DNA of 43,133 bases from Puniceicoccales bacterium (GCA_031258695.1 JAIRMM010000014.1:1-43133); one strand, 5' to 3'; numbered from the stretch's first letter, positions 1 through 43,133 are shown. Notes: a model not told the origin generated them from the letters alone. Program-made: numbers and translations.

Positions 1-152
1 ATTTCCTCATGGCCATCGGTTTGACATTTAAAACAGGCAGCTGCAAGGGCAAACTCTCCATTGTTTTCAATGGGGATTTTTGTGGCATCGCCCAAGGCAA
101 TTGCGAGTGCATATTCAAAGGATTTGCCGTTCCTTATTTGTGTTGTCTTCAT
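1..152 (-). CDS. Partial (5' end only) putative HaeIII-family type II restriction endonuclease; continues beyond the left window edge
   Basis: Not in the ORF track. ATG at 152-150 overlaps the MTase stop (ATGA) and the frame is open to base 1: MKTTQIRNGKSFEYALAIALGDATKIPIENNGEFALAAACF. The N-G-K-x-F-E-Y-A start resembles HaeIII-family N-termini as I recall them. Only 50 aa are visible. Confidence 0.6.
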   Translation of the reverse strand, partial: MKTTQIRNGKSFEYALAIALGDATKIPIENNGEFALAAACFKCQTDGHEE

Positions 153-1045
153 CGCCAATCCCTAAAATCCCTGCTCAAAATGAGTATCTCATTTGATTTT
201 TTATTTTTTCCCATCCCATATGTCCACGTTGGGACTACCACCGGATATCCGTCGTACATTTTACGTGCTTCATAGCTGTCATTGTAAGATAGAAGCCAGC
301 GATCCCTTGATTTTAATAAATCCGCTAAGGCTGCGTGATTAAAATTAGCATGCATATCTCCTTTGTTCCCATAGAGACGTTGTTTTATAAGATATGGAGG
401 GTCGCAATAGAGAAAATCATTTCCGTGCAACGGAATGCTTTCTCTAAAATCCATTCTCTCAACTTTTAGGTTTTTTATGCAAAAATTAGCAACCCTTTCG
501 ATGCTAGTCGGAGTGAATCGCGGATGCCCGGGTGACATGCCTCCCGATAATGTGGTTCCAGAAAAAGAAGAACGATTTAGAACAAAAAATACGGCGGCCA
601 TCTCCTTTTTATCTTCAATTTCGAGGATTGATTGTTGCAATTCATAAAATTTTGACTTTTCGAGCGGAAAATAAGGTCCAATCCTAGCCGCTAAATTTTT
701 CGGATCTCGCAGTAATTCTTGCCAAAAAAATACAAGAGGTTCAAATGTGTCATAGGCATAGACCGTAGTCCCTCGCCTTGCCAATTCTATTTCTATTGAT
801 CCTCCACCGATGAATGGAGAACATAATGTTTTCTGTCCACCGAGGTATTCATCCACGATAAACGGAACAGCCCTGCTTTTCCCTCCCGGGTAGCGCAACG
901 GAGACTTAATTTTTTGCTCACAGCAACAATTTCCAATCCCCGTGTGGAAATTTTTCGAAAAAATATCATCCGTTTCCATCCAAAAGCCATCGGTACAACC
1001 AAATGCGATAGGTCCAATCCTACCCCACCACGAAATTGTATCCAT
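149..1045 (-). CDS. Alpha-class (D12/Dam-like) amino DNA methyltransferase; start uncertain
   Basis: Motifs KSPLRYPGGKS (X), SPFIGGGS (I), LNRSSFSG (TRD region) and YCDPPY (IV) occur in alpha order. The first ~42 aa do not look homologous, so the true start may be further downstream. Confidence 0.9.
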   Translation of the reverse strand: MDTISWWGRIGPIAFGCTDGFWMETDDIFSKNFHTGIGNCCCEQKIKSPLRYPGGKSRAVPFIVDEYLGGQKTLCSPFIGGGSIEIELARRGTTVYAYDTFEPLVFFWQELLRDPKNLAARIGPYFPLEKSKFYELQQSILEIEDKKEMAAVFFVLNRSSFSGTTLSGGMSPGHPRFTPTSIERVANFCIKNLKVERMDFRESIPLHGNDFLYCDPPYLIKQRLYGNKGDMHANFNHAALADLLKSRDRWLLSYNDSYEARKMYDGYPVVVPTWTYGMGKNKKSNEILILSRDFRDWR

Positions 1046-1350
1046 ATTTTAGGGAATGTCAATGAATTTTCCCAATTTTGCCGGAATTTCAGTGCCGGCT
1101 GATGCCAACGGTTATTGTAGTGGCCCCGACATTGTATAAACAATATCACTTTACCGATAATTTCGTAAACCGGGCGGTTCTTTTTGTCTATGCGTCGCAA
1201 CCACTTATTCCCTCCAAGGTGTCGCAACCGCTCCGGCTGCTTCCGGGCTCAGGACTAATAAAAAACATTTTTGAATATTTTTGCCCTCTTGCCCTTCAAA
1301 TATTGTCAAAGAATTATTCCTCCAAAGAGTTTATAAACTTTTATGCTAGG

Positions 1351-2733
1351 TTACTTACCGATGTAATTGTAATTTTTCTTAAAAATTGGAATTCCAAAAA
1401 TGTAAAAGGTCTTTTTTTGTTTTTCTTTTCTTATTTTAAAAATTTCCAAACCAAATATGGTCACCTTTGTTTTTTCTGGTCTATCACTTATGTCGAATAT
1501 AAAGTTCTTGAACAACTTTTTAAATAAATATTTCCATAGCCGTGGAATAGAGACAATGTACGAACTTTTTTGTTGTGTAAAATCATGCTTTTTAAATTCC
1601 CCTATCATGCTATCGACACATGCTTCCCACGAAAAATTCTTCGCCCGTTTTATTCCTTTCTGGGACAATTCTTGCCGCAATTTTTCATCGTAATATACCT
1701 TTTCATAGGCGGCTACCATGGCTTCGTCGCTTGTGGGGTCGATTAAAATTCCGGCATCACCAACAACTTCTGGTAGGGAGGACACGTTGGATGTGATTAC
1801 TGGACATCCGCACTGCATGGCTTCGAGCGGGGGTAGCCCAAATCCCTCATAGAGTGACACAAAAACACAACATTCAGCCCGGGAATATAACGAAGCCAAG
1901 TCCTCATCTTCCACATAGCCGGTCTTGATAATTTTTTTATTGTTTTCGCCAAGAGTTGCCATTTCAGCATCAAAAAATTTTTCAAAAGCACCATTAGCAC
2001 AACCGGCAACAACAAAAACCAAATCATCAACATGGTTTTTCTCAATGAATTTAATAAAGTTTCTGAGTATAAAAATGAGATTTTTTCGCGGTTCTATGGC
2101 ACTGACAGTGAAAAGATAACGCTTGTCTATGGGAATGCCATATTTTATCCGAATTTGCCGGTTCTGCTCCCCATCGGCACACGGATAAAAGTTTGAACTT
2201 GCTGCCAATGATATTTGGGTAATTTTATGAGGGTCAACCTGGGGAAGTAGTCTAATGATATCACTTTTGGTGGACTCTGAAATGGCAAATATATGATCCT
2301 TCCATGTTAAACTTTTAATGATGTCAAAAAACAGTTGATCTTCGCCATGTAAAGGATAAACTATTGGAATGAGATCGTGAATAATGGTATAACAAACAAT
2401 GCCGGTTTCTTTAATCCCCTGAGAAATAGGATGGCGGGGAGATAAAAAAATATCAAAGTCCTTTACGTCGCCGGAAAAGATTTTAGACGTAATCCCAATG
2501 CCACCCATCGATAGGGCCTTTTTAACACGGAGGTAGACCCCGTAATCTGTCCCAGCGTATACTTCGACTTTAAGCCCGGGTCGCCTCAGTAGCTCTTTGA
2601 GAATATTATAAACGACGAAAAATATCCCCCGTCGTCCGCCATTACATAGGTAAGCCTCTAAAACTTGAGCGTCGTATAATACCCTGATTTTAGCTTTCCG
2701 ATTAAATTTTTTCTTCAAAAGTAAGTCGCCCAT
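1351..2733 (-). CDS. Glycosyltransferase family 4 (GT-B, WbdB/RfaG-like)
   Basis: Motifs [14 protein letters not shown] and [36 protein letters not shown]. Start placed at ATG 2733 (TAATG overlap with the upstream stop) rather than 2754. Confidence 0.92.
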
Positions 2734-3176
2734 TAACCAAATCTCCGGTTCCAATTCTTCAAAATCGACGATGAAGAATTGGTTTTATTTTCTCCGCCAA
2801 CTCCAAATTCTACCATCACATTACATTCTTTACATATTTCTATTTCCGGAATATTTTCCTTCGTTCGATCTCCTCCATTTGCGAATACCAGCCGGTCGGT
2901 CGGATATTTTGCACGGACCTTGCGAATTCCATCGCATGCGGTATTGTCACTGTCATCAAATCCTAACAGGTCGATAACATTTTTTAAGCTTTCACAAATC
3001 GCCCTACGCGTGGCAAATTCCATGAAATTTTTACCTTTTTTGCGGCATAGCCACTCATCGGAATTAAGTAACACTATCACGCCATCTCCGCGGGAACTAG
3101 CATCTTTTATCAGACTTACGTGCCCTTCGTGAAGGGGGTCAAATCCCCCACTAACAATGTAATAAGTTTTTTCCAA
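2733..3176 (-). CDS. Cytidylyltransferase/adenylyltransferase family protein (TagD/RfaE-II-like)
   Basis: SGGFDPLHEGH (HxGH motif), LNSDEWLCRKKG and FANGGDR; translationally coupled to the GT4 gene. Confidence 0.88.
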   Translation of the reverse strand: MEKTYYIVSGGFDPLHEGHVSLIKDASSRGDGVIVLLNSDEWLCRKKGKNFMEFATRRAICESLKNVIDLLGFDDSDNTACDGIRKVRAKYPTDRLVFANGGDRTKENIPEIEICKECNVMVEFGVGGENKTNSSSSILKNWNRRFG

Positions 3177-3273
3177 AATTTAAAAAATTAATGTACCCTT
3201 GCTAAACCCTCGCGAAGAAAAGTAAAGCAAATATTTCTTTATTTTGATTGTGCGTATGAGTTAACCTATGACA

Positions 3274-5964
3274 CTATTCCAGTGCTGCTTGGGCTGCCGC
3301 TAGCTTTGCTACGGGAACGCGATTTGGTGAACAGCTGACGTAGGATAGTCCAATTTTATTGCACAATTTGATGGATGCTGGATCTCCACCGTGTTCTCCG
3401 CATATACCGATTTTTAAGTCTTTGCGGGTCGCTCGTCCACGTTCACAGGCAATTTTGATCAATTCACCAACGCCCAATTCATCGATGGAGGCGAATGGAT
3501 TATTTTTAATAATTTCACGCTCCAGGTATTGGGGTAAAAAACCATTGGCATCGTCGCGGCTCATTCCGAGGGTCGTTTGGGTCAGATCGTTTGTCCCAAA
3601 GCTGAAAAATTCAGCATCTTCCGCAATTTCTCCGGCCCGCAAACATGCCCGAGGAATCTCTATCATCGTACCCACTTTGTAGGCAAGGGAACATCCTAGA
3701 CGTTGTTCCACCGCTTCCGCAGCTTCGCGGATGATTTTTGCCTGATGTTTAAACTCAGCGGCAAAAGTCGTTAGCGGTACCATAATTTCAACATTAACCT
3801 CTATCCCTTCCCCTCTAACCTTTGCGGCGGCTTCAAAAATTGCTGTGCTTTGCATGGCAGTAATTTCCGGATACGAAATTCCCAGGCGACAACCTCTGTA
3901 CCCGAGCATGGGGTTACTTTCCGACATTGCTTCCACACGCAACTCCAAGTCGGCGGGATTCTTTCCTAATTTTTTTGCCAGGGATTCAATGGCAGGTCGT
4001 TCGTGGGGTAAAAACTCATGTAACGGTGGGTCCAGTAGCCGAATGGTGACGGGGTATCCCTTCATCGCACGGAAAATTCCCTCGAAATCTCCCTGTTGCA
4101 GCGGTTTTAGCTTGGCCAGTGCCTTTTGGCGATCTTCAACGTTGTCCGCCACTATCATTTCCCGCATGTAATCGATGCGTTCTCCTTCGAAAAACATGTG
4201 TTCCGTCCTGCAGAGACCTATGCCCTTTGCTCCTAGCTGGATGGCAGCTTGTGCTTGCTTGGGACTATCGGCATTGGTTCGAATGTCGAGCCTGCGATAG
4301 CCGTCTGCCCAGGACATTACGGAATCAAATATGCGGAACGTATAACTTTTTTCTGCCGCCATGGTTCCCGAAAGAACCTGGGTAACTTCCGATGGGGCTG
4401 TCTCAACGTGGCCGACAAAAATTTCTCCCGTCGTCCCATCGATGGAAATCGGTTCTCCTTCTTTTATCGTGACACCGTCGGCGGATACCTGTTTCTTTGC
4501 ATAGTCGATCACCAATCCTCCTGCTCCACAGACGCAAACTTTCCCCATTTGCCTCGCGACCAAAGCCGCATGGGAACTGACTCCACCGTGGCTAGTAACG
4601 ATCCCCTCGGCAGCCAACATACCCCGGATGTCTTCGGGGGATGTCTCCGTCCTGCAGAGGACAACTTTCTCTCCCTTAGCGTGCATTTCCTCCGCTTTCT
4701 TCGCTGAAAAATACACATTCCCCGACGCTGCTCCAGGTCCTGCCGGTAATCCACTGGCGATTTTTTTCACTTTTTCTTTCCCCGCACCATCGAAAATTGG
4801 TACCAGCAGTGACGAAACGGAATCCGCCGGGATACGCTTTATGGCCATTTCTTTGTCTATGAGGCCTTCGTTGACCATTTCAACCGCTATCCTAACGGCT
4901 GCTAGTCCTGTTCGCTTACCATTTCGCGTTTGCAGCATGTACAATTTGTCATTTTCGATGGTGAATTCGAAATCCTGCATGTCGCGGAAGTGATGTTCTA
5001 GGGTCTGGCAAACCTTAACCAATTGGTCAAAAACAACGGGCATGTCGTTTTTTAAATTTGCAATTGCCTGGGGCGTACGAATGCCGGCGACGACATCTTC
5101 CCCCTGGGCGTTTATTAGATATTCACCGTAGAAAACATTTTCACCATTTGCAGGATCTCTGGTAAACGCAACGCCCGTCGCACAATTGTTACCCATGTTG
5201 CCAAATATCATGCTTTGCACATTGACCGCAGTGCCCCATTCCGCCGGGATATTATACTTCCTGCGATAGATTACCGCACGCTCATTGTGCCAGGATTCAA
5301 AGACGGCACCAATGGCTCCCCTCAGCTGGTCAAAAACATCCTGGGGAAATTCCTTACCCGTCCGTCCAACGATCAACTTTTTGTAGCGGCCAATGACATC
5401 CTTGAGGTTTTCAGCTGTCAAATCAGGATCGCTGTGCACGCCGGCTTTCCTTTTAATATCCGATAAAATTTCTTCAAACGGGTCGCGGGATTCATCATTT
5501 TCCGCATGGACTCCCATCACAACGTCACCGTACATTTGAATAAATCTACGGTAGCAATCGTAGGCAAACCTAGGATTATTGGTGTTTTCAGCCTGGCCAA
5601 TGACAGTCTCATCGTTCAACCCTAGGTTTAAAATGGTATCCATCATCCCCGGCATGGATTCCCGAGCACCCGAACGGACGGAAAATAGCAGTGGATTTTT
5701 TACATCGCCGAACTTTTTCCCCTGCTGGTTCTCCACATTGGCCAAGGCTTTTTTTGCGTCCGACCAAACATTGTCCGGCAATTTGCCATTATTTTTGTAA
5801 TACTCGGCACAAACCTCCGTTGTGATCGTAAAACCCGGCGGGACAGGTAACCCAATCTTTGCCATTTCTGCAAGGTTGGCTCCCTTTCCTCCCAACAAAG
5901 CACGCATGCTGGCATCGCCATCGGTCTTTACGCCGAATTCATATATGAAATTCCCTATGCTCAT
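3274..5964 (-). CDS. ppdK: Pyruvate, phosphate dikinase
   Basis: [33 protein letters not shown], phospho-His region [33 protein letters not shown] and [10 protein letters not shown]; 896 aa. Confidence 0.98.
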
Positions 5965-6033
5965 GATACTCCTTAGCCTGACAAGCTATATGAAACATCC
6001 CCACCCTTGTCAAATACCAAAAAACGCAAAAAA

Positions 6034-7863
6034 TCACTGACAATTTGGCAATGCTCTGGATACTATGGCTTTTTTCAAATATTCAATGGCGGATGGCAAT
6101 TTTAGCGTACCGGTAAAATTTTTGTCCACGCGCGAACGTATGGAAATCGCACCCGTCTCCACTTCTTTGGGGCCTAGGATAAACATGTGGGGAATTTTAT
6201 CGATTTCCGCACGCCGAATTTTGGCATTCAATTTGTCGGAATGTCCATCCACGGACCCACGAATTCCGCACGCTTTCAACTCCCGATTAACCCCATTGGC
6301 ATGGGCGATTAAATCATCATTTAATGGGATGATCCTGATTTGTTCTGGAGCCAACCATGTCGGGAAATCCCCACCAAAATGTTCAATTAGTAGCCCCACA
6401 AAACGTTCCAGGGATCCAAATGGAGCACGGTGGATCATTATCGGGCGATATTCTTTGTTATCGCTTCCGACGTATGACATTTTAAAACGTTCGGGAAGAT
6501 TATAGTCCACTTGCACTGTTCCCAATTGCCATTCACGGCCGATTACGTCTTGGACAATAAAATCAATTTTGGGGCCGTAAAATGCAGCCTCTCCTTCGGC
6601 TACTTCAAAGGGAACGCCCAATTCGTCGGCTGCCGCCCGCAGTGCTTTTTCCGCAACCATCCAATTCCCGTCGTCACCGATATATTTATCGGAATTCCTA
6701 TCGCGCAGCCCAATCCGCACGCGGAATTTTTCCATTCCGAGGGTCTTGAAGATAACTTTCACCAGGGACAGACATCCATTAATTTCATCGTGGAGCTGCT
6801 CCTGTGTGCAAAAAATATGGGCATCGTCCTGGGTAAAGCTTCTCACCCGTGTCATACCGCTTAATTCTCCCGACTGTTCCCATCGATAAACGGTCCCGAA
6901 TTCCGCAATCTTAAATGGTAAATCCCTATAGGATCGCTGGTCCGACATGTATATCATGATATGACCTGGACAATTCATCGGTTTCAGCAAAAAACCATCC
7001 GCGTTTCCCCCCTCAAGATCGTCAAACATCGCCCTACATGATTGGTTTGAAACGGTGGCTTTTTCAAGGGACTCCCTATCCGGTAACGGAGGAAATTGCG
7101 ACTCTTTGTAGTAGGGGAAATGCCCCGATGTTTTGAAAAGTCCAAGCTTGGCTATGTGGGGAGTAAATACCTGTTGATAGCCCTGTTTTTCGAGTTCTTC
7201 GAGGATAAAATTTTGTAATTCCTGCCGGATGATGGCCCCCCTGGGTAGCCATAATATCATGCCCTGGCCAAACCCATCGTCTATGGTGAAAAGTTTCAGT
7301 TCTTTTCCCAACTTGCGATGGTCTCGTTTCTTTGCATCTTCGAGCATTGCCAAGTGTTCGTCCAGTTCTTTCTTGGACGCAAATGCAGTCCCCGAAATAC
7401 GTTGCAACTGCTTATTTTTTTCACTGCCACGATAGTAGGCACCGGCGATGTTCAGCAATTTAACCGCTCCAATTTCCTTCGTCGAGTTGAGGTGTTCCCC
7501 CCGGCAAAGGTCTGTAAATTCCCCATTGGTGTACAATGAAATTTCTTCCCCTTCGGGAATGTCTGCTAGCCGTTCGAGTTTATAGGTTTGATTTTTTGAT
7601 TTCATCAGGGCCATCGCTTCATCACGGCCAACGATGGTTTTGACAAATTTTTGATCTTCCGAGATTATTTTCAACATCTCCCCTTCGATTTTTTCCAAAT
7701 CTTCCTGGGAAAATTTATGGTCCAGGTCGAAATCATAGTAAAACCCTGTTCGCGTTGATGGTCCGATATCAAGTTTGGCTTCCGGAAATAATCGTAATAC
7801 CGCTGCAGCCAACACATGTGCCGCAGAATGCCGAATTTTGTCTAAATCAACACACTCATTCAT
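6034..7863 (-). CDS. thrS: Threonine--tRNA ligase (no N-terminal TGS domain)
   Basis: RHSAAHVLA, DLCRGEH, RDHRKLGKEL, LKPMNCPGH, FTQDDAHIFC, AFYGPKID and IHRAPFGSLERF. Confidence 0.98.
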   Translation of the reverse strand: MNECVDLDKIRHSAAHVLAAAVLRLFPEAKLDIGPSTRTGFYYDFDLDHKFSQEDLEKIEGEMLKIISEDQKFVKTIVGRDEAMALMKSKNQTYKLERLADIPEGEEISLYTNGEFTDLCRGEHLNSTKEIGAVKLLNIAGAYYRGSEKNKQLQRISGTAFASKKELDEHLAMLEDAKKRDHRKLGKELKLFTIDDGFGQGMILWLPRGAIIRQELQNFILEELEKQGYQQVFTPHIAKLGLFKTSGHFPYYKESQFPPLPDRESLEKATVSNQSCRAMFDDLEGGNADGFLLKPMNCPGHIMIYMSDQRSYRDLPFKIAEFGTVYRWEQSGELSGMTRVRSFTQDDAHIFCTQEQLHDEINGCLSLVKVIFKTLGMEKFRVRIGLRDRNSDKYIGDDGNWMVAEKALRAAADELGVPFEVAEGEAAFYGPKIDFIVQDVIGREWQLGTVQVDYNLPERFKMSYVGSDNKEYRPIMIHRAPFGSLERFVGLLIEHFGGDFPTWLAPEQIRIIPLNDDLIAHANGVNRELKACGIRGSVDGHSDKLNAKIRRAEIDKIPHMFILGPKEVETGAISIRSRVDKNFTGTLKLPSAIEYLKKAIVSRALPNCQ

Positions 7864-8072
7864 CGCTGTCCTATTCCTAGGGAAGGTTTTTCAAAAAAAA
7901 AGAAAAAAGAAGGTTTTGCTGGAAATATCCTTCATCAAAAATGAACCGTAACATTTCCGCTAAAAATCATTATCCTTGGCTCGCCATGCCATCATAACTC
8001 TAGTGTCAAGCGTCGGTTCCCAGGGTCATTTAGTTCTTGTCGAAGGAAAACGAAAAGGGTGGATAAAAAGGA

Positions 8073-9248
8073 TTAGGTGATTGCTTTGATGCTATTGACC
8101 ATGCGTGACAATACATTTTTCCACTCGTCTTCCCCATATTCGGAACAGACGGAAAGTCTAAGCCGTGCGTGGCCGAGAGGAACCGAAGGATAGCGAATTG
8201 CTGCCAAATAAATCCCTCGTTGGTAAAGATTTTCGAAAATCTTCATCGTCGTCGTTTCATCTCCGATGATTATGGGTAAAATAGCTACGGCTTCCGGAGG
8301 GAATGCCATTCCACATTCTGAAAAAATACTTTTTGCCATCTCCGAAAGCTGTTTCAATCTGTGTACTCTCTCTGGCTGACTTTTCAAGATTTGTAAAGCC
8401 TTCGACGAAGCTGCCAATACCGAGCTTGGGAGCATCGTAGAACATAGGAAAGGGCGAGAACGCTGGCACAGGTATTGAATTAGACATTTGGTCCCGCAAA
8501 CAAAACCACCCAGGCTTCCGAGCGCTTTGCTGCACGTTCCAACTTGTATGATGCGTGGATTTGGTAAAATATTGAAATATTCCAGGGTCCCATGCCCCCT
8601 TTCCCCCAAAACGCCCAACCCATGAGCATCATCGATGATAATATGAGCGTCGAAACTTTCTGCCAGTTGCAACAGTTCTGGCAATGGGGCAACGGTTCCA
8701 TCCATGCTAAAAACCCCTTCCGTAATAATAAAGCGCGACTGCGCGTTTCGATGTTCATTCAATAGTTCCCGCAGCCGATCAACGTCGCGGTGGGGATAAA
8801 TCACTACCTTGGCATGGGAAAGTTTGCAACCGTCAATTATGCTAGCGTGGTTCTTTTCATCACTGAACATCACGTCTCCGCTGCAGCCAACGGTTGAAAT
8901 TAGACCGATGTTTGCCATATATCCGGTGTTGAACATCAATGCCGCTTCGGAATGTTTAAAATCTGCCAATTCCCTTTCCAGTTGATTCGCCAGCGGATGT
9001 GCCCCCGTTGTTAACCGCGCACCGCTGGACCCAGAACCATCATAACGCATACATTTTTGCGCGGATTCTATGACTTCGGGATGAAATCGTAGCCCCAAAT
9101 AGTCGTTAGTACACGCCACGAAAAGTCTATGGCCAGTCTCGGTCACGCCATGGGTTGCATCGAGAAATTTTAGCACTGGAATATTTCTCGTCAAATTTAT
9201 GCGATGGCATTTTTCAATTTCAGATTGCCAATATGTTTCCCCGGGCAT
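8073..9248 (-). CDS. bioF: 8-amino-7-oxononanoate synthase
   Basis: NDYLGL, GSSGARL, TGYMANIG, NHASIIDG, EGVFSMDG, DDAHGLG and GTCSKALG (PLP lysine); 2 bp downstream of bioW. Confidence 0.93.
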   Translation of the reverse strand: MPGETYWQSEIEKCHRINLTRNIPVLKFLDATHGVTETGHRLFVACTNDYLGLRFHPEVIESAQKCMRYDGSGSSGARLTTGAHPLANQLERELADFKHSEAALMFNTGYMANIGLISTVGCSGDVMFSDEKNHASIIDGCKLSHAKVVIYPHRDVDRLRELLNEHRNAQSRFIITEGVFSMDGTVAPLPELLQLAESFDAHIIIDDAHGLGVLGERGHGTLEYFNILPNPRIIQVGTCSKALGSLGGFVCGTKCLIQYLCQRSRPFLCSTMLPSSVLAASSKALQILKSQPERVHRLKQLSEMAKSIFSECGMAFPPEAVAILPIIIGDETTTMKIFENLYQRGIYLAAIRYPSVPLGHARLRLSVCSEYGEDEWKNVLSRMVNSIKAIT

Positions 9249-9250
9249 GT

Positions 9251-10036
9251 TTATTTCCGCAAAGTTTTCACCAATACCGGTTGATGTTCGAAAAAATTAA
9301 TCAAATCATCGAGATCTGCATTCGGTTTAACAAAAAACACACGCCCGCCGATATTGTCCTCTTTCAGTTTCATTGGAGAAAGTCTCCTATAAATTTCTTT
9401 GGAAGCAACATATCCAGTATCGTAATGCGGATCATCGGACCAACACAACTCTGCCATATAATCCTTTGTAAACGCTGCCTTCGAAGCTAATATCACGGCC
9501 TCACGGACCTTTTCACCACCTACACCGGATTCGACTAAAAAGCTTAAAAAAGCGGACTCATTTTCACAGTCCATGTGAGATAGTCGAACCCCTCGGACGC
9601 CGAAGTCATCGATGCGTTTACCGGTGCTAGCATCTAGGACCATTCCTCCCCTCATGCTTGCCGACAAATTCTTGATCAACGCAACACCTTTGCGCGCTGC
9701 GGTTTTAGAAACTCCAAACTCAACGAGCGAAGCAATGGCATTGCCATGGGCTTGCTCCACGGTTGCAAATTCCAGTGATTCCATTTTTAAAGCAGGTACT
9801 AGACGAATCGTTGCTCCGTCCATTTTGTCAATTTGAATATTGATGGTATCCGCCACGCCACGCGTGTGTGTTAAAACCCTCTGGAGAAGATTTTGAACAA
9901 CCGTAGCAATTTGATCGTCGGATACCAAACGTTCGCAACCGGATAAATGCTGTCCTTCTTTTCCATTACTGCCATTGGTTGCAGCTCGCATGCGTACGCT
10001 AAATAAGTAGTGTGGCAATGATTTATTCTCACCCAT
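9251..10036 (-). CDS. bioW: 6-carboxyhexanoate--CoA ligase (pimeloyl-CoA synthetase)
   Basis: SVRMRA, HLSGCERL, MRGGMVLD, RGVRLSHMD, EAVILASK, AELCWSDDPHYDTGYVAS and GGRVFFV. Confidence 0.93.
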   Translation of the reverse strand: MGENKSLPHYLFSVRMRAATNGSNGKEGQHLSGCERLVSDDQIATVVQNLLQRVLTHTRGVADTINIQIDKMDGATIRLVPALKMESLEFATVEQAHGNAIASLVEFGVSKTAARKGVALIKNLSASMRGGMVLDASTGKRIDDFGVRGVRLSHMDCENESAFLSFLVESGVGGEKVREAVILASKAAFTKDYMAELCWSDDPHYDTGYVASKEIYRRLSPMKLKEDNIGGRVFFVKPNADLDDLINFFEHQPVLVKTLRK

Positions 10037-10081
10037 TAGGACGACAAATATCTACATCCTATTAGCAACAAATCAAGTTAT

Positions 10082-10360
10082 TTAACAGCAATTAAAAAGC
10101 AATAATTGGGGTCCTCCATGGGATTTCTGCATATCCCCGCGAAAAAACAAAAGCTTCGGACCATTTCGCTCTTCGTCCATGGCAGAATTTTCCAACAAAC
10201 GCAGTACGGTTGCGATTTCGTTTTCTCCAGGTTCCATGGCCATTTGATTGGTCATACCTTCATTTTCCGCCAGGAAGAGTGAAAGCAAATGAACGGTCGA
10301 CACGCCTCCCTGGCCGGTACCGTTTATGACCTTTCCATCCATGGCAATGTGCCCGCACAC
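10082..10360 (-). pseudogene. ISAs1-family (H-repeat) transposase remnant
   Basis: HIAMDGKVING...VHLLSLFLAENEGMTNQMAMEPGENEIATVLRLLE follows the ISAs1 pattern IAIDGK...LHLVSAF...QxxVxxKSNEIxAIPxLL. Only ~55 aa of similarity; no terminal inverted repeats seen. Confidence 0.7.
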
Positions 10361-10392
10361 ACACTCCCCGGGAGATTAAGAAATATCAATGG

Positions 10393-11442
10393 TCATGCAA
10401 TGGTTATCGACTTGTCCAAGTAAACATCTTGGATGGCATTCAACAGGCTCACACCATCTTTCATGGGACGTTGGAAAGCCTTTCGTCCACAAATTAACCC
10501 AGATCCCCCAGCCCGCTTATTGATAACAGCCGTTTCAACCGCCTCATGGAAGTCATTGGCCCCCGAAGCTCCTCCCGAATTTATTAGCCCGGCCCGGCCC
10601 ATGTAGCAATTCGCCAGTTGGTAACGGGTTAAATCTATTGGATTATCGCTCGTTAATTCCGAGTAAACCTTGTCGTGGGTTTTCCCAAATTTCAATGCCC
10701 TGAAGCCTCCATTGTTTGTCGGTAACTTTTGTTTGATTATGTCGGCTTCAATCGTCACACCCAGGTGATTTGCTTGACCCGTCAGGTCAGCGCTTGTGTG
10801 ATAGTCTTTGTCGGCATTGAACGCATTATTTCTTAGATAGCACCAAAGAATTGTTGCCATGCCGAGCTCGTGGGCTAGCTGAAATGCTTCCGTCGTCTCC
10901 TGTATCTGGCGTGTGGATTCTTCGGACCCGAAATAAATTGTGGCCCCAATGGCCGCAGCTCCCATGTCGTAGGCCTGTTGAACATGGCCGAAGTAAATCT
11001 GGTCAAATTTATTGGGATATGTCAATAATTCATTGTGGTTCAATTTTACAACAAAAGGTATCTTGTGGGCGTATTTTCTAGAAACAATCCCGAGTACCCC
11101 CAATGTGGATGCTACGGCACTACAACCGCCCTCAATGGCTAATTTTACAATATTTTCAGGGTCAAAATATTCCGGGTTTGGGGCGAAGCTGGCAGCTGCC
11201 GAATGTTCGATACCTTGGTCTACGGGAAGGATCGAAATATAGCCTGTTCCTCCAAGGCGTCCCGTGCTGCGAATTCGCGATAGGCTGTTGAGAACGGCAA
11301 CCGACCTATCTGACTGTAAAAATATTTCGTTGATAAAATCCGGCCCCGGTAGGTGTAGTTTGGACTTGTCTATTGTTTTGCACCTGTGTTGGAGCAAGCC
11401 TGACCTATCATTTTTTTTAAATTCTTCCACATGTTTGTTCAT
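10393..11442 (-). CDS. fbaB: Class I fructose-bisphosphate aldolase (FbaB/DhnA type)
   Basis: [49 protein letters not shown] and [20 protein letters not shown]. Confidence 0.96.
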
Positions 11443-11585
11443 AGATATTCCTTAACGTTGCTACCATTTTTAGAATTTTTGTAAAAAAGGCAATGGATTT
11501 ATTGCGACCTAGCCGGGAAATCTGAAACGTTGGAAGTAAATCCATTGTTTTATTTGTCCTCCGAATTAATTTTTTTGTTAAAAAT

Positions 11586-11638
11586 TTGACATTATAAATA
11601 ATAGGGCTACCATCGGTAAAATTTTTTCAAAAAGGAGG
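11586..11638 (+). promoter_or_regulatory. Sigma70-like promoter and strong Shine-Dalgarno (SD) for ORF 11644
   Basis: TTGACA 11586-11591, 16-bp spacer, TACCAT 11608-11613; AGGAGG 11633-11638, 5 nt before the ATG. Confidence 0.6.
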
Positions 11639-11643
11639 AATAA

Positions 11644-12144
11644 ATGGACATTTACACTGAAGAAACCCACCGACCGACAGGGACCTATGGGGTACCTGGT
11701 CAATTTGTGGAACCGGCGGATGAACCGGTTTCGGAAATGGGAGGAGTAATTTGGACATCGAGAGCCGTGAGACAAATGCAGGGACTACGAGCAATTGCCC
11801 ATGAATATGAAGCTGAAATTGCCGAAAGACCATTGGGAGAAAGAGAAGTCACCCTTGTTGTTGACGGCCAACTGATTAACGGCCAATTTGTTGTTGACAA
11901 CGTAGAGGCGCGAAACCACCTAAGTGGTCTACAAGCAACGGCTGTGCAGGGATCCAAGTGGGGAAAAATGATCATCGGTGCTGCTGGACTGGCACTAGGA
12001 GTGATATTGCAAGTACAAGGTAGTAACTATGACGCAGCCGCCTATGGGGTTGCATTGGCCTTGATTGTATCGTCCCTGGAAAATATTTTTATAGACAAGA
12101 TCAAAAAGCCTGATCCTGCCTTGAGAGGAGAATATCGGGCATGA
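11644..12144 (+). CDS. Hypothetical membrane protein with a C-terminal hydrophobic hairpin (Inc-like effector candidate)
   Basis: Has its own promoter and SD. Two hydrophobic segments, MIIGAAGLALGVILQV and AAAYGVALALIVSSL, are joined by a 6-aa loop; no signal peptide. Confidence 0.75.
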   Translation: MDIYTEETHRPTGTYGVPGQFVEPADEPVSEMGGVIWTSRAVRQMQGLRAIAHEYEAEIAERPLGEREVTLVVDGQLINGQFVVDNVEARNHLSGLQATAVQGSKWGKMIIGAAGLALGVILQVQGSNYDAAAYGVALALIVSSLENIFIDKIKKPDPALRGEYRA

Positions 12145-12259
12145 TACGCAAAGGCGTGGGCGGAAAGTTTGTTCCCAATTGTGTTGATGGCGTCTAGGAC
12201 AAGGCATAAACCGATGGCAAAGGGTACGTGGTATCCTCTCTTTGTCAGTCCGGCAACCT

Positions 12260-12925
12260 TCAATTGAGGTATGGGTTATTTTTTTCCTTCAAAATGGTTG
12301 TAAATTTTCCATGGCCGGGGATAACCGTCGTATGTTGGGGCAATGTCAAAAGTTTTTCCTTTATTCCGGAAATCAGTAACGATTCATTGCCACCCGGCAA
12401 ATCAGATCTTCCAATGTTATTCTTGAATAATGTATCGCCCGTAAATACACATTCCAGTGCTTTGATATAAAATGCCAAATCCCCGGGAGAATGCCCCGGC
12501 ACCCATCGGCAAAAAATTTCCAGCCACCCGTTGACGTTGATCGTATGGTTATCTTCTATTTCAACATCGATTTTGCAGGGAATAAGGTTCATGTTCGATC
12601 CGCCAATCATTGCCACCAATTCCGGGTGTTCAATCAATAGTTTGTCCAGCCCATGGGCATAGGTTTGTGCTCCCAAATTTTTAAACACATGGCCGTCGCC
12701 CACGTGGTCCCAGTGGCCATGGGTAAATAAGACGGCGACCACTTTTGTGTCCGGCAGAAGCATGTTTTTACTCGCTTCGAATGCTCCAAAGGGGGCATCG
12801 ATCAGCACAGCCTCGTGGCGCTTGGCGTTCTCAATGAATCCGACATTGTTTCCGATGGGACCACACTTTGTAACAAAGATTTGTACTTCTTCACCCGATG
12901 CGACTAAAAATTTTGACCTATGCAT
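12260..12925 (-). CDS. MBL-fold metallo-hydrolase (glyoxalase II/YcbL-like)
   Basis: THGHWDH, PGHSPG, FTGDTLF, GRSDLPGG and PGHG. Confidence 0.92.
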   Translation of the reverse strand: MHRSKFLVASGEEVQIFVTKCGPIGNNVGFIENAKRHEAVLIDAPFGAFEASKNMLLPDTKVVAVLFTHGHWDHVGDGHVFKNLGAQTYAHGLDKLLIEHPELVAMIGGSNMNLIPCKIDVEIEDNHTINVNGWLEIFCRWVPGHSPGDLAFYIKALECVFTGDTLFKNNIGRSDLPGGNESLLISGIKEKLLTLPQHTTVIPGHGKFTTILKEKNNPYLN

Positions 12926-12926
12926 T

Positions 12927-13553
12927 TTAAAAAATTTCCAGGATCACCTTATCTTCCAATTCTCTAATACCGGTGATTTCAGCAACAATACCGGTGATTT
13001 CAGCAACATTATGAGAATTCCACCCATTAGGCAATCCTAAATCATTGCCATAATCTCCACCCTTCAGGTAAAAAATTTTGCCCTTTGGTTTCAAAAGTTT
13101 TTTCGAATATTTCAAAAAATCGGCCAAATTTGTCACCGCCCGGCCGACAATTTTATCGAATTTATCGAAAAAGTCTTCGGCCCGAATGTTTACCGTTTTC
13201 ACGTTCTGCAGGTTGAGTCTTCTTAGCATATCGTTCACCGCCATGATCTTTTTCCCGACAGAATCCATCAGTGTAAAACTAGTTTCACGGCAAACAATGG
13301 CCAACGGAATCCCGGGAAGACCACCTCCGGTCCCGATGTCCAAAACATCTTCGCCTTTGGTAAAATTTCCAACCGTGGAAATTGACAGGCTGGGAATGAT
13401 GTGATGGCCGATAACATTTTGAATATCTTTCCTTGAAACGAGGTTAATTTTTTCATTCCACTCACCCAGTAATTTGGAATATTCTACCAGCTGATGTAAT
13501 TGGCTTTCTTCCAGCCGGGGGAAAATTTTTGCGATTAAACTTTCATCTGCCAT
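12927..13553 (-). CDS. rsmG: 16S rRNA m7G527 methyltransferase
   Basis: WNEKINLVSRKD, VLDIGTGGGLPGIPLAI, DSVGKK, RAV and YLKG. Confidence 0.95.
   Translation of the reverse strand: MADESLIAKIFPRLEESQLHQLVEYSKLLGEWNEKINLVSRKDIQNVIGHHIIPSLSISTVGNFTKGEDVLDIGTGGGLPGIPLAIVCRETSFTLMDSVGKKIMAVNDMLRRLNLQNVKTVNIRAEDFFDKFDKIVGRAVTNLADFLKYSKKLLKPKGKIFYLKGGDYGNDLGLPNGWNSHNVAEITGIVAEITGIRELEDKVILEIF
12966..13007. repeat. Perfect 2 x 21-bp tandem duplication in the 3' end of rsmG
   Basis: AATACCGGTGATTTCAGCAAC at 12966-12986 and 12987-13007, encoding VAEITGI twice. Confidence 0.95.
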
Positions 13554-13596
13554 GAATTACAAGTAATTACTTCTTCCAGACCTTCCAGACCATTTC

Positions 13597-14406
13597 TCAG
13601 AAAAATTCATCGAGCGCTTTCCACCCTTGCATGGAGATTTCTTCGGGCCGTAGGTGTGCGGCAATTTTGCATTCCGACAGCCAACTTTGCAATTCAACGC
13701 ATCCGTCCTTGCCGATTCCTCCCATTTGTTTTCTTCTTTTTGTAAAAATCCACCTGATGGTCTGTTTCGTCCTTGGTTTAAAAAGGAACGGGTTTTGCTT
13801 TTTTACCATTGACACCATGACCGATGACACCATCGGCTCTGGATAGAATGAGTCTGCAGCCACCCTATGCATGGAAACCCTATCATAGGCCGATTGGATG
13901 AAAATTGAAATGGGACAGATTTCCGAAGGCCTGATGGAGGCAAAAAACCTCTGTGCCGTTTCGGCTTGGGTGATTAAATCTATGCTCTGTGGCAAATGGT
14001 AACATTCCAAAAGAGCGCTTATCCAGGTGGATGAAATCGAATAGGGTAGGTTGGAAACCACTTTAAAAGTGCCTATATTTTGTGGCAATCCGGCCATCGG
14101 AAAATCCACCGCATTGCCATGCATCAGCTGTAAATTACTGTAATTTACAAATTTGGATTTTAGAAAATTGAAAAGGCGCCTGTCCAATTCAATGGCGAAC
14201 AATTTGGCTCCGACCTTTAAAATTTTTTCTGACAGTGCTCCAAGCCCCGGACCAATCTCAACGACCACATCACCATCCCCCACATCCGAAATTGCCACAA
14301 CTTTATCGACCACATTGCCATCGACTAAAAAGTTTTGACCAAGTTTTTTGGAGGGAATTATTTTGAGGTTTTTTAAATCGAGCAGCGTTTGCTTTAATAG
14401 CGACAT
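13597..14406 (-). CDS. rsmA: 16S rRNA adenine dimethyltransferase (KsgA)
   Basis: PSKKLGQNFLVD, VVEIGPGLGALS, AIELD, VSNLPYSISS, RRKQM and RPEEIS. Start moved to ATG 14406 (MSLLKQ) to avoid overlap with sctU. Confidence 0.93.
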   Translation of the reverse strand: MSLLKQTLLDLKNLKIIPSKKLGQNFLVDGNVVDKVVAISDVGDGDVVVEIGPGLGALSEKILKVGAKLFAIELDRRLFNFLKSKFVNYSNLQLMHGNAVDFPMAGLPQNIGTFKVVSNLPYSISSTWISALLECYHLPQSIDLITQAETAQRFFASIRPSEICPISIFIQSAYDRVSMHRVAADSFYPEPMVSSVMVSMVKKQNPFLFKPRTKQTIRWIFTKRRKQMGGIGKDGCVELQSWLSECKIAAHLRPEEISMQGWKALDEFF

Positions 14407-14467
14407 TGGCTTGGTTGATGATTTATTATTTAATACCTTGGGAACCATAGTTTCCAACGTCGAAAAA

Positions 14468-15553
14468 TTACCAGGATTCACCTTCAAGCCCCATGCCCTG
14501 CTCATGCTGTTCCTTCATTTCATATACCCAACGCAGCACCTCAGCCACCGGCTCGATTAGTTCCGTGGGAATGAAAGTCATCACCTCTCCAACATCCATG
14601 AGAGAGTGTGCCAGTGGTACGTTGCGCATGATTGGAATATTATTCTCCCGGGCCACCCGTATCATTTCCTCTGCGATGGCTCCCTGCCCAGTCGCCAAAA
14701 TGATGGGCAAAGAAGATCCTTTGCTTTTCATGTTATAGTATACGGCTACGGCAATATGTTCGGGGTTTGTTATCAACACGCTGGATTGTTTTGTCCTACG
14801 TGGAGCATCCTGTTCGATCATTTCGCGGTGTAGCTGTTTTCGTTTTCCCTTAATTTGCGGATCTCCTTCCATTTCCTTGTACTCCCGTTTTACCTCATCC
14901 TTGGACATTTTCATTTTACTCATAAAATTTCGCTTTTGGAAGACAAAATCTATACACGCAACCACAACGTATGCAAAGATCACATTGTATGCAAATCGTT
15001 TCATTATTGGTCCCAGAATGTTGATCACTCCCGAGAGACCATAGAATGGTAACAGAAGCAAATCTCGAATTAGATTCTTTATGACCATGTAGATCAATAT
15101 GCCCAAAAATATTATTTTTAAGGCCGATTTCAAAAATTCGAAAAGGTTTTTTTTAGAAAAAATCTGTTTAATTTTTTCCGCAGGATTAAGTTTTTTTATA
15201 TCTGGTTTTACCGTTTCGAAGGTGAGCAGAAAACCAATTTGAGCACAATTTGCAACCACAGCCATAACCATGCAAATCCCGAGGGCAGGCAGTATGATGC
15301 TAATCATTTGTTTAAAAACCCCAGCAACAACGTTGGAATAGGCCATTTTAAAATCTTCCGACAGGTAGCCTATGGGAAACACGAGCATGTTTCCTATGGC
15401 TTTCACGTGACTGGACCATCCAAGACCCACGTATGCATACAGGCCTATTAGCAGGGATGTGGAAACCACATCCGTACTTTTAGACACCTGGCCTTTTTTT
15501 CTAGCATCCCGCAGCTTTTTCGGCGTGGGCATTTCTGTTTTTTCACCACTCAT
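14468..15553 (-). CDS. sctU: Type III secretion export switch protein, YscU/EscU family
   Basis: MSGEKTEMPTPKKLRDARKKGQV, MKMSKDEVKREYKEMEGDPQIK, autocleavage site NPEH and IPTELIEPVAEVLRW. Closer to YscU than to FlhB by recalled motifs. Confidence 0.92.
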   Translation of the reverse strand: MSGEKTEMPTPKKLRDARKKGQVSKSTDVVSTSLLIGLYAYVGLGWSSHVKAIGNMLVFPIGYLSEDFKMAYSNVVAGVFKQMISIILPALGICMVMAVVANCAQIGFLLTFETVKPDIKKLNPAEKIKQIFSKKNLFEFLKSALKIIFLGILIYMVIKNLIRDLLLLPFYGLSGVINILGPIMKRFAYNVIFAYVVVACIDFVFQKRNFMSKMKMSKDEVKREYKEMEGDPQIKGKRKQLHREMIEQDAPRRTKQSSVLITNPEHIAVAVYYNMKSKGSSLPIILATGQGAIAEEMIRVARENNIPIMRNVPLAHSLMDVGEVMTFIPTELIEPVAEVLRWVYEMKEQHEQGMGLEGESW

Positions 15554-16342
15554 CTATCTAACAAAAATTTTAACAAATTCCGCAAGTTTACTTCTGGACG
15601 TAAAATACAATTCGAAGAAGTGATTCAATAGGGACAAATACATAAACAAAAACATCATGGACAGCCAACTTTTTACCGGCATTGCTAGGAAGAAAACATT
15701 AAGTTGGGGAGCAAATCTGTTGACCATGCCAAGCCCAAATTCTGCCAGGAACAAAACTATCAATATGGGAGCTGCCAAGGAAAACATTATGGCCATCAAG
15801 TCCTTTACCAAATCCATAAAAAATACCGCAAACCCCACCTCAAACTTGGGGAAATATGAAAATACCGGCCACACTTGATAGGTCTTATATATGAGGTCCA
15901 GGAAAAATAAAAATCCACCGGAGGAAAAAAATGCCACCGACATCATTTGTATCAAGAAACTTCCCATGAGTGACGTTTGGGAACCCGCCATCGGGTCAAA
16001 TATCGTTGCCATCGATGCCCCCCGTTGAACATCGACCACAAAACCAACCCCTTCCGCCGTATAGAAAATAAAACTGGCGACAAACCCCAAAACAATCCCT
16101 ATGATAACCTCTTTTATCAGCAATCCGCCCATGCTTAGAACGGCAAATTCTCCCTGGGGAAGTGTTGGAAATACTAAACAAAACAATGGCAAAGACAGTG
16201 ACAATATGGTGACATTGCGTCCAGTTCCTACCACAAATTGGCGCGAAAAAAATGGAGCTACGGCCAACGACGCCCCCAATCGAGCCATTGCTATAATTAC
16301 CAATAGGCATGTACTTGATATTTCCTTTAGTGGCGTATTCAT
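15554..16342 (-). CDS. sctT: Type III secretion export apparatus subunit, YscT/EscT family
   Basis: Polytopic membrane protein with KEVIIG, VDVQRGASMA and LAEFGLGMVNRFAPQLNVFFLAMPVKS. Confidence 0.92.
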   Translation of the reverse strand: MNTPLKEISSTCLLVIIAMARLGASLAVAPFFSRQFVVGTGRNVTILSLSLPLFCLVFPTLPQGEFAVLSMGGLLIKEVIIGIVLGFVASFIFYTAEGVGFVVDVQRGASMATIFDPMAGSQTSLMGSFLIQMMSVAFFSSGGFLFFLDLIYKTYQVWPVFSYFPKFEVGFAVFFMDLVKDLMAIMFSLAAPILIVLFLAEFGLGMVNRFAPQLNVFFLAMPVKSWLSMMFLFMYLSLLNHFFELYFTSRSKLAEFVKIFVR

Positions 16343-16352
16343 AATCCACCTA

Positions 16353-16622
16353 TTACTTGGTTAACACCGGAAATTCATTGAATAGAAAGTTAGTGAATTC
16401 CAAAATTTCACCGCCTATCCAGTGACAGGTTAGGGCTAATACTACGATTACAAAGATCAATTTTACCGCAAATCCCAATGTCTGTTCCTGAACCTGAGTC
16501 AACGCTTGCAAGAGGCTGATGAACAGTCCTACTATCGTAGCTATCAAGATCGGAGGCATCGATAGAACCAACACCAAAATCATCGCCTTAGATGTTACAC
16601 TCAAAATAAATGACTCGTGCAT
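16353..16622 (-). CDS. sctS: Type III secretion export apparatus subunit, YscS/EscS family
   Basis: LSMPPILIATIVGLFISLLQALTQVQEQTLGFAVKL. Start at ATG 16622 gives 89 aa, the typical size. Confidence 0.92.
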   Translation of the reverse strand: MHESFILSVTSKAMILVLVLSMPPILIATIVGLFISLLQALTQVQEQTLGFAVKLIFVIVVLALTCHWIGGEILEFTNFLFNEFPVLTK

Positions 16623-16812
16623 AAGTTTAAAGTTATGCCATTTAAGCAAAAATTTTAGGATAAACAATCTTTTTTGAAATCTTTGATGTAAAACCCTCCC
16701 GTCTTCCGAATGGCTTCATTGCTAGGAAACAGATTCTTTGGGAAACCGATGGCATAGACTTTTTGGAAGATCGTTGGCTTTGCCTAGGGGTTGTGCCGTT
16801 GGCACACGCTGG

Positions 16813-17130
16813 TCACTTGGACGATTGGTTCTTAGCAATTTCGAGTTCTATAATTTTAAATTGGACGAACTTTCCCTTCGCTTTACCCGTTACCTCGCGA
16901 AAATATTCCATCGTAATTTCCTTGTCCACCCCATCGAATGTGTATTCGCAGTAAGTATCGATATCAAAATCAGACCGATCTTTTATAAAACCTTCAATTA
17001 TCTTTGTACGCTCAAGGTTTGTAAGTGCACCATAAAACTTACTTGCCACATTCTTTGAAGCAACGCACGTCGTTGTCCCCTTTGAAAAAATTTTTACCAC
17101 ATTGCTGTTATCCGTGCCACACATGACCAT
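16813..17130 (-). CDS. Hypothetical protein, 105 aa
   Basis: ATG-initiated ORF with globular-looking composition, co-oriented with sctSTU; no family recognised. Confidence 0.55.
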   Translation of the reverse strand: MVMCGTDNSNVVKIFSKGTTTCVASKNVASKFYGALTNLERTKIIEGFIKDRSDFDIDTYCEYTFDGVDKEITMEYFREVTGKAKGKFVQFKIIELEIAKNQSSK

Positions 17131-17417
17131 ATTCTTTTCCCGTTTGTGACTTTGAAAGTTAAAGCCGTCTTTCCATTAATTTCCTCTAAATTCAAAATCT
17201 TGTAAATGGTATATTTCAATCTGAAAACCCTTGCATTGTCAATAAAAAATTAGGATTTTTTGGTGGGTGCGAGAAAAATATCATCGGTAACGGCGATGAT
17301 AGTTGCCAAAAGGTCGGTTTGCCATGGGGTCTAAAAATTTAACGGAGGAATTATGCCATTTGCCAGGATTCGAATTGTCTTGAACTTTTAGCATATTCAC
17401 ATTTTTTCACCTAGGAA

Positions 17418-18572
17418 ATGACCTATAGCAGAGATAATCCATTTGCCGCACCTTTAAAATTTCGGAGAAGGTTGAATGGCCAGGCGAGCGATAAAAACGT
17501 CCAACATCTAATTTTCGATGTGGGCAACGGTGGCATATCCTACAAATGTGGCGATTCCATTGCTGTACTCCCAAAAAACAATGAAGGTGAAGTAGCCGAA
17601 ATTTTGCATTTGTTAAAAATAGCCCCCGAAACACAGGCTAAGCTCCCTTTCCTGGGGGAAAAAATATCGATTTTTTCTGCCCTAGGAGAATACCTTTGCA
17701 TAACCAATTTGCCCGATCAATTTTGGAAGTGGCTTGGAGAAATCGAAGCGGATTCCGACATGGGCTCATTCATTGGTGATAAAATACTCCGTCCCGATCC
17801 GGAATGTCAGGTTTTGGCAAAATCATATTCACTGTTGGAGATTTTAAAAAAATTCGATGGACACTGCAAAGTGGAACCAGACGAATTGGTATCCAAGCTA
17901 CGCCGTTTGATGCCGCGGTTATATTCCATTGCATCATCCCCCCTCCCTAACCGAGATGAAATACACATTGTCGTTGGGGTTGTTAGCTATGTAAATGCCA
18001 TCGGAAATAAGAGGAATGGCATCGCATCAAACTATTTGGCCCACGATGCAAATATTGGGGAAGGTATTAGGATTTTTGTGGTAAATTCCATGTTCGCATT
18101 GCCGACAAATGCCGAATCAAACATCATAATGGTTGGCCCGGGAACTGGAATTGCGCCGTTTAGGGGTTTTTTACAGGAGAGACAATGGGTGGTGAACAAA
18201 GGTGGTAAAGTCGGGAAAAGTTGGTTGTTTTTCGGTGACAGAAATCGCGGGACGGATTTTTTATTTGAGGAAGAATTGCAAACTTTTAAAGATTCTGGTA
18301 TTTTGACAAACCTGGATTTGGCCTTTTCGAGGGATCAGGAAAATAAAATATACGTTCAGGATAGAATTTGGGAACATCGCAAGGAACTCTGGTCGTGGAT
18401 TTCCAATGGAGCCCATGTTTACATCTGCGGCAATGCATCTAAAATGGCCGTGGACGTCGAAAATACCCTAAAAAAAATAGCCATGGAACTTGGAAACTTT
18501 ACCGAAGATGAGACCAATGCTTTTTTTAAATCCCTAAAGGACAATCGACGCTATCAAAAGGATGTCTATTAA
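17418..18572 (+). CDS. CysJ-like FAD/NADPH oxidoreductase lacking the FMN flavodoxin domain
   Basis: PRLYSIASSP, GIASNYL, IMVGPGTGIAPFRGFLQER, WLFFG, AFSRDQENKIYVQ, YICGNASKMAVDV and RYQKDVY; only 384 aa. Confidence 0.9.
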   Translation: MTYSRDNPFAAPLKFRRRLNGQASDKNVQHLIFDVGNGGISYKCGDSIAVLPKNNEGEVAEILHLLKIAPETQAKLPFLGEKISIFSALGEYLCITNLPDQFWKWLGEIEADSDMGSFIGDKILRPDPECQVLAKSYSLLEILKKFDGHCKVEPDELVSKLRRLMPRLYSIASSPLPNRDEIHIVVGVVSYVNAIGNKRNGIASNYLAHDANIGEGIRIFVVNSMFALPTNAESNIIMVGPGTGIAPFRGFLQERQWVVNKGGKVGKSWLFFGDRNRGTDFLFEEELQTFKDSGILTNLDLAFSRDQENKIYVQDRIWEHRKELWSWISNGAHVYICGNASKMAVDVENTLKKIAMELGNFTEDETNAFFKSLKDNRRYQKDVY

Positions 18573-18610
18573 CATTAGCTGCCCCTAACGTCGATGGATC
18601 GGCTCCCTTG

Positions 18611-19525
18611 CTAAAATTTATCCCGCTGGTGAAACTTTCTATAGTCGGACATTAGGCGCTTCCTGTCGACGGCCGTATAAATTTGGGTAGTGGAAATATC
18701 CGCATGGCCGAGCATCTCCTGTATGGAACGCAAATCTGCTCCATTTTCCAATAGGTGTGTGGCAAAGGAATGGCGTAGGGTGTGGGGAGTTACGGATTTT
18801 TCTATCCCCGCCAGTTTTATGTATTTTTTTAGATGCATCCACACGGTTTTCCTGGATAATTTACGGCCCCTTATCCCTATGAAAAACGTGCTATCCGTTT
18901 TAGATTTTACGAATTTTGGACGTGCGACGGTTAGGTACCGCTCCAGTTTTGATTTGGCAATGGATCCAAAGGGAACACTCCTTTCCTTTGCCCCCTTGCC
19001 ATATACCCTCAAAAAGCAGTTTTCAAAATCGATGGCCTGAATTTTAATATCACACAATTCGGACACTCTCAGTCCGCTGCTGTAAATCAGTTCGAACATT
19101 GCACTGTCCCGCATGGCCAGTGGAGATTTTTCTCCGTCTAACTCCAAGATTTTTGCCACCTCCTCCGATGTCAATGTATCCGGTAGTTTTCGCATGCAGC
19201 GGGGACGTTTCAATTGCTTGGCAACGTCTAAATTTGCCATGTTTCGGGATTTGGCAAATTTGGAAAATGACCGCAGGGCGGACAACTTCCTCGCCACCGT
19301 GGCCGACGAACATCCGGATTTATCCAGGAACGTTAGCCATTGGCGCAGTATTTCCAATGAAACCTCTGACCAGCTTTTTAGGGCATGTTTCGAAAAAAAG
19401 TCTAGGAGGGTTAATAGGTCATTTTCGTAGCTGGCTACGGTGTTTTTGCTACTTCCCTTTTCCAATTCCAGGTGTACGAGGAAGGCATCGATATCCTCTT
19501 TCAAAACTGATGCCGTTTCATCCAT
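18611..19525 (-). CDS. xerD: Tyrosine recombinase XerD
   Basis: NTVASYENDL, ARKLSALRSF, LIYSSGLRVSEL, GKGAKER and TPHTLRHSFATHLLENGADLRSIQEMLGHADISTTQIYT. Confidence 0.9.
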   Translation of the reverse strand: MDETASVLKEDIDAFLVHLELEKGSSKNTVASYENDLLTLLDFFSKHALKSWSEVSLEILRQWLTFLDKSGCSSATVARKLSALRSFSKFAKSRNMANLDVAKQLKRPRCMRKLPDTLTSEEVAKILELDGEKSPLAMRDSAMFELIYSSGLRVSELCDIKIQAIDFENCFLRVYGKGAKERSVPFGSIAKSKLERYLTVARPKFVKSKTDSTFFIGIRGRKLSRKTVWMHLKKYIKLAGIEKSVTPHTLRHSFATHLLENGADLRSIQEMLGHADISTTQIYTAVDRKRLMSDYRKFHQRDKF

Positions 19526-20774
19526 CGGACTTTAGAATGCTTAGCCTGGCTCGAAAACCTTCTTTCAATATCGACTGTACATCGGATGGCAGCCGTGATT
19601 TCTTTTTTTCAGAGTCATCGTCGGAAGTGGTAGTGGATTGATTCTTCGTGTCTTCGGATTTTAATGCCCGAATGTCTTGTAGGATGGCATCGATGGCGCG
19701 GGATTGTCCCCGTTCAGCGGCCTTCAGCAGGGTAGTTTCAAAGTTTATGGTTTCAGAAATTCCGGTTTTGACGGATTCCTTTGACCGGTGAATTTCTTCC
19801 AATATCCGAACCATGCGGTCGGGGTAATTGCCGTCCCCATCCAAAATACTTTCCAGTTGTTCGTAGATCCTCGCTTCTACGTCGCATAGAACCCTATACA
19901 TGTCGCAATTTTGTGATGAAACTTCATGGGAAATTTTCATGAGTTTTTTATAGTCGCCGTAGTAAATGCCACTGATTATGCCATCGATGGTATTGTCGTC
20001 GGCTAACCCATAGGCAGAATTTATTGCTTCTACGGTTATTTCGTTGCCACAAAAGGTTGCCATTCGGTCAAGGATCGATTCCGCATCTCTGACACCACCG
20101 TTGGCAAGGCGGGCAATGGTAAGAAGTGCACCTTCGAAAATTTTCATTCCTTCGCTCCGGGCGATTGCGGATAATTTTTCAGCCAAGGTGGCAATTGGTA
20201 CGGGCCGGAAGGAAAATCGCTGGCACCGGGACGTTATGGTTGGCAAAACTTTGTGGGCCTCGGTGGTGGCAAAGATAAATTTTACGTGGGTCGGTGGCTC
20301 TTCGAGGGTCTTGAGTAACGCATTGAAGGCGGCATTTGATAGCATATGCACTTCGTCGATGATATATATTTTATATTTGCATGAGATGGGAGCATATCGG
20401 CATTCCTCGCGGAGATCTCGAATTTGCTCGACGGAATTATTCGATGCTCCATCGATTTCTATGACGTCCAAGCAGCTACCCGATGCTATGGAGCGTGAAA
20501 TTTCATCGTCGGGGTCGAAATCTACGGAGGGCCCACCGCTAGCATTCAGAGCCATGGCCAATAGGCGGGCAGTGGTAGTTTTCCCCGTTCCCCGGGGACC
20601 AACAAATAGGTAGGCATGGGCAACACGACCCATATTTATGGCATTGGTTAATGTCCTAACGATGTGATCCTGCCCAATGATCTCCTCAAAAGTTTTTGGG
20701 CGCCAGCGAAGGGCAATTACCCTGTATTGGTTCTGACTTTTGTCCAAATTTCCTTCCACAAAACTTTTCTGCAT
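19518..20774 (-). CDS. dnaX: DNA polymerase III subunit gamma/tau
   Basis: RWRPKTFEEIIGQ, GPRGTGKTT, EIDGASN, IIDEVHML, NALLKTLEEPP and SRCQRF. Confidence 0.96.
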   Translation of the reverse strand: MQKSFVEGNLDKSQNQYRVIALRWRPKTFEEIIGQDHIVRTLTNAINMGRVAHAYLFVGPRGTGKTTTARLLAMALNASGGPSVDFDPDDEISRSIASGSCLDVIEIDGASNNSVEQIRDLREECRYAPISCKYKIYIIDEVHMLSNAAFNALLKTLEEPPTHVKFIFATTEAHKVLPTITSRCQRFSFRPVPIATLAEKLSAIARSEGMKIFEGALLTIARLANGGVRDAESILDRMATFCGNEITVEAINSAYGLADDNTIDGIISGIYYGDYKKLMKISHEVSSQNCDMYRVLCDVEARIYEQLESILDGDGNYPDRMVRILEEIHRSKESVKTGISETINFETTLLKAAERGQSRAIDAILQDIRALKSEDTKNQSTTTSDDDSEKKKSRLPSDVQSILKEGFRARLSILKSDG

Positions 20775-21066
20775 AGAATCCTATGGCATGCAGATGCTGC
20801 AAGTTATCTCTCCAAAGTAAAGTGATATCAAAATGCCCCGCAGGGAAAATTTTTGGAAAACCCACGGCCAAATCCATAGTCCCGGTTGCAAGCACGATGG
20901 CCGCCACAATGTCCCCACTTTGGAACGAAATTTTATGAACATCCATTGGAAATGGGATGGGCGAATTAAAATTTTATAAAAAATTTTTATCCGCTTCTTC
21001 CTTTCATGGGAGCGGTGATCAGGGCATATTTTGCATTTTTCCTAACCAAATTTTCCATAATATTTA

Positions 21067-21118
21067 TTGACTGTGGGGAAAAATGGGAGATACTGTTTGA
21101 AAGTGGTGATTTAGGGCA
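21067..21118 (+). promoter_or_regulatory. mraZ promoter with MraZ-binding repeats
   Basis: TTGACT 21067-21072, 16-bp spacer, GATACT 21089-21094. TGGGG at 21074, TGGGA at 21084 and TGGTG at 21104 lie on a 10-bp grid, matching the known MraZ autoregulatory TGGGN repeats. Confidence 0.7.
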
Positions 21119-21127
21119 AAGGTCAAA

Positions 21128-21586
21128 ATGTTGCAAAATTCGAATAACATTTATGTAGGTGAGCACCGGCGCAACCCGGACGAGAAAGGTAGGGTACTGT
21201 TGCCGGCGAAGTGGAGATTTGGGCCCGAACAACACGAGGTATACATTGCCATCCCTAATCCATCCGGATGCATAATCGTTTATCCTCCCAAAATGGTAGA
21301 AAAATTGAGAGAAAAGGCTTACAATGTGAGCCTAGGAGATAAAAAGGGTCAAAAAACCCTCACGAGACTTTTTTCGAAGGCCGACCAGCTTACCTGTGAT
21401 AGCCAGGGGAGGATTTTGCTCAACCAAATGCTCTGTGTCCACGGAGGATTAAGCAGGGAAATCCTGATGGTGGGTAATTTCATAACTTTTAGCATCTGGG
21501 ATCCGGTAAGGTACGAAAAATATTTGAGTAAGGATGAGGAAGAGGATGACGAAATCAGCGTAATTTTAACGCAGCTTGGACTATGA
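21128..21586 (+). CDS. mraZ: Division/cell wall cluster transcriptional repressor MraZ
   Basis: Two SpoVT-AbrB repeats, DEKGRVLLP and DSQGRILL; ATGA overlap with rsmH. Confidence 0.92.
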   Translation: MLQNSNNIYVGEHRRNPDEKGRVLLPAKWRFGPEQHEVYIAIPNPSGCIIVYPPKMVEKLREKAYNVSLGDKKGQKTLTRLFSKADQLTCDSQGRILLNQMLCVHGGLSREILMVGNFITFSIWDPVRYEKYLSKDEEEDDEISVILTQLGL

Positions 21587-22527
21587 TAGGAGAGGCACAG
21601 TTATCATTATCCCATTGTTCGGTTCTTCTGAATGATGTCGTGGAATGGTTAAATCCATCCAAGGGTGGACAATTTTTGGACTGTACATTCGGGGGTGGGG
21701 GACACAGTGAAGCCTTGTTGCAGGCCAATGAAAAGAACTTTGTCTATGCCATTGACCGTGATCCAAGTGCCAAACAACGGGCCCAAAAGCTTTCGTTGAC
21801 CCACAGTAACTTTAGATTTTATCAGGTCAATTTTTCCGAGGTTGGCTGTCTGCGTGTGCCTCCACTGGACGGCATTGTAATGGATTTGGGAGTTTCGTCC
21901 TTCCAACTCGACGACGAAAATAGGGGTTTTTCTTTCAAGTATCACAGCCCATTGGACATGCGCATGGACAACGGTCGTGGGATCACGGCGGCGGACTTTC
22001 TATACAAGGCCAGTGAACGGGAATTGATAACAGCCATTCGGGACTACGGAGAGGAGGAATATTGGAAAAAAATCATCCCTACTATTTTGGACAATAGAAA
22101 AAATCCGGATATGAAATATGCCGACAGTTTTGCCAAAATCATCTCCGGCTGCATTCCCAAGAAAAAAGGACAAAAAATTCATCCGGCTACCAAAACATTT
22201 CAGGGGATAAGAATTTTCATTAACGATGAATTGGGTTCCCTGGAAGCGGCATTGCCCATTTTGTTCAACAAATTGGCGATGGGTGGGCGACTAGCCGTAA
22301 TCAGTTTCCATTCCCTGGAGGACAAAATCGTCAAAAAGTTTTTCAACCAAATGGCCGGGAAGGCGATCGATAAATTCGACAGTCAACCCCAACAAGAGCG
22401 AGTTTCCCATGCCAATATTTTAACAAAAAAACCGATTACTTCCGATGAAACCGAAGTGGATCATAATCCGCGCAGCCGATCTGCCAAATTACGCATTTTA
22501 GAAAAAACACGCAGCATACTAAATTGA
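21583..22527 (+). CDS. rsmH: 16S rRNA m4C1402 methyltransferase
   Basis: DCTFGGGGHS, DLGVSSFQLD, RGFSF, PLDMRM, HPATKTFQGIRIFINDEL, ISFHSLED and NPRSRSAKLR. Confidence 0.97.
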   Translation: MIGEAQLSLSHCSVLLNDVVEWLNPSKGGQFLDCTFGGGGHSEALLQANEKNFVYAIDRDPSAKQRAQKLSLTHSNFRFYQVNFSEVGCLRVPPLDGIVMDLGVSSFQLDDENRGFSFKYHSPLDMRMDNGRGITAADFLYKASERELITAIRDYGEEEYWKKIIPTILDNRKNPDMKYADSFAKIISGCIPKKKGQKIHPATKTFQGIRIFINDELGSLEAALPILFNKLAMGGRLAVISFHSLEDKIVKKFFNQMAGKAIDKFDSQPQQERVSHANILTKKPITSDETEVDHNPRSRSAKLRILEKTRSILN

Positions 22528-22922
22528 ATATGGAAAATAAGTCAGACAGATTTTTTCAAATTTGTACATTGTTGTGCATAGGTGGTGTTTTTATGTCATT
22601 TTTTCTGTCTTTGTCTTTGGTTAAAGCGAGGCAAAACATAATATCATGGGGGCGAAAAATATCAGAACATGAGCGGATTTTATCCCTATATGTCACAAAA
22701 AACACAGAACTGGATAGGGAAATTTTAAAACTTAGCTCTACCCAGTCCCTACATGAATTCATCGAAACAAATGGCCTTGTGGTCGCAGATGTACACAATA
22801 CGGTAAAAGTGTCAAAAACGGAAGTCAATTTTTACGCCCTCAACCATTCGGTTGATAAGGTTGCAAATCGACTTCCCCAGGAAAAATTTCCAAAACAAAC
22901 TAGTCTAACCATGCGTAACTAA
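22524..22922 (+). CDS. Bitopic membrane protein, FtsL-like by position
   Basis: One TM segment (ICTLLCIGGVFMSFFLSLSLV) followed by a coiled-coil-like stretch; directly after mraZ-rsmH, where ftsL normally sits. Confidence 0.55.
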   Translation: MNMENKSDRFFQICTLLCIGGVFMSFFLSLSLVKARQNIISWGRKISEHERILSLYVTKNTELDREILKLSSTQSLHEFIETNGLVVADVHNTVKVSKTEVNFYALNHSVDKVANRLPQEKFPKQTSLTMRN

Positions 22923-22995
22923 GATTACAACAATCAGGTAAACACACCATCCCCTAGGGCAGGACTCATAAAGAGAGATGCTATGAATCCTGACC

Positions 22996-25164
22996 CTAGG
23001 CTGATAGGTACAGCCCTGTCAATCGTTTTGTCCTTTCCTTATTTTGGGCTGCAATGGAGTATGCCCTAGGGTCCCCAACGATAAACACTTTATTTTTTCC
23101 ACGGGTGATGGCGGTGTACAGAAGGTTGCGCTGTAGCATTATGTAATGCTGTTTCAACAGTGCAACTATTACGATGGGAAATTCACTACCCTGGGATTTG
23201 TGTATGCTTATGGCATAGGCCAAATGGATATCCGACAAATTCCCTTTGTTTAGGCATATGGTCTCATCTCCGAATTTGGCCGTTGCCGTGTGATCGTCGT
23301 TGTTTAAATAGGTTATATTGCCAAGGTCTCCGTTGAAAATATTCTTTTCGTAATTGTTTCTTATTTGAATGATTTTATCCGCAATCCTAAACTGGGTCCA
23401 AGGAACACCATACTCCTTCGGAATGAAGATGTTTTGAAAAGTGGTATTTAAATTTTCCGTTCCAATTATTCCCTGGTGTACGGGGACCAAAATCTGCACA
23501 TCGTTGATTGGGTCAACATTGTACCACATCGGAAGATACTTTTGACACAGGAGAGTTATCTTTTCCAAACAAATTTCAGGGGTTTCAGCCCCTATGAGGT
23601 GAAAATCGCGGGATGGATTAATATCGCCGAAGGAATGCATTATTTCTGGGCAATCTTCCACTCCATGGATGATGTTGTGGGCGACAGAAACGATTTCGCT
23701 GCAAGCTTCCTGGCGAAAGATTCTATCCAACCGCGTGACATGAAATTTTCCAGATTTTATAATGTCCCCCAATACATTTCCCGGGCCCACGGAAGGCAAT
23801 TGGTCGATATCACCGACAAGCAGCACGTGGGCGGTGGTTGGAAGCGCTCTAAACAATGATGCAGCCAGAAAAACATCAACCATGCTTGCCTCGTCTACTA
23901 CGATAAAATCCAATTTGAGCGGCATAGATTCGTCGTGCAAAAATGTGCGTTCCCCGGGCTTATATTGCAGTAACCTGTGAATGGTTTGGGCAGGTTTCCC
24001 CGTGGTTTCGGAAATTTTTTGGGCAGCGCGCCCCGTGGGAGCACACAGTACGATGTTTGCTTTTTTGGCAGAAAGAATTGTCACAAGGGAACGGAGGATG
24101 GTCGTTTTCCCAGTCCCGGGTCCACCGGTCAAGATCGATACTTTGTTGGTCAACGCAGCTTCGATGGCTGCAATTTGTGCCGGTGCAAATGCCAAACTCT
24201 CACGCTTTTGTACCCAATCGATCGCTTTTTCTGTCCAAATATCGGGCAGCGTTGAACTTTTATCGAAGAGAATATTTTGCAAACACTTGGCTATGGTATC
24301 TTCCATGTTTTTCAGCGATGACTTTTGTACGATTTCATCGGAGATCATGCACAACCTCCCGAAGGTGATTAACTTTTCAACGCGTTCGTTTATCCTGTCG
24401 GGAGACAATTCCAACAAAATTTGTGCTGATTTTAGTAACTGTTGGCGGTGGATACACGTATGGCCATCATCTTCGGCCAGCGATAAAATGTGCATAATTC
24501 CAGCATCGATACGGGATGAATGCGTGGAAGGGATGCCAAGATTTTTCGCAATTTTATCGGCTGTTTTGAATCCCACCCCTTGTACCTCCTGGGCAACGCG
24601 ATAGGGATCGGTTTCCAAAATTGTCCGTGCTCCAACACCATATTTCTCGTATAATTTGATGCACAGCGCATTGGTCACATCGTAGGTCTGCAAAAAAATC
24701 ATGATATCCCGTATGGCAAATTGGGAATCCCAGGCATCTTTTATCTTTGCCGCACGCTGTTTCCCAATCCCATCAACTTCCAACAACCGAGCAGATTCGG
24801 TCGACAGAATATTAAACGTATCCGCTCCGAAATAATCTACTATTTTCTTCGCATAGATTTTCCCAATTCCTTCGATTAATCCGCTACCCAGGTAACGCCG
24901 AATACCCCTAATATCGGAAGGCAATTTGGACTCGAAGTGTTCCACATTAAACTGCTTCCCATGCCTTTCGTGGACCGTCCAATTCCCTGTCATTTCCAAG
25001 GTTTCCCCAGGCTGAACGCCCGGTAAAATTCCACACGCCGTTATCTTACTTCCCGATTCCGATTCCTTGACCTCTATGATACTATAGAAATTGGTATCGT
25101 TTCGAAAAATAATCCTTTCGAGTACGCCTGCTATGGTTGGTTTCGACTCTTCTGTTTCGGTCAC
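22996..25164 (-). CDS. recD2: ATP-dependent RecD-like DNA helicase RecD2
   Basis: N-terminal OB/HhH region (HERHGKQF, YLGSGLIEGIG), TGGPGTGKT, APTGRAA, DEASMVD, GDIDQLPSVGPG, AYAISIHKSQGSEF and LYTAITR. Confidence 0.95.
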   Translation of the reverse strand: MTETEESKPTIAGVLERIIFRNDTNFYSIIEVKESESGSKITACGILPGVQPGETLEMTGNWTVHERHGKQFNVEHFESKLPSDIRGIRRYLGSGLIEGIGKIYAKKIVDYFGADTFNILSTESARLLEVDGIGKQRAAKIKDAWDSQFAIRDIMIFLQTYDVTNALCIKLYEKYGVGARTILETDPYRVAQEVQGVGFKTADKIAKNLGIPSTHSSRIDAGIMHILSLAEDDGHTCIHRQQLLKSAQILLELSPDRINERVEKLITFGRLCMISDEIVQKSSLKNMEDTIAKCLQNILFDKSSTLPDIWTEKAIDWVQKRESLAFAPAQIAAIEAALTNKVSILTGGPGTGKTTILRSLVTILSAKKANIVLCAPTGRAAQKISETTGKPAQTIHRLLQYKPGERTFLHDESMPLKLDFIVVDEASMVDVFLAASLFRALPTTAHVLLVGDIDQLPSVGPGNVLGDIIKSGKFHVTRLDRIFRQEACSEIVSVAHNIIHGVEDCPEIMHSFGDINPSRDFHLIGAETPEICLEKITLLCQKYLPMWYNVDPINDVQILVPVHQGIIGTENLNTTFQNIFIPKEYGVPWTQFRIADKIIQIRNNYEKNIFNGDLGNITYLNNDDHTATAKFGDETICLNKGNLSDIHLAYAISIHKSQGSEFPIVIVALLKQHYIMLQRNLLYTAITRGKNKVFIVGDPRAYSIAAQNKERTKRLTGLYLSA

Positions 25165-25358
25165 CTATTCCCCCATGGTAATGGTTGGTGCAACATTTTC
25201 TGCCAAAACCTCATCGTCTCCGCCCATGCGACCACCGGCGATGCATACCTAATTTTGCTAATGTTTTGCATGGCCAACAAAAAACTCAGTAATCCAATAA
25301 TTGCAAGTGTTTAAGCATTTTCCATGGGTTTGAACATAAACCATTGAAGAGGGCAGGG

Positions 25359-26372
25359 CTAATAGTTTAAAATTTTCATGCCCTCCATGATATAATTTTG
25401 CACATAATCCTTTACGGCGGCTTTTAGAGATGTAACTTGCTGGTCATATCCCAGGCTGCGCAGCTTCGAAATATCTGCACAGGTATGGTATTGGTATTTG
25501 TCTTTTAACTCACTTGGCATATCGATAAATTCTATGCAGGCTTCCCTGCCCATGGCTTCAAAAACGGCCAGTGCTAATTCTTTCCATGTGGATGCCACTC
25601 CAGAACCAAGATTATAGGTGCCATGGGTGGGATTCCCATTGGCCACTTCTGGAATTTCTGCCAAGAATATTGTCATGGCAACGGCATCTTTTACATACAA
25701 AAAATCCCGCCTCTGTTCCCCATCCTTAAATTCCTGCCTGCCACTTTTGAACAGGTACACCTTGCCACTTGCGAGAATTGATTCGTAGGCCCTTAATACC
25801 ATGCTACGCATGTTGCCCTTGTGATATTCATTGGGGCCGAAAACATTGAAATATTTCATGCCATGGACGCGTAAATTGTTTCTAGCGGCGTACAAATCGA
25901 AGAGATGTTTGGAATATCCGTACATGTTCAATGGGCGTAGGTCGGTGTTCGGAAAAACTTCATCGGACATTCCCCGGGAACAATCCCCGTAGGTGGCCGC
26001 CGATGATGCATAGACAAAACGGATATGTCCGCTGTGTGCAAAATTTGCCAATGTCTTTGTGTATTCGTAATTGTTTTTAATCAGATAGGTTGCGTTCTTT
26101 TCCGTGGTTGACGAACATGCCCCAAGGTGAAAGATATGAGTAACCGTATTCATCTTGGGATCTTTTTTTTCTACCATGTCAAGCATGGTATCCGCTTCGA
26201 CATAGTCGTTGAACCGCAGGGGAACAATGTTGAGAAATTTATTGTCACTGCCTAAAAAATCTGAAACGATGATATTTTCAAATCCCCTGTTGTTCAATTC
26301 ACCGATCAAAGCACTCCCAATGAATCCAGCACCGCCCGTGACTAAAATAGTTCCTGCCTCTGAAAGTTTCAT
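25359..26372 (-). CDS. hldD: ADP-L-glycero-D-manno-heptose 6-epimerase
   Basis: VTGGAGFIGS, HLGACSSTTE, YASSAATYG, PLNMYGYSK, YFNVFGPNEYHKG, RDFLYVKD and KYQYHT. Confidence 0.95.
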   Translation of the reverse strand: MKLSEAGTILVTGGAGFIGSALIGELNNRGFENIIVSDFLGSDNKFLNIVPLRFNDYVEADTMLDMVEKKDPKMNTVTHIFHLGACSSTTEKNATYLIKNNYEYTKTLANFAHSGHIRFVYASSAATYGDCSRGMSDEVFPNTDLRPLNMYGYSKHLFDLYAARNNLRVHGMKYFNVFGPNEYHKGNMRSMVLRAYESILASGKVYLFKSGRQEFKDGEQRRDFLYVKDAVAMTIFLAEIPEVANGNPTHGTYNLGSGVASTWKELALAVFEAMGREACIEFIDMPSELKDKYQYHTCADISKLRSLGYDQQVTSLKAAVKDYVQNYIMEGMKILNY

Positions 26373-26534
26373 GGGCTTGGATGATTAAAATTTTTTGCCC
26401 ATTGGCAATAGCCGACATAAAATCTACGAACTATTCAAGCCGTTATCTTTCTAACCATGGACAGGGAAAGGATCTGAAAAGTGTGTGAGATTTTAACGTT
26501 GATTAAAGATTTGGGATATGTATCTTGCTTGTCA

Positions 26535-26996
26535 ATGAAATGCCCGAAGTGCGGACATTTATGTTCAAAAGTTACCGATACTCGCGTTACTGCGGATATG
26601 ACTTCCATCCGCCGCAGGCGCGTATGCCTAAAGTGCGACCATAGGTTTTTTACGAATGAAATCCCGTGCATCGAATACCCAATGGTTATTAAACGGGACG
26701 GCCGAAAGGAAGAGTTTGACGGAGAAAAAATCAAAGCCGGGCTGATGAAAGCGTTTAAAAAACAAAACGGAATCAAGGAAAAAATTAATAATATCCTCAA
26801 TGGGGTTTTGGCAGAAATTATTTCGAAATACCCGGAAAAAGTTCCTTCGGAGAAAATTGGAGCCATGATAATGGACCAACTGAGGACCAGCGAACCAGTC
26901 GCCTATCTGCGCTTCGCCAGCGTACACAAAAATTTCGAAACGGCAAAAGATTTCGCCCTAGAATTCGAACAGCTGTTGCTAGACCTCCCCAAGTAG
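26535..26996 (+). CDS. nrdR: Transcriptional repressor NrdR
   Basis: MKCPKC...IRRRRVCLKCDHRF zinc ribbon, ATP cone VIKRDGRKEEFD, and VAYLRFASVH. Start at ATG 26535. Confidence 0.95.
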   Translation: MKCPKCGHLCSKVTDTRVTADMTSIRRRRVCLKCDHRFFTNEIPCIEYPMVIKRDGRKEEFDGEKIKAGLMKAFKKQNGIKEKINNILNGVLAEIISKYPEKVPSEKIGAMIMDQLRTSEPVAYLRFASVHKNFETAKDFALEFEQLLLDLPK

Positions 26997-27134
26997 AGAA
27001 TCAAATAAAAAATTAAAATCTCAGCATCATATTTCTGCTGCGGAATTTTCCGAATTTTTGACATAAATGATTGACATTTTCGAACAAAAAAACACACCGC
27101 ATACCTGCGGCCTGGGAAGAAGGAGGAAAGATAT

Positions 27135-28472
27135 GTGGATAAAAATATGAATAGTGAGATAAGCCATGAGATAATAAAACGCTTCGGAGTGTTGATAGAG
27201 AAAAAAGTCTGTGGGGAAGAACTGACCGACAATGAAATACGAGAGATAACAAATGCCATAATTACCCAAAGAATTCCTGATTTCCAGCTATCGGCTTTTT
27301 TGATGGCGGTGTATTTCCAAAGTATGAGTATCCAGGAGGCTTCGACATGGACGGAAGAATTGATGCTGTCCGGTGATATCATCGACATTGGGATGATTTC
27401 GGGCCCCAAGGTTGATAGGTGTTCCACGGGAGGAGTAGGAGATAAGTCGGCTTTTGTATTGATGGCAATAGCTGCCTGTTGTGGAATAGCAGTTCCCACA
27501 TTGGTCGATAGCTACGACGGGTTGATCATTTCTGATTTGGACAAAATGTCATCAATCCCCGGGTTTGACCATAAATTTGATACTAAAAAGTTTCAAAAAC
27601 AACTTAAAAAAATGGGATGTTGCTACTATAAACAGCCGGAAAATATTGCACCCGTAGATGTGACTCTCGATAAGGTTAGGCGTCTAATTGGCACAATTTC
27701 CAGTGTTCCGCTTGTGACGGGAAGCATTTTGGGGAGCAAATTATCTTCCGGGGCGGACGGCGTCGTTGTCGATGTTAAGTGGGGCAACGGTTCCTTCGTG
27801 AAGGATATGGAGCAAGCCAAACAGCTCGGTAGAATGATAACGCGGGTCGCTCGGGCTTTGAATAAAAAGTGCATTGCGATTGTGACGGATGCCAATCAAC
27901 CCCTTGGAAAAACGGTGGGGACTTGGTTGGAAATCAAAGAAACCATCGAATTACTACAGGGACAGGGCGATGCAGAAATGCAAGATTTAATCCTGCGAGT
28001 TGGTATGGAATTTATCAGATTAGCGGGAGTCGCAGGGTCAACATTGTCAGCCAAACAATTGATCATCAAAAAACTTTCCGATGGATCAGCCCTAAATAAA
28101 TTTAAAGAATTGATAGCAGAACAGGGAGGAGATGTGTCATATATCGACAACCCGGAAAAATATCCGCAGGCTAAATATTCCCGCAAACTATCTGCGCAAA
28201 AACGGGGCTACATACACACGGTAAACGCCGGTATGATTGCGCGGGGGGTAAGTATTTTGTCCAAAAAACCCGATGGGACCATAGACCACATGGTTGGGGT
28301 ATCCGACATAATGAAAGTTGGCATGCAGATTAAACAAGGGGAGCCGCTCATAATGATTCACTATAACGATGAAACAAACCTTGAATCCGCCCTGGAGTAC
28401 TTTAGGGATGCCTATAGGCTTGCTCCGAAAAGGCCGGCATTAAATGAATTAATCGTGGAACGCATTGCATAG
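27135..28472 (+). CDS. Thymidine/pyrimidine-nucleoside phosphorylase homolog with a degenerate active site
   Basis: IEKK..GEEL, QLSAFLMAVYF, STGGVGDK, LDKMSSIPG, VDVKWGNGSFVK and TDANQPLG; full length (445 aa); SD AGGAGG at 27121-27126. Confidence 0.88.
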   Translation: MDKNMNSEISHEIIKRFGVLIEKKVCGEELTDNEIREITNAIITQRIPDFQLSAFLMAVYFQSMSIQEASTWTEELMLSGDIIDIGMISGPKVDRCSTGGVGDKSAFVLMAIAACCGIAVPTLVDSYDGLIISDLDKMSSIPGFDHKFDTKKFQKQLKKMGCCYYKQPENIAPVDVTLDKVRRLIGTISSVPLVTGSILGSKLSSGADGVVVDVKWGNGSFVKDMEQAKQLGRMITRVARALNKKCIAIVTDANQPLGKTVGTWLEIKETIELLQGQGDAEMQDLILRVGMEFIRLAGVAGSTLSAKQLIIKKLSDGSALNKFKELIAEQGGDVSYIDNPEKYPQAKYSRKLSAQKRGYIHTVNAGMIARGVSILSKKPDGTIDHMVGVSDIMKVGMQIKQGEPLIMIHYNDETNLESALEYFRDAYRLAPKRPALNELIVERIA

Positions 28473-28475
28473 CAT

Positions 28476-30083
28476 ATGAAAAACACATGGCTATTTCTTA
28501 TAATCTCCCTGTGCATACTCGTCGGATGTAAAAAAAAGGAAGCGAATGTTGTCCAGCAAAATTTGAGGATATCTTCTCCCCATGAGCTGCTAAATGCGGA
28601 CCCACAGCAAGTATACATCAGCAGTGACCGTAAGATTATGCAGGCTGCTTTCGAAGGGTTAGTTGTTCCAGATCCCGAAACAATGAAACCGCTGCCCGGA
28701 ATGGCAGAGCGATGGAAGGTATCACCCGATAAAAAAGTGTACGAGTTTTTCCTAAGGGACAATGCCATATGGTCCGATGGAACTCCCGTTACGGCAGGAG
28801 ATTTTGTCTATGCGGCCAAACGAGCGCTATCGTCCAAATTTGCCTGTGCGGCAGTGGATGTGTTTTTCCCCATCCTCAATGCCAAAGAATTTTTTAATAG
28901 GGAAATTCGAAACTTTTCCATGGTTGGAATACGCGCGATAAATTCTCGAACGTTGATAATTGAATTGGAGAAAAGCGACCCGTATTTCCTAATAACTCTG
29001 ATGCACCCATGCTGGTTCCCGTTAAAAGATGAGGTCGTTGCGTCGTTGGAAGACTATTCTCGTCCTTTGGACGACCCATCCAGCGTTTTTAAATTAAAAA
29101 TCATCTCCAATGGCCCATTCACTTTCGCGGAGAGAACTCCGGGGGAAAGTTTGCTATTGAAAAAAAATCCTAAATATTGGGATGCCGACAATGTATTGCT
29201 GTCATCGGTAACGTTTTTTGCAAACAACAATCAAACCCTAGCCATGAAAAAATTTTCAGAGAGGCAAGTAGATATCGTTGAGCTTCAATGGGACGACGAA
29301 AATACAATCGGAGATTGTTTGCAGGACAAAGAATTGATGCTATCACCGGCATTCGAATGTTTTGGCCTCGCATTCAATGTTACGAACCCTGTTTTTCAAA
29401 ACAAAAATATCAGGCTTGCCATGGCTTTGGCCATTGACCGGGAAAAGTTGCTAGCCAAAATGGAGAAAAACAGAACGCTTGCAGCCTATAATTTTATCCC
29501 GCCCTATGATAAAAAGTACAACAATACACCTCTGTTCAAGCAAGATATTCAGTTAGCACGCAAGCTATTTGAAGAAGCAGGCTATAATTCTACGGTAAAA
29601 TTTCCACTCGTAAGAATATTATGCAACACCTTGGATGCCGGATCATATGCCATAGTCCTAGAACAGATTAAGGAAGATTGGAAAAATGTTCTAGGGGTAC
29701 ACGCTTTCGTAGACAATAGAGGCTTTGATTCCTTTTTTGCCCATAGGAAGAAAGTAAACTTTGATATGATTAAAGTTTCGCTTGGAGGTTTGCATTGCAA
29801 CCCTGCGTTTGTCATGCACATTTTTATGTCCAAAGATCCCCACAACTATGGCAAATGGGCAGACCCAACCTACGACGAGATGCTAAAACGGATCGAAAAA
29901 ACCACCAACAAGAAAAAACTGAGAAAGTTAGCAAGGGAGATGGAGTTGTATCTAATCAGTGAAATGCCTGCCATTCCGTTGTTTTTTAATTCCCATTCAT
30001 TTTTGGTAAAAAAATCCCTGAGGGGATGGTTTCCCAATCCAATGAATATGCATCCACTTAAATTTGTTTACTTTGCCCATTGA
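28476..30083 (+). CDS. oppA: Peptide ABC transporter substrate-binding lipoprotein (OppA family)
   Basis: Lipobox LVGC, FEGLV, PGMAERW, LRDNAIWSDGTPVTAGDF, SNGPF, KNPKYWD and RLAMALAIDR. No oppBCDF in the window. Confidence 0.9.
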   Translation: MKNTWLFLIISLCILVGCKKKEANVVQQNLRISSPHELLNADPQQVYISSDRKIMQAAFEGLVVPDPETMKPLPGMAERWKVSPDKKVYEFFLRDNAIWSDGTPVTAGDFVYAAKRALSSKFACAAVDVFFPILNAKEFFNREIRNFSMVGIRAINSRTLIIELEKSDPYFLITLMHPCWFPLKDEVVASLEDYSRPLDDPSSVFKLKIISNGPFTFAERTPGESLLLKKNPKYWDADNVLLSSVTFFANNNQTLAMKKFSERQVDIVELQWDDENTIGDCLQDKELMLSPAFECFGLAFNVTNPVFQNKNIRLAMALAIDREKLLAKMEKNRTLAAYNFIPPYDKKYNNTPLFKQDIQLARKLFEEAGYNSTVKFPLVRILCNTLDAGSYAIVLEQIKEDWKNVLGVHAFVDNRGFDSFFAHRKKVNFDMIKVSLGGLHCNPAFVMHIFMSKDPHNYGKWADPTYDEMLKRIEKTTNKKKLRKLAREMELYLISEMPAIPLFFNSHSFLVKKSLRGWFPNPMNMHPLKFVYFAH

Positions 30084-30575
30084 AATGTTCCCAGCCACGC
30101 CGCTAGTTTTTGTCATATATTCCGTCATTTTTTCCATAAAATAGTCGTATCCCCATTGGCTATCCCGTGTGTTCAGTGAAAGCCCCGTAAAAGTATTCCT
30201 AATCGGGCAGTTTGAAGAAGGCATGAAACAAATATTGTTATTCGGCTGTACCTTTTTCGCAATCCGTTCAACCAAAGAATCATCTTCGCACATTATCGTA
30301 AACAAACAATCACCGCCAATGGTAGCATCCATTTGCTTCAAAGAGTCTAGCATTGCGTCGATGGCAAGATCCAGGTCGGTAAAATTTGGCAAATACCACT
30401 CATAGACTTTGGCAAAGGAAAAATTTCCTTCCCAGGACGCTTTTTCATACACCAACAAAAATATGGCATCAAATTGCCCCACAAGGTATATTTCATTGAT
30501 GGCAAGGGTTGTGTTTTGATCTATGGATCCATCAATATTCGACAGTAAAATAGGCGAAATGACTAGAATGTTCAT
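29997..30575 (-). CDS. Hypothetical protein
   Basis: Fills the gap between oppA and the secretin. Likely start MNILVIS (30575). The 3' end overlaps oppA convergently by 87 bp. Confidence 0.6.
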   Translation of the reverse strand: MNILVISPILLSNIDGSIDQNTTLAINEIYLVGQFDAIFLLVYEKASWEGNFSFAKVYEWYLPNFTDLDLAIDAMLDSLKQMDATIGGDCLFTIMCEDDSLVERIAKKVQPNNNICFMPSSNCPIRNTFTGLSLNTRDSQWGYDYFMEKMTEYMTKTSGVAGNISMGKVNKFKWMHIHWIGKPSPQGFFYQK

Positions 30576-30637
30576 GGGTGGGATACCTACGTTAAAGAGG
30601 TAATCAGACAAGAATTTTTTGTGAACAACAATTTGTT

Positions 30638-32656
30638 TTGCATATGCGGAAACTTTTTGTATCCTTTGCTTCCATAGGAATGGGATTGAAGAAGGTTAGG
30701 TTTTGTACGTTGATCTTGGCGGCTACTTTGTCGTTACCCGCCGAATCTTCCCTGAATAACATCGGAGAATTGCAGCGAAAAATATTCACCCAATCCACCC
30801 AATTTGATTCCGACGACCCAATGCCAGAAATAACGGCAGAAATAAAATTGACGGAGAACGAAACACCCGCAGTAAAATCAACGAAAAGAAAGACCTATGT
30901 CACGTTCTTCGACAACGAAAATGCCTTTCGCCAAACCACTCGAAAAAAATTGCTAGAAGAAGTTGAGACAAATTGGCAAATGTCTTCCCCAAAAGATCCG
31001 ATTTTAGACGACCATTCGGCCACCGGTTCATATGAAAATACGCTCTTCGAGAAGGCAAACAGAATTACCATTCCCCGGGTGAGATTCATAGACACCCCTC
31101 TGTCACGGGTAATTGAATCCTTGGCCAACCTGGCGGAGGTCAATGATTCCGCCGTCGATGATAATGGAAAAGGAATGAACATTGTACTGCTTGGCATGGA
31201 GAGCGTGGAAAATGAACCGGTGGTGAATTTGAACTTAAAAAATATTTCTTTCTACCGCCTGGTTGAGTTGATTACCCAGTCGATTTCCTATCAATTTGAT
31301 ATCACCGATGATGCGATCATTATTTACAGGCGTGACCTAGCCGAAGGCATATTAGATACGCAATTTTTTCCCATATCCCGCGCAACTCTGGTCCGACTAA
31401 CGGGCATTCAAGGCATAAATCATCACATATATAATGCTCCAGGTTCCCCGGAAAATGTTGCCGACGAAGAGCATGCCATAAAAGAATTTTTTCAACGGGC
31501 AGGGATAAATTTCAAGGATGTTACGGGTAGCAATTTAGCATTCGATGGTTCCCAAATAATAGTTACCAATACGGGAAGAAATTTAATAAAAATTAGCAAC
31601 ATACTTCGAAAATACTCCGAAGTTAAACAGGTTGAAATCGAGACGAAATTTCTGGAAGTTCAGCAGGGTGTGCTCGATGAATTGGGCTTTCGATGGCAAT
31701 TTGGAAGTAAAAAAAATGACAATAAAATATTTTTTCAGACCGGGGAAACCGTTGATAATTCTCGGCGTGATAACCTGCGCACGCTCGTAGAAACATTTGC
31801 ATCTACAAATTTTTCAAGAGGGGATGGCAAAATAGTTGGATCCAATCCAGAAGCCAGTCCCATTACCCTGCCGAACCAGCCGCCTGGACTTCCAGGGCAA
31901 ATAAACCTGGGAGCATCGGCCACACCCCTGGCGAATTTTACCGGTGTGTTAAATAGCATACAGTGCAACGCCATGATCCAGGCATTGGAACAGCATGCCG
32001 GGTCGGATCTTATGAGCGCTCCAAAACTGACGGTGCTTTCCGGAAAGACGGCAAAAATTGTCATAGCCATGGAACTACGCTACCCGCAAAGCTATGGAGA
32101 TACGCATTCCGAAGTCGGCACGGGGTATTCCGGGCTGGGCGCGTCGAGTTCCGCTGGAGTGACCATAACGGCTGGCACACCGCAAAATTTTACCACGCGC
32201 AACGTCGGTGTGGAAATGAGCGTAACTCCCATCGTCGAAATGGACGGTAGCATCAGTTTGCAACTTGAACCAAAAGTCACCGAATTCGAAGGGTTCGTGG
32301 AATATGGCGGAGTAAATGTTGCCGTAACGTCGGGCAATACGGTCACCATTCCATCCGGATTTTATCAGCCGATATTTTCAACGCGGGAAATCCACACGGA
32401 GGTCAATGTTTTCGACGGAGCAACCGTTGTCATGGGCGGCCTAACCCGCGAAGAAATAAAAGAGGTAAACGACAAAGTCCCCATATTGGGAGATATTCCC
32501 CTGCTCGGCAGATTGTTTAGGTCGAAAAGTGAAACCATCCAGAAACGAAACCTGCTGATTTTCGTCACTGCCCACACCATTTCTCCTCTGGGAAACAAAA
32601 AATTACTACCCAATGTGGAACAATCCACGACAGTTCCAAGCCAAAGCCCAAAGTGA
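30638..32656 (+). CDS. Secretin (GspD/PilQ family; Verrucomicrobia Amuc_1098-like)
   Basis: QVEIETKFLEV, DLMSAPKLTVLSG, RNVGVEMSVTP, PKVTEFEGFVEYG and KVPILGDIPLLGRLFRS. A signal-peptide-like segment follows ATG 30680, an alternative start. Confidence 0.9.
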   Translation: MHMRKLFVSFASIGMGLKKVRFCTLILAATLSLPAESSLNNIGELQRKIFTQSTQFDSDDPMPEITAEIKLTENETPAVKSTKRKTYVTFFDNENAFRQTTRKKLLEEVETNWQMSSPKDPILDDHSATGSYENTLFEKANRITIPRVRFIDTPLSRVIESLANLAEVNDSAVDDNGKGMNIVLLGMESVENEPVVNLNLKNISFYRLVELITQSISYQFDITDDAIIIYRRDLAEGILDTQFFPISRATLVRLTGIQGINHHIYNAPGSPENVADEEHAIKEFFQRAGINFKDVTGSNLAFDGSQIIVTNTGRNLIKISNILRKYSEVKQVEIETKFLEVQQGVLDELGFRWQFGSKKNDNKIFFQTGETVDNSRRDNLRTLVETFASTNFSRGDGKIVGSNPEASPITLPNQPPGLPGQINLGASATPLANFTGVLNSIQCNAMIQALEQHAGSDLMSAPKLTVLSGKTAKIVIAMELRYPQSYGDTHSEVGTGYSGLGASSSAGVTITAGTPQNFTTRNVGVEMSVTPIVEMDGSISLQLEPKVTEFEGFVEYGGVNVAVTSGNTVTIPSGFYQPIFSTREIHTEVNVFDGATVVMGGLTREEIKEVNDKVPILGDIPLLGRLFRSKSETIQKRNLLIFVTAHTISPLGNKKLLPNVEQSTTVPSQSPK

Positions 32657-32828
32657 TATTTTGCCGAACGGTGCCGTCGGAAGAGTCCACCATCCCATTG
32701 TTTTTTACCTAAAAAGCGATGGCGGAGAAAACTCTCCAAACGGTTCGACATTGGTACCTTGTAAGAGTTTTGCCGCCACAAAACATTATGCTTGACTCGG
32801 GGTGGTAATTATGGAATTTGGTGTACCC

Positions 32829-34361
32829 ATGCTATCCACGGTTCAGTCCTGTGCATTGCGAGGTATTGACGCCGTTAATATCGCCGTTGAGGTCAATTCC
32901 TGTGAGCGGGGAGATTTAAAATTTATAATCGTTGGGCTGCCCGATGCGGCCATAAAGGAATCCTGCGACAGAATATTTTCTGCACTTGTAAACAGCGGCT
33001 ATGCCATTCCCTATACCAGAACAACCGTAAACTTGGCACCCTCCTACATCAGAAAGGAAGGATCTTTCTACGACCTACCCATCGCACTCGGCGTAATCCA
33101 GAGCACGGGTCAGTCCTACCTCCACAATTTAAGTGAGTTCATAGTCGCTGGAGAATTGGGGCTGTCTGGGAAAATTCGAGGAATCAAGGGCGGTCTCACC
33201 TTCGCCATAAAAGCAAAGAAGGAGAAGAAAAAATTGCTACTGCCCGTGGAGGCTGCCCAGGAAGCATCATTTGTCGACGGCGTGGAAATTTTCGCGGTGA
33301 ATAATCTGAACGAAGCGGTTAAATTTTTGACCGGCCAAATAAAATTAGTTCCCCTGGAACACAGGAACTTTCTTAGCCTACTAAAAAATGAAGACAGCCT
33401 AGATTTTTCCGAAGTGAAAGGCCAGGAAAGCTTACGCAGGGCCGTAGAAATAGCCGTTGCCGGAGCCCATAATATTCTAATGATCGGACCTCCCGGCGCT
33501 GGCAAATCGATGATTGCCAAACGTATCCCGAGCATAATGTCCATGCCCACCTTCGATGAATTTTTGGAAACTATGAGCATTTATTCGGCGGCAGGATTAC
33601 TCATGGCAGAAAAGAATGCCCATTTCGAACGGCCATTCCGATCTCCCCACCACACGATTAGCAACGCAGGTTTACTGGGAGGAGGCAGCATCCCATGCCC
33701 GGGAGAGATTTCACTGGCCCACAACGGAGTATTGTTTTTGGATGAGCTCTCGGAATTTCACCGCGCAACCCTAGAGTCTTTGCGCCAACCCCTGGAAGAT
33801 GGCAGCGTGACGATTTCCAGGAGTTCTGGAAAGGTTAAGTTTCCCTGCCGAACGATGATTGTTGGGGCAATGAATCCATGCCCATGCGGATATTTGGGGG
33901 ACAAAACGCGCAGGTGCAAATGCAGCCATTTGGACATTCAACGCTATAGGTCCCGCATCAGTGGCCCGATGATGGATAGGTTCGACATACAGATAAACGT
34001 TCTTGCCGTTCCGATTGAGGATATTCAATCAAAAAAGTTTTCTGAATCATCCATGGACATACGGGTTCGCGTAGAAAAAGCATCAAAAATTCAAACGGAA
34101 CGCTTCAAATCTTCGCAAAATGGACGCAATGCTCACATGTCCCATGGCGAAGTGGTGAAATTTTGCAGAGTTGATGGAGAATCATCCGACCTGTTGGCAA
34201 CGGCCATGAAACAACTGGGCCTTTCCGCCAGGGCATACGATAAAATTTTAAAAGTTAGTCGCACGATTGCGGATTTGGAATGCGAAGAAAAAATTTTACC
34301 GCATCACATCTTAGAATCCATCCAGTATCGCTCATTGGAAATGGTCATAGATGGGAGATAG
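32829..34361 (+). CDS. comM: YifB/ComM Mg-chelatase-like AAA+ ATPase
   Basis: [49 protein letters not shown] and AMNPCPCG. Start at ATG 32829 (MLSTVQS). Confidence 0.95.
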
Positions 34362-34475
34362 AATGATTGCCAAAAGCCATTCCCAGAACAAGGGAATAAC
34401 CCATTGGGACACGGGAAGCAGAAAAAACAATACCTTCTATGCAAAAAACACTTGTCATTCCTTTGATATGGATTA

Positions 34476-35345
34476 GTGATTGACATCACCATACAGAAAA
34501 AATCTAGCATTTTGATAATATTCCTTTTGGCCGTATTGTGTGCGGTTTCAATTTCTTTTCACGTTAACCATAGAAGATTGAAAAAAGAGATTTCCGATAT
34601 GAGAAAAAATTGTCCAGGATCGATTATAAATTGTCCAAGATCGATTGTCAGAAAGCCGGTGTTTGTTTCCTACGCACAAATTTTTGAAGATATAATATTG
34701 TACGATGTTTTGGGGGACGTTGAAGATGGTTTTTACATTGATGTCGGAGCTAATCACCCCATCGCGGATTCCGTGACGAAGTTTTTCTACGAGGAAGGAT
34801 ACCATGGGATAAATGTCGAACCCCTTCTGCACGAGTATGATATGCTCAAAGAAGATAGGCCACGGGACATTAATTTATGTGTTTGTGCTGGGTCAGAAGA
34901 CGGGGAACTGGAACTTTACGAAAAAGGTGGACTTTCCACGCTGGACATAAACATTGCCAACAAATGGGATAAAGTCCCGTCGCCAAGAAAGGTCAAAGTT
35001 GTTCCGCTCTCGTGGATTTGTAAAGAATATTGTCCAAAGGACCAGGAGATTCAGTTTTGTAAAATAGACGTGGAGGGGTTTGAAAGAGAAGTCCTCCTGG
35101 GATTTGATTTTCAAAACTTTAGACCAAAAATATTTCTCATAGAGGCCACGGAACCATGTACGATGATCCCAACCGAACAAAAGTGGGAAGAAATTTTGCT
35201 AAATAATGGATATGAATTTGCCTATCAATACGGTGTAAATCGATACTACATCGACGGTAAGTTTCCTGACCTAAAAGAAAAATTTGTCGAAATGGAAAAA
35301 ATAATGGATAAGTACATCATTGTGAAAGGTAATTTTTGCCCTTAA
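34476..35345 (+). CDS. FkbM-family methyltransferase with an N-terminal membrane anchor
   Basis: SYAQIFED, FYIDVGANHP, GINVEP and KIDVEGFEREVL. Confidence 0.9.
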   Translation: MIDITIQKKSSILIIFLLAVLCAVSISFHVNHRRLKKEISDMRKNCPGSIINCPRSIVRKPVFVSYAQIFEDIILYDVLGDVEDGFYIDVGANHPIADSVTKFFYEEGYHGINVEPLLHEYDMLKEDRPRDINLCVCAGSEDGELELYEKGGLSTLDINIANKWDKVPSPRKVKVVPLSWICKEYCPKDQEIQFCKIDVEGFEREVLLGFDFQNFRPKIFLIEATEPCTMIPTEQKWEEILLNNGYEFAYQYGVNRYYIDGKFPDLKEKFVEMEKIMDKYIIVKGNFCP

Positions 35346-35452
35346 AACTGTGGTCATATCTTTTAATCCAGCTCAAATCATAGCAAAAATTATTGGAAGC
35401 GAAACATATCGCAGTTGACTATTAGGTCTTTCCGATTACGGTTCCCCGAAGT

Positions 35453-36622
35453 ATGATTATTAAACCTAAAACACGTGGTTTTATATCCCTAACGGCTCAT
35501 CCCAAGGGGTGTGAAGAAAATGTAAGGCAACAAATTGCATTTGCAGAAAAACACAATATTCCCAATGGCCCAAAAAATGTTTTGGTTATTGGGGCTTCTA
35601 CGGGCTATGGTTTGGCAAGCAGAATTACGCTAGCCTTCGGCGGAGGAGCAAATACCATAGGAATATCTTTTGAGCGTCCATCGGAAAAAGACAAACCTGC
35701 CTCCGCCGGCTGGTATAACTCGGTCGCTTTCAAAAAATTTGCGGAACAGCGTGGTCTATTGGCAGAAAATATAAACGGCGATGCCTTTTCATCCGAAGTG
35801 AAGGAGCAGGTAATAGATTTGATAAGGCAAAAATTTGGACAGATAGACTGTGTGGTGTACAGCCTAGCTTCCCCCAAGAGAACGGATCCCTTTACCGGTG
35901 AGGTTTTTAAATCGGTCCTTAAGCCCATAGGAAAACCTTTCACGGGGAAAACAATCAACGTTGACAGGGAAGAAGTCTACGAAGTAACCATCGAACCGGC
36001 TACGGCCGAGGAAGTACGGGCAACGGAAAAAGTAATGGGAGGCGAAGATTGGGAATTGTGGATACAGGCCCTGCACAATGAAAAGTTGTTGGCAAATGGT
36101 GTCAAAACCGTCGCCTATTCATACATCGGCCCCGAAATCACCTGGCCAATCTATGCAAATGGGACCATAGGAGCCGCCAAGGATGATTTGATGCGGGCAA
36201 TGGAAGCGATAAAGTTTTTGTTGGCTGATATTGGAGGACAAGCGATCGTTTCCGTAAATAAAGCTGTAGTAACCCAGGCTAGTGCTGCCATACCGGTGGT
36301 TCCACTGTACATTTCAATCCTCTTCAAAGTTATGAAGGAAAAGGAGATCCACGAAGGATGCATAGGACAAATGGTTAGATTGTTTAGCGAAAGATTATAT
36401 GGACCCCATGCCGGCAAATCCTTGGATGAACAAGGCCGTATCCGATTGGATGACTTCGAACTAAACCGGGATGTTCAAGATGCCATCGCCAAAATTTGGC
36501 CGAAAATTTCTACGGAAAACCTGAAAGAGTTTTCAGACATAGATGGATATAAGCAAGAATTTCTAAAACTTTTTGGTTTTGGACTGGCTTCCATCGACTA
36601 CGATGATGATGTGGAAATTTAG
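35453..36622 (+). CDS. fabV: Enoyl-ACP reductase FabV / trans-2-enoyl-CoA reductase
   Basis: AHPKGC, GASTGYGLASRI, NGDAFS, YSLASP, VMGGEDW, YSYIGP and IYANGTIGAAK. Confidence 0.96.
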   Translation: MIIKPKTRGFISLTAHPKGCEENVRQQIAFAEKHNIPNGPKNVLVIGASTGYGLASRITLAFGGGANTIGISFERPSEKDKPASAGWYNSVAFKKFAEQRGLLAENINGDAFSSEVKEQVIDLIRQKFGQIDCVVYSLASPKRTDPFTGEVFKSVLKPIGKPFTGKTINVDREEVYEVTIEPATAEEVRATEKVMGGEDWELWIQALHNEKLLANGVKTVAYSYIGPEITWPIYANGTIGAAKDDLMRAMEAIKFLLADIGGQAIVSVNKAVVTQASAAIPVVPLYISILFKVMKEKEIHEGCIGQMVRLFSERLYGPHAGKSLDEQGRIRLDDFELNRDVQDAIAKIWPKISTENLKEFSDIDGYKQEFLKLFGFGLASIDYDDDVEI

Positions 36623-36792
36623 TTAAATCTTTCCGTACTTTCCTTTTTTTCTATCTTTTTTTCGCTCCTTTTTTTTGAGATTCGCGTTTAAATATAATAA
36701 GGAAGATATAGATAGTTATTGGAAAGGTTGTAAAATTGCTGAAAAAAACTAAGCAAAGTGCTAAGCAAGATACCAATCAACGATGAATGCAG

Positions 36793-36830
36793 AAAAAGTA
36801 GATACCCTTATTCATGGGTGTCTATTTTTT
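36793..36830. terminator. Likely intrinsic terminator hairpin between convergent fabV and res
   Basis: AAAAAGTAGATACCC-TTATTCAT-GGGTGTCTATTTTTT: a 15-bp stem with two G-U pairs on the + transcript and a T tail; the A tract on the left could allow bidirectional use. Confidence 0.65.
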
Positions 36831-37378
36831 ATTTTGTTATTTATGCCAATGTTTGGCAACTTTTGAGAAATATGCCGATAATCTCATTTGCCATAATTTA
36901 AACCATGCCCATTGACAGATGTAAAATAACACCTATGGCCGAAAAGTTGAGATGTCCACCGGCTTGGCCAGGCGGGAATAGCTAACATCCGAATGGCAAC
37001 AAATTTTAACATTTTCCAAACCAACCCCCTGTCTCCGTAGGGATACGGGTAGACTTTTACCGTTACTTATTGAAAAAATATGAGCCGGTGAGGACATACC
37101 AACTCCAGTTCTCAGTCCAACGGTCCAACATCAACCATTGATTTTGGGACCAACGATGCCTGTGAGTAGAGGTTTGAGCATCCCGATATAACATGGCTGT
37201 TCTCCTTTGAGACAGTATTCATTTGGATGCCTCCGTCCAGGAAAATGGCTATGGAATATGACCAATTTCATCCATTTCTATCGATGGCGGAGATGATGAG
37301 GCGCGGAGTTACGTCTTTGTCTGCCGGAGACCTAAACTCAAAACCGAAGAATTAAAACCGAAGGCACTAAACTTTGTC

Positions 37379-40300
37379 TCACCGCATGACTTTATCGAGC
37401 AGGGCTTCATAGCTTTCAACGATGTCGTATGTTACGGTATCGCAGGATTTTACGGTGCCACAGGTTATTGCTGCAAAATGTTTTTTGGCACATTCGATTT
37501 TGGATTTTTCAACTACCCGCAGCTGCGGAAGTGCCATTGTTCCTTTTGTTTCTGCGACGAAATAGATGTGCTTGATTCCCTCCCTCTTGAAGTCAAAGAC
37601 GATTGCCCAATCGGGAGTATATTTCCCCATCGGCGTGGATATGAAAAATCCAGAGGGTAGTTTGGCGTAGATCGAAACATTTTCACTACTGTCCAAATTT
37701 TCCACGAATTTGCGTTCATTTTCCGAGTCCGTGTGTACGTGGGAGCAGATATTTTTTTTGGTCGCTACGGTATCTCGTTTGTTTCCCCATGGCGTTGGGT
37801 TAGTAAAAATTTCCACATTGTAGGTGGAATCCAGTTTGTTGTATTTGATGTGCTCAACCACGGCGGTCGCTTTTTGCTCGTTGATGAGGTTAGACGCGCG
37901 GAGAATAAATTCCTCGGGGTTAGTTTTAAACATTTCAAATGTATTTTGTTTAAGTTGCCTGAGAATTTCTGCGACTGTGCGGCGTGTCAGTCCGGTATTT
38001 TCCACAAATTTTCCAACAATATCATACTTGATGTCGCACATGGGCTTGGTAGCCAGCCGCACTGGGAACTGCTTTTGTTTGCTGAAAGCACGATTACTTT
38101 CCAAACATTGTTTGGATTTTATTTCACCCATTTCACCCGCTATTATGATTACCTTTGGCTTTGAAATGCAAAGACGACCCTCCGAATTCAGCGTTTCTAC
38201 GGATTTCGCAATCAAATCATCGGTGTCAAAATCGACACTGTAGGAAGATTTGATGTTTATGCGATTCCAGAGGTCCTGAAACTCTTTCTTACTAAGTTTT
38301 TCTTTATCGAGTTTCAGCTCCACATTTCTTTCTCTGGCGTTTTCCGGCTTCATGGCATCGGAGTCGTAGATGGTGCCTATTATCCCAATGATGTCATCCG
38401 CCAATACGTTCGCTTCTACGGTAAATTTACCATTTTGCACATCACTGTAATATTTCTCCGTTAATTTTCCCTTCTCTACGTAACGGTTACGAATCATGCT
38501 TTCGTAGATTACGGCCGCACAATCATAGGAAATTTTTCCCCCTTTCCCATCGCCATTGCGTACGGATTTACCTTCAAATAAGTCCTCCGAAATTTCCTTT
38601 GGGCGATGGGCTATGTCACCGGCGATAGCTCCCTGCAGCCCGACGACGAAGCTTTCATAGGATTCGCTGGCTATCACGGTTAAAATGTTTACATCGTGCA
38701 CGCCATCGCCAAAGGAAGTGCCATCCATGCGCTCGCCCTTCTGATTTACACAGAGGCGGAGTCCACGGCCGATTTCCTGCCGCTTGGCAATGTCGGAATT
38801 GTTCCGTTTCAGTGTGCAAATTTGGAACACATTCGGATTATCCCACCCCTCGCGGAGGGCGGAATGGGAAAAAATAAATCGCACTGGCTCGGCCTTGTCG
38901 AGCAACCGTTCCTTATTTTTCATGATGAGGTCGTAGGCACTGCAGTCATCGGATAGCATTTCTTTTCTTCCTATTTTACCGTTGATGAATTTGTTGCTCT
39001 TTTTGTCGATGGAAAAATATCCACTGTGGGCGGTTGCTGCCGTTGTGGATTTGAGAAATCTTGCATATTCTTCATCTCCGAAATTCGGTTGATAGTTTTC
39101 CACGGCGTTTGCGTATTCTTCTTCGAAGATTTTCGCGTAAATTCCATTGGTCTCGATAGTCTCTTCGCGATTTTCGCTACCTATGTCCAATTTTTCATCT
39201 TCCGAAGTCTTCGAAGGAATCCCATCCTTATCGTTGGACAGGCGGTATTTTTTTACTTCGTCGATGAAAAACAGGGACAACACTTTTATGTCCTTGTAAA
39301 ATAGCTGCCGTTCCCGGTCAATGTGAGATATTATGGTTTCTCGGATCTGTATGCGGCGTAAAAGTTCCTCGTTCGTGCATCCATTTATTTCTCCGACAAA
39401 AATTTTGACTCCGTTCGCAAACTCAATGAAATTCATCTCCCCATTGATGGCGGTCACAAACCACCCATCTTTGTACTCATCGAGAAATTTCGACAATTGA
39501 TAGAGATTGTCTCCTTCTTTCACCACGCGCATTTTTTTGTAAATTTTATCCCTACCTTTGGCGTCAAATTCGATGGTGGCGGTGGGATTTTTTACGTTCG
39601 ATAGGTTTATTCCTGCCAGATAAACATATCCGTTCGTTGCAGTATTTCCGCTGATGGAAATTCCTTTGACTGCAATTTTTTTCACCAATTTCCTATTATA
39701 GGCATCCATCGCATCAAGGCGATACACCATGTTGTAGGAATAACGGTGTGTGGCGGAGTAGCGAAGCGTAAAGAGTGGATTAAAATTTTTCAAAGCTTCC
39801 TTCGTTGCACTCCCCTCCACCGACTGCGGCTCATCGATTATTAAAATTGGCCGTGTCTCAGCAATGACATCAATAGGTCTACGGCCTTTGAAGGAATCGA
39901 GATTCATCGAAACACGGAGGGTATCATTTTTGCGATTGAATGCCTGTGCATTGATGATCATTGCGTTGATGTTGCTATCCGTGGTGAATTGTTCCACATC
40001 CTTCGGCGAGGCAGAATTGTAAATGAAAAAGCGAATTTTTTTGCCATATCCTTCGAAAAAATGGTGCTCCGTCATTTCAAATGCTTTGCGAACACCTTCC
40101 CGAATGGCGACGTTCGGCACGACGATGATGAATTTTGCCCATCCATAGCGTCTGTGTAGCTCGTACATCGTTTTAATGTACACGTACGTTTTGCCCGTTC
40201 CCGTCTCCATCTCCACGGTCAAATTCAAATTTGGCCACTCACCTTCCAGCTCAGCGATTGGTTGCAGGTTCTGTCTGATTTGAACTCTGCGAATATTGGC

Positions 40301-40492
40301 CAAAATTTCCTCCCCAGGGATTTCTACGGGATGATTTGGGAGGACGTCGTCGATGGAATTGTTTTTTTCATCCTGTCGGATAAAGAAAATACTGTGTTCA
40401 AGCGGCTTAATAAGGGGTTGCCCTTCGAACGCGTCGCATACGGCGTTGGTGGCATCCCATTGGAATTGCTGGTGTTTGAATTGCAGTTTCAT
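37379..40492 (-). CDS. res: Type III restriction-modification endonuclease subunit Res
   Basis: METGTGKT, IIDEPQ, RYSATH, SALREGWDNPNVFQIC, QEIGRGLR and C-terminal nuclease YTPDW...VAETKG; intact, 1037 aa. Confidence 0.95.
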   Translation of the reverse strand: MKLQFKHQQFQWDATNAVCDAFEGQPLIKPLEHSIFFIRQDEKNNSIDDVLPNHPVEIPGEEILANIRRVQIRQNLQPIAELEGEWPNLNLTVEMETGTGKTYVYIKTMYELHRRYGWAKFIIVVPNVAIREGVRKAFEMTEHHFFEGYGKKIRFFIYNSASPKDVEQFTTDSNINAMIINAQAFNRKNDTLRVSMNLDSFKGRRPIDVIAETRPILIIDEPQSVEGSATKEALKNFNPLFTLRYSATHRYSYNMVYRLDAMDAYNRKLVKKIAVKGISISGNTATNGYVYLAGINLSNVKNPTATIEFDAKGRDKIYKKMRVVKEGDNLYQLSKFLDEYKDGWFVTAINGEMNFIEFANGVKIFVGEINGCTNEELLRRIQIRETIISHIDRERQLFYKDIKVLSLFFIDEVKKYRLSNDKDGIPSKTSEDEKLDIGSENREETIETNGIYAKIFEEEYANAVENYQPNFGDEEYARFLKSTTAATAHSGYFSIDKKSNKFINGKIGRKEMLSDDCSAYDLIMKNKERLLDKAEPVRFIFSHSALREGWDNPNVFQICTLKRNNSDIAKRQEIGRGLRLCVNQKGERMDGTSFGDGVHDVNILTVIASESYESFVVGLQGAIAGDIAHRPKEISEDLFEGKSVRNGDGKGGKISYDCAAVIYESMIRNRYVEKGKLTEKYYSDVQNGKFTVEANVLADDIIGIIGTIYDSDAMKPENARERNVELKLDKEKLSKKEFQDLWNRINIKSSYSVDFDTDDLIAKSVETLNSEGRLCISKPKVIIIAGEMGEIKSKQCLESNRAFSKQKQFPVRLATKPMCDIKYDIVGKFVENTGLTRRTVAEILRQLKQNTFEMFKTNPEEFILRASNLINEQKATAVVEHIKYNKLDSTYNVEIFTNPTPWGNKRDTVATKKNICSHVHTDSENERKFVENLDSSENVSIYAKLPSGFFISTPMGKYTPDWAIVFDFKREGIKHIYFVAETKGTMALPQLRVVEKSKIECAKKHFAAITCGTVKSCDTVTYDIVESYEALLDKVMR

Positions 40493-40505
40493 CGCTGGCC
40501 TTTCG

Positions 40506-42361
40506 TCACAATACTTTGACGTTGGAGTGCGGGGATATGGTTTTGAAAATTTCTAATCCGTTGATCTTTGCTGCCGAATCGGCAAACGAACTATCGCGAA
40601 AAACAGCGTTAATGGGTTGCAATTCCGCAATTTTTCGGATGGTTGCCTCGGGAATATTATGGTCAAAACATGCCACGAGGGCCTTTCCATTCACCATATG
40701 TACGGTGTTTTTGCCAATTATTTCCTTTCTGTGCGGTAGAGACAGGGGGAGCCCAAGTCGGATTATGGCATCGTAGAGGAGGTCCAAGTCCGTGCGGTCT
40801 TCCTTGATGTTCTCAGCGAGAGCAATGAGATCTTCCTGTTTCGTTTCAGCTGGCGAAAGGTCGACATCTTTCATGTTGCTTTCATCGACGCGAAACACCC
40901 GAAAGCCACAGTCGAAATCGGCTCCCGGATTTTCCGCTCTGATTTTTTCCCCGGCTCGGAGGATGCGTTCCTTGCCGATGTCAGCGATGGTTTTACATCC
41001 AGCATTGAAGGCTTCGGAAGATTCGTTCGTTTTCTCGGGGAGCTGCACCATAATAAATTTTCGCTTGCCGCTATCCTTCGCATTCAACTGCATCACGGCA
41101 TGGGCAGTCGTGGCGGACCCGGAGAAAAAATCGAGGATTATGGAATCAGGCTTTGTGTTGGCGAGGATCAAAAGATGTTGCATCAGCCGTAGAGGTTTAG
41201 GATTGTCAAAGAAATTCTTCCCGCCAAATAATACCTTCAGTTCCTGTGCACTTTCCTGGGTGTGACCCACATTTTCATAAAACAAAATTGAAGTGGGCGT
41301 CATCCCATCCCTAAGTAATTCCGATAAAAATCGTTTTATACGAGGACTATCTTTCCCGTTAAAATGAATCCTATTATCGCGGAGCTTTTCTAAAAACTCG
41401 CTTTTAGGAAAACGCCAACATTTGCCAGACGGAGGTCTTAGGGTGCGTCCAGATGGCGTTTCAATGGGATAATCTCCGGTTGGACTATACGTCTTTGCCG
41501 ACATGTTGTCTGATTGCCATGGTCCACGTGGATCGTTGTCGGGATTATAGAATATTTACTGTCTGCTTTTTCCGTCCGTGGTAATCTTCCTATCTCAAAA
41601 TCATCGATTCTCTTCGCATACATAAGAACGTAGTCGTGACCAATTGACACATACTTGGCATCATTTTGCCGGGACTGTGCCCTTTCCCATACGAATTGTG
41701 CAATAAAATTTTCCTCCCCAAATACCTCGTCACAAATTTTCCGCAGGTTCGCAATCTCATGGTCATCGATGGAGATGAAAATCACGCCATCGTTGGAGAG
41801 CAAATCACGGGCAATTTTCAGCCGTGGGTACATCATGGAACACCAATTGCTGTGGAGACGGCCTTTTGTTTCTGTATCTAATAACTTTTCGTCGGTTTCT
41901 TCATCGCGAACTCCCTTTTTACGCTCGTATTTGCCGGTTTCTTCTCTCCAATTGTCGCGATAGATGAAGTCCTTCCCGGTGTTATAGGGCGGATCGATAT
42001 AAATCATTTTGATCTTCCCCAGGTAGCTTTCCTGGATCAATTTCAAAACATCGAGATTGTCACCTTCGATGTACAAATTTTCCGTGGTTTCCCAGTTTTT
42101 ACTGCCATCGACCACAGGACGGAGCGTTTTGTCGATGGATCTGTGCAGTTCCCGTACCGCTTCCCGCTTCCCAACCCAAGTAAAATCGTATGCCTCGTTC
42201 CTATTTTCGAGAATTTCTCCGGACAATTCGGTACGCAGTCTGTCGAAATCGACCTTCCCGTCAACCACCACATTGGGGAAAAGTTCCGCAATTTTTCTTA
42301 CATTCTCCGCCCACAGGGGTACAGTCGACCTGCCTAATACTTCCGAAGTTTGTAAATACAC
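40506..42361 (-). pseudogene. mod: Type III RM methyltransferase Mod, split by a frameshift at ~41546-41555
   Basis: The 5' ORF carries IEGDNL and IYIDPPYNTG; the 3' ORF carries PKPLRL and ILDFFSGSATTAHA. Joining frames restores ...ADSKYS-NPDNDPRGPWQSDNMSAK..., a typical Mod segment. Confidence 0.9.
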
Positions 42362-42425
42362 AATTTAAATTGTGCATAATTTTTATAAATTTTACAAGCT
42401 TTTTTCTACAAAACAAGGTTTTTTA

Positions 42426-42510
42426 TTTTATGACGAGTTTATGGAACGCTACAGTAAGAAGGAAAAACGATCATGGAAACATGATGAACGGGAAATAAAA
42501 AATAACCTCT
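42426..42510 (+). pseudogene. Possible tyrosine integrase core-binding-domain fragment
   Basis: FYDEFMERYSKKEKRSWKHDEREIK resembles the (F/Y)MERYSK..KKSW..DERE segment I recall from phage-type integrases. Very short, and flanked by non-homologous sequence. Confidence 0.35.
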
Positions 42511-42811
42511 TCGATAAAATTCTACGACCCATCGGGGCAGATTTTTCCAATTCCAACCCCTCCCGCATGTCAAGGCTTCCTGGCCACACCAAAGATAACG
42601 GCAAGCTCCAAGAACTTCTATATCTTAACATGGACCATCGGGAAGGAGCAATTTTGTAAAAACATGCAATAATTCAACTTTTGGAACCTATGGTTCCATT
42701 TCAAGGCTACGTCCAATAGCCACCTCGGGAGAAAACAGCAATCCACCTATTGTTAAACTATCCACCTATCGTTTCCTTTGAAAAATTTCAGCCTTCAGTC
42801 CAGAATTTATT

Positions 42812-43133
42812 TCATATTCGAGATTGAATCCATTCATGGTATTGTTCTTTGGTTTCGGAAGATATTCGTTCATCCCCTTGAATTTTTTGATCTAAATCGA
42901 CTAAATAGCCTATTAGCCGTTGATCTCCGCAACAAGAATTAAAAGCCCTATCCAGGTAGTTTACAGGCCTGCCTGAATTTGGCCAATAAGGTGTGAAAAG
43001 TGCTCCTGGGTTATTGCGAAGCAACATTTCTATCATCCATATGTCACTTGAACGTAAGGGTAACATGTCACAAACCCTACCTACAATAGTACGGTGATCG
43101 TGGGTAGGTGTAATGTGAAATGAGAAAAATGCA
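42812..43133 (-). CDS. 3' end of a hypothetical protein entering from the right edge
   Basis: The frame of ORF 42812..43066 has no stop between 43066 and the window end (AFFSFHITPTHDHRTIVGRVCD-MLPL...), so it is probably a truncated longer gene. Confidence 0.55.
   Translation of the reverse strand, partial: AFFSFHITPTHDHRTIVGRVCDMLPLRSSDIWMIEMLLRNNPGALFTPYWPNSGRPVNYLDRAFNSCCGDQRLIGYLVDLDQKIQGDERISSETKEQYHEWIQSRI

Follow-up and report, generated by a model that had tools for sequence, protein, structure and literature searches.

The sctSTU cassette and its neighbours

The window, by which we mean the whole stretch of 43,133 nucleotides analysed here, carries the genes sctS, sctT and sctU, whose predicted products are three of the five proteins in the export gate of a non-flagellar type III secretion system (T3SS). 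They are followed by rsmA, rsmG and a gene for an MBL-fold hydrolase (Table 1). As the initial annotation had stated, the three sct genes are intact, all six genes follow each other tightly on the same strand, no sctR precedes sctS, and the 43 kb contain no other injectisome or flagellar gene. The six products match the Pfam families Bac_export_3, Bac_export_1, Bac_export_2, RrnaAD, GidB and Lactamase_B, all above the cut-offs. The open reading frame (ORF) of sctS spans 16353-16667, and the ATG at 16622 is the likely start, giving 89 aa as in relatives. The intergenic gaps are 10 nt (sctS-sctT), 0 nt (sctT-sctU), 43 nt (rsmA-rsmG) and 1 nt (rsmG-hydrolase); the sctU and rsmA reading frames share 38 nt, or are separated by 61 nt if rsmA starts at its Met34. 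By analogy with solved homologues, SctS and SctT, together with SctR, would build the helical R5S4T1 core in the inner membrane, and SctU would wrap this core, its cytoplasmic domain serving as the substrate-specificity switch.

Table 1. Features of the cassette and its surroundings in the window
Feature	Coordinates	Strand	Description
Conserved 105-aa ORF	16813..17130	-	190 nt upstream of sctS; no assigned family
sctS	16353..16622	-	89 aa; subunit of export-gate helical assembly; TIGR01403
sctT	15554..16342	-	262 aa; export-gate subunit; TIGR01401
sctU	14468..15553	-	361 aa; export-gate switch protein; TIGR01404
NPEH motif	14756..14767	-	SctU residues 263-266; at the SctU/FlhB canonical NPTH autocleavage position
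rsmA/ksgA	13597..14505	-	16S rRNA dimethyltransferase directly after sctU; TIGR00755 183.7 bits (cut-off 171)
rsmG/gidB	12927..13553	-	16S rRNA m7G527 methyltransferase; TIGR00138 134.3 bits (cut-off 99.5)
MBL-fold hydrolase	12260..12925	-	last of same-strand run; PF00753 71.1 bits (cut-off 22.7)
Gene beyond the hydrolase	11644-12144		convergent to the run from sctS to the hydrolase
Secretin	30638-32656	+	67.9 bits on SctC model (cut-off 238)

The 795 nt upstream of sctS hold only the 105-aa ORF, and neither sctR nor a remnant of it. No Pfam or NCBIfam family matched this ORF and a search of the ESM Atlas gave no usable match; it is 85% identical over 105 aa (dN/dS 0.12) to the ORF at the same position in a congener (G001), and tblastn found it in six related loci besides the window's own copy. 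This ORF might open the same-strand run, all of which could plausibly be transcribed by read-through, judging from the spacing and from the lack of a predicted terminator. The adjacency of rsmA to sctU is confined to one genus: among genomes with sufficient flank, 9 of 11 in the genus have it, against 0 of 11 outside it. A later rearrangement in this genus would have put rsmA, rsmG and the hydrolase gene directly behind sctU. The single secretin of the window was considered as SctC and rejected, as it scored far below the SctC cut-off and its best match was the Amuc_1098 type IV pilus secretin family.

The three sct genes are under purifying selection, with dN/dS values of 0.06-0.10 for sctS, 0.06-0.10 for sctT and 0.04-0.07 for sctU (four unsaturated comparisons, against four congeners). 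The putative autocleavage site of the window SctU departs from the canonical motif, with N, P and H kept and a third residue that is variable within the clade. This site was NPTH in 23 rows of our 34-row alignment, NPEH in 9, NPKH in 1 and degenerate in 1; among the best 120 SctU clusters we counted 54 NPTH, 49 NPEH, 5 NPAH and 5 single variants, with 7 unmatched by the pattern.

The rest of the machine in the source genome and its relatives

The source assembly (G000, ca. 0.76 Mb in 43 contigs, 76% complete) belongs to a genome-reduced Opitutales/Puniceicoccales lineage, and the Opitutia-like host proposed at the outset is borne out by the closest SctU proteins and related loci, which come from Puniceicoccales or uncultured Opitutales bacteria. 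The idea that other core genes lie elsewhere in this genome was confirmed for sctV, sctC and sctD; sctR, sctN, sctJ and sctQ were not found in the 76%-complete assembly, and the part of the core set recovered is C, D, S, T, U and V. SctV (contig C36) scored 913.9 bits (cut-off 692) and SctC (C14), with a SPI-1-type N0 domain, 344.9 bits (cut-off 238) against 101.6 on GspD; SctD is on C37. The gene order on C36 is yopN-like, tyeA-domain, sycN-like, sctX, sctY-like and sctV. SctX scored 66.5 bits (cut-off 30) and the SctY-like 127-aa ORF 65.3 bits, just below its cut-off of 70, the counterpart of the latter in family member G014 having a TPR Pfam match; the SycN-like and TyeA-domain ORFs gave weak matches and the YopN-like ORF no family match. 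After sctV comes malQ, and no lcrG-lcrV-lcrH-yopBD operon is found there.

Neither HMM searches nor tblastn with the proteins of a congener found sctR, Q, J, K, L, N, O or P in this 76%-complete assembly; there was no FliP-family match anywhere in it, no tblastn match to the congener's SctR, and no needle gene by HMM. Congener G001 (95% SctU identity) and G014 have all ten core genes (C, D, J, N, Q, R, S, T, U and V). Since the 15-19 kb of genes that flank the QR and JKLNOP loci in G001 are missing from G000 as well, the absence of these pieces most likely reflects the incomplete assembly. A translocon is suggested by a single weak SseC-like match (23.8 bits, cut-off 30.2).

The source genome and its 22 relatives make up a family of 23 genomes of 0.7-1.0 Mb, in which SctU is present in 20/22 relatives, SctR in 18/23, SctJ in 22/23 and SctD in 21/23 genomes, and SctN is above cut-off in 20/23. 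The needle protein SctF was above cut-off in 10/23 and detected at E<=0.01 in 21/23. In this family and in two other families of ca. 0.9 Mb the system is split into sctQR, sctSTU, sctJKLNOP, chaperone-sctC, sctD and yopN-tyeA-sycN-sctX-sctY-sctV. In G014 (6 contigs), for example, QR lies at 46 kb and JKLNOP at 68-74 kb of contig C1, sctC at 34 kb and STU at 127-130 kb of C2, sctD on C3 and X-Y-V on C4, and in the closed genome G025 (878 kb) we found V at 101 kb, J at 264 kb, STU at 527-529 kb, QR at 571-572 kb and C at 773 kb. Across the near-complete relatives and the closed one the injectisome occupies at least 5-6 loci with housekeeping flanks (def, tsaB, smpB, thrS, proS, tig, mutS, nusB, clpX, rplM/rpsI, malQ). 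This dispersal, the presence of sctV, sctC and sctD on other contigs of the source genome, the purifying selection, a breakpoint common to three families and the failure to find flagellar genes uphold the initial picture of an old, domesticated and scattered injectisome. The larger-genome relatives G031 and G023 have Q-R-S-T-U together, G031 with J to U in one run and with a flagellar set besides this compact cluster. The three genome-reduced families form one clade (100/100 in the SctU tree, 100/99 in the S+T+U tree), and the break between Q-R and S-T-U is common to all three.

Alternative readings and the one preferred

One way to read the cassette is as the fliQ-fliR-flhB export genes of a reduced flagellar system, given that these flagellar proteins are homologous to SctS, SctT and SctU, fall in the same Pfam families, and have models that score strongly, though sub-threshold, on the window proteins. 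Our test of identity was a score above the curated non-flagellar equivalog cut-off of NCBIfam and below the flagellar one, and this is what we found for SctS (TIGR01403 102.4 bits, cut-off 76.5; FliQ 80.6, cut-off 88.9), SctT (TIGR01401 203.8, cut-off 163.05; FliR 135.6, cut-off 168.6) and SctU (TIGR01404 403.5, cut-off 358; FlhB 305.8, cut-off 349.25). The nearest solved relatives of SctT are SpaR chains in export-gate complexes. The trees, in which FlhB from Ralstonia, Klebsiella and Listeria and flagellar sets from three Opitutales served as outgroups, also place the window proteins apart from FliQ, FliR and FlhB, with split supports of 99/97 (SctU, 34 rows) and 100/100 (S+T+U, 22 rows). 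The flagellar gene set was expected to be absent; flagellin was above cut-off in 0/23 genomes of the family, and no genome has more than one FliP-, FHIPEP- or FlhB-family copy; the partner genes in the source genome are those of SctC, SctD, SctX and SctV. We give the flagellar reading practically no credence. The fragmentation into 43 contigs could point instead to a mis-binned or chimeric contig, or the cassette might be a newly acquired island fragment. However, the GC content of the contig is 0.439, against 0.40-0.45 in the others, with no shift in composition where the cassette lies, G001 shows the same order mraZ...dnaX-xerD-cysJ-like-ORF105-sctSTU-rsmA-rsmG, sctSTU recurs in 20 of the 22 relatives and the SctU tree tracks the grouping by genus and family, all of which makes such an artefact very improbable.

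It is somewhat less far-fetched, if still improbable, that the cassette is what remains of an injectisome otherwise lost from this species, with sctR, Q, J and N gone and S, T and U not yet degraded or without a role in secretion. The eight genes missing from the assembly would fit, and a second SctJ-like stretch with three stops in relative G010 indicates that T3SS copies do decay in this family. Against a relic stand the low dN/dS values (0.04-0.10 against four congeners), the intact sctV, sctC, sctD and sctX elsewhere in the genome, the full set of G001, and the absence of the housekeeping flanks along with the missing loci, as expected at 76% completeness. A working export system might also be aimed at something other than a eukaryotic host, releasing proteins to the medium or acting against bacteria in a free-living gut scavenger. 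No host was identified in this analysis, the evidence for a translocon is weak, and a similar Opitutales family with genomes below 1 Mb, UBA9783, is described in part of one study as possibly free-living and scavenging (PMC12306168). This is unlikely to be the case here, as SctC with its N0 domain, SctF in the relatives, the gatekeeper and SctX/SctY correspond to the layout of a contact-dependent injectisome. Moreover, the TLC nucleotide transporter found in 22/23 genomes (contig C27 in the source genome) points to life inside a cell, and small-genome Opitutales of termite guts are considered putative endosymbionts of protists in an excerpt of another work (PMC11257099). Its tiny genome, this transporter and the lack of a detected flagellum suggest that the bacterium most probably lives in obligate association with a eukaryotic cell.

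We therefore favour, with a probability of roughly 0.8, the reading of sctSTU as the working export-gate cassette of a Ysc-type injectisome that is scattered in the genome of a reduced, likely intracellular Opitutales symbiont. Its apparent isolation would result from the break-up of an ancestral cluster, J-K-L-N-O-P-Q-R-S-T-U, and of the C/D and yopN-to-V operons, whose genes now lie in at least 5-6 pieces with housekeeping genes around them. This disruption would most likely date from the common ancestor of the three families of ca. 0.9 Mb, the pieces having been retained by selection since then, and the injectisome would act on the eukaryotic host.

Comparison with known systems

The initial annotation had taken dispersal as a chlamydial trait, which proved too narrow: an excerpt of one survey lists Hamiltonella and a Yersinia plasmid as non-chlamydial cases (PMC3459982), and a Nitratidesulfovibrio plasmid carries sctV-sctS-sctT-sctU with no sctR ahead of sctS. 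The system resembles that of Chlamydia in its setting, with T3SS genes over several chromosomal loci, a small genome, nucleotide transporters and membership of the PVC superphylum. T3SS, NTTs and glycogen genes appear as chlamydial hallmarks in part of one paper (PMC9816063), and here T3SS pieces have malQ and glgB as neighbours and a TLC transporter is present. The breakpoints are different, with R/S and U/V separated in our lineage and, presumably, sctR-S-T together and sctU adjoining sctV in Chlamydia. SctX is present in the source genome, whereas Chlamydia is given as lacking SctX and SctY in a section of PMC9163089. Likewise, the chlamydial systems use a T2SS-like secretin according to an excerpt (PMC3459982), in contrast to the secretin found here, which passes the SctC model and scores far lower on that of GspD. 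The C-domain of SctV reached 399.3 bits with YscVc (7qij) and 315.1 with CdsVc of C. pneumoniae (6wa6), which is our only sequence proxy for chlamydial membership, the trees being built without chlamydial sequences.

Non-flagellar T3SSs were found only in Chlamydiae, Proteobacteria and Verrucomicrobia, as stated in a portion of the same survey, whose supplementary table leaves the family field of the Verrucomicrobium spinosum system empty (PMC3459982). V. spinosum is of the same phylum as the source lineage and is itself outside the sequences compared. The clade of the SctU tree that holds the window sequence (92/92) also contains Opitutales, Methylacidiphilales, “Verrucomicrobia LW23” and one sequence from the Planctomycetaceae. 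Within the Opitutales the compact systems of the larger genomes, G031 and G023, contrast with the scattered ones of the reduced clade, in which no flagellar genes were found.

Several features resemble the Ysc family, which comprises Ysc of Yersinia, Asc of Aeromonas and Vsc of Vibrionaceae. Among 665 plasmid records, members of this family came nearest to SctU, which was 41.9% identical to the Photobacterium protein, 41.4% to YscU and 38.2% to AscU, against 26-35% to Rhc, Hrp2, Mxi-Spa and FlhB among the matches listed, and SctV scored 825.7 bits to full-length Yersinia-type LcrD (7alw), 484.7 to SsaV and 406 to FlhA. SctX and SctY are restricted to the Ysc family in an excerpt of PMC9163089, and both SctX and the SctY-like TPR protein adjoin sctV here, in an order from yopN-like to sctV that is collinear with pYVe8081, the YopN-like member being without a family match and SycN and TyeA weak. 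The YscK and YscO Pfam families were matched in G014. Gene content and order are of Ysc type, and the similarity ranking of SctU and SctV favours Ysc. Yet Ysc is a compact, plasmid-borne, regulated island and the Opitutales system lies on the chromosome in at least 5-6 pieces surrounded by housekeeping genes, with malQ where Ysc has the lcrG-to-yopBD operon behind sctV and with NPEH in place of NPTH in the window SctU. In neither tree do the Opitutales sequences fall within the gammaproteobacterial Ysc clade. The SctU tree splits three ways, into the PVC clade, the Ysc clade, which contains a long Mxi-Spa branch, and Nitratidesulfovibrio (84/86). The S+T+U tree unites the Ysc references with further proteobacterial ones (87/89), and our lineage forms a separate clade there that belongs to none of the proteobacterial families sampled.

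A wider proposal, to which we give somewhat less than an even chance, is that these reduced Opitutales are a second PVC lineage with a chlamydia-like life and a different machine, a shattered Ysc-type injectisome. If so, they could correspond to the “Nucleococcus cluster” of protist endosymbionts and would combine at least six housekeeping-embedded pieces, including the sctR/sctS break, with a nucleotide transporter, glycogen genes and a switch protein with a relaxed NP-x-H autocleavage site, mostly NPEH. The scatter would then mark the loss of island-type regulation and a constitutive use of the needle inside the host cell, and the T3SS of this lineage would form a branch of its own beside the Ysc family, one that has no name so far.

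The export cassette and its neighbours

The six genes under study follow one another on the minus strand (12260-16622; see table), and ORF layout, Pfam and curated models bear out the observation of the initial annotation that they form one tightly spaced run with non-flagellar sctS, sctT and sctU. The intergenic gaps are 10 nt for sctS-sctT, 0 for sctT-sctU, 43 for rsmA-rsmG and 1 for rsmG-MBL, and the end of sctU overlaps the longest rsmA ORF by 38 nt. The first ca. 48 residues of this ORF are conserved among the closest congeners only, so that the true start of rsmA may be Met34 (14406). In a simple scan no terminator was predicted between any two of these genes, and its site counts are not clearly above those of shuffled sequence. 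The NCBI curated models separate the two types cleanly: the non-flagellar ones score 102.4 bits for SctS (cut-off 76.5), 203.8 for SctT (163.05) and 403.5 for SctU (358), while FliQ (80.6), FliR (135.6) and FlhB (305.8) each stay under their own cut-off.

It had also been noted that no sctR precedes sctS, and this holds: the 795 nt upstream of sctS, beyond which there is a divergent cysJ-like gene, contain a single 105-aa ORF (ORF105), and no match to or remnant of sctR/FliP was detected there or elsewhere in the assembly of the window's own genome (G000). ORF105, which lies 190 nt upstream of sctS, is conserved at the genus level (85% identity, dN/dS 0.12) and gave no usable match in an ESM Atlas search (model pLDDT 0.40); it may encode a small protein associated with the T3SS, or have nothing to do with it. 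No RNA sequencing runs covering 12260-17400 of the window are listed. Downstream, rsmA directly follows sctU in 9 of the 11 same-genus genomes with enough flank (in two more the contig ends there) and in none of the 11 from other genera and families, and therefore the link to the rRNA methyltransferase is a recent rearrangement at the genus level, probably without functional meaning beyond possible read-through.

Features of the cassette and of injectisome pieces in two relatives (G014, a member of the same GTDB family in 6 contigs; G025, a closed 878-kb chromosome)
Genome	Feature	Position	Strand	Remarks
Window	sctS	16353-16622	-	89 aa, ATG chosen to match the length in relatives; Bac_export_3 (Pfam)
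Window	sctT	15554-16342	-	Bac_export_1 (Pfam)
Window	sctU	14468-15553	-	Bac_export_2 (Pfam)
Window	rsmA	13597-14505	-	RrnaAD (Pfam)
Window	rsmG	12927-13553	-	GidB (Pfam)
Window	MBL-fold hydrolase	12260-12925	-	Lactamase_B (Pfam)
Window	ORF105	16813-17130	-	no Pfam or NCBIfam family
G014	[262-aa ORF]-sctQ-sctR	C1:45-47 kb		
G014	sctJ-K-L-N-O-P	C1:68.5-73.7 kb		
G014	chaperone-sctC	C2:33-36 kb		
G014	sctS-T-U	C2:127-130 kb		
G014	sctD	C3		
G014	yopN-like, tyeA, sycN-like, sctX, sctY-like, sctV	C4		
G025	sctV	101 kb		
G025	sctJ	264 kb		
G025	sctSTU	527-529 kb		
G025	sctQ-R	571-572 kb		
G025	sctC	773 kb		

The remainder of the 43-kb contig carries housekeeping and defence genes, among them thrS, ppdK, a class I aldolase, xerD, dnaX, mraZ/rsmH, recD2, comM/yifB-like and fabV-like genes and one for an OppA-like protein. 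The strongly reduced genome still has bioW, for 6-carboxyhexanoate-CoA ligase, and a gene for a bioF-like aminotransferase (8073-10036, minus strand). Defence genes have likewise been kept in a genome of <1 Mb. A type III restriction endonuclease of 1037 aa adjoins two neighbouring ORFs (37379-42361, minus strand), each a partial N6_N4 DNA methylase match, which points to a mod gene that is split or frameshifted, and a separate Dam-like D12 methyltransferase is found at the contig start (149-1045, minus strand). On the plus strand (30638-34361) the gene for a YifB/ComM-like ATPase of the Mg-chelatase type comes after that for a type IV pilus-type secretin. This secretin (30638-32656) was rejected as a candidate SctC, since it reaches no more than 67.9 bits on the TIGR02516 model (cut-off 238). 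It matches the Amuc_1098 family of type IV pilus secretins best (323 bits, below the 750 that this model requires), and by these scores it reads as the verrucomicrobial type IV pilus kind and not as SctC. The genome has three secretins in total, on contigs C13, C14 (the SctC) and C16. Weak needle-like matches seen in two relatives (G005 and the congener G001) near the syntenic contig were also discarded, the corresponding stretch of the window (36600-37400) yielding nothing usable: besides the ends of two flanking genes it has only ORFs of up to 54 aa.

Selection and the SctU autocleavage site

In comparisons with four congeners whose synonymous divergence is not saturated, dN/dS was 0.06-0.10 for sctS, 0.06-0.10 for sctT and 0.04-0.07 for sctU, and all three are therefore kept by selection. 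Their best PDB matches are the SpaR, SpaS and FlhB chains of export-gate complexes, together with the C-domains of YscU/EscU. By analogy with these solved homologues, an SctR5S4T1 assembly would form a helical gate, and SctU would wrap around it, its cytoplasmic domain switching the class of substrate.

The predicted autocleavage site of SctU (14756-14767, minus strand) reads NPEH in place of NPTH. In an alignment of 34 rows NPEH appears 9 times (8 members of the window's GTDB family, f1, and G025), NPKH once (G001), NPTH 23 times and a degenerate, rhizobial form once; of the 120 closest SctU clusters, 54 have NPTH, 49 NPEH, 5 NPAH and five a variant seen once each, while 7 do not match the pattern. 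Within the verrucomicrobial clade the third residue is free (E, K, Q, D, A, G, S or T), with N, P and H constant. Members of f1 and G025 also share a 2-residue insertion directly after the motif. We did not find the NPEH form in the literature searched on SctU autocleavage (a search that was not exhaustive), and these variants represent a natural experiment on how far the motif can be changed.

Distribution of the injectisome over the genome

The window is the complete contig C16 of an assembly of 761 kb in 43 contigs, 76% complete and even in GC (0.40-0.45). Elsewhere in it sctV is on C36, next to five accessory ORFs of Ysc type, sctC on C14 downstream of a CesT-like chaperone gene and proS, and sctD on C37 between mutS/nusB and clpX. 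Neither HMMs nor tblastn with the proteins of G001 found sctR, Q, J, K, L, N, O or P in this 76%-complete assembly, nor did HMMs detect a needle gene. There are two ways to account for these gaps, deletion of the genes or incompleteness of the assembly. Since in G001 the QR and JKLNOP pieces are surrounded by 15-19 kb of ordinary genes that are likewise missing from G000, the absence is more in keeping with an assembly gap than with a deletion, although this is not proof. SctU is present in 20 of the 22 f1 relatives, and among the 23 f1 genomes (G000 included) SctR is found in 18, SctN over cut-off in 20, SctJ in 22, SctD in 21 and the needle protein over cut-off in 10 (21 at E<=0.01). One T3SS gene also has a decayed duplicate within f1: G010 carries, besides an intact copy on another contig, a second SctJ-like stretch with three in-frame stops (G010:C5:6505-6990).

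That the injectisome is scattered, as the initial annotation proposed, is largely borne out by the relatives. The 94% complete G014 has its pieces at separate loci, flanked by def, tsaB, smpB, thrS, proS, rho, cmk and glgB; G025, with its closed chromosome, is divided similarly, and another genome (G040) has the same partition. Two relatives with larger genomes are compact: G031 (1.8 Mb) carries sctJ-K-L-N-O-(P)-Q-R-(S)-T-U as a single run, with a separate flagellar set, and in G023 (4.4 Mb) Q-R-S-T-U are contiguous. The three reduced families of the order (f1, f4 and f19) form a single clade in the SctU tree (support 100/100) and in that of concatenated SctS+SctT+SctU (100/99), and from these gene trees we infer, as the simplest reading, that their common ancestor already had the broken-up arrangement, with sctR and sctS separated.

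Some of the pieces have additional neighbours. In G014 an 842-aa ORF of no family follows sctC (L063:11298-13826) and is absent from that place in G000. Beside the yopN-like gene of G000 there is a 287-aa ORF (L078:12995-13858, contig C36) whose SseC-like (translocator) match is weak, at 23.8 bits, and below the cut-off. The flanks of the sctV piece carry glycogen/starch genes, malQ in G000 (L078) and glgB in G014 (L064); glycogen metabolism is also listed among chlamydial hallmark traits in PMC9816063.

Affiliation, host and comparison with known systems

Both similarity and gene content suggest the Ysc family. Compared with 665 plasmid records, SctU was closest to Photobacterium (41.9%), YscU (41.4%), AscU (38.2%) and Nitratidesulfovibrio (37.6%), and the listed Rhc, Hrp2, Mxi-Spa and FlhB rows had 26-35%. 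SctV of G000 scored 825.7 bits on full-length LcrD (7alw), 484.7 on SsaV and 406 on FlhA, and its C-domain 399.3 on YscVc (7qij), 315.1 on C. pneumoniae CdsVc (6wa6) and ca. 163-175 on InvA, EscV, MxiA and SsaV (structure identities from PMC9163089 and PMC7584215). SctX reaches 66.5 bits (cut-off 30) and the 127-aa ORF next to it 65.3 on the SctY model (cut-off 70), its counterpart in G014 being a TPR protein (Pfam); PMC9163089 describes both proteins as restricted to Ysc-family systems and lacking in Chlamydia. The six-gene order ending in sctV is also collinear with that on pYVe8081. The trees, with Ysc, Rhc, Hrp2, Mxi-Spa/SPI-1-like and flagellar references and without Chlamydiales, Myxococcales, SPI-2/Esc and Hrp1, are less clear. 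SctU by itself leaves a three-way fork, its branches being a PVC clade (92/92), the Ysc clade, in which a long Mxi-Spa branch is probably an artefact, and Nitratidesulfovibrio. In the concatenated tree the proteobacterial references group together (87/89), away from the Opitutales lines. The Mesorhizobium SctU, truncated after ca. 256 aligned residues, was left out of the former and kept as a partial row in the latter. As far as these data go, the system appears Ysc-like by content and similarity and a clade of its own by S-T-U phylogeny. In the supplementary table of PMC3459982, V. spinosum is the sole verrucomicrobial non-flagellar T3SS, with its family field empty.

The host had been guessed to be Opitutia-like, and rightly, as the closest SctU proteins (from 95% down to ca. 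50% identity) come from Puniceicoccales or uncultured Opitutales/Opitutia MAGs, as do all 23 related loci in species-representative genomes. The 22 other species of f1 have genomes of 0.7-1.0 Mb, and f4 and f19 are also ca. 0.9 Mb, one of them represented by the closed 878-kb chromosome. Flagellin exceeded the cut-off in none of the 23 f1 genomes (one weak match), and each has a single copy of the FliP, FHIPEP or FlhB family. A TLC-family ATP/ADP-type nucleotide transporter, found in 22 of these 23 (G000:C27:32149-33636, 584 bits), hints at energy parasitism. Only one sequencing run contains half or more of the words sampled from the stretch; it is labelled termite gut metagenome, is flagged as the possible source and is hence not independent evidence.

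Related lineages, with none of which f1 is equated here, have been described in different ways. PMC11257099 presents the small-genome Opitutales families LL51 and UBA9783 of lower-termite guts as putative protist endosymbionts with NTT, and PMC8204192 a verrucomicrobial "Nucleococcus cluster" of protist endosymbionts. According to PMC12306168, UBA9783 from farm-animal guts may be a free-living scavenger; it has PPDK, an F-type ATPase and type IV pili, takes up peptides and lacks flagella, traits that also occur in the window and G000. The terms "type III", "T3SS" and "secretion system" are absent from the main texts of these three papers, and we found no literature on Puniceicoccales together with type III secretion. 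The conserved, selected injectisome and the nucleotide transporter argue for direct manipulation of a eukaryotic cell, and the genome-reduced Opitutales lineage is probably intracellular.

The finding of the initial annotation is thus real and its interpretation largely right: to judge from the sequences, sctS, sctT and sctU are an export-gate cassette under selection, and the injectisome to which they belong is scattered and Ysc-like, in a genome-reduced Opitutales lineage. Its description of scatter as a chlamydial trait is correct for the Chlamydiales but not as an exclusive one, as PMC3459982 reports scattered injectisomes in Hamiltonella as well, and the scatter is therefore not new in kind. 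It offers an independent case for studying why T3SS islands break up in obligate host-associated bacteria, besides Chlamydiae and Hamiltonella. What belongs to the Opitutales system itself is the break between sctR and sctS together with the NP-x-H site, the former not being unique to this lineage, since plasmid pDEVAL01 of Nitratidesulfovibrio vulgaris RCH1 (L083) is annotated with sctV-sctS-sctT-sctU and no sctR before sctS.
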